Origin: an uncultured delta proteobacterium
GTDB lineage: Bacteria > Desulfobacterota > Binatia > Binatales > Binataceae
NCBI GenBank assembly: GCA_963724765.1
Contig: CAVRVY010000003.1
Coordinates: 1,408,001 to 1,472,000 of the forward strand
DNA: 64,000 nt
Reading direction: 5' to 3'
The position numbers and the translations under genes were made by a program. How positions within the stretch are numbered: position 1 is the stretch's first letter; each line of letters begins with the position of its first letter. The notes under the pieces were generated by a model. That model was given only the letters and a program-made list of their open reading frames with translations, was not told where the DNA came from and searched no databases. Of the stretch, positions 1 to 64,000 are shown piece by piece.

Positions 1-719
1 ACCACCCCGAAGTGCTCCATCGCGAACAGCCGCCCGGTGCGGCCCATCCCGCTCAAAACCTCGTCGTAGATCAGTATCGCTCCCGCCAGGTCGCATCGCT
101 CGCGCAGCGCCTGCATGAAGCCAACTGAGGGGATGCGTACGCCGCCCTCGGCCTGCACCGGCTCGATTATCACCGCGGCGACCGTCGAATCGATCGCTTC
201 CAGCGCGGCGGTGTCGCCGTACGGCAGATGGCTTACCGGGCCCGGCAGCGGTTCGAACGGTGCGCGAAACACCGGATTTCCCATCAGCGCCAGCGCTGCC
301 ATCGTGTCCCCATGATACGCGCCGTCGAACGCCACGAAGCGCGCGCGGCGGGTATGCTTGCGCGCCGTCTTGAGCGCGCCCTCGATCGCCTCGGCGCCGC
401 TATTGGTGAAATAGACGCATTCCAGCGGGGCGGGCAACAAACCCGCCAAGCGCTGGGCAAGCCGCACCTGCGCTTCGATAACGTATTCCCCGTATACCAT
501 TACGTGCAGATGGCGGCGGGCCTGGGTGGCAATCGCGTCGAGCACAGCAGGATGGCCATGGCCGAGGGCGGAAACCCCGATCCCGGCGATCAAGTCCAGA
601 TAACGGCGTCCGTCGGCCGTGTACAGCCACGAACCCTCGGCACGGATGACCTCAAGACCGATCGGAGCTGGCGAGGTCTGCGCGACATGGCGCAAAAAGC
701 CTTCTCGCAACGCACTCAT
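1..719 (-). CDS. Class III (PLP) aminotransferase, acetylornithine/omega-transaminase-like; 3' end runs off the window
   Basis: Not in the ORF track; manual translation from ATG 719 gives MSALREGFLRHVAQTSPAPIGLEVIRAEGSWLYTADGRRYLDLIAGIGVSALGHGHP, later FTNSGAEAIEGALK, YHGDT, EPVQAEGG and DEVLSGMGRTG. ATGA overlap with the luxC-like stop. Confidence 0.9.
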   Translation of the reverse strand, partial: MSALREGFLRHVAQTSPAPIGLEVIRAEGSWLYTADGRRYLDLIAGIGVSALGHGHPAVLDAIATQARRHLHVMVYGEYVIEAQVRLAQRLAGLLPAPLECVYFTNSGAEAIEGALKTARKHTRRARFVAFDGAYHGDTMAALALMGNPVFRAPFEPLPGPVSHLPYGDTAALEAIDSTVAAVIIEPVQAEGGVRIPSVGFMQALRERCDLAGAILIYDEVLSGMGRTGRLFAMEHFGV

Positions 720-2056
720 CGCGTCGCCTTTCGCAGCAGTTCGAGCATTGCGCCGCCCCCATGCGGCCAGTCAAGCGGCGGCGATTGCATCCGCCCCGGC
801 TCGCACACGTATGACGCGCCGAGCCGCTGCAATTCCAACCGCAGCCGCGCGTGAAACTCGGGCGGCGCCGCCAACGCGAAGGCTTCCAGCCGGCCGGCCG
901 CCGCATCCAGTCGTCCTCCTAATTCGTCAGCGCGCTCAAGCGCGCTGACGAACACAGTGCGATAGCCCGGCGACGCGCAAAACGTTGCGGCGCCGTCATA
1001 AATGACGGTCCCAGCCATGTCCTCGCTCTCCCATAACGCGACGTCATGATCACCTTCGTGGCAATCGTGATCGGGGCCTGTCCGCTGCGCGAGCGCGCGC
1101 CATCGCGCGCGCTCGCGCAGCGCCCGGATCGCCGCGGCCGCGCCCAGCGGGAGGCGCGCCGGCGCCGGCAGCCGGCGCGCCAGGCGCTCCAGCGCGCGGG
1201 CGAGGCGCGCGGCGAAGCCGCGCGCCTCGCCCGCGCCGCCCACCACGAACACGTGATGCGGCGAGAGACATCCGCGCTGCTCGAACAGCGTGACGTCGCG
1301 GGCGAGTCGGTCCGCCGCCGCGTCGGCGGCGGACGGACTCACCCCGGACAGTACCACCAGCGCGCCGCTTAGCCGGCTGCCGAAGCCGGCCAGCGGCGGC
1401 GCCTGGCGGGGGGCCGCGGCGGTGAGCGCAGCGATGGAGGCGTCGTCGCCGTAGGCAACGACGCCTCCATCGCTGCAGGCCCACAATTCGCGCATCGCGG
1501 CATCGTCGGCGCGGCCGAAATTCACCACTGCCACGCGTGCGGCCACCGCCGCGTCAACCTCTGCCAGTGTGCGCATGAAATTGGCGAAAAACAGCGGTTC
1601 GCCGCTCGCGCTCTTGATCAGCAGCCCGGCACCAGCCAGCAACGCTGCGCAAACTTCATGGATTCCGGCACCCGGCACGTTGCCGGGCATCAGGAAGCCG
1701 AACGAGCGATTGGCGACGGGGAGCTTGGCCGCGAGCGACTTCAGTGACGCGGCTGTAACGGGTTCGAGGAGCGCATCGAGTGATTCGTCGAGCAACGCCG
1801 GCGTCATCCCAAGGGCGGACGCGAGTCCCGTGACGGTCTGGCGGCGCGCGGCTGACTGGCGCCTGCGCCAACGTTCGGCGGTATGGCTAAGCGCAGTCGC
1901 GACCCGCTCCGGAGAGCATCGCTCGGCCCCTCGCACGCGCGCCGCGGCCTGCGCTATCGCGGCGGTCGTCGAAACCGACGGCGCCGAATCGGCGGCGCGC
2001 TGTCTGCTGACAGGCAAGTCCTCCACAGCCGTCCCCGGTATTGTGGCGCGATTCAT
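716..2056 (-). CDS. LuxC-like acyl-CoA/acyl-protein reductase
   Basis: ALDH-like motifs MPGNVP, KSASGEP, VVAYGDD and catalytic-Cys context FEQRGCLSPH; C-terminal PGRMQSPPLDWPHGG. Start chosen at ATG 2056 (the ORF track extends to 2149, into the luxE-like gene). Confidence 0.8.
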   Translation of the reverse strand: MNRATIPGTAVEDLPVSRQRAADSAPSVSTTAAIAQAAARVRGAERCSPERVATALSHTAERWRRRQSAARRQTVTGLASALGMTPALLDESLDALLEPVTAASLKSLAAKLPVANRSFGFLMPGNVPGAGIHEVCAALLAGAGLLIKSASGEPLFFANFMRTLAEVDAAVAARVAVVNFGRADDAAMRELWACSDGGVVAYGDDASIAALTAAAPRQAPPLAGFGSRLSGALVVLSGVSPSAADAAADRLARDVTLFEQRGCLSPHHVFVVGGAGEARGFAARLARALERLARRLPAPARLPLGAAAAIRALRERARWRALAQRTGPDHDCHEGDHDVALWESEDMAGTVIYDGAATFCASPGYRTVFVSALERADELGGRLDAAAGRLEAFALAAPPEFHARLRLELQRLGASYVCEPGRMQSPPLDWPHGGGAMLELLRKATR

Positions 2057-2081
2057 TTGTGCCGCACTGCCGCCGCTCCTG

Positions 2082-3215
2082 TCAGCTCTGCTTCGCGGCA
2101 AACTGTTCCATTCCGAGTGCGCAGCCGCGCGCCTGGCCGTCTTCCGCACGGCCGAGCACCCTGACGGCGCCGTCCTGTACGATCGCCAGGTCTCCAGTCA
2201 GAATCGCCGATACCGAGCCGACGTTGGCCAAATCGAAGAAACGCAGCAAGCCGGGATGGCCGTCCGGGACGCGCTTGAGGCTCGCAGGGTCGACCGCCGC
2301 AACGCCGAGCCACGCCGGCCCCAGCTTGCGGCGCTCGTCGGCACGCTCCTCAGATGGTTCGACGCGGCGCGAGTTGCGAGAATTGCGAGAATTGCGAGAA
2401 TTGAACGATGTCGTATCGTATAACTGCGAACACATCTCGGTCATCCCGTATTCGTTGATCACCATCGTCGGTTCGAGCCCGAGAAGAGCCTGCGCATGCT
2501 CGACGACCTGGCCCGGGCGCAGCGGGACGCGCTGGCCCTTGGCGCCGCCGGTATCCATTAGACGAGAGCCGGCCGCGAGGGATAGCTGCAGACGCTGCGC
2601 ACGCAATTCGTCGAATAGCGCTCCAAACGCCGCCGTTGTTCCCATAACGCAGACCGGGTCGCCGCGGCGCTGGGCCGAGCGCAGAAACTCCAACGCCGGC
2701 GCGATTTCCACCCCTTTGCGGTCGGCCACACAAAGCGCGTCGCCGGCGCCGAACTCCTCGATCATCCAGCTTATCATCTGTCCGAGCGACGACTCGGGCA
2801 TCCGGTCAACGGTCGGATGAAAGCTGAGCATCCGCATCCTGGCTCCGTCGGGAAATAGCATCCTTGCCAGATGGCCCAGCGCCGAGGCGCGGTAGATGTC
2901 GAGACGGGGGACTAGATGGCGTCCGCGTTCGTCTCGCCCAGCGGTCGTGCCGCTGGTCATGAAGACGCGCCCCTGCCCGGGCTGCGAGGGCGTAACCGAG
3001 TCAGCCAGCTCAGCGTACTTAAACGCGGCGGTGCTAAGCGCAGGGACTTGGTCGAGCGAGCGTACCTCGCCCCGATTTACGCCACGGGATAGACAGTACC
3101 GGCGGTAGGGCGAAACGGTATCGAACTGATGGCGAAAAACGTCGAGCGCAAGGGACTCGAAGCGCGCCTGCTCGGGTGCGCGGATAAACGCGAGAACCTC
3201 ATCATAAATCGCCAT
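2082..3215 (-). CDS. LuxE-like acyl-protein synthetase (long-chain fatty acid-protein ligase family)
   Basis: Adenylation motif TSGTT, MDTGGAKG, NEYGMTEMCSQLY, DLANVGSVSAILTGDL and C-terminal RGC acyl-acceptor Cys. Start MAIYDEV. Confidence 0.85.
   Translation of the reverse strand: MAIYDEVLAFIRAPEQARFESLALDVFRHQFDTVSPYRRYCLSRGVNRGEVRSLDQVPALSTAAFKYAELADSVTPSQPGQGRVFMTSGTTAGRDERGRHLVPRLDIYRASALGHLARMLFPDGARMRMLSFHPTVDRMPESSLGQMISWMIEEFGAGDALCVADRKGVEIAPALEFLRSAQRRGDPVCVMGTTAAFGALFDELRAQRLQLSLAAGSRLMDTGGAKGQRVPLRPGQVVEHAQALLGLEPTMVINEYGMTEMCSQLYDTTSFNSRNSRNSRNSRRVEPSEERADERRKLGPAWLGVAAVDPASLKRVPDGHPGLLRFFDLANVGSVSAILTGDLAIVQDGAVRVLGRAEDGQARGCALGMEQFAAKQS
2374..2403. repeat. 9-bp in-frame tandem repeat (TTGCGAGAA)x3 within the luxE-like gene
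   Basis: Seen directly; encodes NSRNSRNSR on the minus strand. Confidence 0.9.
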
Positions 3216-3379
3216 AGGGGGTTGTCGCGCCGCGGGCCTGTAGACCGAACAGTGCACGAACCAATTGCAAATGATGGCATCTGGATGCGTCGCTATTCAA
3301 TCCCACCCTACGATCTGCTAGTAGAAGGCGTGGTGGTGTGGACGTGGTGGGGTGCTTCAGCCAGTATTACGGGACTTAA

Positions 3380-3787
3380 ATGAAAAAATTCATTGCGGGT
3401 GTGGTAGTAGGCTTCTTGCTGAGTTGCGTGGGAGTGTTCGCCGCGCCCAGTTTCGATCACAACGGTTCGTATTGGAACCAGCTTAACGCGTCAGCCAAGA
3501 GCGGCTACGTCAACGGCTACAGCGACGCGATGCAGGTCAGTGTCGGCAAGCTCAATGTCCTGACGACCGCCGCCGATCTCTTCCATTGGAAAGGCGCCGA
3601 CAGGATTATCCATCAGTTGTCGCACGAGTTGGCGATGTCGGAGTTGAAGCCGGCGGACGCGGTAAAGCGCCTCGACACGCTATACGCCAATCGCAAATAT
3701 TCCGAGCTCGACCTCGGCACAGCTCTGCAGGTGCTGGCGATTGACACCACCGATCAGGGTGCCGCAGGCGTGACCGAGAAGAAGTAG
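3380..3787 (+). CDS. Secreted hypothetical protein
   Basis: Signal peptide MKKFIAGVVVGFLLSCVGVFA followed by a helical domain with GSYW..K.GYVNGYSD; followed by a terminator. Confidence 0.8.
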   Translation: MKKFIAGVVVGFLLSCVGVFAAPSFDHNGSYWNQLNASAKSGYVNGYSDAMQVSVGKLNVLTTAADLFHWKGADRIIHQLSHELAMSELKPADAVKRLDTLYANRKYSELDLGTALQVLAIDTTDQGAAGVTEKK

Positions 3788-3807
3788 GTTCCCGGGCTTC
3801 GAGTCCT

Positions 3808-3840
3808 GGCGGCTGCTTGTCCTGCGCCGCCTTTTACTTT
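3808..3840 (+). terminator. Probable rho-independent terminator
   Basis: GGCGGC...GCCGCC stem followed by TTTTACTTT, 20 nt after the stop at 3787. Confidence 0.6.
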
Positions 3841-4091
3841 CTCTATTCTATGGTTAGGCGCCGGCCGCTGATGCGGCTGTCGCAGTTTTGCGCCCATGCC
3901 GCTGGCTCCGCGCCCGATCCGGCCGCGGCGGGGGGCTTACCACCAGACCACGATGCGATCAGGCGGCGTTGACAATTTCATCTTTCCAGACTTAGGTTCC
4001 CTCAATCGATTCGCAACCTGCGTAGGTTGGAGGAGACACGCCATTCGCGCGTGCGAGCAACGTGACCTGATCGAGGCGCGTCAGGGGAGGC

Positions 4092-4709
4092 TTGGTGAAT
4101 AGACCGCTGGAGGTAAAATTCTACTTCGCTTACACCAGCCCCGTTTCCTACCTCGCCAAGGACCCGGCCTACGCGCTCGAGCGCTCGCACGACGTGCGCC
4201 TACGCCACATCCCCTACGGCGTCGATATACGGCGTGTCTATGGCGACGTGCCCACGCGCGGCGAGCGCGACCGGCGAAAGCTGCGCTATCTCTACCATGA
4301 CGCGCGGCGGATGGCGCGTGAGCGCGGCGTGGTGATCTATCCGCCGAAGCAGATTTTCAGCGCGCGGCGCGCGTTCTACGGCGGCTTCTGCGCCGAGGAC
4401 CAGGGCCTGTTCCGTCCCTACTCGGACCGCGTCTACCAGCGCTTTTGGAAGAACGAACTCGAAGTCGAAAACCCCGACGCCCTGGCTGCGATCCTTGAGG
4501 AAGTCGGCGCTGACACGGCGACTTTCCGCCACTGGATCGAAGACGAGGAGAGCGAGGCTAAGCCGCGGCTCAAGCGAGGCTTCGCCGAGGCGGCGGCGGA
4601 CCACGTCTTCGGCGTGCCGACGTTCGTGGCCGACGGCGAGATTTTCTGGGGCTACGACCGGATGCCGTGGCTGATCAAGAAATTGGATGCTCTCGGCCTG
4701 CGCCGCTGA
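4092..4709 (+). CDS. DsbA-family protein, 2-hydroxychromene-2-carboxylate isomerase / kappa-GST-like
   Basis: FYFAYTSPVSYL at the N-terminus and GVPTFVADGEIFWGYDR at the C-terminus, typical of the HCCA isomerase subfamily. True start probably GTG 4095. Confidence 0.85.
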   Translation: MVNRPLEVKFYFAYTSPVSYLAKDPAYALERSHDVRLRHIPYGVDIRRVYGDVPTRGERDRRKLRYLYHDARRMARERGVVIYPPKQIFSARRAFYGGFCAEDQGLFRPYSDRVYQRFWKNELEVENPDALAAILEEVGADTATFRHWIEDEESEAKPRLKRGFAEAAADHVFGVPTFVADGEIFWGYDRMPWLIKKLDALGLRR

Positions 4710-4713
4710 AAGG

Positions 4714-4762
<49 letters not shown>

Positions 4763-4955
4763 TGTTATGGGCTTTGGCGTGGGGGTGACTGTGTTGCCAG
4801 TTACTCATGTCTAATATTTTACACACTACGACTGTTCTTATCGTCGTTAGCGTGTTGTCGTAAAGATAGAGCGCGAAGGTCTTGATACTAAAGGCATGCT
4901 TTTTGCGTAGAAGTTCTCGCGCTGGCAGCGGAATGAAGTGTGACTCGCCGAGCTT

Positions 4956-6119
4956 GTGATTTATGTTTCGAAAAACCGTATCACCGACGCGAATTACAAG
5001 AACGCGGTCGCTTTGACCCGTCACGCTAAACGCGACATTACCGATCTTTTTGCGATTGGACACACGACGTCTCATGGCTGGTTGGCAGAGTTGAACGGCT
5101 GCTTCGATTCTGTCGTTTCGGGGGTATCCCTCGACTCGGCCTTCATGGCCAGGCATACGATATGGTTATCCGGTGGGCGGGCTCTGGGTCCGACCGTCGC
5201 TGCCCAGTCAGCCGGTAACGCAGTACTACCACTGTGTGAAGAGCTGCAAGTTAGTTACGATAAGCTTCGCACCGTGGAACTGGCTCACAGTCTCGGTGTT
5301 CCAGCGCCGATCACGTGGCTGGTTAGTCAACCAGGTCAGTCCGCGGAGATACCGATCCGCTTACCGTGTGTGGTGAAGCCAGCGCGGGAAGCTACGGGAC
5401 TCAAGCTGGTGAGTTATTGCCGAAGCTCAGAGGAGTTGTCGAACGCCGTAGCTCATCAGCTGCATTGCTTGCAAGAAAAAGCGGCGGTTTTGGTCCAGGA
5501 GTTCATAGAGGGTAAGGGCTTCGGTTTATTTGCTCTGATGGATCACGGCGTGCCTCTTCGCGTCTTTATGCATCAGCGCATCCGCGAGTACCGCCTCCGG
5601 CGGAGCCAGCACGGCCGCTCGCGCATATTATTCCGAGCGGCTCAAAGAGCTGGGACTTAGGCTTCGACATCTGAGCTACAATGGCACGGCGTCGCCATGG
5701 TCGAATTCAAATACAGCGATGCGATAGAGGATTTCGTGTTGATGGAGATTAACGGCAAGTTTTGGGGTTCATTGGAGCTGGCGCTTTCGGCGGGAATAAA
5801 TTTCGGCGCTGATTTGATTCGTCTATACCGTGGCGAGAAGCTTTCCTACAGTGAGGAGTACGATCGCGATCACGAGTTTTACTGGCCGCTAGATGAGGAC
5901 CTATTGACCCTGTGGAAAACGCGCTCCCTAGGCAGGATAACCGATTACTGGAGGCCTAACGCCCACACTAACTTATCCCAGAGCTTGCGCGCTGACGCAG
6001 TTAAGGTTCTTCGTTTGGCCAAAAAACTGATTGCAGATCCGCTGCGGCCGCCACCAATGTGGGCGCCGAAACAGACCGCTCTTAACCTTGCGGCGCAACG
6101 CTCAGCCTCGGCTGATTAA
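4956..6119 (+). pseudogene. ATP-grasp (carboxylate-amine ligase) protein, frameshifted
   Basis: DKLRTVELAHSLGVPAP, PCVVKP, LVQEFIEG and HQRIREY; then a frame change near 5590 to SGGASTAARAYYSERLKELG, and another near 5670 to WHGVAMVEFK...LMEINGKFWGSL. Confidence 0.75.
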
Positions 6120-6137
6120 ATCGGAAGGCAGCCATCG

Positions 6138-7349
6138 ATGGATCAGGCACTAGTGTCCGCCGGCAAGGTCAATATTACTCCGCGCTCCGCGATGATGCTC
6201 GGCGGCTATGAGAACCGTAAAACGCCGTCCAGATCGGTCGCGGATGAACTTGAAGCAAACGTCCTTCGAATAGAAGGGAAGCTTGGGCGAGTGGTGATAG
6301 TCACTACCGACCTGCTCTATCCCGGGCAAACACTGCGCAACCAGCTTCTGCAGAACCTGGATCTTAACGAAGACGAGCTCTTCTTAAGTGCCTCGCACAC
6401 GCACTATGCCCCCATGACGGCGCCGGCCATGCCACTCCTCGGCGTCGTAAATGACGACTATGTTCGAGATTTGTCAAATCGGATTTCGACGCTAATCAGA
6501 TCTCTGGAACGGCCCAAGCGGTCCTACCGTTGCACGTACCATGAGGGCCTTTTGAATCATTCGATGAATCGCCGTCTGGCCCGTTTGCGGCTGACAGGGT
6601 CCGGTTGGTACCGGTGATCGGTATGGGTCCCAATGAAAGGGGAGAGAGGGACGAAACTGTCTGACTTCTTAGATTCGCAGATGAAAATGGCGTATCTGTC
6701 GCGGTTCTCTGGAACTACGCTTGTCATGCCTCGGATCTCTTCGATCGTCAGCAGATATAGGCCGCATACCCGGGTAAGGTTCGCCAGCGCCTGCGAGAAA
6801 CCTTCGGGAATGTGCCGGTACTGTTTTTTCAAGGCTTCTCCGGGGATGTAAGGCCTCCCTTCGTTGGGTTATCACCAGGCTTTAGAAGTTTAGCCGCGGA
6901 GAGCATTGCGAGGACCCCAGTTTAAGAAGGCTCCTACAAAACAAATGTGGGAGACCTGGTCTGACAGTCTGGCAAGTTCGATAGCCGAATCTTGCGCTAC
7001 ATCTTCTGGTACTCTGGAAATGCGATCACCCAAAGTGAAGCGGGTTGAGGTGCGGGAAAGTGAGTTCGCGGTTGGTGGGAGTGGAACCAAGTCTCTTTTC
7101 TGGCACGTGATAGATTGTGGTGGCTTTCAAATCGTGGGCATTAACGCGGAACCTGCTGTTGGGTACCGGCGCTTAATCCAGGATAAGTTCGATCGCACGC
7201 CATTCCTGACGGTTGGATGTCTCGATCAGACTCACTGCTACTTGCCACCGATGCCATGATCGCAGAAGGCGGATATGAGGTAGAAGGCTTCCGCCGCTTA
7301 TTCGGTTTTGATGGACGATTCGGGATGAAATGCAGACTTCGATTATTAA
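6138..7349 (+). pseudogene. Neutral/alkaline ceramidase-like hydrolase, multiply frameshifted
   Basis: N-terminal GKVNITP...LGGY and SASHTHYAP; downstream fragments in other frames give VLWNYACH, PVLFFQGFSGDVRP and YLP...EGGYEVEGF. The end coordinate is approximate. Confidence 0.65.
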
Positions 7350-7411
7350 AAGGTTGAGCGAGGCGCTGCACTAGAGGTAGCGCCTCGGATCCTGCACTCG
7401 GTGGTGAACAA

Positions 7412-8269
7412 ATGAATAAGTGCCTGGCAATAACTCCGGCTCGCGACGAGGAGCGCTTTCTGCCAGGGTTGATCGAATCTATGGCCGCGCAGACGTGCCG
7501 GCCACAGAGCTGGATCGTGATTGACGACGGCTCCGCCGATCAAACCGCCGCGCTGCTCGGCCAGGCCGCGCTTGAACATCCATGGATCGAGGTTCACCAC
7601 CTTCCCCGCAACCGCGCACGTGCCTTCGGCGGCGAGTCAGTGATCATGCATTTTCTGAAGCCGGAGCGGATCCGGGGCTACGACTACATCCTGCGCCTTG
7701 ATGCCGACCTTACGTTTGGACCAACCATGATCGAATCGCTTCTGACGGAGTTCAGCAAAGATCAGGATCTGGGGGTTGGTGGCGCGGTGCTATATGAACC
7801 TCACAATGGCGCATGGCACGAGGTCAAGGTGCCGCGCTTCCATACTCGGGGTGCCGTGAAAATGTATTCCACCCGATGTTTTGAGGCGATTGGCGGCCTG
7901 CATCCAGGCGTCGGCTGGGACACGATCGACGAAGCACATGCGATGCTGCTGGGCTTCACAGCCAAAAACTTTCCTAGCATCGTTGCGAATCATCATCGTC
8001 CACAAGGGCTGGCGGGAGGGCTTCTGCGTAGCAGGTTTAGCACCGGTCATACTGCGTATCTAGTCGGATATTCGCCGGTGTTTATGATGATGCGATCGCT
8101 TGTGCGGTTATTTGACAAGCCGATATTTGTTGGTAGTCTCATGATGCTCAGCGGGTACCTGAGTGGATACCTGCGCCGCGTCCCAAAGAGTTCTTCCCCG
8201 GAGCTGATCAGATTTATCCGACGTCAGCAGCTCCGCCGACTCCTGATGATGGAATCGGTCTGGCGCTGA
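7412..8269 (+). CDS. Glycosyltransferase family 2
   Basis: ITPARDEE, WIVIDDGSAD, RLDADL (DxD) and GWDTIDE. Confidence 0.9.
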   Translation: MNKCLAITPARDEERFLPGLIESMAAQTCRPQSWIVIDDGSADQTAALLGQAALEHPWIEVHHLPRNRARAFGGESVIMHFLKPERIRGYDYILRLDADLTFGPTMIESLLTEFSKDQDLGVGGAVLYEPHNGAWHEVKVPRFHTRGAVKMYSTRCFEAIGGLHPGVGWDTIDEAHAMLLGFTAKNFPSIVANHHRPQGLAGGLLRSRFSTGHTAYLVGYSPVFMMMRSLVRLFDKPIFVGSLMMLSGYLSGYLRRVPKSSSPELIRFIRRQQLRRLLMMESVWR

Positions 8270-8572
8270 ACGGAGGACCGCTACTTTGAGCGGCGGAAAG
8301 CGACCGACCACATGGCGGCGCTCTCACCGACGATCTCGAATCTCATGTTCTTAGATCAAACAGTCGCTCATGCTCGTCAAATGAGGCCGGCGCAGGATAC
8401 AAGAAATTCTCGCGAAGCCAGCGGCCTGTATCGACCAGATCGCACCTGCGTCTCAGGCGGCGAGTCAATGACCGTGGTGAATTGCTAGCTAGTCAAAACA
8501 GCGATTTTTTTAGCGGAAGGAGCCGGTCGACCATAGAAACCTCGAATAAGTGAAAGACCTATTGCGAATCTG

Positions 8573-8610
8573 TCAGCTATTGAGAGTAACCATCAGCTAT
8601 CGAGAGTAAC
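8573..8610. repeat. 18-bp direct repeat x2, period 20
   Basis: TCAGCTATTGAGAGTAAC and TCAGCTATCGAGAGTAAC (1 mismatch), lying between convergent genes. Confidence 0.8.
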
Positions 8611-8694
8611 GCACACGAGAGGATCGAGTGGGCCTGAAGAACTTAGCCAATTATCATAAGATGCGGCTGTTGTGTCCGCTTTCCGTGAGCACTG

Positions 8695-9405
8695 TCACGT
8701 GTCGCTCATGTGCATCAGTCGTCCCCCAGCCTGTCTTAGTAGACGCAGGGCCAGGGCGGGGTCCCGACGCTTCCATGATTTAATCAACTGCGAAAGTCCA
8801 AACTCCCAGTGCGACGTCATGCGCGGCGGCGCCCAGCGCATAGAGCCGTTAAGTATTGAGGTACGTAAAGAACCAAGATTTTCTACTTCCAGGAGCGCAC
8901 TGCCAATACTGCAAGCGAAGTGCGCGTCGGACCCCGCAAAACCGCGCTTGCCAAGAAATTTCGCTAATTCGTCAGCGCGTTGGTTTCGTGACGGTTTGGT
9001 GCGGCAATTTAGTACTTCGACCAAGTCACATTCGGCCGCGATTTTCTCTGGAGCGCGATGCCCTACGTAGGGATGAGGCAAGAGCAGGAGGGCATTGGAT
9101 GCTCGTGCTTCCTTCACGAAATCCGGGAATTTCCGGGCCTTAAGCTCGTGCTCAATGAATGCGGCTATTACATCACCTTCGTCTGTGAGGTACTCGGCGG
9201 CGATCGGCACTTGCAAAGACGGCAGACAGCGGGCCGCGGCAGCCCTTAGTTCGCGCGCGCCAGCAGTCGTATCGTGGTCGGTAAGAATTATAAAATCGAG
9301 CGTCTCTGCCGCGGCAACTCGAAGGTAAGTTGCGATACTTACGAGCGAGTCGTGGGAGTATCGCGAATGGCAGTGGATGACGCCCCGAAGATATCTTTTG
9401 CCCAT
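8695..9405 (-). CDS. PHP-domain metal-dependent phosphoesterase
   Basis: HCHSRYSHDS, LTDHD, PHPY and GSDAH motifs. Confidence 0.9.
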   Translation of the reverse strand: MGKRYLRGVIHCHSRYSHDSLVSIATYLRVAAAETLDFIILTDHDTTAGARELRAAAARCLPSLQVPIAAEYLTDEGDVIAAFIEHELKARKFPDFVKEARASNALLLLPHPYVGHRAPEKIAAECDLVEVLNCRTKPSRNQRADELAKFLGKRGFAGSDAHFACSIGSALLEVENLGSLRTSILNGSMRWAPPRMTSHWEFGLSQLIKSWKRRDPALALRLLRQAGGRLMHMSDT

Positions 9406-9927
9406 GCTGGCCTTTCGGCATCTACCGAGCGTTGCAGCCGTAGACGATGCCGGTCTTGTAGTCTAAGTTTTCTCCGTCATTTTTTTGCAGTCGCCTGACC
9501 AGTCACCACCATACAGAAAAAGTATCGAAGGCCATAGGGCTAAGCAGTAAGCGTGCCGATAAGACCCCTCCTGGTCCTTAAACGGGAATGCCCGTTGCAC
9601 TGTTGGAATTGAGTAGCTGCTTCATTAGTGGGCTCTTATGCAGGAGATCCATGATTCCATATCTCGCGGCCGCCATCATCATTCTGGATTAGCCACACGG
9701 TACATCGCCGTGCGATACCGCGAATAGCAAGTACCTCGCCGGAGCATTCTTCGTCAGTAGCGGAATGCAATTCTACTTCTACATCGGGAAAATCCCGATC
9801 CTTCTCTTGGGTACGAACGCAGTTCAGTCGCCGGAGCTCAGTGGCGTGCGCTCCGCGATCCACTTTTTGCTCTGTCTCGTCTGCTTGTATTTCGGGTTCT
9901 TCAGCCGCAAGCGCCCAGCGGCTTGAA

Positions 9928-10092
9928 AAGGGCCGTTCACGAACAGCCTCCACGGCACGAGGATGCCGGCGGCATCTTTGCGATACTGCTCCCGCTCTGA
10001 TCGGGCCGCGGCGCTCGCAAAATTCAAACGCCGGGTCTCCAGCGCTTTCTTGCAGGACTTCTTTTGTAGGGGCCGTTCGTGAACGCCTTCTA
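9928..10092. repeat. Inverted pair of GTAG-type REP-like palindromes (BIME-like)
   Basis: 10066-10092 reads GTAGGGGCCGTTCGTGAACGCCTTCTA; the reverse complement of 9928-9953 reads GTGGAGGCTGTTCGTGAACGGCCCTT. Confidence 0.65.
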
Positions 10093-10110
10093 TCAATCGC
10101 CGGCGGATGG

Positions 10111-10974
10111 CTATTCCGATCGCTCTCGAAGCGATTCGGCGGTCTGCGTCAGGAACCCTTTGAGGTCCGTCGTTCGCAGCCCGTCGATCGCGACACGGCT
10201 AACCCAAGTCAGCGCGCGCGCGTCGGCGGTGACGAACGTATCCGCCGCCGCCGCGCCGCTTACCGCATGCATGACCTCGTTCGCTTCCTCGGCGCGCGAG
10301 GCTCGTCCCTCCAGGCTCAGCGCGCAAGCGAGCGAGAGCGCCGCGCCCACCCACATCCTGACGCTCTTCAACGCGAGCAGCGCTTCGGCGCCGCGACCCT
10401 TGCATTGCGCGCCGACGCCGGCGCGTTCGGCGAACGCCGCCGCCGCATCCGGCGCGTTGCGCTCGAAATATTGTTCAAAAGCTACAATGTTGGGTGGCGG
10501 CGTGAAACGCGTACCGCATTCGGCGAGAAATTCGCCGAGCCCCGCAACGAATGCTTCCCGCTCACGTCGCACCTCGTCGAGCGCCTGCGTGAAGTCCTCG
10601 TTCAGTTCCTCGCCATCGCTCTCGAGCAGCTCGGAAATTCCGGTGGTCACCGCATTCTGCATCGCGCCGTGCAGAAACGGACGCGCGGGTTCCGCGCCCG
10701 CGGCAAATGCACGGAGGTCATCGCCGAGCAACTGGCCGCACGGTTTGAGCAGAACTCGCCAGTTGCTGATCGAGAGCAGCAGGCGGAGTTGCGCAGCCAT
10801 CGCCTGCGGAGAGGCCGCGCGGGCAAGCACGATCTCTTCGAGATTGTGCATGCCCAGTGGAATCGAAATCGTGCGGCTGTAAATCGCTTTGCGCAGAGCG
10901 CCGATGTCGGCCGCAGTGCAATCGATCTTGCGGTAGAGATGGCCGAACGCGGTGCTGGCGAGATAGGCGACCAT
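10111..10974 (-). CDS. Hypothetical protein, possibly a degenerate PIN-like fold
   Basis: Starts 22 nt after the gltD stop on the same strand; N-terminal VAYLAST, NLEE and C-terminal H..S.AAADTFVTAD. Confidence 0.6.
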   Translation of the reverse strand: MVAYLASTAFGHLYRKIDCTAADIGALRKAIYSRTISIPLGMHNLEEIVLARAASPQAMAAQLRLLLSISNWRVLLKPCGQLLGDDLRAFAAGAEPARPFLHGAMQNAVTTGISELLESDGEELNEDFTQALDEVRREREAFVAGLGEFLAECGTRFTPPPNIVAFEQYFERNAPDAAAAFAERAGVGAQCKGRGAEALLALKSVRMWVGAALSLACALSLEGRASRAEEANEVMHAVSGAAAADTFVTADARALTWVSRVAIDGLRTTDLKGFLTQTAESLRERSE

Positions 10975-10996
10975 CGCGACGCGCCTTTGCCGCCGC

Positions 10997-12442
10997 CTAC
11001 AACTCGGGGCTGGCTTGCAGAAAACTTTCGCCCATCAACCAAGCGTCGACCGCGCGGGCGCATTCGCGCCCTTCCCAAATCGCCCACACCACCAGCGACT
11101 GTCCGCGCCGCGTGTCGCCCGCCGCGAACACTCCCGGCACGCTCGACATATAGTTCTCGCACAGCACGTTGCTGCGCGGGTCGAGCTTCAGCCCCAGTTG
11201 CGAGATGATCCCGTCGGGCTCCGGCCCCAGGAAGCCCAGCGCCAGCAGCACCAGCTCGCACTCGATGATGAAGTTGCTGCCCGGCACTTCCTCCATCACC
11301 ATGCGGCCATTGTTCTGCTTCCACTCAAGCTTGATTCCTTCGAGCGCCTTGAGCGCGCCGTTCTCGCCGATGAAGCGCTTGGTGTTGATGCTCCAGTCGC
11401 GTACCACGCCTTCCTCATGTGAGGTCGAAGTGCGCAGGATCATCGGCCAGTCCGGCCACGGCATCGCCACCGTCCTCCGCTCGGGCGGCATCGGCAGCAA
11501 CTCGTACTGGTAGACCACGCTCGCGCCCTGGCGGTTGGAGGTACCGAGGCAATCCGATCCGGTGTCGCCACCGCCCAGGATCACAACCTTCTTGTCCTTG
11601 GCGCTGATCGAGACCGCCGGATCGATCGTGTCGCCGGCGTTGCGGCGGTTCTGCTGCGGCAGAAACTCCATCGCGAAGTGCACGCCCTTGAGTTCCCGGC
11701 CCGGGATCGGAAGATCGCGTGGCTTGGTCGCGCCCATCGTCAGCACGATTGCGTCGTACTGCGAGCGCATCTCCTCGCCATGGATATCGAATCCAACGCG
11801 GCAACTGGTGACGACGTTGACGCCCTCGGCCTGCATCTGCTCGACTCGCCGGTTGACGAAGCGCTTCTCCAGCTTGAAATCCGGAATCCCGTACATCAGC
11901 AGCCCGCCGACGCGGTCAGAGCGCTCGTAGAGCGTCACGTCATGGCCGGCCCGCGCGAGTTGCTGCGCACACGCGAGACCCGACGGCCCCGATCCGACCA
12001 CCGCGACTCGTTTGCCGGTTTTGCGCGTGGGCGGCAGCGGCGTGACCCATCCTTCGGCCCACGCATGGTCGATTATGTTCTTCTCGATCAGCTTGATCGT
12101 GACCGGGTCGTTATTGATGTTGAGGACGCACGCCTCTTCGCACGGCGCGGGGCATACGCGGCCGGTGAATTCGGGAAAATTGTTGGTCGAATGCAGGCGG
12201 TCGATCGCTTCCTGCCAGCGTCCGCGGTAAATCAGATCGTTCCAGTCCGGGATGATGTTGCCGAGCGGGCAGCCCTTGTGGCAGAACGGGATGCCGCAAT
12301 CCATGCATCGCGCCCCCTGCGCGCGCAACTTGTCCTCGGGCATCTTGAGATCGTACTCGCGCCAGTCCTGCAGCCGCTCCGCGACCGGGCGCCGCGCCGG
12401 CGTCTCGCGCTTGATCTCCATGAATCCCGTTATTTTGCCCAT
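10997..12442 (-). CDS. gltD: Glutamate synthase small (beta) subunit
   Basis: [44 protein letters not shown] and [14 protein letters not shown]. Confidence 0.97.
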
Positions 12443-12494
12443 CGTCTCACCAGCACATCTGGCTCCTTCAAAAGATCCTTCGCCAACTGCCCGT

Positions 12495-17051
<4,557 letters not shown>

Positions 17052-17053
17052 TG

Positions 17054-17596
17054 CTATGTCCTTTTGGATTCTCCCAACCCGTGGCGATGGCGCCGCCCGT
17101 TTCCCGGCTCGCCCGGCTCTTCGGCGGCGACGGTTATTTGCGTGCGCTCCGTATGCGTCGACAGCACCACCATCGTCTCCGTCCGGGTCACGCCTTCAAT
17201 GAGGCGGATGGTGCGGATGAGCTCCTCGAGCGTCGAGGTGTTGGCGGTCTTAACCTTGAGCAGCACGGTATGCTCGCCGGTGATGTGATGGCACTCGAGC
17301 ACGTCGTCAATCAGCTCGATGGTCTCCTCGAACAGGCTGATAGTCTTGGGATGGGCGATGGAGACGCCAATAAAGGCGGATACGTCCTTCCCCAGCCGTC
17401 TGGCATCGACCGCCGCGTGATAGCCCGTGATGATGCCGCCGTCCTCGAGTTTCTTGACCCGCTCGATGACCGACGGCGCCGACAACCCCACCTGCTCGCC
17501 GAGCTTGACGTGTGCGATCCTTCCGTGTTCCTGCAAAATTGACAGGATCTGAAGGTCGATAGCGTCCAGCTCGGGAGCTTCCCCACCTGATTTCAT
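17054..17596 (-). CDS. Lrp/AsnC family transcriptional regulator
   Basis: [17 protein letters not shown]...[24 protein letters not shown] plus RAM domain ECHHITGE. Confidence 0.93.
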
Positions 17597-18023
17597 AAGG
17601 AAAACCTCACTGCGACCTGCTGAACCTATCAGGTTGTCGAACTATGTCAAGGGTTTATTAGGTCAGGGCCATAACTCAATCGTGTTTCCGAAGGATTGAG
17701 TGGTGCGTTCCTTAAATACCATATCGGACCGGCTTCCGTGCCTTCTTTTATGCGCGCGCTACAGACGAATACCCCAAAAGGGACAGCTCGAATAGAACGA
17801 CCACCTGTTCACGTCTAACTTATACGAAGGATGGTACGACTAATGCTTCTCATCAACAGACAGAACGTCCCACGTGACAAACTTGCGCGTTATGCTTTAC
17901 GGATCTGTTAAATTTCGTGTAAAAAAGCCCCGACTATGAAACGGGACGACGAAACAAGCACCGCGCTCATCGGATTCTCAACCGGAACCGGAGAGAAGTA
18001 GCGTCCGACTGCTTCAATCACAT

Positions 18024-18806
18024 ATGGCCGAGTCATGCATCGATGTCGCTCAAAACCTGTCCTCTCTCCTTTGTGACCCGGTCTTTTATGGTACGGGCGT
18101 CCCCAAGGGCGATGGCAGTCCGGTTCTGTTAATCCCAGGATTCTTTACAGGAGACTGGTCGCTTTCGACCCTGGCGCGGTGGCTGTCGCGAATCGGCTAC
18201 CGCCCCTATCTGTCAGGAATCGACTGGAATGTCGGATGCCCCGACGAAAAGTCGGACCGGTTGGGATGGCGTCTGGCGCATATCACCGATGAATGTGAGA
18301 TGCGGGCGGTCGTGCTGGGCCACAGTCTTGGCGGTGTCCTTGCGCGTGCGCTCGCGGTGAAATATCCCGCGCGTGTGGGCCACGTGGTGACGCTGGGATC
18401 GCCGGCGCGAATCGCATGGAGTGCGGTACGCGCACGCTATCGGCCAGCGATACGCGGCTTCCAGGCGTTATGGCAGGCCTTCAACAATCGGCCGGCGCAA
18501 TGCGGGACGGATCAGTGCTCGTGCCATTTCGGCGAAGCGGTAAACTCGCGATTTCCACGCACCCTGAAACTCAGTTCGATCTACACGCGCGCAGATGAAG
18601 TCGTCGATTGGCATGCCTGCGTCACCGCGGAAGGCGATAATCACGAGGTTTCGGGCGGCCACGTGAGCATGGCGGTCAACTGCGAGGTCTACCGGACGCT
18701 CGCCGTCATTCTCGCGACGGGAAAAAGCGACTCGCGTCCCGATGCCACTGCGGCTCCCGCCCAGGCCGCCCCCCCCTTAGCAATCGCTGCGCAAAGGTTG
18801 GGATAG
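18024..18806 (+). CDS. Alpha/beta hydrolase (esterase/lipase, PGAP1-like)
   Basis: PVLLIPGF, GHSLGG nucleophile elbow, TLGSP, DEVVDW and GGHVSM. Confidence 0.88.
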   Translation: MAESCIDVAQNLSSLLCDPVFYGTGVPKGDGSPVLLIPGFFTGDWSLSTLARWLSRIGYRPYLSGIDWNVGCPDEKSDRLGWRLAHITDECEMRAVVLGHSLGGVLARALAVKYPARVGHVVTLGSPARIAWSAVRARYRPAIRGFQALWQAFNNRPAQCGTDQCSCHFGEAVNSRFPRTLKLSSIYTRADEVVDWHACVTAEGDNHEVSGGHVSMAVNCEVYRTLAVILATGKSDSRPDATAAPAQAAPPLAIAAQRLG

Positions 18807-18912
18807 GCGGGGCTGCATCGCCGCGTGCGCCGCGCACGAGCACGCCTTGCACGCGCCGTCATTTCATCTTCTGATGGAATGACTGGCTGGTCCGCGATGG
18901 CTGCGCGGCCGG

Positions 18913-19881
18913 TTACCGATTGGCGAGCCAGATAAGCGCGACAAAAATCGCCGCCAGCGAGCTGAAAAACAACCCAATCAAGATCCCGCGCCGCACGCGC
19001 CGGATGTGCAGGCTTAGCGGACGCAGCCGCTTTGCGCGTCCGGTAAGTTGCACGCGTTGCGGGTTGCTCAGGTCCTCGAGCATCTCGGCGGCGCTCTGGT
19101 AGCGGTTGCGCGGCGAGCGCTCGATCGCGCGCAGGATGATTTCCTCCAGATGCGGATCGAGGTCGGGCACGAAATGGCTGGGCGGTTGCGGATCCTCGTT
19201 GGCCTTCGCGCGCATCATCGCGTAGACGTTGGTTCCGGTAAACGGAAGGTTGCCGGTCACCATCTCGAACAGCATCGTGCCGAGCGCGTAGATGTCGGTG
19301 CGCGCGTCGCCGTGGCGGCCGCTGACCTGTTCGGGCGCCATGTAGTCGGGCGTGCCGATAGTGGTCGAAAGGCCCGACCAGGTAAGCCGGCGCGCCGATT
19401 CGTCGAGCGCGATTCCGAAGTCCATCAGCTTGACCTTGCCGTCGGCAGTGATCAGCGCATTTTCCGGCTTGAGGTCACGATGGACGATGCCGTGGCCGTG
19501 CATGTAGACCATCGCGTCGCAGATCTGGCGGGCGAACTCCAGCGCGTGCTCGGCGCCAAGCGGCCGCTCCTCGCGCATGATCGCGCGCAGCGATACGCCG
19601 TCGACGTACTCCATCGCGATGTACATCCGGCTTCGATGGCGCGGCGCCAGCACCTTGACGATGTTGGGATGATCGAGGCGGTGGCCGACGTCCTCTTCGC
19701 GCCGGAAGCGGTTGTAGAAAACCACGTCGCTCTCGAACTGCAGATAGGGAACTTTGATCACGACCGTCGCCCCGCTTTGCCGATCGACGGCCTTGAAGAT
19801 CGAGGCCATGCCGCTGCGCGCGATAAGTTCGGTGAGCTGGTACTGATCGAGCTTTTCGCCCGCGCTGACCTCGCGCATCAT
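18913..19881 (-). CDS. Hanks-type Ser/Thr protein kinase with C-terminal TM helix
   Basis: ARSGMASIF, VVIK, HRDLKPEN, DFG and GTPDYMAPEQ; hydrophobic C-terminus. Confidence 0.93.
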   Translation of the reverse strand: MMREVSAGEKLDQYQLTELIARSGMASIFKAVDRQSGATVVIKVPYLQFESDVVFYNRFRREEDVGHRLDHPNIVKVLAPRHRSRMYIAMEYVDGVSLRAIMREERPLGAEHALEFARQICDAMVYMHGHGIVHRDLKPENALITADGKVKLMDFGIALDESARRLTWSGLSTTIGTPDYMAPEQVSGRHGDARTDIYALGTMLFEMVTGNLPFTGTNVYAMMRAKANEDPQPPSHFVPDLDPHLEEIILRAIERSPRNRYQSAAEMLEDLSNPQRVQLTGRAKRLRPLSLHIRRVRRGILIGLFFSSLAAIFVALIWLANR

Positions 19882-19983
19882 TGGCAGAGCCTGCCCCCGA
19901 AACCCATGCGCGCGGACGTTAACACTGCCGCAGCGGCGGCCGCAACGCGCGTCGGGACGCGCGCCGCGCCGTGCCATCCCGAC

Positions 19984-20820
19984 TCAGTGCCGGCGTGCAA
20001 AAAGTCTCCCCAGCCACTCCCGCCATCCCGCGCCGAGACGGCTCTCGGCGAACGGCGACGCGCCGTTCATTATGAAGACCGCGGCGGTCAGGTTGTCGGC
20101 GCTGCCGTGCGCGTTGGCCGCTTCGATCAACGCTCTGCAGGCTGCGGCCGCGTCGCCGGAGCGCAGCAGATGCTCCAGTTTGCGCTCTTCGACCACGTTG
20201 TAGAGCCCGTCGCTGCAGAGCAGCAGACGGTCGCCCTTCACGAGCGGCATCGAGAACCGGCCGACTGATACGATCAGCTCGCGGCCCAACGAGCGGCTGA
20301 GCATCAGACGCTCAGGATGATCGCGTGCGTGCGCCGCGCTCATCAGGCCCATCCGCACATGCTCGGCAACCACCGTGTGGTCCTTGGTGATCTGTAAGAT
20401 GCGCCCGCGGCGCGCCAGGTACAATCGGCAATCACCCACGTGTGCCACATTGAGCCGGCCGCCTTCGACCACTGCCGCGGTCAGCGTCGTGCCCATCCAG
20501 CGCAACGCGGGCACCGCGATAGCGCGATGATGAATCTCGATGTTGGCGCGCTGCACGGCGCGATGCAGTCGCTTGGCCGCGCCCCACGCAACCGGGCTTT
20601 TGCGGTACGCTTCGAGCGTAACGTCGACGGCCATCCGGCTGGCGACCTCGCCGCCCTCATAGCCGCCGATCCCGTCGGCGATCACCAATAGCGCCGCCTC
20701 CGGGCTCTCGATGAAGTAACCGCAGGCGTCCTCGTTGCCGGGCCGATCGGTGCCGGCGTCGGAAAGCACGGCGAGATCGAAACCTTGCTGCGCGGCATCC
20801 GAGACGGTCGATTGGGGCAT
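19984..20820 (-). CDS. PP2C-family Ser/Thr phosphatase
   Basis: NEDA, IADGIGG, MGTT, HVGDCR, LCSDGL and DNLTA. Confidence 0.93.
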   Translation of the reverse strand: MPQSTVSDAAQQGFDLAVLSDAGTDRPGNEDACGYFIESPEAALLVIADGIGGYEGGEVASRMAVDVTLEAYRKSPVAWGAAKRLHRAVQRANIEIHHRAIAVPALRWMGTTLTAAVVEGGRLNVAHVGDCRLYLARRGRILQITKDHTVVAEHVRMGLMSAAHARDHPERLMLSRSLGRELIVSVGRFSMPLVKGDRLLLCSDGLYNVVEERKLEHLLRSGDAAAACRALIEAANAHGSADNLTAAVFIMNGASPFAESRLGAGWREWLGRLFARRH

Positions 20821-20975
20821 GCGGCGTTCAGTCGGGCGGCGCGGGCCGCAGCGGTCCGCCGCTCAACGCAATCCGCCGGTGCGGATGGGCAGCGGGGTGC
20901 GCGCACACCCCAGACGCTTTTGGTGTCGCAAGGTCATCACGTGAAAATCAGGCCGCGCGAAATCAGGTCGCGATA

Positions 20976-21248
20976 TCACGGCGTTCGCGCGCGATGCAAT
21001 TCCCGCTCAGCGTTGAGCCAGTCGGCAAGGTCGTCGCCATGAGTTGCGCCGCGTGCAAGGAAAAGCTCGTAGGCCCGCAGCCGTATGGCCTCGATGTTGG
21101 TTTCGATATCACTATTCGACCCAGCCTTGGCTGCGCCGTTGCGCCCCGCCAGACCATTGGACTCCTGCTCCGTAGCCGCGGCCCCCTTGACCGCGTTTCT
21201 GGTCCGCCGCCGCACCGTCGCCCCGTTCCCCTTTCTAGCCGTAGCCAT
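20976..21248 (-). CDS. DUF2934-like small protein
   Basis: IRLRAYELFLARGATHGDDLADWLNAEREL signature. Confidence 0.8.
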   Translation of the reverse strand: MATARKGNGATVRRRTRNAVKGAAATEQESNGLAGRNGAAKAGSNSDIETNIEAIRLRAYELFLARGATHGDDLADWLNAERELHRARTP

Positions 21249-21538
21249 GTCCTGGAAAAACCTCCTTGAAAAAACCTGGAGAGCAACGTTCCTATTTATG
21301 GATACCGTGTGCCTGACGCCGGGCCAAGGGGGGCCTTTTAAAAAGTACCAGACGTTCGTTATCGCGTGGAGATCGGACGGCGTTGGTATGCGTCACTTAT
21401 GCGCCGATGGGCCGGCGGGCCGCAGGGACGGCGGCCCGCCGGCCGGCGTACGGGGAGTTACCTCATCACCGGACTGTAAATCGCGATCAACCGCGAAAGA
21501 CCGGAGAATAATGCTCACGGTTAGCCTTCATCGTCATT

Positions 21539-22864
21539 TCAGAAAATCAGGCCGGTCTCGATGAGGCCGCGAACCTGCGACGGATTCTGGCCCTGCTTGC
21601 CGAATACATCGCCGGACGTGTAGCTCTCCGCCTGCACGTATGAAACCTCACCTCGGAAGAAAAACTGCTTGTACTGGAAGGTCGGCGTCAGCGTCAGAGA
21701 CCAGGCTTCGCTGCCGACTCCATACAATAGATTTGGAGCCCCATTGATAGTATTCCCATTCCCGGTGGATCCGATATATTCCGCGCGCCCAGCCACAAAG
21801 ATCTTATCCGTGATAGCGTAACTTGCGAGGATTGCTCCACCTATGGTCTCAGTGGTTTTATACACTCCGATGTCCGGGTTATTTGGTATGACGGTCTCTT
21901 GAAAATAGGGCTCAATGATCCAGGGTGAAGAGTTGTATTCATAGATTATGTTGTAGATTTGACCGTTGTTGTTGAGAACCGGCGTTGCGAAATTCGAGGA
22001 TTTCGCAAAACCGGCTTGACCACCGCCGACCAGGGTCAAAGTATTTGCTGGATTTATCGTCCACCCCAACGAGCCCGTAACCCATGTGTAGCTATGGGAA
22101 TAGAAGCCGTTGTTCCAGCTCACCGAAGCGGCGAGCGGTCCATAAGTATAGTTGAGCTGCAAGCCGCGATTGACGGCGTTCTCCTGATTCCACAGTAGCC
22201 CGCGCTCGATATTCATGTTTTCGAAAGTGAAAGTGTACTCGGCCCCAATCAGCGTCGGGAGATTACCGGCTTCGATTGAAAAGCTGTCGGTAGGAACAAT
22301 CTTCAGATAACCAACCGGCAGAGGCCCATACAGCGCGTTTACCGCGTTTCCCAAATCGACATACGGAGCGCCTAGCGCCGGAATGCTGTATCCGCCCACC
22401 TGTAGATAGTATTGAATCGGCCCATCAGCCTTCTGGATGATGGCTTCCGCATTGCTGAAATCCACCCGGTTGTCGAAGTCGCCAGGCACGGCGTGATTCT
22501 GAAATATGCCGATCCCGCTTACCACGCCGTTGACGTCGAAATCGAAGAGAGTCGCGATCGGAGCAGGCAACTCTGAAAGGAATGGCACATACTTCGGTAG
22601 ATTGATTTCGTTGGGCGAAGCCATCTGTAGAGGCCCCACCATCGTTGGCGATGTCAGAGGCGGCACCGGAGTAGCCGCCGCCGCAGGAGCCGGAGTACTG
22701 GCAGCGGCCGGAGAGGCGCCAGGAGTTGCAGACGCAGGCCCGCTGGATCCATCGGCCCACGCGTTGTGTTCACAAGCAATCATGAGGGTCAGGAGCAGTA
22801 CCCATACAAGGCTTCCAATGGCCGAACGTCCTGCGCGATGTTTCATATCTAACTTGTTCTCCAT
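21539..22864 (-). CDS. Outer-membrane beta-barrel porin (BBP2/OmpL-like)
   Basis: Signal peptide, Pro/Ala linker, LPTLIGAEYTFTFENMNIERGLLWNQE, alternating beta strands and a terminal Phe. Confidence 0.8.
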   Translation of the reverse strand: MENKLDMKHRAGRSAIGSLVWVLLLTLMIACEHNAWADGSSGPASATPGASPAAASTPAPAAAATPVPPLTSPTMVGPLQMASPNEINLPKYVPFLSELPAPIATLFDFDVNGVVSGIGIFQNHAVPGDFDNRVDFSNAEAIIQKADGPIQYYLQVGGYSIPALGAPYVDLGNAVNALYGPLPVGYLKIVPTDSFSIEAGNLPTLIGAEYTFTFENMNIERGLLWNQENAVNRGLQLNYTYGPLAASVSWNNGFYSHSYTWVTGSLGWTINPANTLTLVGGGQAGFAKSSNFATPVLNNNGQIYNIIYEYNSSPWIIEPYFQETVIPNNPDIGVYKTTETIGGAILASYAITDKIFVAGRAEYIGSTGNGNTINGAPNLLYGVGSEAWSLTLTPTFQYKQFFFRGEVSYVQAESYTSGDVFGKQGQNPSQVRGLIETGLIF

Positions 22865-23226
22865 TCCGTTGCGTCTGCTGGATATTCAGGTTTGAGGATC
22901 AGGTCCTCCGCGGCTTACTCAATTTCCATGCCGTCTTAGCGCGATCGGCTGACCATCAGATTCGTTAACATTCCCGGTCGGCACGTGCGCAATCCGCGCC
23001 CACGATGCTGACCAGCGGAGCGGCATCTGCCGTCCCGCTGGTCAGCAATATGCAATGCGGCGCAATGCAGGATGGCTGATCGGGCCCAAGGCACGGCCGT
23101 GGGCAGCGGAAAAAGACCGCGCCGCACGGCCGCGCGCGAGTCGCGCGAGCGCCGAGCGGCGCGGAGATGGGGCGGGTGCCGGCTGCGCGTCGTGCGCCCG
23201 GCACCCGCCCGTTGTTTGCATCGCGT

Positions 23227-24933
23227 CTACGCTCTTGCCGCCTGCGATCCGGGAGTGATCATCTCGATCCGGTCCTCGGGATAGGCCTCCATGCCGAACT
23301 CGGGAACGTCGAGACCTTCGAGTTCGACCTCCTTGGAGACACGCATCGAGCTGGTCGAGTTGACCAGCGAGAACACCAGGTAGGTGAAACCGAAGATGTA
23401 GATTGCCATGAAGGTGGCTCCGCCAATCTGGGTGAAGAACTGCCGGTAGTCTCCGTAGAGCAGACCGGTCACACCCATCCCGGCCTTGCCGAGGTAAGTG
23501 GTGGCGCCGACGCCGTTCCATCCAGCGCCGTAAGTCCCGTCGGCGAAGATGCCGACGCAGACCGCACCGAGCCAGCCGCAGTATCCATGAACTGAGATGG
23601 CTCCGCAGGGATCGTCGACTTTGATCACGCGCTCATTGAAGAGCACGCCCAAGCAGACGACGATGCCGGCCAGAAAGCCAATCATTACTGCCGAGTTGGG
23701 CGACACGAACGCGCAGGGCGCGGTGATCGCGACCAGTCCGGCGAGCATCCCGTTACAGGCCATCGTGATGTCCGGTTTGCCGAACATGTAGTACCACAGG
23801 AACATCGCCGTCGCGGAACCTGCTACAGCGGCCAGGTTGGTGTTCACCGCGATAACCGAGATACGAAGATCGGACGCACCGAGCGTGGACCCCGGATTAA
23901 ACCCCATCCATCCGAAGAGCAGGATGAAAGTGCCAATCACGACAAAGGCGAGATTGTGTGCCGGGAAAGCTCGCGGCTTGCCATCGGGGCCGTACTTGCC
24001 GAGCCGAGGGCCGAGGATCACAGCCAACGCCATGGCGCAGAAGCCGCCCACGCCGTGGACCACCGTCGAGCCCGCGAAGTCCACGTAACCGTGAGCCATC
24101 CCCATAGTGTTTCCCAGCTGTGACAGCCAACCGCCGCCCCACACCCAGCAGCCAAAACTCGGGTAGAGAATGGCGCCCATGAAGAGTTCGCAGAGGATGA
24201 AAGCCCAGAAGTTGATTCGCTCGCAGATGGCGCCGACGATGATATAGCCGGCCGTCTCCATGAACACGACCTCGAACAGCGTCAGACACAGGCTGCCGGC
24301 ATCGTAGCCCGGACCGCTCAGGAAGAATCCCTTGCCGCCCAGGAAGCCCCATAGGCCACCCCCAAGCAGGAAGTGGTTCAGCGTGGGAGTACCTCCCAGG
24401 TTAGTCGGCGCAGCATTTATCGCCGCACCGCCGTATTGGAAGGCGAATCCGCACACATAGTAAGCGAGAAACGCGAAGACGTAGGCCGCGAAGTTCAGCA
24501 TCATGAGATGCCCGGCGTTTTTCTTTCGCACCAGCCCGCACGTGAGCAGGGCAAACCCGGCCTGCATGAAGAGCACCAGGTACCCCGTGAGCAGGGTCCA
24601 CGAGAAGTTGGTGGAAATCCGCAGATGTCCCACGTTATCGGCGAGCTTCATGGCCAGGGGTTCTTTGGAGGCCTGGGCCTGGAAATCGTCAAATGCCTTC
24701 TTGTTCTTGGCATAGTCCGGCGCGGTCTTGTCGGTCGGCTCGGTAAGGATGAATGAGCTTCCGCCCGCGTCGGAAGTGGAGGTCCTGTCACCGGTTGAAA
24801 TTCCGGCGGGATCAGGTTGCGGCTCGTCGGCGAGCGCGACTAACACCGGCCCACAGAGCCATTGCGCGAAGAGTATCGCGAGGACTGCCTTAAGCAGCCA
24901 CAGCTTCGGACGTCTTAGAGAAACGTTTGGCAT
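23227..24933 (-). CDS. amtB: Ammonium transporter
   Basis: FMQAGFA, DFAGSTVVH, FGWMGFNPGS, NGMLAGLVAIT and DDPCGAISVHG; long N-terminal extension. Confidence 0.95.
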   Translation of the reverse strand: MPNVSLRRPKLWLLKAVLAILFAQWLCGPVLVALADEPQPDPAGISTGDRTSTSDAGGSSFILTEPTDKTAPDYAKNKKAFDDFQAQASKEPLAMKLADNVGHLRISTNFSWTLLTGYLVLFMQAGFALLTCGLVRKKNAGHLMMLNFAAYVFAFLAYYVCGFAFQYGGAAINAAPTNLGGTPTLNHFLLGGGLWGFLGGKGFFLSGPGYDAGSLCLTLFEVVFMETAGYIIVGAICERINFWAFILCELFMGAILYPSFGCWVWGGGWLSQLGNTMGMAHGYVDFAGSTVVHGVGGFCAMALAVILGPRLGKYGPDGKPRAFPAHNLAFVVIGTFILLFGWMGFNPGSTLGASDLRISVIAVNTNLAAVAGSATAMFLWYYMFGKPDITMACNGMLAGLVAITAPCAFVSPNSAVMIGFLAGIVVCLGVLFNERVIKVDDPCGAISVHGYCGWLGAVCVGIFADGTYGAGWNGVGATTYLGKAGMGVTGLLYGDYRQFFTQIGGATFMAIYIFGFTYLVFSLVNSTSSMRVSKEVELEGLDVPEFGMEAYPEDRIEMITPGSQAARA

Positions 24934-25001
24934 CTTGAATATCCCCTCCTGGCATGATGGTGCAGCGGCGGCTTCACGCCGCTGATCAAAAACAAATGAA
25001 A

Positions 25002-25343
<342 letters not shown>

Positions 25344-25466
25344 TCAGTCCTCTCCTTGTTCGCGGAAGAACCCTTGTCAAAATCACTTCGCGACCCATCC
25401 CGGCCCCCGACCGAGCGAGTCGGGGCTCAACGCAGAACTTTCCGTCTAGTACGCGGGCACCGAACG

Positions 25467-25481
25467 GCAAGAAAGGTGCCA
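25467..25481 (-). promoter_or_regulatory. Sigma54 -24/-12 promoter of glnK-amtB
   Basis: Minus strand TGGCAC-CTTTC-TTGC, a perfect TGGCAC-N5-TTGC match ~127 nt upstream of the glnK ATG. Confidence 0.85.
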
Positions 25482-25689
25482 TGCAAAATGAAACCTTAGT
25501 GCTATATGCGATACGACTTTTTGCTCGCGCACTGTCGCTTGTGATGCCCACGTGGAAGGCATCCGCTCAGCGATTAGTCAGTCCGCGATCGCCGCTGGGA
25601 GGAAAAAACTTGCGTAAATTACGGGGAATTGACGCGCTGAAAGGGCCAGGGTGCATAGCAGCACCCCGGCCCTATCGAGAGATCGGAGG

Positions 25690-26658
25690 CTACTTTATCG
25701 CCACTGCGTTGGGTGGCGAGGCGATGCCGCCCTCCACGTTGAGTGGGCACGAGACCAGCATGAATTCGTACTGGCGGTCCTGATGGCAATCGGCGGCCAG
25801 CTCGTCGAGGACGAACTGCTCGCCCAGCGGCAAGCCCAACAGCGAGAGTGTGCGGTAGTGCAGGGCGCCTTCGTTGCGGAAGTCCCACGGCCATTGCTCG
25901 ACCGCCGGGCAATCAGTGCCAATCGCGGCGACCCGGCTGTCCCACATCCACGCCACCATCTCGCGAGTATCCTCGATGCCGCAGGCTTTGAGGTTTTTCA
26001 TCGGCGCCATCTCTGTCTTCTGTGCGGGCGTCGATTTGACGTAGGCCTGCATCCAGCCGGTGCGCAGCAGCAGCACGCTGCCGGGTTTTAGCGAGCCGCC
26101 CTGCGCCTTGAGCGCGTCCTTCAGATCTTGCAGCGAGTAGCGCTCGGGTTCGAGCGGGTTGACGGGCCGTCCCGCCTCGGCGCGGAACTTGAAGAGGTCG
26201 ACCAGGTGGCCCTTGCCGACGAACTTGTCGGCCCAGCTATGGATGCTCAGGCGGCCGGCCTTCACGTCGTCGGAGGTTTTGCCGTTGTAGAAGGCCTGAT
26301 GGCGCAAGTTGCCGACATGGCCGAGGCCGTCCCATTGAGCGCCCTCCTGGGTGTTGTAGTTGTCGAGCATGTCATCGAAGCCGAGCAGGCCGTAGGACTC
26401 GAAGCTCGACAGGATGTGCCTGGCGGGCTTGCGCTCGAACAGCGGCGGGTTGGCGTAGTTCACCCGCGTGTCGAGGCGGAAAATCCTGCCCTTCTTGACC
26501 ATCCGGGACGCTTCGATGACGCCCTCCGGAGTCAGGAAGTTGAGGCATCCGAGATCGTCGTCGTCCCCGAACACGCCCCAGCACGAATCCGGCGGCGCGC
26601 CCTTCTTGACCGGCAGTTCGGAGAACTTGGGCAGCTTTGCGAAATCGACCTTGGCCAT
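25690..26658 (-). CDS. Cyclase family protein (kynurenine formamidase-like metal hydrolase)
   Basis: WGVFGDDDDLGCLNFL, NTQEGAQWDGLGH, LLRTGW and GGIASPPNAVA. Confidence 0.85.
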   Translation of the reverse strand: MAKVDFAKLPKFSELPVKKGAPPDSCWGVFGDDDDLGCLNFLTPEGVIEASRMVKKGRIFRLDTRVNYANPPLFERKPARHILSSFESYGLLGFDDMLDNYNTQEGAQWDGLGHVGNLRHQAFYNGKTSDDVKAGRLSIHSWADKFVGKGHLVDLFKFRAEAGRPVNPLEPERYSLQDLKDALKAQGGSLKPGSVLLLRTGWMQAYVKSTPAQKTEMAPMKNLKACGIEDTREMVAWMWDSRVAAIGTDCPAVEQWPWDFRNEGALHYRTLSLLGLPLGEQFVLDELAADCHQDRQYEFMLVSCPLNVEGGIASPPNAVAIK

Positions 26659-26970
26659 GACAAGTCACCTTCCTCGCGTGCGCGTGGCCTGCGCGGCCGC
26701 GCAGTTTATGCGGGCGTCGTCCGGTCCGTGCTCGGTCCGGACAATCTTCAAAGTGGCCCGCGGATGAACGATTCACGCTCCGATCGTTCGTCCAACAGGG
26801 AAGCTTCTGTCAAGCCTGGCCCGTGCCTCACCGGGACGATAAAGGCCGCAGCCTGACAATCTGGGCTGGGCTTGGACGGTCCGCACGGATGCCGACGCTT
26901 GCAGCGTACCGGCGTGCACTTGAGGCGCCGATTTGTGTAGCGCGAGCGGTCGGCTATCGTATTCGCCACC

Positions 26971-28182
26971 ATGGGGAGAGCGAGACAAAGGGGTGGAGTG
27001 CGTGCGCTGGGAAGAGCAATTGGTACGGGCGTGGTCGCCGGATGGCTCGGCGTGCTCCTGCTCGTCGTCCTGAGCGCGTCCTGCGGTCATCAGTACTTTC
27101 TCACCGGGAACTCGTCGGCCACCCCGACCGCGACCGGGAGCGCAGGTCCGACCGCGACCCCAACGGCGGGGCTGGTCTTCGCGACTAACAATGGCGATGG
27201 CACGCTCAGTGAATTCAGCCGCAACCTCACAACTGGTGCGCTCACCTTGATCGGCACGACCGCGGCCGGTGCGGCGTCGGGACCCACCGGGCTCGCGCTG
27301 AGCCCCTCCAACGGGTTTCTCTACGTGGCCAACTCGGCCGACCATCTGGTGCGCGAGTTCAGCGTCGATACCTCCAGCGGTGCGATCGCCGGGATCGGCT
27401 CGGTCAGCGACGGCGCGAGCAGTTCACCGCAGCGCATCGCGATCGATGCAACGGGCAGTTTTCTGTACGTCACTGACGGTGTTGGCGGTACGATCTCGCA
27501 GTACACGATCGGCTCCAACGGCACGCTTACGGCCAACGGTTCGTTCACCGCCAGCGGAGTCGTCGTTCAGCCGCTGGGAATCGCGGCAGCGCCGGCCGGG
27601 GGTGCGATGTACGTCGCGGACTTCAGTTCGGGTCTGGTGATCTCGCTGGGCATTCTGTCCGGCGGGACGCTGGAGCTGATCAATAGTGTCGCGAGCCTGG
27701 GGACGAACGGTCCCGGACAACCGCGGGGAATCGTGGTCGATCCCACGGGCGATTTTGTCTACGTTACCGACAGCGCAGGCGGCGTGGTGTCGGTTTTTTC
27801 AGTGGGCACAAACGACGCTCTGACATTCTTGGCCAGCTACGCGACCGCGGCCCTCACTCGCAAGACGTTTGATCTTGCGCTCGCCAACAACGCGGCGGCG
27901 CTCTTCCTCTACGCGACCAACGGTACGATCAACACGGTCTCCGATTTCATCGCGAGTAGCGGAGTCTTGTCACTGCAGAGCGCGGCGGGTGGGCTCAGCG
28001 CGCCCGAGGGGATCGTCAGTGATCCCAGCGGAAGCTTTGTCTACGTGGCGAACAATGCCACCGGCCAGGTTCTGGGCTACACGGTGGGCGCGAACGGGGC
28101 GCTGAGCCTGATCGGCACGTTCGATACGGAAAACCCGGTCAATCCGGTAAGCTTCCCCGCCTACCTTGCGATTACGCAGTAG
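26971..28182 (+). CDS. Lactonase-family 7-bladed beta-propeller lipoprotein
   Basis: Lipobox LSASC, Pro/Thr linker and repeated P.GI..DP.G.F.YV blades. Confidence 0.82.
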   Translation: MGRARQRGGVRALGRAIGTGVVAGWLGVLLLVVLSASCGHQYFLTGNSSATPTATGSAGPTATPTAGLVFATNNGDGTLSEFSRNLTTGALTLIGTTAAGAASGPTGLALSPSNGFLYVANSADHLVREFSVDTSSGAIAGIGSVSDGASSSPQRIAIDATGSFLYVTDGVGGTISQYTIGSNGTLTANGSFTASGVVVQPLGIAAAPAGGAMYVADFSSGLVISLGILSGGTLELINSVASLGTNGPGQPRGIVVDPTGDFVYVTDSAGGVVSVFSVGTNDALTFLASYATAALTRKTFDLALANNAAALFLYATNGTINTVSDFIASSGVLSLQSAAGGLSAPEGIVSDPSGSFVYVANNATGQVLGYTVGANGALSLIGTFDTENPVNPVSFPAYLAITQ

Positions 28183-28240
28183 CGGGCGCGCCCGCCGTTC
28201 GCGGGACGCGACTTTTAACTGCGACGATACCTTTCGGCTC

Positions 28241-28388
28241 CCTCTCCTGGTCCAAGGAGAGGGGCGGGGAAAGGTCCGCTGATCGCTTTACGCGATCCGT
28301 TCGAAGTGGCTGCGGCACAGGGCAATTCAGGCTGACCTCTCCCGCCGCTCACGAGGCTCGCGGCGACCTCTCCCTGGTCAAGGAGAGG
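28241..28388. repeat. ~145-bp palindromic REP/MITE-like element, copy 1
   Basis: Starts CCTCTCCTGGTCCAAGGAGAGG and ends CCTCTCCCTGGTCAAGGAGAGG; colinear with 46015-46157. Confidence 0.8.
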
Positions 28389-28400
28389 TAAGAGATGGCG

Positions 28401-29537
28401 CTAGGTAAACGGGAGCGCCTTGGCGGGCTGCGGAATCCCCTTCTGCCGCGCGCGTATCAGCAAATCGCGCAGTTTGGCCGGGTTGACCGGCTTCTTGAAC
28501 AGCGCGCCTTCGAGTCCCTTGAGGCGGCTTCGCATGATGATGTGATCGGGGTCATAGTTGTACGCGGTCATCAGGACGACCGGCAGATGAGGCATCTCTT
28601 CCTTGACGCGCGTGTAGAACTCGTAACCGTCCATCTCGGGCATCACGACGTCGGAGATGACCGCGTCGACGCGCACGTTGCGCAGGATGCCGAAGGCGGT
28701 GCTCGGGCGGATTGCGGTGTAGACCTGGCAGCGTTCGGCGCGCAGCACGTCGGCGAGCGAACTCACGACCGACAGGTCGTCGTCGAGCACCAGCACTGCC
28801 ATCCCGGCCAGCGGCCAGTCGCATCCGTTCTTGGACGCGTCGGGCACCGCCGAGCGTTCTTCGGCTTCGGCGCCGCGCGGCGCAAGGTCGGCCATCTTCT
28901 TGCCCGCCAGGTAGTCGCGGGTTTCGTAGATGCCCTTGCGAGTCATCTCGTCGAGCCGGCGCACGATACCCTGAACGCGCCGGATGCCGCTGCGGATCGA
29001 GTCGAGCCGCTCGTGCTCGACCACCAACTCGGCGTCGGAGAGGTGCGCTTCTACGCAGCGCGCCAGCAGGTCGAGGTTGTTGGTGATGGCTTCCAGCGGA
29101 TTATAGATTTCATGCGCCAGGCTGACCGCGATTTCGCCGGCCGTCGCGAGCTGCTCGCGATGGCGCATCAGGCGGATATCGCGGGCGAAGCCGATCGAGC
29201 CGGCCTCGGTGCCGTCGTGCTCATAGATGATCGAGCCCGAGATGGCGACCGGGATGAGCTCGCCGTCCTTGCCGCGGAGCACGGTCTCGAAGTTGGAGAT
29301 GCGCCCCGAATCCTCGCCGGCGGCGCGCATCGCCTTCATTACGCGGCGCGCTTCCTCGAGCGAGGGGTAGATGGTGGTGATTTTCTGGCCGACGATTTCC
29401 TCGGCGGAGAAGTGCAGGCTTTTGCGCGCTCCGTCGTTGTAGAAAATGATCGTGCCGTTACGGTCGACCGCGATGATAATGTCTGGGGAGCTTTCGACCA
29501 GGCTTTGGAGATAGTTATGGTCCAATGATGACAACAT
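28401..29537 (-). CDS. PAS-HisKA-receiver signalling protein lacking a HATPase domain
   Basis: PAS (SPDIIIAVD...FYNDGA), H-box SLAHEIYNPL and REC (VLDDD, SDVVMPEMDG, MTAY, KP). Confidence 0.85.
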   Translation of the reverse strand: MLSSLDHNYLQSLVESSPDIIIAVDRNGTIIFYNDGARKSLHFSAEEIVGQKITTIYPSLEEARRVMKAMRAAGEDSGRISNFETVLRGKDGELIPVAISGSIIYEHDGTEAGSIGFARDIRLMRHREQLATAGEIAVSLAHEIYNPLEAITNNLDLLARCVEAHLSDAELVVEHERLDSIRSGIRRVQGIVRRLDEMTRKGIYETRDYLAGKKMADLAPRGAEAEERSAVPDASKNGCDWPLAGMAVLVLDDDLSVVSSLADVLRAERCQVYTAIRPSTAFGILRNVRVDAVISDVVMPEMDGYEFYTRVKEEMPHLPVVLMTAYNYDPDHIIMRSRLKGLEGALFKKPVNPAKLRDLLIRARQKGIPQPAKALPFT

Positions 29538-29975
29538 GATGGGTTGCCGCGGAAGTTATTAAAATCCCTCTACGCCAGGACGCGGCACGCCGGGCGAAGG
29601 GTTTGAAGTTTCATATTCAATCAGCGCGAAGCGACTTGTTCGCGGCGCGCGGCCGAACTCCGGCGGCGCGGCCGCCTTGTCCTATATCCAATATAACCTC
29701 GATTGGCGGCCCGTAGCGGATTTCGCGTGGCCTGACGGCCCCAAGGCTGGAAATCATCTTTGTCCCCTCCTGCATCTTCACCGCCGCCGCGGCCGAGACG
29801 CGCATCCCTCACAAGTACGAATTTTGCCAGCCTCTCGTAGCTGACGCGGGAAAAGTCGCACCCCTGCGGTGTCGTCCCCACCGCCGGTTTTGTGGACCCC
29901 GGATGCCACCCCGACCTGTTGGTTAGTCTATCCCGCGCGCAAGTGCAATGCATCTCCCCATAGGGAATAGACACC

Positions 29976-30030
29976 CAACAGGGGTAAACAAACCCTCAAC
30001 AGGAGTTAATAAACGCCCAACACGTGTCAA
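29976..30030. repeat. Three phased 13-bp direct repeats, period 21
   Basis: CAACAGGGGTAAA (29976), CAACAGGAGTTAA (29997) and CAACACGTGTCAA (30018). Confidence 0.6.
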
Positions 30031-30377
30031 AAATGGACACCAGGATAGATCAAGACGGGGCTAGCTATAGGGCAAGCCATGTCAAGGTCGTGCGTCGGGC
30101 GATGGAGCGACGAATGGCTGCGCCCGAAGCGGCGCTCTGTGCTCTTGGTCTTGTAGCGATGTGTGCGGTGTCCTCGCGCTCGGCAAGGGCGGCGGATACG
30201 TTGCGAATCGAAGGAGGGTCACAGGCGCCTGCCGCGAGGCCTCTAAAAATGTCCACGCTCGACAGACGAGGCGAGAAGCAGTCGCCCGCTTTTGAGGTTC
30301 AAAATGCTTCACTACCCCAAACTTGTATCCATGTCATGCCCACACCGTATAAACTCTGAAGGGTCCGTGTCAGGGTT

Positions 30378-30392
30378 TGGCACGGAGATTCA
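30378..30392 (+). promoter_or_regulatory. Possible sigma54-like promoter upstream of the vWA operon
   Basis: TGGCAC-GGAGA-TTCA: perfect -24 box, but the -12 box lacks the conserved GC. Confidence 0.25.
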
Positions 30393-30581
30393 AGTGGCGG
30401 CGCCTGGGAAGCCTGCGGAACCTGTCGAGTCGCCGGACTTGCCGAAAGCGGCGGATTGGGCGAGGAATAAATCGGTTGGCGGGGGAGTCCTAAATTGAGT
30501 GGTGCTCGGCGGCTTAGGGCAGCGGTTCAGTTGCCATAGCATCGCGCTTACACCTACAATTCGTGCCGGAGAGCATCTTAA

Positions 30582-31892
30582 ATGGCAGAACCTCTTAGCT
30601 TCGAAGCGCTCGCGAGCCGCGAGTACGTGCTTTCGAGCGCGGAAAATTTCGTTCTGTACGTCTTGCTCGAAGCAATTGCGCAGGGCGGAGGCGGCGCGGG
30701 CGGCGGCTCACGATTGCCATTGAACCTGGGCCTGGTAATCGACCGCTCGGGTTCGATGTACGACGAACGGCGCCTCGAATTCGTGATCGAGGCGGTCAAG
30801 TTTCTCGCCGAGAACGTGGCGCCCCAGGACAAGGTCGCGGTCGTCGCCTTCGCTGACCGCGCCAAGGTGATCGTCGGCTCGGACGAAATCCATGACAGAG
30901 GCGTCGTGCGGCGCGCGATCGAGGATATCGATTTGCTCGAGATCGGCGGCGGCACGCAGATGGCGTTGGGGATGCGTGCGGCGATCGACGAGGTCAAGAA
31001 AAATCTCGCGCCCAACCGGCTCAACCGCGTCCTGGTGCTCACGGACGGACAGACCTACGAGGAAACCGCCTGCATCGATCTGGCCAATCAGAACCGCGAT
31101 CAGATGTCGTTCTCGGCGATGGGCGTGGGGGTCGAATTCAACGAGAAGCTGCTGATGCGGATCTCTCAAGACTCGCACGGCAAGTATCACTTCATCGGGA
31201 ACCCGGCGGAAATTCCCGGCATCTTCGAGGACGAACTGGCGGGCCTACGCGCGGTCAGCGTGCGCAACGGACGAATCGAAGTCACGCTCGCGCAGGGCGT
31301 GCAGGTGCGCGAGGCCTTTCGCGCCAGTCCCGAAATCTACTCGCTCGGCGCGCCGCTGGTTGGCGAAGACCGCCATATCAGTTACGAGATCGGTGACCTG
31401 GAAGCCAACGTTCCCGGCTCTGTACTGATGACCCTGGTGCTGCCGCCACGCAAGCCCGGACCGGTGCGAATTCTGCAATCGAACCTGCGTTACGAGGTGC
31501 CCGGCGTCGGCGAACAGAGCCTGGGCCGCGACCTGACCGTCGAGTACACGCTCGACCGCACGCTCACCGGCAAGGTCAGTGGGCGCGTAATGAACCTGGT
31601 CGACCAGGTCTCGATCGCCAAGATGCAGTCGCGCGCCGAAGAGGAACTCAAGGCGGGCAACGTGGATCGCGCGACACGCCTGTTGAGCAATGCGATCCAG
31701 GGCACCCAGCGTCTGGGTAACGTCAAGGCGACGCAGGCGCTGGTGGGCTTGATGAATGAGGTCAAGAAAACCCAGACGCTGCAGACCAAGGCGGCCAAGA
31801 CCACGCTCTTGCAGGCCCAGGCCGTGGTGCGCAAAACCCAGATGCTCGATCCGGACGCTCTGAAGGATTTTTCCAAGCCCGACCAGGGGTGA
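30582..31892 (+). CDS. vWA-domain protein (YfbK/CLCA-homolog type)
   Basis: MIDAS DRSGSM, GGT and LTDG; C-terminal beta domain and helical tail. Confidence 0.9.
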   Translation: MAEPLSFEALASREYVLSSAENFVLYVLLEAIAQGGGGAGGGSRLPLNLGLVIDRSGSMYDERRLEFVIEAVKFLAENVAPQDKVAVVAFADRAKVIVGSDEIHDRGVVRRAIEDIDLLEIGGGTQMALGMRAAIDEVKKNLAPNRLNRVLVLTDGQTYEETACIDLANQNRDQMSFSAMGVGVEFNEKLLMRISQDSHGKYHFIGNPAEIPGIFEDELAGLRAVSVRNGRIEVTLAQGVQVREAFRASPEIYSLGAPLVGEDRHISYEIGDLEANVPGSVLMTLVLPPRKPGPVRILQSNLRYEVPGVGEQSLGRDLTVEYTLDRTLTGKVSGRVMNLVDQVSIAKMQSRAEEELKAGNVDRATRLLSNAIQGTQRLGNVKATQALVGLMNEVKKTQTLQTKAAKTTLLQAQAVVRKTQMLDPDALKDFSKPDQG

Positions 31893-31973
31893 CAGTCGAA
31901 TTGAAATTAATCTGACCGTAGAGTCGGCCTGAGATGGCGATGCCGTGATGCCGGCCAGTGAGGTGCTGAGAAG

Positions 31974-32627
31974 ATGATCAAGTGCAGCGAGTGCGGCTAC
32001 GAAAATATCGATGGGCTTGACTATTGCGACGGCTGCGGCGCGAAGCTGAATGCCGCGGCCCCGGCGCCGGCAGGCGAAAGCGGCGGGGCTGCCGCCTCCG
32101 AATCGGCCGCCGCGGAACCAGCGCCGGCCGAGGCCGCGCCCGCCGAGGCCGCCTCCGAGGCTCCGGCGACACCGCCTCCATCCGAAGCGCCGACCGGCGA
32201 AATCAAGCCGCCGCCCGAAGCGAGCGCCACCGCAGCGGCTGCTGCGCCGGCCGCGGAAGCCCCGGGGGCTGCGGCGGAGGCTTCGACGGCACGCGCCAAG
32301 CTGCAAGTCGTGCGCGGCGGACGCAAGGGCCAGGAGTTCCCGCTCGAGGACGGCAACAACCTGGTCGGCCGATGGGATCCGGAGACCGGCGCGTTTCCCG
32401 AGGTCGATCTCGACCAGGACGATCCCGAGGCCAAGATCTCGCGCAAGCACGCGCTCATCCGCTTTGAGGGCGGCAAGATCACGGTCGAGGATATCGGCAG
32501 CCTCAACGGCACCTATGTTAATCGCCAGCCGCGCCTGATGCCTGGAAATCCGATCGAGCTGAAAACGGGTGACGAGATCATTATCGGCAAAACATTTCTC
32601 AAGTTGATCGTCGAGCCGGTTTCCTAG
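31974..32627 (+). CDS. Zinc-ribbon + FHA domain protein
   Basis: CSECG...CDGCG, Ala/Pro/Glu linker and FHA (VGR, ISRKHA, DIGSLNGT). Confidence 0.92.
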   Translation: MIKCSECGYENIDGLDYCDGCGAKLNAAAPAPAGESGGAAASESAAAEPAPAEAAPAEAASEAPATPPPSEAPTGEIKPPPEASATAAAAAPAAEAPGAAAEASTARAKLQVVRGGRKGQEFPLEDGNNLVGRWDPETGAFPEVDLDQDDPEAKISRKHALIRFEGGKITVEDIGSLNGTYVNRQPRLMPGNPIELKTGDEIIIGKTFLKLIVEPVS

Positions 32628-32715
32628 ACCCGAGGTGCGTGAGATGCCACGCGGAGGCCCGGTCGGGGAGCCGGGCCTTTGCCGTCTCGGCGCCAGGTTG
32701 GATCGCTAAGTCATC

Positions 32716-34560
32716 ATGAAACCCGGTGAGCAGCTTCCCGCCGGTCAAATGCTCGATGGCCGTTACCGTGTACACAAGGTACTCGGCCAGGGCGGGATGG
32801 GACGGGTCTATCTCGCCAACGACACCCGTCTGGCCAACCGGCCCGTCGCCGCCAAGGAAATGATCATCGGCGACGGGATCGCCGAGAAAAAAGCGATCGA
32901 AGACTTCGCGCGCGAGGCCCGCGTGCTCGCCTCGCTTTCGCATCCGGGCATCCCCAACGTCATCGACTACTTCGCCGAGAACAACCGCCATTACCTGGTG
33001 ATGGAGTTCGTCGCCGGCGGCGATTTGCAGGGCATGCTCGACAAGCTCGGGCCCAAGGGCAAATTGCCCGAGACGCGGGTGCTGCGCTGGGCGCGCCAGA
33101 TGCTCGACGTGCTCGGTTTTCTGCACAGCCAGACGCCGCCAATCATCTATCGCGACCTCAAGCCCGGCAACATCATGATCGACAAGGACGGCCGTGCGAT
33201 GCTGATCGACTTCGGCATCGCGCGCTTCCTGCCGCCCGGCGGACGCGGCACGCAAATCGGCTCGGTCGGCTATGCTCCGCCCGAGCAGTACATGGGCAAG
33301 GTCGAGCCGCGCTCAGACCTCTATTCGCTCGCCGCCACGATGCATCATCTGCTGAGCGGCCGCGATCCGCAGCTCGAGCCGCCGTTTAGCTTCCCACTGC
33401 TGCGTGATCTGAGTCCCGAAGTATCGATAAAGACTGCCGAGGTCGTGATGCGCGCGCTCGACAAGGACGTCGAAAGGCGCCCGCCCTCGGCGCGCGACAT
33501 GATGCACGCGCTGCCGGACCCTGGTCCCGAGCCCAAGGCCTCAGGCGCACTCGGTTCCAGCGCGGGCAGTAGCGCGCCGGTGGCCTCCATGCGGACCGTG
33601 GTGCTCGACCGTCCGCAATCAGGCGGCTCGCCCGGCGTGGCCGTGCAGCCCCCGGCAAGCGGGCGGCGTCTCGGCGCGCCGCCATCGTCGAGCAGCGCGT
33701 CCGTGAAACCGTCGCCGACCAATATGCCGACCGTGGTGCTAGGCCGTTCCGAACCTCGAGGACCCGCCGCTGCCGCACCTCCGTCTGCGTCACCACTGGC
33801 CGCGCCGCCGACGCTCGCGTCGAGCACGGCGGCAGGCGTCGCCAGGGTGAAATCGCTGGCGCGGTCGGCGCGGGCGATGGCGCAGCGGGCGGCGGCGAAG
33901 ATAGAAGCACAACAATCGCTGTTCGCCAGGCCTGCTGACGTCTCTTCGACCGCCAAAACCCAGGACCTAAGCGGCAAGGCAAAGGAGGTGGCGCTGGCGA
34001 CGCCCGTCGCCGCACCCTCCAGAAGCGAGTCGATCTCGAAGAGCGGGCCGGTCTCGAAGGTTCGGGCCAAAGAAGTCCCCTCGGGAACAAAAGCAGGCTC
34101 ATCCAGGAACGCCGCGCCGAGCGGGTCCGCGTCTGTTTCTTCGAGCGCATCGTTGGGTGCATCGTCGGGGGCGTGGACTGCGAGCGGCAGGAAAGCCGGC
34201 CAAAACGGCAACTCGCCGGCGCCCTCGGATGCGCAAATCAATGCGGGCGCTTGGCTGGTTGCGAGCGGCAGCGCGCCGCGGTTCGGGCTGATGCAGAGCC
34301 GCACGATCGTCGGACGCGCGCTCGGCGGCGAGGAACCCGATATCGACCTCGGCACGCTCAAGGGCATCGCCGATCGCGTCTCGCGCCGCCATGCCGAGAT
34401 CATCAAACACGGCGCGGACTACTTCATCCGCGACCTTGGCAGCCTCAACGGCACCTACATCACCGGCCGCGGACGCCTGGGCCGCGACCAACTCTACAAG
34501 CTCAAGGATCGGGACCAGGTGGTGTTCGGCAGCGCTAAACTGGAGTTTCGAAAGGGCTAA
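32716..34560 (+). CDS. Ser/Thr kinase with C-terminal FHA domain
   Basis: GQGGMG, AAKE, YRDLKPGN, DFG and YAPPEQ; long low-complexity linker; FHA (VGR, SRRHA, DLGSLNGT). Confidence 0.93.
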   Translation: MKPGEQLPAGQMLDGRYRVHKVLGQGGMGRVYLANDTRLANRPVAAKEMIIGDGIAEKKAIEDFAREARVLASLSHPGIPNVIDYFAENNRHYLVMEFVAGGDLQGMLDKLGPKGKLPETRVLRWARQMLDVLGFLHSQTPPIIYRDLKPGNIMIDKDGRAMLIDFGIARFLPPGGRGTQIGSVGYAPPEQYMGKVEPRSDLYSLAATMHHLLSGRDPQLEPPFSFPLLRDLSPEVSIKTAEVVMRALDKDVERRPPSARDMMHALPDPGPEPKASGALGSSAGSSAPVASMRTVVLDRPQSGGSPGVAVQPPASGRRLGAPPSSSSASVKPSPTNMPTVVLGRSEPRGPAAAAPPSASPLAAPPTLASSTAAGVARVKSLARSARAMAQRAAAKIEAQQSLFARPADVSSTAKTQDLSGKAKEVALATPVAAPSRSESISKSGPVSKVRAKEVPSGTKAGSSRNAAPSGSASVSSSASLGASSGAWTASGRKAGQNGNSPAPSDAQINAGAWLVASGSAPRFGLMQSRTIVGRALGGEEPDIDLGTLKGIADRVSRRHAEIIKHGADYFIRDLGSLNGTYITGRGRLGRDQLYKLKDRDQVVFGSAKLEFRKG

Positions 34561-34580
34561 ATGCCCAAGGGCCAAGTGTG

Positions 34581-36749
34581 ATGATAACGTGCCCAGAGTG
34601 TGGCCAGGCGGCTCCCGACGACGCCAAGTTCTGTGACCGTTGCGGCCAGGGACTCGCGAAGTCTATCGCGCCCAAGGTCGAATATGCGATCGCGGCGCTG
34701 GAGCCTGGCGCTTTAGTGCGCGGCGAATTCCGCATCGTCGAGCTGATCGGCCGCTCGGCGCTGGAGAATCGCTATCGTGCCGAGCGGACGCGCAATGGCG
34801 CCGGTCCCGAGCGCCTGCAATTGCGTGAGCGGCTGGGGCCGACGCCCGCGGAGAGCGCGCACGAGGAAGCGCCGGCAGTCGCCTGCGACAACGAAACTTC
34901 GCCGCACGAAGATCCAACCGGACCACATGCCAAGACCGCGGAGTTGAAGCATCCCGCATCGCCACCGCCCGCTGACTCAACCGCCGCGGCGGGTGCTGGG
35001 GTCGGCGGCGCAAAGAGCGCAGCCGATACGGCCGCGCTGGCAGGCTCCAACGGTGCCAGCGCCGCCCCTCAGCCGGCCGCGGTCGCGCCCGGCGCAGAGG
35101 AGAGCGCCGCCGTCAACGACAACGAGGGCGCGAACAACGAGGGCGCGCAGGCGCCCGCCGCTGCGCGGGCTTCAGGTGCGACCGAACCGCTGACCCTCGA
35201 TGAAACGTCGGCCGAACGCGAACCCGAGCCGGCGCCGCAGCCTGAGCCGCAGGCTGCGTTGTCGTCCGCTACGGAAGCCGCCGCGAGCGGAAGCGGGGCA
35301 CGCCAGAGCGTGGAGCATGACGACTTGCGCGAAAATGTGCGCGACAATCAGGAAGATCTGGGCGATCTATTCGGACGCGTGCTTGCGCTTTCGCTCACCG
35401 TCAACCATCCGGCCTTCCAGCGCGCGGCCGACGGCTTCGCCGACGGCGGTCGGGTTTACCTGGTCTACCCCGACGAGCAGTTCGTCGCGCTGGCGCAGCG
35501 CCGCGGCGGGCTCAAGATGAGCGAGGGCGAGGCGGTCGGAATCGCGATCCAGGTCTGCCAGGGAGTTTCGTTCCTGAACCGTCGCGGCCTCAGGCTCAAC
35601 GACATCTGCCCGCAGTCCGTCGCCTATGGCCCCGGCGGCCGGGTGAAGCTCCTCGGTCTGGACTACGTCAGCAACGACAACGAGCTTCAGAGCGAACCGA
35701 TCTTCAACGACGGCTACACCGCGCCCGAAGTCTATCGCGGCAAGCGCGTCGACAAGCGGGCCGACGTGTTCTCGATCGGCGCGCTGCTTTACAGTTGCCT
35801 GACCGGTGAACGGCTGGAGTCCGAGAGCTGGCGGGAGGAGGCGGGCCTCGTGCGTTTCTATCCGCCGCACGTGGTCTCGCCCGAGCTGGAGCAAGTGGTA
35901 CGCCGCGCGCTACTGTTCGATCCGCAGGGGCGATGGCCGACGGTGGATGCGCTCAAGGCTGAGCTGGTCAGACTGAATGCGGCGGTGCGGATTCGCGCCG
36001 CCGTGATGACCGACGTCGGGATGGTGCGCGAACATAACGAGGACGCGACGATGGCGGTCGAGTTCGTGCGCCAGAGCCTGGTCGGTCCGGCAGAGAGCTA
36101 TCTTTACGTGGTGGCCGACGGGATGGGCGGGGCGGAGGCGGGCGAGGTCGCCAGCGCAATTGCCGTCGAAGCGATTCGCAACTATGTTGAAGACGGGCTG
36201 GGTCGCGCGGAGGCCCAAAATCCGAGTCAACTGTTGACGGCGGCGCTCGAGGAGGCCAACCGCAAGATCATCGAGTACCAGGCGGCGCATCCAGAGTCCC
36301 GTGGGATGGGGTCGACCGCGGTGAGCCTGCTTATCGTACCGCCGGAAGGAGCTGTGGCGTGGGTTGGCGACAGCAGAGTTTACCTGTCCGACGCTTCCGG
36401 GCTGCGCCAATTGACGCGTGATCATTCTCTGGTGCAGCGGCTTATTGAAATCGGCCAGATCACGCCCGAGGAGGCGCGCCATCACGAACACAAAAACGTG
36501 ATCACGCGCTCGCTCGGCGCGCGCCAGAGCGGACCGGCCGGAGCCGAGGGGCTTGCGCTCAAGCTCAAACGCGGTGACCGCGTAATGCTGTGCAGCGACG
36601 GACTGACCGCTCACGTTGAAGACAAGACAATTAGCGAAGTGCTGCGCCGCCACGACGATCCGTACGCGGCGACGCGCGAGTTGGTAGTGGCTGCTAACGC
36701 GGGGGGTGGAACGGACAACGTCTCGGTGATTGTTGTGTTTGCTGATTGA
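34581..36749 (+). CDS. Zinc ribbon + pseudokinase + PP2C phosphatase fusion
   Basis: CPEC/CDRC; kinase C-lobe YTAPEV and DVFSIG with degenerate LNDICPQS and no DFG; PP2C NEDA, ADGMGG, WVGDSR, CSDGL and GGTDNVS. Confidence 0.88.
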   Translation: MITCPECGQAAPDDAKFCDRCGQGLAKSIAPKVEYAIAALEPGALVRGEFRIVELIGRSALENRYRAERTRNGAGPERLQLRERLGPTPAESAHEEAPAVACDNETSPHEDPTGPHAKTAELKHPASPPPADSTAAAGAGVGGAKSAADTAALAGSNGASAAPQPAAVAPGAEESAAVNDNEGANNEGAQAPAAARASGATEPLTLDETSAEREPEPAPQPEPQAALSSATEAAASGSGARQSVEHDDLRENVRDNQEDLGDLFGRVLALSLTVNHPAFQRAADGFADGGRVYLVYPDEQFVALAQRRGGLKMSEGEAVGIAIQVCQGVSFLNRRGLRLNDICPQSVAYGPGGRVKLLGLDYVSNDNELQSEPIFNDGYTAPEVYRGKRVDKRADVFSIGALLYSCLTGERLESESWREEAGLVRFYPPHVVSPELEQVVRRALLFDPQGRWPTVDALKAELVRLNAAVRIRAAVMTDVGMVREHNEDATMAVEFVRQSLVGPAESYLYVVADGMGGAEAGEVASAIAVEAIRNYVEDGLGRAEAQNPSQLLTAALEEANRKIIEYQAAHPESRGMGSTAVSLLIVPPEGAVAWVGDSRVYLSDASGLRQLTRDHSLVQRLIEIGQITPEEARHHEHKNVITRSLGARQSGPAGAEGLALKLKRGDRVMLCSDGLTAHVEDKTISEVLRRHDDPYAATRELVVAANAGGGTDNVSVIVVFAD

Positions 36750-39115
36750 TGGCGAATACTGGCACATCCGGCGCTCTGCCTAACGAGCCGCTCACGTCCG
36801 GCACGGTTCTGCAAAACCGCTACGATATCGAACGCCTGCTGGGCGGCGGCGGGATGGGGATGGTCTACCTGGCGCATGACCAGCGCCTGGCCAACCGCCC
36901 GTGCGCGGTCAAGGAGATGGTCGACCACTTCATCGATCAGCAGCAGCGGATCGAGGCCAACGAGTACTTCGCCCGCGAGGCCGACACCCTGGCCCAGCTC
37001 AAGCACGCGGCCATCCCCGCGATCACCGACCGCTTCGACGATCAAAATCGCCACTACCTGGTGATGGAGTACGTCGAGGGCCGCAACCTCGAGGAGGAGA
37101 TTGCGGCGCGCGGCGGCCCGCTGCCCGAAGGGCTCATAATCGACATCGCACGCCAGCTCTGCGACGTGCTCGCCTACCTGCACGGTTGCACGCCGCCCGT
37201 GATCTACCGCGACATGAAGCCGTCCAACGTGATGCTGACGCCGAAGGGGCGGGTGGTGCTGATCGACTTCGGCATCGCGCGCCTGTTCAAGAGCGCGCGC
37301 AAGGGCACCATGATCGGCACGCTCGGCTTCGCGCCACCCGAGCAATACCAGGGTGCGGTCGACCCGCGCAGCGACATCTATTCGCTCGGCGCGACGCTGC
37401 ACTACGTCCTTACCGGGCGTGACCCCGAAAAATTTCCGCCCTTCAGCTTTCCCCCGGTGCGCGACCTGCGTCCGGAGGTCTCGACCAACCTGGCAGGCGC
37501 GATCGACCGCGCGCTCGCCTACCAGGCCGACGCGCGCCCCGCGAACATCCAGGACTTCCGCGACATGCTGCTCTACGGCAAGGGCCTCGGCGAGCTCGTT
37601 GGATCGCCGGCGGTCACCTCGCAAGGCGGTACCGCCGACCTCGTCCTGTCGCCCGACGTCGCCGAGGCGATCGCGCCGTCGCATCGCCGGCGCCGCCGCC
37701 GCAGGCATCGCGCCGTGGCCCTGGCAGCCTTCTTCGCAATCGTGGCCGGTGGCGCTTTCGGCGCGACCTACGTCTATAACAATCCGCAATTGCAGCAGCG
37801 GCTGGGGGTCAAATCCTTCGTCGACAGCTTGCCCTGGAAGGTCCAGGAGCGCCTGGACGCCGCCGAGACCCATCCGCTCGATTTCCAGCGCATGACGCTC
37901 CAGCTCTCGACCCGCTCGGGCACGCCGCTCAGTTCGCCGCGGGCGAGCTTCACCAATATCGAGTTGGCCAACAACCAGTACCTGCAGTGGAACACCTCGT
38001 TCGCCAATCGCCTCGCGGGGCTCAAGGGACAAGACGAGAAGGTCCAGGCGCGCTTCTTCAGTCCCTCGGGCCTGCAAATCGCTTCCAGCGACGCGAGCCG
38101 GTTTGTCGGACCAGGCGAGAACACGGCCGAGTTCAGCGGCGTCGCGCTGATGCCGGACCTGGGCGCGCTCCCGGCCGGCAATTATAAGGTCGGAATCTAC
38201 GTAAATGACCAAGCGGTCGCCGAGCAGGCGTTTGCGGTTACCCAGGACCTCAACGCGCTGAAAGCCGCCGAGGCCGCCAACGAAGCCGAGAAGGCGCGCG
38301 AGGCGGCCGACAAGGCCAAGGCACATGACGAAGCAGAACGTCTCGCGATGCTCGAGGTGCGCCGGCGCAAGCCCCTCCAGCTGGCCGGCATCGAATTCGT
38401 CAACAGCACCAAATCGGGCACACCGCTGGCCGGGCCGGCGACGAGCTTCAGTGCGGCCAAGGTGCTGTTCGTCAACTGGCGCATAACCTTCGATAATCGA
38501 CTGTTCAACCTCGACACCGGTCAATACCGGGTCGACGCCGCGTATATCGCGCCCGACGGCCATACCCTGGGCAGCGTCGACGACATCCGCATCGTGCCGC
38601 CCTCCGCGCGCAGTGCGACCTTCAGCGGCAGGGTCGGCAACTCGGCCGGCGGCGCATTTCTGCCCGGGCAGTACACGGTCAATTTCTATCTCAACGGGCA
38701 GTATGTCGCGCAGAAGAAGTTTCGCGTGCTGGCCGACAGTTCGCAGTCCTACCCGGCATCGCTCGGCGGTTCATCGGGCCTGCCCAGTGCTGGCACCGGC
38801 ACGGGCACAATCGATGTTCCGACGCTCGCCACCGGACGTATCGACGGGCTGTCCGGCGTCACCAATATCCCGTTGGAGTTGCGGCTGCGCCCGCAGCCCA
38901 ACGGCTTCCTGCACGGTGAGATGGTGATTCATCAGGCGGGCTACGGCGCCACGCCGATCCAGGGCTTTATCCGCGGCAACCATGTCGAATTCCAGGTGCC
39001 GTACGGCGCCAAAACGCTGTACTTCGACGGCCGGCGCAATGCCGACCAGCTCAATGGTACGTTTTCCGCCACGCCCACTGGTGAGCGTGGCACCTGGACG
39101 ACCGTCACCAATTGA
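36749..39115 (+). CDS. Membrane-spanning receptor-type Ser/Thr kinase
   Basis: GGGGMG, AVKE, YRDMKPSN, DFG and FAPPEQ; poly-Arg stop-transfer then a TM helix; duplicated extracytoplasmic beta domains. TGATG coupling to the upstream gene. Confidence 0.93.
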   Translation: MANTGTSGALPNEPLTSGTVLQNRYDIERLLGGGGMGMVYLAHDQRLANRPCAVKEMVDHFIDQQQRIEANEYFAREADTLAQLKHAAIPAITDRFDDQNRHYLVMEYVEGRNLEEEIAARGGPLPEGLIIDIARQLCDVLAYLHGCTPPVIYRDMKPSNVMLTPKGRVVLIDFGIARLFKSARKGTMIGTLGFAPPEQYQGAVDPRSDIYSLGATLHYVLTGRDPEKFPPFSFPPVRDLRPEVSTNLAGAIDRALAYQADARPANIQDFRDMLLYGKGLGELVGSPAVTSQGGTADLVLSPDVAEAIAPSHRRRRRRRHRAVALAAFFAIVAGGAFGATYVYNNPQLQQRLGVKSFVDSLPWKVQERLDAAETHPLDFQRMTLQLSTRSGTPLSSPRASFTNIELANNQYLQWNTSFANRLAGLKGQDEKVQARFFSPSGLQIASSDASRFVGPGENTAEFSGVALMPDLGALPAGNYKVGIYVNDQAVAEQAFAVTQDLNALKAAEAANEAEKAREAADKAKAHDEAERLAMLEVRRRKPLQLAGIEFVNSTKSGTPLAGPATSFSAAKVLFVNWRITFDNRLFNLDTGQYRVDAAYIAPDGHTLGSVDDIRIVPPSARSATFSGRVGNSAGGAFLPGQYTVNFYLNGQYVAQKKFRVLADSSQSYPASLGGSSGLPSAGTGTGTIDVPTLATGRIDGLSGVTNIPLELRLRPQPNGFLHGEMVIHQAGYGATPIQGFIRGNHVEFQVPYGAKTLYFDGRRNADQLNGTFSATPTGERGTWTTVTN

Positions 39116-39297
39116 GCGTCGCGGGCAGGGTGGAACCGCGCTCGCGGGCCAATCGTTATCCGATCGCGATTATCCGATATACTTTCGCGGTCGTCGAATA
39201 ACTCGGAATAACTCGGCAGCAACTACACCGGGCATCAATCAGCGCGGCGCGCTTGAACGTTCGAGCGCCACGCGCAATGCTCTGTGACGGACGCGCT

Positions 39298-40170
39298 ATG
39301 GCGAGGAATGTCTCTCAGGAAAAGCTCCTCTTTTACGCAGCCGCGGGCGGCCTGGGTGGATTCGCGGCCTGGGGCGTGCAGGAGTCGATGGCCGGCATCC
39401 GGTACTATCTGCTGCGCGACGCGGTGCTGGGCGCAATCATCGGGCTGTTCATTTGCGCTTTTCTCGCCTCGATCGAGGCGCTCAGCGTAGGCCAATGGCG
39501 CCAGGCGATACGCGGGGTCAAGAGCGGCGCGATCTTCGGCGCGCTCGGCGGCGCCGCGGGCTTGATCGGTGGTGAGATCCTGTTCGACATCCTGCACGGG
39601 TTTGTCGGCCGCGTAGTCGGGTGGGCGATCCTCGGTGTGGCGGTGGGACTGGGTGTTGGATGGGCCTCCGGGTCAGCCGCGCGCAAGCGCAACGGCGCGC
39701 TCGGCGGACTTATCGGTGGTGCACTTGGCGGAGTCTGCTACCAGACCCTGACCACCACGTTTCCGCAGTTCTTCGGCCGCGCGATAGCGATAATCGTGCT
39801 CGGCATGCTGATCGGCTTTTTCATCGGGCTGGTGGGCGAGTTGCTCAAGCGCGGCTGGCTGATGGTAATCCGCAGCCAGAGCCGCAACGCGCGCGAGGGC
39901 CGCGAATATCCGCTGACCAAGCCGGTCACGATCATCGGGCGCGCCGAAGAGAGCGATATCGGACTGTTTGGCGACCAGGCCGTGATGGCCCATCACGCGA
40001 TTATCCGGCGCGAGGGGCGCGACTTCGTAGTCAGTCCGGCCGGCGGTGGCCAGGTGCTGATCAATCGCCGCCCGGTGGCGGGCCGCCAGGCGCTGCGCAG
40101 CGGTGACCGCGTCGAGGTCGGCGGAACACTGTTCATTTTTCGCGAACGCGCCCAAGCCGCGCAGAGTTGA
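39298..40170 (+). CDS. Multi-TM Gly-rich membrane protein with C-terminal FHA domain
   Basis: About six Gly-rich hydrophobic helices, then EYPLTKPVTIIGR...HHAIIRR...LRSGDRVEVG. Confidence 0.85.
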   Translation: MARNVSQEKLLFYAAAGGLGGFAAWGVQESMAGIRYYLLRDAVLGAIIGLFICAFLASIEALSVGQWRQAIRGVKSGAIFGALGGAAGLIGGEILFDILHGFVGRVVGWAILGVAVGLGVGWASGSAARKRNGALGGLIGGALGGVCYQTLTTTFPQFFGRAIAIIVLGMLIGFFIGLVGELLKRGWLMVIRSQSRNAREGREYPLTKPVTIIGRAEESDIGLFGDQAVMAHHAIIRREGRDFVVSPAGGGQVLINRRPVAGRQALRSGDRVEVGGTLFIFRERAQAAQS

Positions 40171-40179
40171 GGCGCAAAG

Positions 40180-40968
40180 TTGAGGAGCGTCGTGGGCTTA
40201 CGCACTGCCGGTTGGCAACTGCTCGCCGCGGCGATGGCGGCGGCGCTCATGGCCGCGTGCGCGACCACCGTTCAGCAGGAAATCGCCGAGGAGCCGCCGA
40301 CTGCGGTCGAGACGCTCTCCTACTTTCCCTTCCAGGTGAAGGGCTATCAGAACAGCTATCCGCGGAGCCGAATCCTGGTGCTGATGCCGGTCGATGCGCG
40401 CGATTTCAAAGATGTTGCGGGCCAGAGCCATGAGCCGCAAGACGGCAATCCCGCAACCGGCGTGATGCTCGGGCCGGACGGCGCCGTCGTTCAGCGGGTC
40501 TATAGCTCGCCGCTCGGCCCGATTCTGCAAGGCGCGATCGTACGCGCGGCCGATGAGGCCGGGATGCTCGCGACGGCCTCCAACGATACGTTGGAGGCCG
40601 CTCTCAAGGAGACCAACGAGGATTACGTCCTGGCGAGCAGGATTACCCGATGCTGGGTGAACAAGCATACCGGGACGGATGCCAACGCGCCGGCCAGCGC
40701 GGGGCCGGGCTGGTTCACCACTGCCGACGTCGCGCTGGACGTAATCATCTACAAGCCTCCGTTCAACGTGGCCTTCTGGCAAGGCGAAAGCGCCGCAACC
40801 TACAACGATCCGCCGGCCGATAATGGCAGCGGGATGGGCGACGACGTTCCGATTTACGACCGGCCGAGCCAGGTTCTGTCCGTGGCGCTGACGCGGGCGG
40901 TGGCGGGAATTTTCAAGCGCGAGGCGCTGCACGCGCTGGTGGTGCAGGACACGGTCCGCGCGCCCTGA
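40180..40968 (+). CDS. Hypothetical lipoprotein
   Basis: Lipobox LMAAC after a hydrophobic stretch; 9 nt after the FHA gene stop. Start uncertain. Confidence 0.7.
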   Translation: MRSVVGLRTAGWQLLAAAMAAALMAACATTVQQEIAEEPPTAVETLSYFPFQVKGYQNSYPRSRILVLMPVDARDFKDVAGQSHEPQDGNPATGVMLGPDGAVVQRVYSSPLGPILQGAIVRAADEAGMLATASNDTLEAALKETNEDYVLASRITRCWVNKHTGTDANAPASAGPGWFTTADVALDVIIYKPPFNVAFWQGESAATYNDPPADNGSGMGDDVPIYDRPSQVLSVALTRAVAGIFKREALHALVVQDTVRAP

Positions 40969-40986
40969 TTTTTTCGCGGTCGCGCG

Positions 40987-41928
40987 CTACTTCTTGCCGC
41001 CGGCGCGCCGGCGCGCGCCGCCGCCCGCGCGCGCTGCGCGGGCAGGCGCCTTGGCGCCGCCGGTGCCGGTCGCCTTGGCCGCCTCGGCCTCCGCACCGGC
41101 TGCGGCGGCGGACTCGGAGCCTGCCCCTTGGGCACTCGCCGCGCCGGCCGCGCCGCGCTTTTCGAGCGAGGCCTTCAGCGCCGCCATAAGGTCGATCACC
41201 TGGCCGCGGCGCGGCTCCTCGTGCGCCTCGGTCACCTGTTGGCCGGCGATCTTCTGCTGCGCCGCCTCCTCGACCTTCTCGCGGAAGGTGTCGTGATACT
41301 TCGAGAGGTCGATTTTCTTGCTGGTCAATTCGCCAATCAGCCGCTCGGCCAGGGCAAGTTCGCTCTCCCTGGCGGCCTCATTGGTCGCGCGATCGATGTC
41401 TTCGACCGGACGCACCTCGTCGGCGTAGTAGACCGTATGCATCATGAGCCCTTTTTCGTAGGGCCGCAGCACCACCACGTGCTCCTTGCCGCGGAGCGTG
41501 TAACGCCCCAGCGCGACGCGCCCCGTCTTGGTCATCGCGTCGGTGAGCAGGCGATAGGCTTTCGCGGACGCCTGTTCGCATCCGAGGTAGTACGAGGTCT
41601 CGAAATAAATCGGATCGATCTGCTCCAGCGGAACAAACTCGGTGATCTCGATCGAATGCTCGCCGCCATGCGCTTCCAGGGCCTTCAGTTCTTCGTCGGT
41701 GAAAGTGACGTAGCGATCCTTGGCGACTTCGTAGCCACGCACCAGCTCGCTGCGGTCGATGATCGTGCCCTCGACCGGGCAGAAGATTTTCTGCTGGATA
41801 CGGCTTAGGTCCTTGGCGTGCAGCAGGTTAAAGCTCACCGACTTTGACCGCGTCGCCGGGAACAGGCGGACAGGGATCGAAACCAGGCCGAACGAGATGT
41901 TGCCGTTGCCGACGGGACGTGATGCCAT
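40987..41928 (-). CDS. ku: Non-homologous end-joining protein Ku
   Basis: GNISFGLVSIPVRL, RGYEV, IDPIYFETSYYL, IDLMAALKASL and a basic Ala-rich tail. Confidence 0.95.
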   Translation of the reverse strand: MASRPVGNGNISFGLVSIPVRLFPATRSKSVSFNLLHAKDLSRIQQKIFCPVEGTIIDRSELVRGYEVAKDRYVTFTDEELKALEAHGGEHSIEITEFVPLEQIDPIYFETSYYLGCEQASAKAYRLLTDAMTKTGRVALGRYTLRGKEHVVVLRPYEKGLMMHTVYYADEVRPVEDIDRATNEAARESELALAERLIGELTSKKIDLSKYHDTFREKVEEAAQQKIAGQQVTEAHEEPRRGQVIDLMAALKASLEKRGAAGAASAQGAGSESAAAAGAEAEAAKATGTGGAKAPARAARAGGGARRRAGGKK

Positions 41929-41949
41929 TTGACGACCTCCCCGATACTT

Positions 41950-42177
41950 CTAGCTTAGCGACAGGATCGCGGCGGAGGCCATAGCGATCCGGAGCAAAAG
42001 CTCTCCGGCGAAGATTGGACGAAAACGATGCCGCTCGAAGAGTATCGGCGCAAACTCAGCGCCGACAGCACGTCCGAGCCATTCGGCGAGTCGCCGCGCC
42101 TGGGCAGTCGCGGCGGGGGCATGTTCGTCATACGGATCATCGAGTCCGCGCTGCCGAAAGTCGAATCGATGCTGCAT
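41950..42177 (-). CDS. Small hypothetical protein
   Basis: 75-aa ORF immediately upstream of ku on the same strand; no recognisable motif. Confidence 0.3.
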   Translation of the reverse strand: MQHRFDFRQRGLDDPYDEHAPAATAQARRLAEWLGRAVGAEFAPILFERHRFRPIFAGELLLRIAMASAAILSLS

Positions 42178-42406
42178 GAAAAATAGCGCAGCACAAAATG
42201 ACTAGTCAGTTATCGTTAATTGCACCTACCAAAACGGCAGATGCGCGCTACGTCACTAGAAGATTAAGACAAGGAAGCGAAGAACAGACATTCGGCGCTT
42301 CCTCGCTCGACCCCCACCTGCATCTTCCTCCAGGACACGGGGGAGGAGGCCAGAGTCAGAAGAGCTCGACCATTATTCGAGGAGAAACGCAGAAGCGCTC
42401 GACTAG

Positions 42407-43459
42407 TCAGTCGCCGTCGAAGCCATGAAGCTCGCGCACCACGTACAGCGGGCGGCCTTTGACCTCGTTATAGACCCGGCCCATGTACTCGCCCAGGATG
42501 CCGAGCGTGATGAGCTGGATTCCGCCGAGGAACAGCAGCACCACCATCAGCGAGGTGTAGCCCGGCACGTCGACGTCGTGGAGCACCTTCCTTACCGCGA
42601 GCACCACCGCGTAGAGAAACGCCAAAGCCGAAATCGTGAAGCCGAAGTAGCTCCAGACCTTGAGCGGGAATGAGCTGAACGAGGTAATCCCGTCCATCGC
42701 GAAGTTCCACAGCCGCCAGTAGTTCCACTTGGTGCCGCCGGCCTGGCGCTCCTCGCGTTCGTAGTAGATCGCGGTCTGCCTGAAGCCGACCCATGCGAAC
42801 AGTCCTTTCATGAAGCGCGTGCGTTCCGGCAGCCGGACCATCACGTCCACCACGCGGCGGTCGAGCAGGCGGAAGTCGCCGGTGTCGCGCGGAATCGGCA
42901 CGTCGGCGATGGCCTCGAAGACGCGGTAGAAAAAATGCGCCGTGGTGCGCTTGAGCCAGCTGTCGCCCGGCCTCAGTTTGCGGGTCGCGTAGACCACGTC
43001 GTAGCCCTCGCGCCACAGCGTCACCATCTGCTCGATAAGCTCGGGCGGGTCCTGCAGGTCGGCGTCGAGCGGCACCACCGCGCGTCCGCGCGCGTAATCC
43101 AGGCCGGCGCTGAGCGCGATATCCTTGCCGAAGCTGCGCGAGAGGCTGATGATTCTGATCGCGGGGTTGCGCGTGCGATGCTCTAATAGACCGGCCAGCG
43201 TGTCGTCGGTGCTGCCGTCGTTGACCACCACAATTTCGTAGCTGAGCCCCAGCCGTTCCATCACCTTGGCGAGGCGCTCGAAGAGGCGGTCGAGTACCGG
43301 CGCCTCGTTGAACATCGGCACGACTATGGAGAGTTCAGGCGCGACCTCCATTGCCGCCATCGGTACGGTGACGCGGCCCGCGCCCGAGGCGGGCTCCAGA
43401 TGCGTCGGCTCGAGCGCCCCCTTCATCGCCATCCCGCGCGCATGCGGCGCTGCGTGCAC
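42407..43459 (-). CDS. GT2 polyprenol-phosphate glycosyltransferase (GtrB/ArnC-like)
   Basis: SIVVPMFNE, VNDGSTD, DADLQDPPE, GDFRLLDR, two C-terminal TM helices and GEYMGR. Start uncertain. Confidence 0.92.
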   Translation of the reverse strand: MHAAPHARGMAMKGALEPTHLEPASGAGRVTVPMAAMEVAPELSIVVPMFNEAPVLDRLFERLAKVMERLGLSYEIVVVNDGSTDDTLAGLLEHRTRNPAIRIISLSRSFGKDIALSAGLDYARGRAVVPLDADLQDPPELIEQMVTLWREGYDVVYATRKLRPGDSWLKRTTAHFFYRVFEAIADVPIPRDTGDFRLLDRRVVDVMVRLPERTRFMKGLFAWVGFRQTAIYYEREERQAGGTKWNYWRLWNFAMDGITSFSSFPLKVWSYFGFTISALAFLYAVVLAVRKVLHDVDVPGYTSLMVVLLFLGGIQLITLGILGEYMGRVYNEVKGRPLYVVRELHGFDGD

Positions 43460-43466
43460 TGGACGC

Positions 43467-45092
43467 TCATCTGGGCGCCGCGCCGTCCGCCCTGCGCACC
43501 GCGAACAGGTCGTAGTAAGTGGTTCCGACGCGTGGATAGCGCTTGATCAGATTCAGGCATGGCCTCCCCCCGGCTCCGCCCCATCGCCGCTCGTCGCGGT
43601 CATCGATCATGAGATAATCGGCCAGGCGATGCGCCGCAAGCCACCCGCAAAGGTCCTCGCCCGCGGCAGGTTCGGCTGGCAGCGGAATAAAGCCGGCGCC
43701 GGCGTAAAAGGCCACCCGCGTGTCGGGTCCCGCCACAGTCGAAGGCGCGCCGCCGCGCCGTGCGATTTCCTCGCCGGCGTAACGCATCCCACGCTGATCG
43801 TAGCCGAGCGGGAACAGCGTGCGCGGCAACAGCGCGAGCGCGACCACGGCCACGACCATCGGACCCGCGAGCATGCGTCCCAGCGGCGAGTGAGTCAGCG
43901 ATAAGCGCGCGTCAAGCCATCCTGCCGCCTCGACCAGCCCGATCGCGACCCATCCGAGCGTAAATGGCACCAGGTGAAGCATCAGGCGCGGCCCGGTGTC
44001 GGTCAGCACGAAGCCCACGAAGTACATCACGACCAGCAGGGCAAGCATCGCCTCGGCCCAGCGCGCGGCAATCGCCTGGCCATTGGCCCACAGTCCGATA
44101 ATCAGTCCTACGCAAAGCAGCGGGCCGAGCGCCTGGGCGAACGAATAGCACGAGCCGAAAAAGTCGCGCCCGACTTTTTTCAGATAGGCCGCCGGATCGA
44201 GCCTGAGCGCGGTCAGCCAGGAGGTCGACGGCCTATAGCCCATCTCGCGCCATTGCTCGAGTTGGCCCATCGTCGAGCCGGTCGCCTCCATCGTCACCAC
44301 GCCGAGTTCGCGGCCGACCGTCCAGTGGCCCGTGTACGCGCGCATCCAGACCAGGTATGGCGCGGCGACCAGCAGGAATGTTGCGGTGAGGACGGCGGCG
44401 GCGCCGAGGCCCCATCGCAGAGTCCATCGCCGCCACACGAACGCGCCGCCGATCAGGATGACGACGGCCAAGGCGGGAACCCCGATTCCCTCGGTGCGAT
44501 AGAGGTAGCCGAGTCCGCAAAGAACCGCGGCGGCAGCGACGCTCGCGATACGTTTGCGTTCCACACCGCGGACCAGGAACAACATCGCCGCGGTTACCAG
44601 CGCGATGTAACCGGCCTCGGTGCGCACCGAGGCCGCGAAGCCCGCGAGCATCGGATGGATCGCGCCGAGCGCGGCAGCTCCGGCCGCCACGCCGCGGCGG
44701 CCATAAACCTCGAGCATCAGGAAATAGAGCAGCACGACGCCGGCCGTGCCGAATGCCATGGACAACAGCTCGCCGGCGAGTTCCCAGTTCGGAATTGCCC
44801 GATAGGTTATCGAAATTAGCCAGGGGTACAGTGGCGAGAATACCCAGGCGAGCGCGTTTTGGGCGCGCCCCGCGTGAAACTCGCGCGCCATCGCGATATA
44901 TGCGACGCCGTCAGCCGCGATGCAGTAGCTGGTGAGAAGCAGGTAGAGACGGATCAGCGCCGCCGCGGCTGCGAGCGCGCCGACTACGCGGCGCTCGGAG
45001 TAGCGCGACAGCCATCGCGTGAAGCGATCGGCGCCGACTAAGCCTTCGGGATACCTTTGCGCAAGCGAGGCGCCGCGAGTCACGAGCCCCAT
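43467..45092 (-). CDS. GT-C membrane glycosyltransferase (family 39/ArnT-like)
   Basis: DGVAYIAMA, PLYPWL, RTEA, YRTEG and many TM helices; adjacent to the GT2. Start uncertain. Confidence 0.78.
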   Translation of the reverse strand: MGLVTRGASLAQRYPEGLVGADRFTRWLSRYSERRVVGALAAAAALIRLYLLLTSYCIAADGVAYIAMAREFHAGRAQNALAWVFSPLYPWLISITYRAIPNWELAGELLSMAFGTAGVVLLYFLMLEVYGRRGVAAGAAALGAIHPMLAGFAASVRTEAGYIALVTAAMLFLVRGVERKRIASVAAAAVLCGLGYLYRTEGIGVPALAVVILIGGAFVWRRWTLRWGLGAAAVLTATFLLVAAPYLVWMRAYTGHWTVGRELGVVTMEATGSTMGQLEQWREMGYRPSTSWLTALRLDPAAYLKKVGRDFFGSCYSFAQALGPLLCVGLIIGLWANGQAIAARWAEAMLALLVVMYFVGFVLTDTGPRLMLHLVPFTLGWVAIGLVEAAGWLDARLSLTHSPLGRMLAGPMVVAVVALALLPRTLFPLGYDQRGMRYAGEEIARRGGAPSTVAGPDTRVAFYAGAGFIPLPAEPAAGEDLCGWLAAHRLADYLMIDDRDERRWGGAGGRPCLNLIKRYPRVGTTYYDLFAVRRADGAAPR

Positions 45093-45275
45093 CACGTCCC
45101 CGTATCCTACGCGTTCGGGACGCAAGGGCGAACCGCCACGGCGATAGCGCACCGGCGCCGAGCCGCGCGCAGTCATTTTTTCTGGCCCGGTGCGTGACCC
45201 GCTTCGTGACCTGCGACTTGGGGCAGGCCCTATCCGGGCCCGCCCCAAGTGGCTAAGAAAGTGAGCTTGCGGACA

Positions 45276-45476
45276 CTAGCGGCGCAATACCTTGGCGGCC
45301 TGAAGCCCTTTGGGCCCCTGGGCGACCTCGAATTGGACTTCCTCGCCTTGCTCCAGCGAGCGGAAGCCGTTGCCGTCGATGGAAGTGTAGTGGACGAATA
45401 CCTCCTGTCCGTCTTCCATAGTAATGAAGCCGTAGCCTTTCTTGGAACTGAACCACTTGACTACACCGTTAGACAT
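45276..45476 (-). CDS. cspA: Cold-shock protein
   Basis: GVVKWFSSKKGYGFI (RNP1), VFVHY (RNP2) and GPKGLQA. Confidence 0.95.
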   Translation of the reverse strand: MSNGVVKWFSSKKGYGFITMEDGQEVFVHYTSIDGNGFRSLEQGEEVQFEVAQGPKGLQAAKVLRR

Positions 45477-45650
45477 CTCCCCCGAGACCTCCTAGCCCGT
45501 AACCGTTCCTCCTCGTAACTGGCCCGCGAGGGCCTCCTGCCCATATGGGTCACCGGCGCGCATATACCATAACGGCGCGCCTCAAACCAAGCGGAATGAT
45601 GTATTTTTGCCGCGACTTATCGAACAGGCTATCGGGCGCGAAAGAACTGC

Positions 45651-45941
45651 CTAGCCGCGCCAGAAACGCGGGCGGGCGTGGATATGACAATGGTCGGGAA
45701 TCTGGCGCATCACTCCGTCTATAACGAATTTGTCGTCGCCATACTTGGCGCGCGCCACTGCCGAGAGCGCGTCGATCATGAGGGCGCGCTCGGCCTCAGT
45801 CGCGGTGGCGCGATGCTCTCCGAGCACCGCCATCGGCGTGTCGCACGAGTCGCAATCGAGAATAGTGAACGCCACGGGATGGACGAAGCGGGCGTAATGT
45901 TGGGTATACTCGCGCAGCTCGCAGAGTTCGCACTTGGCCAT
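45651..45941 (-). CDS. Small HIT-like, putative Zn-binding protein
   Basis: CELC, CDSC and C-terminal QIPDHCHIHAR (HxHxH). Confidence 0.7.
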   Translation of the reverse strand: MAKCELCELREYTQHYARFVHPVAFTILDCDSCDTPMAVLGEHRATATEAERALMIDALSAVARAKYGDDKFVIDGVMRQIPDHCHIHARPRFWRG

Positions 45942-46014
45942 GAGTCAAGATTTAGCCGCTAGTGATTGGCGCAACAAGAGAGCTTTGCGTAACTGACAGC
46001 GTCCCTTCTAATGT

Positions 46015-46157
46015 CCTCTCCTTGTCCAAGGAGAAGGTTAGGGAGAGGTTCGATCGATTTCGCGACCCGCTCGAAATGGCTGTGGCGCAACGAAATTCGG
46101 ACGGACCTCTCCCGCGCTCGCGCTGCTTGCGGCAGCCTCTCCCTGGACAAGGAGAGG
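46015..46157. repeat. ~145-bp palindromic REP/MITE-like element, copy 2
   Basis: CCTCTCCTTGTCCAAGGAGAAGG...GACCTCTCCCGC...CCTCTCCCTGGACAAGGAGAGG; homologous to 28241-28388. Confidence 0.8.
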
Positions 46158-46221
46158 CTAAGGAAAGAGCCCGCGCTGCCGCGAGCCTGTCGCTCGCAGC
46201 GTACGTCAAAGTGCGCAAATC

Positions 46222-46512
46222 CTAATGCGCAGCGGGAGCCGCCGCCGGACTCGCCATCGCTGCGGGGCTCGCCATCGCCGCCGGGCTGGCCATGCCTGCG
46301 GCCGCCTTGGCGGCCTTGCGGCAGCGATAGACGCTGCTTTTGGAGATCTTCATGTCCTTGGCGACCTCGGAGACCTTCTTGCCGCCCTGGAGTTCCGTCA
46401 TCACCTGCGAGCAGTCAACCTTGCTGGCGGCGTAAGCGTTGGAGAGGCCGAACTGCAGGGCCAACGCGGCCGCGACGGCAAACGAGGCAACCAAAATCAG
46501 CTTTTTCTTCAC
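46222..46512 (-). CDS. Small secreted protein with an HTH-like core and (AMASPA)n tail
   Basis: GGAGGA RBS before GTG 46512; signal peptide ending AYA; VSEVAKDMKISKSSVYR; three MASPAA repeats. Confidence 0.78.
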   Translation of the reverse strand: MKKKLILVASFAVAAALALQFGLSNAYAASKVDCSQVMTELQGGKKVSEVAKDMKISKSSVYRCRKAAKAAAGMASPAAMASPAAMASPAAAPAAH

Positions 46513-46614
46513 GATGTTCCTCCGCGCGTTGAAGTGCCGTCTAAAAAAACCCACCGCAGTATCTCAAAAATGTCAAAGTTCTAAAAGGATAAAATCTAAA
46601 AAAGTTGGCCGCGG

Positions 46615-47631
46615 CTAGAACTCGATCATCACTTTGCTCTGGTTGGTAGGAAGCGCGAGCGCCGCAAAGGCCTTGGGCAGATCGTCGAGCCCCATCGTAT
46701 GCGTGATCATTGGCGCGGTGGCGACGCGGCCGGCCGCGAGCGCCGCAATCGCCATCTCGACCTCGGTCCGCTCCATGCCGAGCGAAAAGCGCATGTCCAG
46801 CTCCTTGCTCATCGCCGTGATCGGCGCAAAGCCGTCGTCTTCGGTGCACACGCCGATTATCACCACGCGGCTTGCGCGCTGCGCGTATGCGATCGCTTCA
46901 GCCATCGCACCCGGGGCGCCGATACACTCGAAAATCACCTGCGGTCCCGCGCCGGTAAGTGACTCGACCTTGCCAGCCGGATTATGCATGCGCGGGTCGA
47001 CCGCAGCGTCGGCGCCCATCTTGAGCGCAAGGCGGCGGCGAGACTCGCTGAGTTCGGAGACGACGATTGCGCGTGCGCCGGCGAAGCGCGCCCACAGCAT
47101 CGTGGCGATCCCGATCGGTCCCGCGCCCATCACCACGGCGCTCTCGCCCGCCTGGAAGCCAGCGCGATGCAGCCCGTGTAGTCCGACCACCAGCGGCTCG
47201 ACTGTGGCGGCCTCGCGAAAGCTCATCCCCGGCGGCATCTTGAACACGCTCCCCGGCCGGGTTTTCACCAGCTCCGCGTAGGCGCCCGGGACCTCGCCGA
47301 AGCCGACCAGCCTGACCTCGCGGCAGCGCTGCGCCTCGCCTAAACGGCAGGGCTCGCAACCGCCGCATCCGACATACGACATCGCCACGACTGGGTCGCC
47401 GCGCTCGAAACCCTCGACGCCGTCGCCGAGCGTCTCGACGACGCCTGAGAATTCGTGGCCCATGATGGTTCCCGGCGGCATGCGGAAATTGCGCCCCGCG
47501 GCGTGCAGATCGGAGCCGCAAATGCCGGCGGCTTTCACCCGCACCACGAGTTCGCCTGGACCGGCGATCGGATCGGGAACCTCTGCGATCTCCAGCGGCG
47601 CGCCGGGGACCAGGTACACGCAAGCCTTCAT
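46615..47631 (-). CDS. Zinc-dependent alcohol/polyol dehydrogenase (MDR)
   Basis: GICGSDLH, GHEFSG, CGGCEPC...C and GAGPIG. True start ATG 47631 (MKACVY) overlaps the upstream TGA. Confidence 0.92.
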   Translation of the reverse strand: MKACVYLVPGAPLEIAEVPDPIAGPGELVVRVKAAGICGSDLHAAGRNFRMPPGTIMGHEFSGVVETLGDGVEGFERGDPVVAMSYVGCGGCEPCRLGEAQRCREVRLVGFGEVPGAYAELVKTRPGSVFKMPPGMSFREAATVEPLVVGLHGLHRAGFQAGESAVVMGAGPIGIATMLWARFAGARAIVVSELSESRRRLALKMGADAAVDPRMHNPAGKVESLTGAGPQVIFECIGAPGAMAEAIAYAQRASRVVIIGVCTEDDGFAPITAMSKELDMRFSLGMERTEVEMAIAALAAGRVATAPMITHTMGLDDLPKAFAALALPTNQSKVMIEF

Positions 47632-48431
47632 TTGCTGCGGGTGCTTGGGAACGACGGGACGCGCCGATCCTTGAGCGCCGCCACGCCCTCGTGCAGGTCG
47701 TCGCTGAAAAATCCCAGCATCTCCATCGCCAACAACGCGTCGAAGGCTGGCCCGAACATCCGGAGCCAGTTGTTGAGCGAGCGCTTGGTGAAGCGCAACG
47801 CCTGCTGCGGGCCGCGGGCGAGCTTTTGCGCGACCTCCATCGCCTTGTCCATCAACTGATCGGCCGGCACGCACAGACTGACCAGGCCGACGCGCTCGGC
47901 CTCCTTGCCGTCGATGAAATCGGCGGTGAGCAGGTAGTACTTGGCCTTGGCCATCCCGCACAGCAGCGGCCAGATGATCACCGCATGGTCGCCGGCGCCC
48001 ACGCCGAGGCGGATATGGCCATCCGTGATGCGCATGTTCTCCGACGCGATCGAAATGTCCGCCATGAACGCCACCGCGAGGCCGGCGCCCACGGCGACGC
48101 CGTTGATCGCGGAGATGATCGGCTTGTCGAGATTGATCATGTTGTAGACGATGTCGCCGGCCTCGCGCCACGCCTGCCCGATGTTGGCCGCGCTGCCCGC
48201 CATCCGCTCGATCATCTCAAGGTCGCCGCCGGCCGAGAACGCGCGCCCCTTGCCGGTGATCACGACCACGCGGGTTTCGGCGTCCTCGTCGATATCTTTC
48301 CAGACCCGGCTCAACTCCCAGTGCAGGAGGTTGTTGGTGGCGTTGAGAACGTCGGGACGGTTGATCGTGATGAGCAGGATTCCGTCGTCGCGGTGCTCGA
48401 AGAGCAGATGCTGATATTCTTCGTATTTCAT
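47628..48431 (-). CDS. Enoyl-CoA hydratase/isomerase family protein
   Basis: [27 protein letters not shown] and [13 protein letters not shown]. Confidence 0.92.
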
Positions 48432-48554
48432 CGGAGCCTCCGAATCGATTGGCTGGTGTCTTCCTTAGCGCAGCGCGCGCGTTTCCTCAAAGCGCTGCGG
48501 CGCTTGAGGATAATCGAAACGGCGCAATCCGGCGAACCGCGCGCGCTCAGGCTA

Positions 48555-49850
48555 TCACGAAGGGTTCAGAGTCATGCGGCGCGGAGAGGTTGTGGCCTGC
48601 ACCGTCGGCAGGAATCGTTCCTTGAACGCCTCGGCGGAGAGCTTCGCGCGCGCGGCGAGCCGCGACAGCGCCGGCTCCTCGAAGTCCTGCGGCTCGAGCC
48701 GCGTCATATATGAGCGCGCGACCTCGTACGACTCGGTGCTCACGTCGACCAGGCGCACCCTGATCCGTCCGGTGGTCGGGTCGACGAGTTCGGCAAAATC
48801 GACCGGCGTCACGCGCCCGCCCGCGATCGCGATGAGCGCGCCCGAACCTCCGCTTAGCAGATAGCGCACTGCGCCATAGCCGAGCGTACGCGTATATTCG
48901 GCGTCGAACGGCAAGGGCTTCGCGCAGCGCAACTCGTAGCCGATGTCCTTGGTGACCACGGTGGCCCCGATCCCGAGTTGCTTGAGCGCCGCGCGCACGC
49001 GGTCGCGCAGCAGGTAGCCGAGCGGGATGTCCGCGATATGCACGTGGCCGTAAGCGTCGGCCTCGGAGCCCACCGCATTGGGCAGGGTGCCGGGGTCCAT
49101 CCGCTCGGCGATACCTTCGGCGACTACCGCCACGCCGTCGTCATAGCCCTCGGCGAGGCGTTTGATTATCGCGCCCACGATAGTGTCGACGACCAGCGAA
49201 AGCTCAAAGCGCTCGCCGTGGAACTCCTCCAGGATGACCGCCAGCGTTGCGCCGGAGGACTTGCACATGCTGAGCGCGAGCGAACCGGATTTCCGGCCCA
49301 TCGAGATTGCGAGGTACCATCTGCCGGTGGTGCGCGCGTCCACCATCAGCGATTCGACGATCGTGGTGCCGACGGCGCGCGCGGTCTCGAAACCAAAGGT
49401 CGGGGCATTCTCGGGCAGTGGCAGATCGTTGTCGATCGTTTTCGGTACCGTGACCACGCCGATTTTGCCGCGGGTGCGCTCGGCGATTCTGAAGGCGCCG
49501 TAGGTCGTGTCGTCGCCGCCGATACAGACCAGGTAGCGGATGCCGAGCGTCTCCAGCGCGCCGATCGCGCGCGTGAGGCTCGCTTCATCGCGCGCCGGGT
49601 TGGTGCGCGAGGTGCGCAGGATCGAACCCCCGGTGGAATGGACCTGGCTCACCTCGTCGAGCTTGAGTTCGACCACGTGCGAGGTGTCGCCCTCGACCAG
49701 CCATCGATAGCCGTCGCGCAGCCCCACTACGCGCAGGCCGCAGTTAATCGCCTCGATCGCGGCCGAAGAAATCACCCCGTTGATTCCGGGGGCGGGCCCC
49801 CCACCGACCAGAATCCCAAGAGTGGCCTGGCTATCACCGTCGCGCTGCAT
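48555..49850 (-). CDS. pfp: Pyrophosphate-dependent phosphofructokinase
   Basis: GGGPAPG, GGDDT (PPi-specifying Asp), PKTIDND, MGR and GYELRC. Confidence 0.88.
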   Translation of the reverse strand: MQRDGDSQATLGILVGGGPAPGINGVISSAAIEAINCGLRVVGLRDGYRWLVEGDTSHVVELKLDEVSQVHSTGGSILRTSRTNPARDEASLTRAIGALETLGIRYLVCIGGDDTTYGAFRIAERTRGKIGVVTVPKTIDNDLPLPENAPTFGFETARAVGTTIVESLMVDARTTGRWYLAISMGRKSGSLALSMCKSSGATLAVILEEFHGERFELSLVVDTIVGAIIKRLAEGYDDGVAVVAEGIAERMDPGTLPNAVGSEADAYGHVHIADIPLGYLLRDRVRAALKQLGIGATVVTKDIGYELRCAKPLPFDAEYTRTLGYGAVRYLLSGGSGALIAIAGGRVTPVDFAELVDPTTGRIRVRLVDVSTESYEVARSYMTRLEPQDFEEPALSRLAARAKLSAEAFKERFLPTVQATTSPRRMTLNPS

Positions 49851-49909
49851 CGTTGAAAACCTTTGCCGGGCGCTCGTGATCGCCGGGCGGTACGGCGCGG
49901 GCGGCGCGA

Positions 49910-50836
49910 TCAGCGCGCGGACGCGCCCGCATAAATATCCATGATGGTGCCGAGCAGCTTGATCGCTTCGGCGCGCGGGCGCTGAAACGAGTTGCGCCCG
50001 ATGATCGAGCCGAAACCGCCGCCAGCCTTAATCGCGCGCACTTCGTCGAGCAGCTTTTCGTCGCTGACTTTCGGACCGCCCGAGAAGATCACGATACGGC
50101 GGCCGTCGAAACAGCTCTGCACGACGTTGGCGACGCGTGAGGCCTGCGTATCGAGCGGTACGCGGTTGGTCTCGTACGCCTTTTTGGCTTCGGGCTGCTC
50201 CAGATGCGCGGTCGGCAGCTTGACCTTAATGATGTTGGCGCCGAGCTGCGCCGCGATCTGCGCCGCGTAGGCGACCACGTCGATAGCGGTCTCGCCTTCC
50301 TTGCTGATGCCCGAGCCGCGCGGGTACGACCAGACCACCACCGCCAGGCCGTGCGCCTTGGCCTCCTCGGCGATCTCGCGCAACTGCTCGTACATCCGCA
50401 CGCACGCGGAAGAGCCGGGATAGATAGTGAAGCCGACCGCGGCGCAGCCCAGGCGCAGCGCATCCTTCACGCTGCCGGTGACGGCAGGTTCGGGGTCAGG
50501 CGAGTCGTGCAGCAGGTCATGGTTGTTGAGTTTGAGGATGAGCGGGATTTCACCGGCGAATTCGGCCGCGCCCGCCTCCAGGAAACCGAGCGGGGCTGCG
50601 TAGGCGTTGCATCCGGCGTCGCAGGCGAGCGAGAAATGGTAGCGCGGATCGTAGGCCGGCGGATTGGGCGCGAAACTGCGCGCCGGACCGTGCTCGAAGC
50701 CCTGGTCCACGGGCAGGATAACGAAGGTCCCGGTGCCTGCCAGCCGTCCGTGATTGATCATACGCGCAAGGTTGCTCAGCACGCCCGCGTTCTCTGAGCG
50801 GTAGAAATCCAGAATTTCCCTGGCACGCTTGGTCAT
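49910..50836 (-). CDS. fbaB: Class I fructose-bisphosphate aldolase (DhnA type)
   Basis: ILPVDQGFEHGP, VVWSYPRG, IIKVK and GSIIGRNSFQR. Confidence 0.93.
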   Translation of the reverse strand: MTKRAREILDFYRSENAGVLSNLARMINHGRLAGTGTFVILPVDQGFEHGPARSFAPNPPAYDPRYHFSLACDAGCNAYAAPLGFLEAGAAEFAGEIPLILKLNNHDLLHDSPDPEPAVTGSVKDALRLGCAAVGFTIYPGSSACVRMYEQLREIAEEAKAHGLAVVVWSYPRGSGISKEGETAIDVVAYAAQIAAQLGANIIKVKLPTAHLEQPEAKKAYETNRVPLDTQASRVANVVQSCFDGRRIVIFSGGPKVSDEKLLDEVRAIKAGGGFGSIIGRNSFQRPRAEAIKLLGTIMDIYAGASAR

Positions 50837-50893
50837 AACCGCCTCCAATTCACAATTCGATGTTCCGAGTACCGCGTCCCGTGTGCGTTAACA

Positions 50894-51898
50894 TCATAGC
50901 ATCTCCATCGCGCAACGAGCGGCTCCTGCCAGCGCCGCGGCCGGATTGAGCGAGACCCGCACCGGAATCCTTGCCAATACTTTATCGAGCCGGCCCTTGG
51001 CGATAAAGGCGCGCACGAATCCACCCGTATTGAGCGTCGCGAGAATCTTGGGCGCGATCCCGCCGCCGAGATAGACCCCCCCCAGCGCCATGAACTTCAA
51101 CGCCAGGTTGGCCGCCTCTGCGCCGTAAATATCGACGAAGATTCTCAGCGCCTCGACGCATCGAGGGTCGCGGCTTTTGAGCGCGGATTCACTGATTACC
51201 GCCGCCGCATCGGTGGCGCCGGCAAACTCATCGGCTAGCCATTGCGGCTCGGGGTCCGGCGTGCGCGCCTTGAGAAAGTTGTAGATGTTGACCAGTCCCG
51301 GCCCCGACAGCACGCGCTCGAAACTTACGTGGTCGAATTCGCCGCTCAGATACTCGAGCAGTTCGATCTGTTCGCGGCCACGCGGCGCGAAGTCCGCGTG
51401 ACCGCCCTCGGAGGCGACCGATCGCCAGCGCCCGTCCTCGAGCGGCACCAGCCCGGCCTCACCGAGACCGGTGCCCGCCGCGATTACCGCGATCGGCGCG
51501 CGCGAGGCCGGCGGATCGCCGGGCTGGAGCACCGCTATTTCGCTCTCCTGGAGTTGGAGCATTCCGTAGGCGGTCGCCTCGAGGTCGTTGATCAGCCGCG
51601 CGCCAGGCACGCCGAGCGCGCGCGCCAGCTCCCGCTCTTCCATCGTCCACGGTACGTTGGTCGCGTGACTGACGCCGCCGATGATCGGCCCCGGCACGCC
51701 GAAGCAGGCGGCGTCGATCGCCCATGCGCCGCTCAAAAAGTCGCTGGCGACCTCTTCGAGAGTTTTGAAATCGCGCGTCGTGTAATGTTTTTCGCGCAGC
51801 AGCGCCGGCGCTCCGCCCTCGACCCGGTAAAGGCCCAGCAGGGTCTTGGTGCCGCCGATATCTCCCGCCAAAACCGCCGCCTTGGTCCGCAACGCCAT
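50894..51898 (-). CDS. glk: Glucokinase
   Basis: GDIGGTKT, LINDLEA, GTGLG, SEGGH, ERVLSGPG and GGGIAPK. Confidence 0.93.
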   Translation of the reverse strand: MALRTKAAVLAGDIGGTKTLLGLYRVEGGAPALLREKHYTTRDFKTLEEVASDFLSGAWAIDAACFGVPGPIIGGVSHATNVPWTMEERELARALGVPGARLINDLEATAYGMLQLQESEIAVLQPGDPPASRAPIAVIAAGTGLGEAGLVPLEDGRWRSVASEGGHADFAPRGREQIELLEYLSGEFDHVSFERVLSGPGLVNIYNFLKARTPDPEPQWLADEFAGATDAAAVISESALKSRDPRCVEALRIFVDIYGAEAANLALKFMALGGVYLGGGIAPKILATLNTGGFVRAFIAKGRLDKVLARIPVRVSLNPAAALAGAARCAMEML

Positions 51899-51900
51899 CG

Positions 51901-52914
51901 TTAGCCGCCTTCAGCCTTGAGCTGTTCCGCCAGCGCGACTTCCTCGGCACTGCCGATATAGACCGGCACGCGTTCGTGGATGCTGGAGGGGATGAAATCG
52001 AGCACGCGTCCGCGCCCGGTGGAGCCGGCGCCGCCGGCCTGCTCGGCCAGCATGGAGAGCGGCGCGACCTCGTACAGCAGGCGCAGCTTGCCCTTGCTCT
52101 TGCCGCCCGCGCTCACCTCGCCGGGGTAGAGAAAGATTCCGCCGGTCAACAGGCAGCGATGGAAATCGCCGACGAACGCGCCGCAGTAGCGCAGCGAGTA
52201 GCCGCCGCCCTTGTCCTTGGGTCCGGTCAGGCGTTCCAGCAGCGCGCGCGCCCCCGGATGCCATCGCGCGGCGTTGGCCTGGTTGACCGCGTAGGTTTTG
52301 CCGCGCGCCGGCATCCGGATCTTCTCGCGCCATAGCACGAACTCGCCGATTTCGCGCTCCAGCACGAATGCGTTGACGCCGTCGCCCGCCGTCCACACCA
52401 GCATCGTGGCCGGCCCATAGAGCGCGTAGCCCGCCGCGATCTGCTCGGTGCCGGCGCCGAGCGCGTCCGCGATATCGTCGCCGTGGCCGTGCTTGCGCCG
52501 GCGTACCGCAAAGATCGTCCCGAGCGAGCCGTTGACCCCGATGTTGGAGGAACCGTCGAGCGGATCGTAGAGCAAGGCATAGGAATCGTGCGGGTGTTGC
52601 ACTTGGGTATGTCGCGGCTCTTCTATCTCTTCCGAAATCAGCGTGCATATCGGGTGGCCGCCCGCGAATGAATCGAGAAACACGTTGTTGGACCAGGTGT
52701 CGAGTTTTTCGACCTGCTCGCCCTGCACGTTGGTTGCTCCGCTTAAGCCCAGCTCGCCCCGCAGCGCGGCTACCGCAAGCTCATTGGAAATTCGCTTGAC
52801 GGCGAGCGCCACGTGTTCCAGGGTCGCGCTCAATTTCGCTTCTATTCGCGGCCTGGTCATGCGCAGATAGCGGTCCAAACTGATCATCGATACGTCAGCC
52901 GACGGGTTAGCCAT
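51901..52914 (-). CDS. fbp: Class 1 fructose-1,6-bisphosphatase
   Basis: NVQGEQVEKLD, SEE, DPLDGSSN, RYCG and GKLRLLYE. Confidence 0.92.
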   Translation of the reverse strand: MANPSADVSMISLDRYLRMTRPRIEAKLSATLEHVALAVKRISNELAVAALRGELGLSGATNVQGEQVEKLDTWSNNVFLDSFAGGHPICTLISEEIEEPRHTQVQHPHDSYALLYDPLDGSSNIGVNGSLGTIFAVRRRKHGHGDDIADALGAGTEQIAAGYALYGPATMLVWTAGDGVNAFVLEREIGEFVLWREKIRMPARGKTYAVNQANAARWHPGARALLERLTGPKDKGGGYSLRYCGAFVGDFHRCLLTGGIFLYPGEVSAGGKSKGKLRLLYEVAPLSMLAEQAGGAGSTGRGRVLDFIPSSIHERVPVYIGSAEEVALAEQLKAEGG

Positions 52915-53134
52915 TTTTGCCTCCGGTTGGCGATGCGATAAATGTGCGTTGAACCTCGCAGCGCCTCCCCTGTGCGGTCAGCGGCGCCATCGTATTTGAA
53001 CTTGTTTGGTCGTCGATCACCATCGCCGGCTGGAGTCCGCGCGTGTCAGCGCAGCGTATTCTCGAGGCTAACGCAATCCGCCAGATCTGCCTAGGGCAAT
53101 ATGCAGCCGTGGCGCATACGAATCCACATCGGTT

Positions 53135-54478
53135 TCAGGATTTGTTTCGCATCGTCACGAACTCCTCGGCCGCGGTGGGATGAATTCCGATGGTCGCGTC
53201 GAACTGCGCCTTGGTCGCGCTGCACTTGAGCGCGATCGCGAGGCCCTGGATGATCTCGCCGGCGGCGTCGCCCACCATGTGGCATCCGAGCACCCGATCG
53301 GTCTCGCGATCGACCACCAGTTTCATAAAACTGTGCTCGTCGCGGCCGCTGAGCGTATGCTTGAGCGGCCGAAAGGTCGACTTGTAGATGTCGATCGCGC
53401 GATAGCGCTCGCGCGCCTGGGCCTCGGTGAGACCCACGGTGCCGATAGTGGGCTGGCTGAAGACCGCGGTCGGCACGTTGTCGTAGTCGGGGGTCTTCGG
53501 ATTGCCGCTAAACAAGGTTTCCGCGACGGCCTGTCCCTCGGCGATCGCGACCGGCGTTAGCTGCATCCGATCGGTGCAGTCGCCGACTGCGTAGATATTC
53601 GGCGCCGACGAGCAGGAGTAGGAATCCACGACGACCGCGCCCTCGTAGTCGAGCTTCACTCCCGCCCGTTCCAGCCCGAGGCCGCGCGTGTTGGGAGTTC
53701 TTCCGGTTGCAAACATGATCAGGTCGGCTTCCAGCGTGGCGCCATCGGTCAGCGTTGCGCAAACTCCGCGCGGGAGTTTTTCGATCCGTTCGACCTGGCG
53801 GTTGAAACGAAGATCGATTTCCCGCTTGCCCATTTCGGCCGCCAGCGTGCGGCGCAGGTCGTCGTCGAAGCCGCGCAGGAACAGGTCGCCGCGATGCACC
53901 AGCGAGACCTTTGCGCCCAGGCCGTGGAAAATTCCCGCGAATTCGACTCCGATATAACCGCCGCCTACCAGGATCGCGCGCGAGGGAAATTGCGGCAGAA
54001 AAAACGCCTCGTTCGAGGTGATCGCCAGTTCGCCGCCGGGAATCGTCGGCGTGGAGGGCCATCCTCCGGTCGCAACCAGGATGTAGCGTGCGGTGTAGCG
54101 ATCGCCTCCGACCACCACCGTGTGCGCGTCGGCGATCGTCGCCCGTGCGCGCAGGATTCGCACTCCATTGTCGGTGAGGAGTTTCTCGTAAATGCCGTTG
54201 AGCCGCGCGATCTCGCGGTCCTTGTTGGCGATGAGCGTGCTCCAGTTGAAGCTGCGCTCGCCGACGCTCCAACCGAAACCGGCGGAATCGTTAAAATCTT
54301 CGCTGAATTCGGAAGCGTAAACGAAAATCTTCTTCGGGATACAGCCGACGTTGACGCAGGTGCCGCCAAGGTAGCGCTCCTCGGCCAGCGCCACCTTGGC
54401 GCCGAATTGCGCCGCCATCCGGCTCGCGCGCACGCCGCCCGAGCCGCCGCCGATCGTGAACAGGTCGTAATCGTACAT
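53135..54478 (-). CDS. gor: Glutathione-disulfide reductase
   Basis: GGGSGG, GGTCVNVGCIPKK, GGGYIG and C-terminal HPTAAEE. Confidence 0.93.
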   Translation of the reverse strand: MYDYDLFTIGGGSGGVRASRMAAQFGAKVALAEERYLGGTCVNVGCIPKKIFVYASEFSEDFNDSAGFGWSVGERSFNWSTLIANKDREIARLNGIYEKLLTDNGVRILRARATIADAHTVVVGGDRYTARYILVATGGWPSTPTIPGGELAITSNEAFFLPQFPSRAILVGGGYIGVEFAGIFHGLGAKVSLVHRGDLFLRGFDDDLRRTLAAEMGKREIDLRFNRQVERIEKLPRGVCATLTDGATLEADLIMFATGRTPNTRGLGLERAGVKLDYEGAVVVDSYSCSSAPNIYAVGDCTDRMQLTPVAIAEGQAVAETLFSGNPKTPDYDNVPTAVFSQPTIGTVGLTEAQARERYRAIDIYKSTFRPLKHTLSGRDEHSFMKLVVDRETDRVLGCHMVGDAAGEIIQGLAIALKCSATKAQFDATIGIHPTAAEEFVTMRNKS

Positions 54479-54529
54479 GGAAGCGGGGCCTCTCCTTTAC
54501 GCGAACAGCGAAGCGAGTCTGTTTCTTCG

Positions 54530-54586
54530 GTCATCCTGAGCGAAGCGAGTTTGCGAGCGGAGTCGGCGGCCTTCGCTCAGGATGAC
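54530..54586. repeat. REP-like palindrome with a 16-bp perfect inverted repeat
   Basis: GTCATCCTGAGCGAAG (54530-54545) and CTTCGCTCAGGATGAC (54571-54586), between selD and gor. Confidence 0.85.
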
Positions 54587-54601
54587 AAAGCAAAACTGAC
54601 A

Positions 54602-55675
54602 CTACACCAGCTCGATCGCGAAGCCGGTTTGCGCGACCACCCGGCCAATCACGGCGGCCTCGAGGTTGCCGCCGGCCTGCAACTCGGAGAGCAGCGGCAG
54701 CGCCTGGGGTTGGGGCAGCGCGATCAACAGGCCGCCCGAGGTCTGCGGGTCGAAAAAGATCTCCGCCATCTCGGACGCTACTTCGTCGGAAATTCTGACG
54801 CGAGCGCCGTAGAACTCGCGGTTGCGCCGTCCGCCGCCGGGAATCATCCCCTCACGGCAACAATCCAATGCGCCGGGGAGCAACGGCAGGTCGGATTCCT
54901 CGATTCGCAACGTGACCCCGCTGCCTTCGGCCAGCTTGCTCGCATGGCCGGCCAGGCCGAAGCCGGTGATATCGGTCGCCGCATGGACCTCGTGACGCAG
55001 CATCGCGCGCGCCGCCTCGGCGTTGAGCGTGGTCATCGAACGCACCGCCGCTTCGTAGTGCTCGGCAGCCAGGCGGTCGCGCTTGAACGCGGTCATCAGG
55101 ACGCCGGTGCCGAGCGGCTTGGTGAGCAGCAGAGCGTCGCCGACGCGCGCGCCGACGTTGCGCACGATATGCCGCGGATCGATCACCCCGGTCACCGCCA
55201 TCCCGTATTTCACTTCATCGTCGGCGACGCTGTGTCCGCCGACGATCACGACGCCGGCCTCGCGCGCTTTCTCGGCGCCGCCGCGCAAAATTTCGCCCAG
55301 CATCTCGCCCGGCAGTCCTGTCTGGGGCCAGCACACGATATTGAGCGCGGTCTTCGGCGTCCCGCCCATCGCGTAAATGTCGGAGAGCGAGTTGGCGGCC
55401 GAGATCTGGCCATAGGTGAACGGGTCGTCGACCACCGGGGTGAAAAAGTCGACCGTGTTGACGACGGCGATCTCGTCGGTCAGACGATACACTCCGGCGT
55501 CGTCGCCGGTAGTGATACCGACGAGCAGGTCGGGATGGCTTCCCGGGTCGAACCGGCTAAGCGCGGCTGCGAGGTCCTCCGGACCCAGCTTGCCGGCTCA
55601 ACCCGCCGCCTTGCAGCGCGCGGTGAGCCGGATCAGCTCGCCACGCGTCGCATTATTGCTGCGCTGTTCAGGCAT
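54602..55675 (-). CDS. selD: Selenide, water dikinase (selenophosphate synthetase), selenocysteine-containing
   Basis: From ATG 55675: MPEQRSNNATRGELIRLTARCKAAG-TGA-AGKLGPEDL...GDDAGVY, continuing in frame into the ORF-track protein (TVDFFTP, ANSLSDIYAMGG, GGHS, DPQTSGGLL). The TGA at 55598-55600 sits at the catalytic Cys/Sec position (U-x-x-K). Confidence 0.95.
55566..55589 (-). promoter_or_regulatory. Putative bacterial SECIS element in selD
   Basis: GCUG-G-GGUCC-style hairpin: upper stem GGUCC/GGACC closing a GGA loop 17 nt after the UGA, lower stem GCUG/CAGC. Confidence 0.75.
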
Positions 55676-55718
55676 CGTCGGTTATTTTGGCGCAAGCCCG
55701 GCCGCCGCGCCATCATCA

Positions 55719-57662
55719 TCATGGGTGTGCGCGCAGGCGGCGGGCGTCGCCGACCCGCGTGGTCACGCCCGAGTGGTCGAAATAGTCGAGCAGCGCGATC
55801 GCGAACTTGCGCGAGGCGCCGAGCAGGTCGCGAAAGGTCGCCGCGGTTATCTCGGGCGCGGTCTTCAGATGGTCGAGCAGGCGCTGGCGCGCAGCTTCCA
55901 TCGCCTCGCGGCTGAAATAGAGATCGCTCGCGATTTTCACCACGCGGCCCTCGCGCTCGAGCGCGACGAGCAGCGTGCGCATCCGCGCGAGTTCCGAGGG
56001 CGGCAGCTTGAGCTCTTCGGCGAGTTGTTTGAGATCGGGCGGATGGAACTGCGCGCTCTTGAGCGCCTCGGCGAGCCGCTCCCCAAGCCGGCCCTCGTCG
56101 CCACCGAGTTTGACCCGATGCGACTTGAGCCGGAGCACGCTTTCCTCGCGCACGAGTTCGGATTCGCGCCCCAGCCGGTCCACCAGCGCACGAAACGCGC
56201 GCGCGCTCACTTCGTAAGGCAGCCGCTCGCGCAGCGCCTCCATCTCGAGCCCGGGTGAGAGCGGCTCCGCCTGATGATGCGCCGCGACTGCGGTCGCCGC
56301 GTAGCGCTTGAGCTCCTCCCATTTGCCCGCCGTCGTGTAGCCTTCCTCGTCGCCGAGCGAGAGCTTGACGAAGCGGCGATCTTTGAGCGCTTCGTCGATC
56401 TCGCGCGCAGGGGCGTTGAGCAGTTGGGCGACCCGCGCCGCGGTGACGGCGAAACTCTCCTGCAAATCGATCAGCGCTTCGATGGTCGCGGGTGCGAGCG
56501 CGCCCTCCAGCGCGCCGAGATGTTTCAGGTAAACCTCCAGTGGCCTGCGCACGCGCCGCCCGAGCGGGTTGAGCACGACGCCGCCGCCGAGCGTGCGCCG
56601 GCTGGTCTCGTCGCGGATGACGAAGCGGTCGCCGGCCAGCGCGACCATCGGCTCGTTCAGCACGAGCTGCACCAGCGCGCTCTTTTTGGGCGCGATTTCG
56701 CCCGGCGCTTCGAGCACGATCGCACGGCCGATAGTCTCGGCGGTGCCGATGAACAAGCGCACGCGCTCGTTATTCTTGAGCGGGCGCTTGGCGGCCGGCC
56801 GAATTTCCAGCCGCGCGTCAAATCGCATGGTCGTCAATTCGAGCCGATCGTCCGCAACCACGTCGCCGCGCTTGAGCTCCATCCGCTCGGCGCCGCTCAG
56901 GTTGAGCGCTACGCGCTGGCAGAGCCCCGCGCGCTCGACCGGCTCGGAATGAACCTGGATCGAACGCACCCGGACTTCGTCGCCCGCGGGCAGTACGCGC
57001 AGCTTCTGGCCGACGCGCACCTCGGCACCCATCGCGGTTCCGGTCACCACCGTGCCGTGACCCTTGATTATGAACGCGCGGTCGAGCGGCAGGCGGAACA
57101 GCCCGGTCGGCCGACGTGCCTCGAAGCCCTCGAGCTGACGCGCGATCGCCGCGCGCAATTCGTCCAGACCTGCGCCGGTTACCGAAGAGACCGCGACGAT
57201 CGGCGCGCCCGCCAGACGCGTGCCGTCGGTCAGCAGTTCGATCTCGTCGCGAACTTCACCAAGGCGTGCGGCGTCGGCGAGGTCGGCCTTGGTGATGACG
57301 AAGATGCCGCTTTTGACCCCGAGCAGATGCAGGATGTCGAGATGCTCTTCGCTCTGCGGCATCACGCCGTCGTCGGCGGCGACCGTGAACAGCACGAGAT
57401 CGATCCCGTGCGCGCCGGCCAACATGTTGCGGATGAAACGCTCGTGGCCGGGGACGTCGACTACGCCCGCGCGCTTGCCGCCGGGCAGGGTGAAATAGGC
57501 GAAGCCTAAGTCGATCGAAATCCCGCGTTCCTTTTCTTCCTTGAGGCGGTCTGTGTCCTGGCCGGTGAGCGCCTTGATAAGCGCGGTCTTGCCGTGATCG
57601 ATATGGCCCGCGGTACCGATGATTGCGTGGGTGACGGCGTGATGAGTGACAGTGGCAGCCAT
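55719..57662 (-). CDS. selB: Selenocysteine-specific elongation factor
   Basis: [30 protein letters not shown] and C-terminal winged helix [13 protein letters not shown]. Confidence 0.96.
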
Positions 57663-57770
57663 GACACGAAGCAGAGCTTACTCCGTGCGGCGCCCTCGCA
57701 AAAAGAGCGGCGTTGGCGCACTGGTACGCTCCTATCGGCGATTACGGGAACTCTGACGGGTATGCGACAG

Positions 57771-57850
57771 CGTTGGGTTGGAAGCCCAACGGGCGGGCTC
57801 GGTAGGGGGGAGAGAGCCGAGCCCGCCCATTCATGTGGGCACAAGATGCT
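57771..57850 (-). ncRNA. Candidate structured sRNA or selB leader with two C/U-loop hairpins
   Basis: 12-bp stem 57791-57802/57817-57828 with minus-strand loop CUCUCUCCCCCCUA; second stem 57771-57777/57785-57791; directly downstream of a sigma54-like promoter. Confidence 0.45.
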
Positions 57851-57859
57851 CTAAGACAA

Positions 57860-57875
57860 AGCATCTTTCGTGCCT
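57860..57875 (-). promoter_or_regulatory. Sigma54-type promoter
   Basis: Minus strand AGGCACGAAAGATGCT has correct GG-N10-GC spacing against the consensus TGGCACG-N4-TTGCW. Confidence 0.6.
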
Positions 57876-58120
57876 ATGCCGCCGCTCGACAAAACCTTTA
57901 TAAAAGCCGGTTCTTGGTACGCTCTTTACCGGGGCAGATGCTTTTCTACGCGTAGGTATTACAAGGTTGAAAGATTTGCCCGCTTTCGCTTGTTCTGAAT
58001 CGTTTGGAGCGTCGTCGCAGCACTTCCGTTCGCTCGGGAACGAAAATGCAGCGACGCGCCCCGGGCGCCCGCGAATGGCAGCGCCGCCTCGTCCCATTCC
58101 GACGGCGTGCGCGCCCCAAG

Positions 58121-58498
58121 TTACTTGCCCTTTATCTGGTTCAGATAGGTCGCGAGATCGAAATAGTCGCGCCAGGCTTTGATCTTGCCCGCGCTGATCT
58201 CGAACACGCCCGCCACCGGTACCACCACCGGACGGCCGTTGACGATGAACGAATCGACGCGCTCGTTGAACACCGTCGCGCCCGCCGACGCGGTGCTGAG
58301 GATTTTGAACTCGATCTTGGTGGTCCCGGGCATGAAGCCGTCGATAGTCTTGCGAATTTCGGCTTTGCCTTTGGCGGCTGCGAGCGGGATGTTGTGGTAG
58401 ACCGCATCGTCGGTGAAGAACTCCATCACCTTGTCGATGTTGAGCGTCTCCCAGGTTTTGCAAAACCGGCTCACCAACTGTTCGTTCTCGGAAGCCAT
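58121..58498 (-). CDS. Limonene-1,2-epoxide hydrolase / SnoaL-like protein
   Basis: FTDDAVYHNIP, VFNERVD, GVFE and WRDYFD; AGGAGA RBS upstream. Confidence 0.9.
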   Translation of the reverse strand: MASENEQLVSRFCKTWETLNIDKVMEFFTDDAVYHNIPLAAAKGKAEIRKTIDGFMPGTTKIEFKILSTASAGATVFNERVDSFIVNGRPVVVPVAGVFEISAGKIKAWRDYFDLATYLNQIKGK

Positions 58499-58514
58499 CG
58501 TGAGATTCTCCTTC

Positions 58515-59024
58515 TCAGGGCTTGTCCGCTTCCTCATCGAGGTAGAAGCGGTCATCGTCCTTATTATAGCCGAACAGCTCGGCGAAGCGGCCCCATCCGA
58601 CGATCGTGGCGAACATCCGTTCCGGCCGCTCGTCCGGCAGGAGCATCGCGAGGTGTTCGAGCACTACTTCCTTGGAGAGCGAATGATCTTCCTGCCCGCG
58701 CAGGAGCCGCACGAAGTAGCTGAACAGCGAATGTTTCTGGAGCTGCTCGCGGATAATCCGTTTGCGCCCATTCATATCGCCGGCGAGAAACTCGCGCCCC
58801 AGCGGCTCCAACACCACGTCGCCGGCCGGAGTGGAGACCAGCCCCAGGATTTCCGCCGCCTTCATCACCTTGAGCAGATCGGAGAACTTGAAGTTGAGGT
58901 CGCGCGCGATCTTATAGCCGTCTTCGCGTCCGCCACGGTCCTCGAGCATCTCGAGCAGGCCGAAGACCCACGTGAGCTGGGCGTCGGGAACTGGATGAAT
59001 CAGCGACGGAGCAGCCGAGGGCAT
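58515..59024 (-). CDS. Stand-alone AAA-associated C-terminal domain protein (NitT/TauT ATPase partner)
   Basis: GLLEML...GGRED...AAEILG...GWGRFAELFGY; the start overlaps the ATPase stop (TGATG). Confidence 0.8.
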   Translation of the reverse strand: MPSAAPSLIHPVPDAQLTWVFGLLEMLEDRGGREDGYKIARDLNFKFSDLLKVMKAAEILGLVSTPAGDVVLEPLGREFLAGDMNGRKRIIREQLQKHSLFSYFVRLLRGQEDHSLSKEVVLEHLAMLLPDERPERMFATIVGWGRFAELFGYNKDDDRFYLDEEADKP

Positions 59025-59782
59025 CAGGCGCGCTCCTCGATCAGCGAGAAGACTTTGTCGGTCAGGTTGTTGAAGGATTCGCCCCGCCGATCGCGCGGAC
59101 GCTGAAGTTCCACCTTGATGTCGCCGACCAGCCGCCCGGGCCCGGTCGAGAGCACCAGGATGCGGTCGGCGAGTTCGACCGCCTCCTCGATGATGTGAGT
59201 AACCATGATGATGGTCTTGACCGGGCTGTCGGCGGCCTGCCACAGGTCGAGCAATTCCTCGCGCAGTCCAATCGCGGTCAGTGCGTCGAGCGCCGAGAAC
59301 GGTTCGTCCATCAGCAGCACCGCCGGTTCGACCGCGAGCGCCCGCGCGAGCCCCACACGCTGGCGCATCCCGCCCGAAAGTTCGCGCGGGTAGGCCTCCT
59401 CGAAACCGTCGAGCCCCACCTTATCGATGTAGTGTGTCGCAAGCCGCTCGCGCTCGGCAGGCGGGATGCGGCGCGCCTCCAGGCCCAGTTCGATGTTGGC
59501 CTTCACGCTGAGCCACGGCAGTAGGGCGAAGGACTGAAAGACCATCGCGCATTCGGGATTGATGCCGTCGACCTGCTGGCCGTTATAGAGCACCTGGCCC
59601 GAAGTCGCCGGCACGATACCGTTGATGATCCGCAGCAGGGTCGATTTGCCGCATCCCGACGGCCCGACGATCGCGACGAACTCGCCGAGCTCGACGCTGA
59701 ACGACATCTCGTTGAGCACGCGCATGCTGCCCTTGGCATGTGGATAGCTCTTGGAGACCTGTTTGAGCTCGAGCAGGGCCAT
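59024..59782 (-). CDS. NitT/TauT-family ABC transporter ATP-binding protein
   Basis: GPSGCGKST, LSGGMRQR, LMDEPFSALD and VTH. Confidence 0.93.
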   Translation of the reverse strand: MALLELKQVSKSYPHAKGSMRVLNEMSFSVELGEFVAIVGPSGCGKSTLLRIINGIVPATSGQVLYNGQQVDGINPECAMVFQSFALLPWLSVKANIELGLEARRIPPAERERLATHYIDKVGLDGFEEAYPRELSGGMRQRVGLARALAVEPAVLLMDEPFSALDALTAIGLREELLDLWQAADSPVKTIIMVTHIIEEAVELADRILVLSTGPGRLVGDIKVELQRPRDRRGESFNNLTDKVFSLIEERA

Positions 59783-59826
59783 GGATCGGCTGGGTCGGAG
59801 TCAGACATCGTCGATGCTCAACAGGC

Positions 59827-61548
59827 TCAGTCGAACCTGTAGCGTTCGGTCGCCACGTTGTACAGCCGGCGCCATACCAGCCGGTTGAGGCTTACCACTA
59901 CCACGACCATCGAGAGCAGGCTAAGCAGAATCATCAGGTTGTTGCCGGTCTCGTAGGTCGCGGCGTCGAGCAGCGCGCCCAGACCCAGGACCTTGTAGGT
60001 GTGCCCGCGGTAGACGAAGTATTCCGACAGAATCAGCGCGTTCCATCCGCCGCCCCATGCCGTGATGCTTCCGGTGACGATCGAGGGCACCAGCGCGGGC
60101 ACGTCGAGCTTGCGCCACGTGACCCATCGGCTCAGGCGGTAGCTGCGCGCGAACTCCTTGAGCTCCTCGGGAATCTGGCTGGCCCCGGCCAGCAGGTTGA
60201 ATAGCAGATACCACTGCATCCCGGTCAGGATCAGCAGGATCGACGCGAGATTCATCTCGCCGGTCACCTGGATCACTAGCACTACGATCACCGGGAACAG
60301 CGCGGTCGCCGGCATCGAGCCGACGATCTCGGCAATCGGCGAGAGCCATCGCTTGAAGCGCGGACTGTTGATCGCGGCCAGCGCGCACGGCAGCGTCCAT
60401 CCGAGCGAAATCGCATAAGCGATGACCATCCGGATGGTCGAGGCCACCGTCGCCGCGGGAATCTGCCGGACCGCCGGCGGCCAGGGCGTGAGCAGGACCC
60501 GCAGCAGCGCGTCGAGTCCGCGAATGATCGCGTAGATGAAAAGCGCGGTGAAGGCGACCAACGCAGTGTAGCCGGCGACACGGGCGACGCGGGCCACACG
60601 CTCGCGCGCGCGCGGCCCGAGCGGCGGGATGGCGTCGAGCAGACCTTGCACGAGGACCGCCAGCGGACGCACGACGAAGCGCACCGCACGATAGATACTG
60701 GGCCCCAGCAGCCCTATCGCATGCAACATTCCCAGCGAACGTTCGGCCTCGGCGCCGGAGGTGAACTCGTAGCGGAACTTTTCCGCCCACACTGACAGCG
60801 GCTGCCATACCACCAGGTCCATCGCGACGATGATCAGGAGCAGCGCGAGCAGACCGAGCGCCATCTCGCCGTTGCGGCCGCGGTTGGCGGCCTCCATCAG
60901 GAAGCTGCCCAGGCCCGGCAGCCGATAGGTCGAAGGGCCGGCCGTGATGATTTCGCAGGCGATGAGGAAGTACCATCCCGCCACCCACGACAGGATCGAG
61001 TTGTACACCAGCTTGGGCACGCATGCGGGGAGCGAGAGTTTGCGAAAGCGCAGCCAGCCACTGGCCCCGAAGGCCTCCAGCGCCTCGCGCGAATCGTCGG
61101 GGAGGGTCCGGATGGATTCGAACACACCGAGCGCGAGGTTCCACGCCTGGCTGGTGAAGATCAGGAACACCGCCGCCATCTCGACCCCCAGCCGGCTGCC
61201 GTGCGCGAGCGCGACGAAAAAATACACCGCGGCGGGAAAGAATCCGACCACCGGAACCGATTGCGCGATGTCGATCGCCGGGATCATCACCCGCTCCCAA
61301 ATCCGCCCGCGCGCCGCCATCATGCCGTAGGCGATCGAGAAGACCAGCGCGATCGCATACGCAACCAGCATCCGGTTGAACGAGCACAACGCGTAGTAGG
61401 GGAGATGGCGCGCCGAGACACTCAGTTTCGGCCCGTGCAGCACCGGCACGTAGTTGCGAAAGCCGAAGAACAACGCCAGCAGCGCCGCCACGATCAGAAT
61501 CGAGGCCGCCCCACTGATCATCCTCCGCGAAGTGATCTCCTGCTCCAT
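59827..61548 (-). CDS. NitT/TauT-family ABC permease with duplicated TM domains
   Basis: Two permease repeats (QSVPVVGF...WN / SMPATALFP...WY), GLGSF and WGGGWNA. Start uncertain. Confidence 0.88.
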   Translation of the reverse strand: MEQEITSRRMISGAASILIVAALLALFFGFRNYVPVLHGPKLSVSARHLPYYALCSFNRMLVAYAIALVFSIAYGMMAARGRIWERVMIPAIDIAQSVPVVGFFPAAVYFFVALAHGSRLGVEMAAVFLIFTSQAWNLALGVFESIRTLPDDSREALEAFGASGWLRFRKLSLPACVPKLVYNSILSWVAGWYFLIACEIITAGPSTYRLPGLGSFLMEAANRGRNGEMALGLLALLLIIVAMDLVVWQPLSVWAEKFRYEFTSGAEAERSLGMLHAIGLLGPSIYRAVRFVVRPLAVLVQGLLDAIPPLGPRARERVARVARVAGYTALVAFTALFIYAIIRGLDALLRVLLTPWPPAVRQIPAATVASTIRMVIAYAISLGWTLPCALAAINSPRFKRWLSPIAEIVGSMPATALFPVIVVLVIQVTGEMNLASILLILTGMQWYLLFNLLAGASQIPEELKEFARSYRLSRWVTWRKLDVPALVPSIVTGSITAWGGGWNALILSEYFVYRGHTYKVLGLGALLDAATYETGNNLMILLSLLSMVVVVVSLNRLVWRRLYNVATERYRFD

Positions 61549-61706
61549 GACCGGCGCCAAGCTCTCCAGCATAACGCGCCGGCGCGCAGGCTCAAGCGCG
61601 GCGCGCATTAACGCGATGTTACGATGAGCGCGAGTTGATAATCTTGTCCCGGTGGTCAGCGCCCGCGTTGACAATCGGGTCAGGGCCAAATACCCGTTTT
61701 CACCAG

Positions 61707-63713
61707 ATGGCAGTCAGCGGCAAGGAAACGGAAGAGTGGCGGCTCGGTATCGAGCCCGGCGGGCACGAGGCCCCCGAAGCTCCCGAAGAAACCGGCGCGT
61801 CGCGCAACTACTCGGCCGAGCGGCTGGAGCGGCCGCTTTGTGTCCTTACGGCCGAACACCTCGGATGGGCGAAGGTCGGACTGCTGGCGCTCGCGACCCG
61901 GCTCGTGATGCTCGGTGCGCGCCCGCTGGATTCCGCCGAGGCGAGCCATGCGCTCGGCGAACTGGCGTTGCTGCGCAACGGGCCGCAGGCCGGCGCGCAT
62001 CTCTCGTGGATCCATCTGCTCGAGGCGGCGCTGTTCGCCGCGGTGGGCGCCGGTGACTTCTGCACGCGGCTGATCTTCGCTTTGAGCGGGCTGCTGCTGA
62101 TCGCGGCAGGCTTTGCGATGCGCCGCCAGCTTGGCCGCGCCGGTGCGATGGCTTTCGCGGCGCTGCTCATGCTTTCGCCGAGCGTCGCCTATTATTCGCG
62201 CGCCGCCGATAGCGTGGTGCCTGCGCTGGCCTTCGCCGTGCTCGCGCTGGCGCTGTTCCTCCAACTGGTCGAGCAGCCGGGACGGATGGTCGCAGCCGGA
62301 TTGGGCGCGGCGACAGGCCTGGGACTTGCCACTAGCGGGGCCGCGCTGATGACGGCGCTGTTTATGCTCGCGGCGCTCGCGATGGTGGGTCTGTTCGCGG
62401 CTCTGGTGGGCGCGCGGGTGCGGCTCCAGGTGCGAGTCTGGTGGACGCGGCGCAAGGGGCTGTTTTTGATCGCGACATTGGTCGCGGCGCTGGTCTGGCT
62501 GGGATGCGAGAGCGGCTTTTTCACCCGTTCGCCGCTTGGCGCGATCGCCGCCGCCTTCCGATCGAATCTGCCGGCTAACCTGTTGACCGCGCACCCGGCG
62601 GACCATCGCGGCTTCATGGCCGGACTCGATTTCTACCTGCCGATTCTCTCGCTGTATGAATTTCTCGTCGTGCTGCTCGCCGTGATCGGAGCGCTAAGTG
62701 TTTTGACGCTGCGCATCCGCTCGCGGCTGGCGACGGGCGCGTTGGTGTGGAGCGCCCTGGCGGTCGCCTTCTATCTGTGGACGCCCGCGCGCTCGCCCGC
62801 CTTCGTGCTCCAGATGATCGTCCCGATGGCGCTGCTGGGAGCGTTCGTGATCGAGTACCTGCATCACACCTTCGCCTGGAGTATCGTTCGTTATCCGCTC
62901 GCCGTGCTGGCGCTGCTGACACTCTGCGTGCAGGTGGCGAACAACTTCATCTGGTACGCGCCTGATGCCAGCCAGGCGCCGTGGGCGCGCACCGCGCTGC
63001 TGTATTGGACCGCGCCCGCGACCACCTTGCAGACGCCGGTCCAGTGCGCGCGCGTGACCAGCCAGGCGCCGCCACACGGGGCGAGCGTCTTTTTTGCCAC
63101 CGACTCGCCAGTGCTGCGATGGTACCTGCGCACGTTGGCTCCAGCCGCCACGTCCGAAGGCGCGTCGGCGATCGTCGGCAACGTCGAGCCCGCGGGCCTG
63201 TCCGAGGCGCAAGGACTCACCACTTACGAATTCGAGCTTAACGACGCGTGGCATCCGGCGTGGTGGTCGCTTTCGCCACAAGCCGCGCTGCACTACCTGG
63301 CGAGCGCTCGCCCATGGACGCCGCTCGACTCGCATCGCGTGACGATCGCGGTGCGCCCCATTGTTACGGTCGCACCGACGGTGATCCTGGCTCCGGCTGC
63401 GCAGCCCCCGCCGGCGCCCGCATCGGGCGGGGGCGCGGGACAGTCCGAAAAGGAGACCGCTGTGCCGAATACTTCTGCGCCCGAGACGGCGGCGTCGCCT
63501 GCCCCGTCAGCGTTGGCGACACCGGCACTCGGTACCGGTCTTGACAACCGTCCTTCCACCGTTGTCACGGCCACTCCCGCTGCCACTACCGTCGCTACGC
63601 CTGCCGCGACGCCGGCCGCGATTCCTTCGGCGGTTCCTGCTCGCAAACCTGCCGCAGCAGCTTCCGGTGCGCCCGCAGGCAAACCTGACAGCTCAGCCGT
63701 CCCCGCTGATTGA
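61707..63713 (+). CDS. GT-C-like multi-TM membrane protein (TIGR03663-like) with Pro/Ala/Thr tail
   Basis: LGARPLDSAEA.HA, SP...YYSR, many TM helices, LRWYLR and a low-complexity C-terminus. Confidence 0.7.
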   Translation: MAVSGKETEEWRLGIEPGGHEAPEAPEETGASRNYSAERLERPLCVLTAEHLGWAKVGLLALATRLVMLGARPLDSAEASHALGELALLRNGPQAGAHLSWIHLLEAALFAAVGAGDFCTRLIFALSGLLLIAAGFAMRRQLGRAGAMAFAALLMLSPSVAYYSRAADSVVPALAFAVLALALFLQLVEQPGRMVAAGLGAATGLGLATSGAALMTALFMLAALAMVGLFAALVGARVRLQVRVWWTRRKGLFLIATLVAALVWLGCESGFFTRSPLGAIAAAFRSNLPANLLTAHPADHRGFMAGLDFYLPILSLYEFLVVLLAVIGALSVLTLRIRSRLATGALVWSALAVAFYLWTPARSPAFVLQMIVPMALLGAFVIEYLHHTFAWSIVRYPLAVLALLTLCVQVANNFIWYAPDASQAPWARTALLYWTAPATTLQTPVQCARVTSQAPPHGASVFFATDSPVLRWYLRTLAPAATSEGASAIVGNVEPAGLSEAQGLTTYEFELNDAWHPAWWSLSPQAALHYLASARPWTPLDSHRVTIAVRPIVTVAPTVILAPAAQPPPAPASGGGAGQSEKETAVPNTSAPETAASPAPSALATPALGTGLDNRPSTVVTATPAATTVATPAATPAAIPSAVPARKPAAAASGAPAGKPDSSAVPAD

Positions 63714-63877
63714 GGCTGGTTCACGCCGGCGCGATGCGCGGGGTTGAAGCTTAGATTACGGAGCGACTGGTGGCCGTGCCGGCGGTTGATACGAGTCTGC
63801 CGCCCAGTGGAATTTGATCGCGGTTTGGTCAATGCTTCTGGCGTAACCCGTCGCGGCGGCGATGGGCGGGGCGAGCG

Positions 63878-64000
63878 ATGAACAGCAACGTAGTGCCGAT
63901 TTCGCGCGCAAGGAGTGTGGCCAGCCGCACGCCCGCGCGGATGCGTCTGAGGCCGGTGGCAGGCCGGAAGGCGGCCGTAATCCCTCGACCGGCTCTCGCG
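63878..64000 (+). CDS. Possible 5' fragment of the next gene
   Basis: ATG at 63878 is open to the window end (MNSNVVPISRAR...). Confidence 0.3.
   Translation, partial: MNSNVVPISRARSVASRTPARMRLRPVAGRKAAVIPRPALA

Follow-up and report, generated by a model that had tools for sequence, protein, structure and literature searches.

The seven-gene cluster at positions 30582-40968 of the window (the entire 64,000-nucleotide stretch of DNA analysed) is an enlarged, membrane-wired Binataceae version of a known phosphorylation switch. We hold with moderate confidence that it represents a widespread prokaryotic phospho-threonine switch, in which a core formed by the first two genes, g1 and g2, is served by its own writers (the kinases g3 and g5) and its own eraser (the phosphatase g4). 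The observations that carry this view are the domain content of the proteins, their homology to ArnB/ArnA of Sulfolobus and to the products of the Deinococcus radiodurans DRA0331-0334 operon, conserved gene linkage, and an enrichment of T-x-x-L motifs in g1. A preliminary description of the locus had recognized no characterized system with this architecture, and had named a match to a characterized operon as a finding that would count against its proposal. Such matches exist. Profile matches identify the g1 and g2 pair with the archaeal ArnB/ArnA module of Sulfolobus, and a four-gene core is homologous to DRA0331-0334, which has been partly characterized (bioRxiv 10.64898/2026.01.23.701218). 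The parts are therefore real, yet this kind of system has precedents, because its core pair is known from Sulfolobus and from the Deinococcus operon. Whereas the vWA plus zinc-ribbon-FHA core was already known, particular to Binataceae is the combination of the g3 kinase-FHA fusion, the g5 receptor kinase with its beta-sandwich ectodomain and the g7 lipoprotein, which were found together only here among the lineages examined.

All seven open reading frames run in one direction on the + strand at the coordinates originally listed, and Pfam agrees with the domains that had been assigned to them. Their codon composition is of the coding type (GC3 0.77-0.85 versus GC2 0.40-0.55). The TGATG coupling described earlier is seen between g4 and g5 (36747-36751), where the probable g5 start, the ATG at 36749, overlaps the g4 stop codon. 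Likewise, g4 probably starts at the ATG at 34581, and the conserved start of g6 is probably Met16 (39298). Gaps of 81, 88 and 137 nt separate g1 from g2, g2 from g3 and g5 from g6, respectively. A promoter-like site on the + strand (TTGCCA-18-TACAAT, 30531-30560; consensus match 10/12) lies 22 nt 5' of the g1 start codon, but constitutes weak evidence because the region holds three such sites compared with 1.6 ± 1.1 in shuffles. No + strand terminator-like site was found within 30582-40968. Transmembrane segments and signal peptides of all seven proteins were called by a simple hydropathy scan, which detected neither hydrophobic segments nor signal peptides in g1 through g4. The host is an uncultured soil bacterium of the Binataceae, and another kinase and PP2C gene pair is located 10 kb upstream of the locus.

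Gene g1 (30582-31892, + strand; 436 amino acids) encodes an ArnB-type cytoplasmic protein comprising a vWA domain together with a beta-sandwich and a helical tail at the C terminus. Pfam assigns VWA at 62.6 bits and, beyond vWA models, no family at E <= 0.01. The MIDAS site is intact, as the preliminary description had it: D54, S56, S58, T125 and D155 are all there, and among 34 family members none of them is conserved in fewer than 90%. A profile built from the g1 family (A1) matches the solved structure of ArnB from Sulfolobus acidocaldarius (8S05_A, E 9e-33), its paralogue 5A8J (E 1e-27) and Catenulispora 4FX5 (E 7e-34). Residues 13-426 also align with the D. radiodurans DRA0331-type protein (25% identity, E 4e-26). 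This vWA protein could plausibly serve as a scaffold or as a target.

The g1 tail (residues 365-422; 31674-31847, + strand) is Thr-rich and offers candidate phospho-acceptor or FHA-docking sites. It carries six T-x-x-L motifs (TRLL, TQRL, TQAL, TQTL, TTLL and TQML), compared with two in residues 1-364. Among 110 family representatives, T-x-x-[LIM] occurs 2.03 times per 45-residue tail versus 0.65 in shuffled tails (500 shuffles, highest mean 0.87) and 0.56 per 45 residues in the rest of the protein, and 75 of the 110 tails hold at least two such motifs, whereas shuffling yields 14.6 such tails on average and 25 at most; this control consists of residue shuffles only and leaves the i, i+3 periodicity of an amphipathic helix uncontrolled. 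In the profile alignment, the tail lies opposite the ETTRRI repeats of ArnB, which are phosphorylated according to PMC6509490. The motifs differ in their inner residues, reading T-Q-x-L in g1, T-R-R-I in ArnB and T-[RK]-[RK]-L in most relatives. PMC6509490 and PMC12852372 report that the Hanks kinases ArnC and ArnD phosphorylate threonines in the C-terminal helical domain of ArnB, that this domain is then bound by the FHA domain of ArnA, and that the ArnA zinc finger docks on unphosphorylated ArnB. Judging by its sequence, the threonines of the g1 tail are putative phosphorylation sites.

Gene g2 (31974-32627, + strand; 217 amino acids) encodes an ArnA-type adaptor with the same zinc-ribbon and FHA architecture as ArnA. 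An N-terminal four-Cys zinc ribbon (residues 1-25; Pfam Zn_Ribbon_1, 20.2 bits) is connected by an Ala/Pro-rich linker to a canonical FHA domain (residues ~112-211; 57.5 bits). Invariant in 25 orthologues are C4, C7, C18, C21, G132-R133, S156-R157-x-H159 and N178-G179. The g2 profile (A4) matches ArnA (5A8I, 2.1e-15; 8S05_C, 2.5e-15), but FHA likeness by itself fails to single out ArnA because OdhI/GarA-type proteins score marginally better (OdhI, 5.5e-16). The Sulfolobus counterparts ArnA and ArnB form a demonstrated physical complex (PMC12852372). Complex prediction for g1 with g2 lends weak support to an equivalent interaction, with a score of 0.46 versus 0.00 for the best control, at least 51% of contacts in agreement between runs and partner pLDDT of at least 64. 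Of 157 solved complexes, 116 reach the mark used, as do 2 of 215 mismatched pairs, but among those scoring <= 0.60 it is reached by only 18 solved complexes plus both mismatches. Moreover, the prediction may show likeness only, since the like complex 8S05 has already been solved.

Genes g3 and g5 encode the two intact Hanks kinases that had been proposed, as both retain the Gly-loop, Lys, (Y)RD..N, DFG and APE motifs by sequence and alignment. The g3 protein (32716-34560, + strand; 614 amino acids) is a soluble kinase (Pfam Pkinase, 135.1 bits) joined through a long low-complexity linker to a C-terminal canonical FHA domain (51.5 bits). The g5 protein (36746-39115, + strand; 789 amino acids) is a receptor kinase with a cytoplasmic kinase domain (130.9 bits), a single hydrophobic segment at residues 323-341 following an Arg run, and a 448-residue ectodomain. 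An AlphaFold2 model of residues 350-789 (mean pLDDT 84.4) predicts two beta-sandwiches linked through a helix of 40 residues, along with a third beta domain. Foldseek returned only generic beta-sandwich matches for this ectodomain (best RbmA, E 2.5e-9, TM-score 0.20/0.35), and its fold gave no clue to a ligand.

The g4 protein (34578-36749, + strand; 723 amino acids) consists of a zinc ribbon, a disordered insert, a kinase-like region (residues ~272-460) and a PP2C domain (residues 477-720). Pfam detects the zinc ribbon, Pkinase at 43.2 bits, confined to profile positions 52-259, and PP2C at 54.5-59.2 bits. In the kinase-like region of g4 and all aligned orthologues, LNDICPQS replaces HRDLKPxN and GLD replaces DFG. 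Because the catalytic loop and the DFG motif are degenerate, this region is a pseudokinase, in agreement with the earlier assignment. The PP2C part exceeds the NCBIfam cut-off for Stp1_PP2C_phos (237.9 versus 230 bits) and looks like an active phosphatase from its sequence. The pseudokinase-PP2C fusion is common to g4 and the Deinococcus DRA0334-type protein, with homology extending over the kinase C-lobe and PP2C (34% identity over 399 columns, E 1e-35).

Gene g6 (39253-40170, + strand; 305 amino acids) encodes a multi-pass membrane protein with at least four hydrophobic segments, very rich in Gly, and a C-terminal FHA-like domain (Pfam Yop-YscD_cpl, 43.8 bits; FHA, 30.8 bits). The proposal of three FHA readers stands for g2 and g3, whereas the g6 domain lacks two of the motifs that usually contact phosphothreonine. 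In alignments of g6 and its orthologues, S-R-x-H reads M/L-A-x-H, without the Ser and Arg, and the N-G motif is replaced, without its Asn. Thus, g6 is probably not a canonical phosphothreonine reader. Gene g7 (40180-40968, + strand; 262 amino acids) encodes a predicted lipoprotein with a signal peptide and lipobox LMAAC (Cys27), and matched no Pfam or NCBIfam model. Its AlphaFold2 model (mean pLDDT 69.8, pTM 0.66) yields weak Foldseek matches to the lipoproteins DUF330 XCC0632, LptE, PelC, CsgG and PqiC (E 1e-4 to 5e-3, TM-score 0.3-0.5). In the searches made, g7 turned up in no loci other than Binataceae or Binataceae-like ones, and its nearest Atlas clusters are mostly Binatota. Among 63 Binataceae loci with room for them, g6 is present in 54 and g7 in 53. 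Both are absent within ~3 kb of g5 in 9 of the 63, which indicates that their membership of the locus is looser.

The preliminary description had viewed these genes as one self-contained phospho-Thr signalling locus and had suggested a survey of gene neighbourhoods, the results of which support a conserved Ser/Thr signalling unit. The order g2, g3, g4, g5 follows g1 in 62 of the 65 Binataceae loci with enough DNA. The best conserved gene is g1 (76-97% identity over 80 Binataceae loci), with strong orthologues (E <= 1e-150) in 20 of 24 Binataceae genomes, the other four being 74-91% complete; inheritance within the family looks vertical. Beyond the family, including in other phyla, homologous partners remain linked to the vWA gene in shuffled order. 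Two loci of the same phylum, G039 and G108, have variant gene orders; G039, from another family, contains g6, and no g3 counterpart was found there. The Deinococcus core of ArnB-like vWA, zinc-ribbon FHA, long PP2C and Hanks kinase proteins corresponds to DRA0331-0334, with the order vWA, zinc-ribbon kinase, zinc-ribbon FHA, long PP2C in D. radiodurans and Deinococcus sp. QL22. The core recurs in metagenome lineages and in cyanobacterial plasmids, as in Trichormus plasmid B (vWA, zinc-ribbon FHA, PP2C). An FHA or PP2C gene adjoins the vWA gene in 20 of 80 metagenome loci, and in 13 of the 15 that score >= 440 bits on A1, the other two having <= 350 nt of downstream DNA. Zinc ribbons recur on the FHA, PP2C and kinase partners of the vWA protein in these other lineages. 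According to the ArnAB structure report (PMC12852372), ArnB-like three-domain proteins are widespread, mostly outside multi-phosphorylation.

For the phospho-threonine switch, we infer all phosphorylation and binding steps, in which direction the signal flows and what its output is, as follows. The tandem beta-sandwich ectodomain of g5 would sense an extracytoplasmic cue, possibly in concert with g7 (lipoprotein) and g6 (membrane protein). Then g5, g3 or both would phosphorylate several threonines of the T-x-x-L-rich g1 tail, which could be clamped by the FHA domain of g2 and perhaps also that of g3. Clamping would tighten a g1-g2 complex that the zinc ribbon had held together loosely. The switch might then be reset by the PP2C domain of g4, recruited through its own zinc ribbon and pseudokinase domain. 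The output would lie in what binds, in each state, to the MIDAS site of g1 and to the zinc ribbon as it is freed or masked; its likeliest form is a response of the regulatory, gene-expression or stress-adaptation type.

Alternatively, the locus might control an envelope, cell division or secretion machine, with membrane-machine targets and the vWA protein as a mere accessory. Possible analogues are the mycobacterial FhaA/FhaB-PstP-PknA/PknB cluster and the threonine-phosphorylation pathway of type VI secretion, PpkA-PppA-Fha1 with Tag lipoproteins. The receptor ectodomain of g5, the membrane-anchored FHA-like g6 and the weak LptE/PelC/PqiC-like fold of g7 would suit such a role, and g2 and g6 resemble FhaB_Rv0019c and the type VI FHA protein TagH, although these NCBIfam scores fall far under the cut-offs (FhaB, 52.9 versus 125; VI_FHA, 35.1 versus 120). 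We consider this unlikely, given that the scanned neighbours include no gene for RodA, PBP, FtsW or secretion of type VI, III or IV, that the cytoplasmic g1 is always present and g6 and g7 are the most variable components, and that the vWA protein still has its FHA, PP2C and kinase partners where a lineage is without g5-type receptors, g6 or g7.

Less probable still is a TerY-P-like system for phage defence or conflict, in which the vWA, kinase and PP2C proteins sense infection and phosphorylation releases the Gly-zipper protein g6 as a membrane-damaging effector. TerY-P is defined by a vWA, PP2C and Ser/Thr kinase triad, and TerY-P-like modules protect from phages (PMC11090510, citing Anantharaman 2012 and Gao 2020). 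At the present locus the g6 segments are very Gly-rich, the PADLOC models PD-T4-6 and mad6 give high scores to the kinase domains of g3 and g5, and distribution at the phylum level is patchy, with a match at E <= 1e-40 in 1 of 150 other genomes sampled. However, these kinase matches reflect generic Hanks-kinase likeness, defence equivalogs of NCBIfam score far under their cut-offs (MAD6, 127 versus 460; PglW, 73.5 versus 990), and the kinases carry neither a C-terminal zinc ribbon nor an OB fold. As the preliminary description had maintained, this is not a TerY-P triad, since g1 has no PADLOC match and reaches only 24.3 bits on Pfam vWA-TerF-like (cut-off 29.4). Its suggestion of conflict sensing is not supported, with no defence-specific match and, by Pfam, no nuclease, NTPase or other effector gene in the cluster. 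The fixed gene order and strong conservation of g1 across the family are unlike a mobile defence island, and no integrase or other mobile-element gene borders the locus directly; a transposase-like HTH open reading frame ~5 kb downstream (46222-46554) comes closest.

It is very improbable that these are independent Ser/Thr signalling genes kept side by side through descent: their clustering could be historical because the host genome has only 5 kinase-domain matches above the Pfam cut-off and 7 FHA matches, the kinase and PP2C pair upstream fits this notion and the three intergenic gaps would permit separate promoters, but four protein types are linked to ArnB-like vWA proteins in distant lineages despite shuffled order, g4 and g5 overlap by one base, the region holds no + strand terminator-like site, and the Sulfolobus equivalents of g1 and g2 associate physically.

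Seven open reading frames on the + strand, g1 to g7, fill positions 30582–40968 of the window, and all have a codon composition of the coding type. The first gene, g1 (30582–31892), encodes a 436-aa vWA protein that is cytoplasmic and retains an intact MIDAS, as judged by Pfam, NCBIfam and sequence inspection. Gene g2 (31974–32627), which starts 81 nt past the end of g1, encodes a protein in which an Ala/Pro-rich linker connects a four-Cys zinc ribbon to a canonical FHA domain, and g3 (32716–34560) encodes an intact Hanks kinase followed by a low-complexity linker and a canonical C-terminal FHA domain. The product of g4 (34578–36749) begins with a zinc ribbon and a low-complexity insert of ~170 aa, and continues with a pseudokinase and a PP2C domain. 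This PP2C domain passes the NCBIfam Stp1 cut-off (237.9 bits vs 230), and the pseudokinase carries LNDICPQS as its catalytic loop and GLD in place of DFG, with the same changes in all aligned orthologues. The g4 stop codon and the likely start of g5 (36746–39115) overlap as TGATG. Gene g5 encodes an intact Hanks kinase, one transmembrane (TM) helix and a 448-aa ectodomain. The last two genes encode a Gly-rich protein that spans the membrane several times and ends in an FHA-like domain (g6, 39253–40170) and a lipoprotein without a family match in Pfam or NCBIfam (g7, 40180–40968).

The preliminary description had given the genes with these domains and coordinates and with the TGATG junction, and in these respects it is borne out. 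Pfam, NCBIfam and sequence inspection agree on its two intact Hanks kinases (g3 and g5), the MIDAS residues of its vWA protein are present and conserved in the family, and its PP2C eraser domain and pseudokinase are both found in g4. Its third FHA reader, g6, is the part that needs correction. The g6 domain and its orthologues lack the Ser and Arg of the S-R-x-H motif and the Asn of the N-G motif, and its best Pfam match is a YscD-type model. Because of these features, the g6 domain is probably not a standard phosphothreonine reader.

The genome contains only five kinase-domain matches that exceed the Pfam cut-off, three of them in this locus (the pseudokinase included), and seven FHA matches, of which three are likewise in the locus. 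Because two of the four intact Hanks kinases and three of the seven FHA domains are encoded here, the locus represents a large share of the Ser/Thr signalling of this organism, a member of an abundant, uncultured soil lineage.

An AlphaFold2 model of the g5 ectodomain (pLDDT 84.4) comprises two beta-sandwiches joined via a long helix, plus a third beta domain. Foldseek searches with this model returned only generic beta-sandwich matches with TM-scores of ~0.2–0.35, from which no ligand or family could be assigned. The g7 model, of moderate confidence, is an alpha/beta lipoprotein with weak Foldseek resemblance to DUF330, LptE, PelC and PqiC. In g6, a juxtamembrane stretch, RSQSRNAREG[RK]EY (window 39823–39864; residues ~191–204 from the conserved start), lies between the last TM segment and the FHA-like domain. 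It is invariant save for one R/K exchange among 12 orthologues down to 53% identical, and it could be a candidate kinase docking or phosphorylation site.

A scan of g1 against 1.84 billion representative proteins yielded 204 clusters at E ≤ 1e-30, many of which are ~420 aa long and align with g1 from end to end. A profile of the g1 family, A1, was built from 34 of the cluster representatives and compared with the PDB. Three entries score far above every other vWA protein: 4FX5 from Catenulispora acidiphila (7.2e-34, profile positions 47–391), 8S05_A (9.2e-33, stretches at profile positions 1–237 and 267–403) and 5A8J (1e-27). The accessible text of PMC12852372 identifies 8S05 as the complex that ArnA and ArnB form in Sulfolobus acidocaldarius, and 5A8J as the paralogue of ArnB. 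By these profile matches, g1 appears to be an ArnB-like protein that is related to ArnB in sequence and has the same three-part plan, in which a vWA domain with an intact MIDAS is followed by a beta-sandwich and then by a C-terminal helical domain.

In the archaeal system, the Hanks kinases ArnC and ArnD phosphorylate several threonines of the ArnB helical domain, within the peptides ...IETTRR, ...IETTRR and IGTVEQTR, as described in the accessible parts of PMC6509490 and PMC12852372. A Thr-rich C-terminal region of g1 lies opposite these phosphorylated repeats in the alignment. The g1 protein carries six T-x-x-L motifs at residues 365–422 and two across its first 364 residues. FHA domains commonly prefer a hydrophobic residue at pT+3. 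We counted such motifs in 110 representatives of 395–520 aa from 150 listed, leaving out 40 shorter or longer ones. The last 45 residues carry a mean of 2.03 T-x-x-[LIM] motifs, compared with 0.65 after shuffling (500 shuffles, highest mean 0.87), an enrichment obtained with residue shuffles, in which helical periodicity stays uncontrolled. The remainder of these 110 proteins carries 0.56 motifs per 45 aa. Two or more motifs are present in 75 of the 110 tails (shuffled mean 14.6, maximum 25), and the strict motif [RK][RK]T-x-x-[LIMV] is present in 19 (shuffled mean 2.1, maximum 7). The mapped ArnB sites read T-R-R-I and most g1 relatives have T-[RK]-[RK]-L, whereas g1 itself has T-Q-x-L. From these motifs, we infer that Hanks kinases would phosphorylate the g1 tail at multiple threonines.

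In the accessible text of PMC6509490 and PMC12852372, ArnA is described as having a zinc finger that a disordered linker joins to an FHA domain. It is reported there to contact ArnB loosely via the zinc finger when ArnB is unphosphorylated, and tightly via the FHA domain once ArnB is phosphorylated. Gene g2 has ArnA's plan, in which a disordered linker separates an N-terminal four-Cys zinc ribbon from a canonical FHA domain, and as in the archaeal pair it adjoins the vWA gene. The zinc-ribbon cysteines and the FHA residues are invariant in orthologues. A g2 profile matches ArnA (5A8I) at 2.1e-15, and the actinobacterial FHA proteins OdhI and GarA score marginally better. OdhI and GarA rank first for the FHA domain of g2 both among solved structures and in NCBIfam, but unlike g2 they lack a zinc ribbon and a vWA partner, and the g2 score against the NCBIfam OdhI model (61.2 bits) is far below its cut-off of 200. 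A complex prediction for g1 with g2 gave 0.46, against 0.00 for the best control, a weak signal that may reflect likeness to the solved complex 8S05.

Within the otherwise variable g2 linker, the sequence P-T-G-E-I (residues 73–77, window 32190–32204) is conserved. Among 25 orthologues, at least 90% retain its T74, and the motif is not conserved in the more distant locus of G039, a genome from another family of the class. We take this motif to be comparable to the intramolecular pThr ligand of GarA/OdhI, and by this analogy T74 could be a candidate intramolecular phospho-Thr ligand for the FHA domain of g2 itself.

The Binataceae locus also resembles ArnA/ArnB in having Hanks kinases as writers. 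Unlike ArnA/ArnB, it is bacterial and has no archaellum to regulate, and because Binataceae are bacteria, repression of the archaellum is inapplicable as a mark of such a system. ArnC and ArnD bear distant locus numbers in Sulfolobus (accessible text of PMC6509490 and PMC12852372), whereas the Binataceae kinases and phosphatase are encoded in the same cluster. The eraser also differs, since a PP2C domain fused to a pseudokinase and a zinc ribbon stands in place of the PP2A of Sulfolobus. Additional components relative to ArnA/ArnB are the kinase-FHA fusion, the TM receptor kinase, the TM FHA-like protein and the lipoprotein. The reading best supported by the data is that the locus probably encodes a switch of the ArnA/ArnB type that has its own writers and eraser and receives its input from a TM receptor kinase, and we infer every phosphorylation and binding step of this switch.

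A tblastn search of a plasmid collection, from which all named distant loci are drawn, revealed full-length g1 relatives in Deinococcus and Nostocales. The D. radiodurans locus encodes a vWA protein, a zinc-ribbon kinase, a zinc-ribbon/FHA protein and a long PP2C, and corresponds to the DRA0331-0334 operon of a 2026 preprint (bioRxiv 10.64898/2026.01.23.701218). The accessible text of this preprint (10.64898/2026.01.23.701218) reports Mn-dependent phosphatase activity and antagonism between the FHA protein and the phosphatase on kinases, merely hints at an archaeal parallel, and contains no test of the role of the vWA protein DRA0331. The g1 protein aligns with the Deinococcus vWA protein over g1 residues 13–426 (E 4e-26), and the alignment of g4 with the long PP2C (E 1e-35) spans both the kinase C-lobe, with its motifs ..TAPE.. 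and ..GALLY..LTGE, and the PP2C domain. Because this alignment runs from the kinase C-lobe onward, the pseudokinase-PP2C fusion is, as judged by alignment, common to g4 and the DRA0334-type protein.

All four cores of DRA0331-DRA0334 (vWA, zinc-ribbon-FHA, long PP2C and Hanks kinase) have homologues in the Binataceae locus, which thus contains this set of four linked genes, on the basis of pairwise homology, the domain content of the Deinococcus and Trichormus loci, and tblastn of g1 to g7 on those loci. The order of genes differs, with vWA, kinase, FHA and PP2C in Deinococcus. The Deinococcus kinase has an N-terminal zinc ribbon and C-terminal TM helices without a large ectodomain, and the operon lacks a kinase-FHA fusion, g6 and g7. 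According to the preliminary description, no characterized system was known with this architecture. That claim has to be withdrawn, because ArnA/ArnB and DRA0331-0334 are homologous to parts of the locus by profile matches and pairwise alignments, and the Binataceae locus is an enlarged variant of an already known kind of system, not a new kind.

Two details of the Deinococcus record (locus L093) emerged from these comparisons. The accessible preprint text (10.64898/2026.01.23.701218) names residues 210–368 of DRA0334 a 'KI-FHA' domain. This stretch of the gene at L093:13096–14946 aligns with the g4 kinase C-lobe and matches neither FHA nor Pkinase in Pfam at E ≤ 0.01, and from the alignment it looks like a degenerate kinase domain, not an FHA domain. 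The zinc-ribbon/FHA gene at L093:12151–13094 is annotated as two CDS overlapping by one base; one, of 225 aa, contains the zinc ribbon and is labelled 'hypothetical', and the other encodes an FHA protein of 88 aa. The counterpart in Deinococcus sp. QL22 is a single 256-aa protein, and the split in the D. radiodurans record may be a frameshift or an assembly difference.

Trichormus plasmid B (locus L094) carries vWA, zinc-ribbon FHA and PP2C genes. Metagenomes yielded 80 further loci, found with A2, a narrower alignment than A1; their neighbours were called by home-made HMMs, with a Pfam check on 128 ORFs. An FHA or PP2C gene lies beside the vWA gene in 20 of these 80 loci. Such neighbours are present in 13 of the 15 loci with at least 440 bits on A1, and in the other two the DNA extends at most 350 nt downstream. 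The 13 include four Binataceae-like loci (74–86% identical), and seven of the other nine are 33–37% identical to g1 (loci L106 and L118 being outside the measurement). Their gene orders include PP2C, (PP2C), kinase, vWA, FHA, and also vWA, FHA, kinase. Among the same 80 loci, ~60 lower-scoring vWA/beta-sandwich/helical relatives have no FHA or PP2C neighbour, and the phospho-link therefore does not extend to the whole superfamily. In other lineages, N-terminal zinc ribbons are found repeatedly on the FHA, PP2C and kinase partners. A g6-like TM-plus-FHA protein fused to a second vWA domain adjoins the ArnB-like gene in Trichormus plasmid B (L094:6710–8488) and in one metagenome locus (L107:6383–8377). 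The membrane FHA-like protein may therefore belong to the module as an optional component that recurs between lineages.

The comparative survey covered 194 genomes and two sets of 80 loci. Apart from the metagenome set, a scan of genome contigs gave 80 loci with g1 identities of 76–97% in all, mostly from MAGs labelled Binataceae, Binatus or 'delta proteobacterium', and a few under other labels. Among the 65 loci extending at least 8.7 kb past the g1 start, 62 keep the order g2, g3 FHA end, g4 PP2C end and g5 ectodomain, and 64 keep it when g3 is left out. Where at least 10.4 kb is available (63 loci), g6 is present in 54 and g7 in 53, and nine have neither within ~3 kb past g5. The gap between g5 and g6 holds 459–1726 nt of extra DNA in 28 of the 54 g6-bearing loci, and measures 60–236 nt in the window and the other 26.

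Within the genus, 12 of 16 genomes encode a strong g1 orthologue (E ≤ 1e-150), the four without being 74–91% complete, and so do 8 of 8 from other genera of the family. In the other families of the class, one of 16 genomes (G039, 60% identity) has a strong orthologue, in the order g1, g2, g4, g5 with a homologous ectodomain, and g6; g3 and g7 were not detected in this locus. A further sample of 150 genomes from the phylum gave one match at E ≤ 1e-40 (G108, 34% identity), in a locus reading weak kinase-like/PP2C, vWA, FHA, FHA-vWA, FHA, kinase. On these order and orthologue counts, the cluster looks like a stable feature of Binataceae, passed on vertically, and is rare in the rest of the phylum. 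The gene order, whose conservation had been proposed as a check, holds within Binataceae (62 of 65 loci), while other lineages carry shuffled orders.

Three other explanations were weighed against an ArnA/ArnB-type switch. The locus might serve as a controller of the envelope or of secretion, like the type VI secretion threonine-phosphorylation pathway or the mycobacterial FhaA/FhaB-PstP-PknA/B cluster. All equivalog scores are far under their cut-offs: the type VI TagH/Fha1 model TIGR03354 (VI_FHA) gives 35.1 bits for g2 and 16.9 for g6 (cut-off 120.25), the mycobacterial FhaB/FipA model NF049868 gives 52.9 for g2 and 21.4 for g6 (cut-off 125), and the two PknB_PASTA_kin scores are 194.8 and 193.8 bits (cut-off 450), with PASTA domains absent. 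Machine genes are also missing from the neighbourhood, with no type VI family among 29 window ORFs scanned with Pfam and no RodA or PBP gene among the window ORFs by the same means. We consider this explanation unlikely.

Less probable still is a defence system of the TerY-P kind, in which a vWA protein, a PP2C and a Hanks kinase are likewise presumed to form a phosphorylation switch (accessible text of PMC11090510), and whose same-operon PP2C has a counterpart in g4. However, the defining vWA type is absent: g1 matches none of the PADLOC families at E ≤ 0.01 and scores 24.3 bits against the Pfam vWA-TerF-like model, below the cut-off of 29.4. At about twice the length of TerY, g1 also has a beta-sandwich and a helical tail. 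The TerY-P kinase carries a C-terminal zinc ribbon or OB fold (accessible text of PMC11090510), whereas the C-terminal part is an FHA domain in g3, and a TM helix with a beta-sandwich ectodomain in g5. Zinc ribbons are instead N-terminal on the Binataceae FHA and PP2C proteins, and FHA proteins are integral to the locus, unlike in TerY-P. The PADLOC scan returned generic kinase matches only, with no defence-specific match. The earlier distinction from TerY-P was therefore well drawn. That the cluster is a mere neighbourhood of independent genes is highly improbable, as it is contradicted by a linkage that survives gene shuffling.

Beyond the ArnA/ArnB-type reading of this one locus, we put forward a broader and more speculative proposal, to which we lean somewhat less than to its opposite. 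The ArnA/ArnB switch might not be peculiar to Sulfolobus but an ancient, horizontally spread prokaryotic module of four parts, in which an ArnB-like vWA protein is the scaffold, a zinc-ribbon FHA protein the reader, a pseudokinase-PP2C the eraser and a Hanks kinase the writer. Its N-terminal zinc ribbons might be a common docking tag for one scaffold surface, contested by the reader, the eraser and, in other lineages, the writer, and the T-x-x-L-rich tail of the scaffold might hold a multi-site phospho-code. In that event, the Binataceae locus would offer a natural view of the input end of the switch, where a receptor kinase with a beta-sandwich ectodomain is joined by a lipoprotein and a membrane pseudo-FHA protein. 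Both the shared docking tag and the phospho-code are testable, as is the idea that the pseudokinase helps to target the PP2C domain.

Bacterial vWA-FHA-PP2C-kinase operons have been touched only once, in the Deinococcus preprint. In the open-access literature, we found no paper describing the Binataceae cluster and none treating bacterial vWA/zinc-ribbon-FHA/pseudokinase-PP2C/kinase operons as ArnAB homologues. If these systems form one family, results would be transferable between them, and the ArnB structure and phospho-site logic could be tested in bacteria, where each operon encodes its kinases and phosphatase next to one another and would serve as a self-contained set for reconstitution.

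The true upstream neighbour of the locus, by codon composition and Pfam, is a gene for a PAS-HisKA-receiver protein on the - strand (28401–29537), divergent from g1. A + strand ORF at 28395–29528 was rejected as the neighbour because the same evidence marks it as an antisense shadow of this gene. Homologues, traced via the antisense frame, lie 1.5–4 kb upstream of g1 in most Binataceae loci (a few up to ~8.6 kb), and one is present in metagenome locus L098. This neighbour may be a link between His-Asp and Ser/Thr signalling. Downstream, a Ku gene on the - strand (40987–41928; Pfam Ku 172 bits) converges on g7 with 18 nt between the stop codons. This adjacency is seen in 10 of the 80 Binataceae loci (L013–L021 and L071), and a link between Ku and the cluster is therefore improbable.

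The window also holds a second, compact Ser/Thr pair on the - strand (18913–20820), at a distance of ~10 kb upstream from the locus. It consists of a 278-aa PP2C (19984–20820) directly upstream of a 354-aa Hanks kinase (18913–19977), which is one of the five kinase-domain matches of the genome that exceed the Pfam cut-off, and it adjoins genes for glutamate synthase and an ammonium transporter. Finally, positions 4001–10000 of the window have a GC content of 0.54–0.56, compared with 0.60–0.70 in the remaining window, and hold few ORFs of coding-type composition; this segment may be foreign or non-coding DNA.
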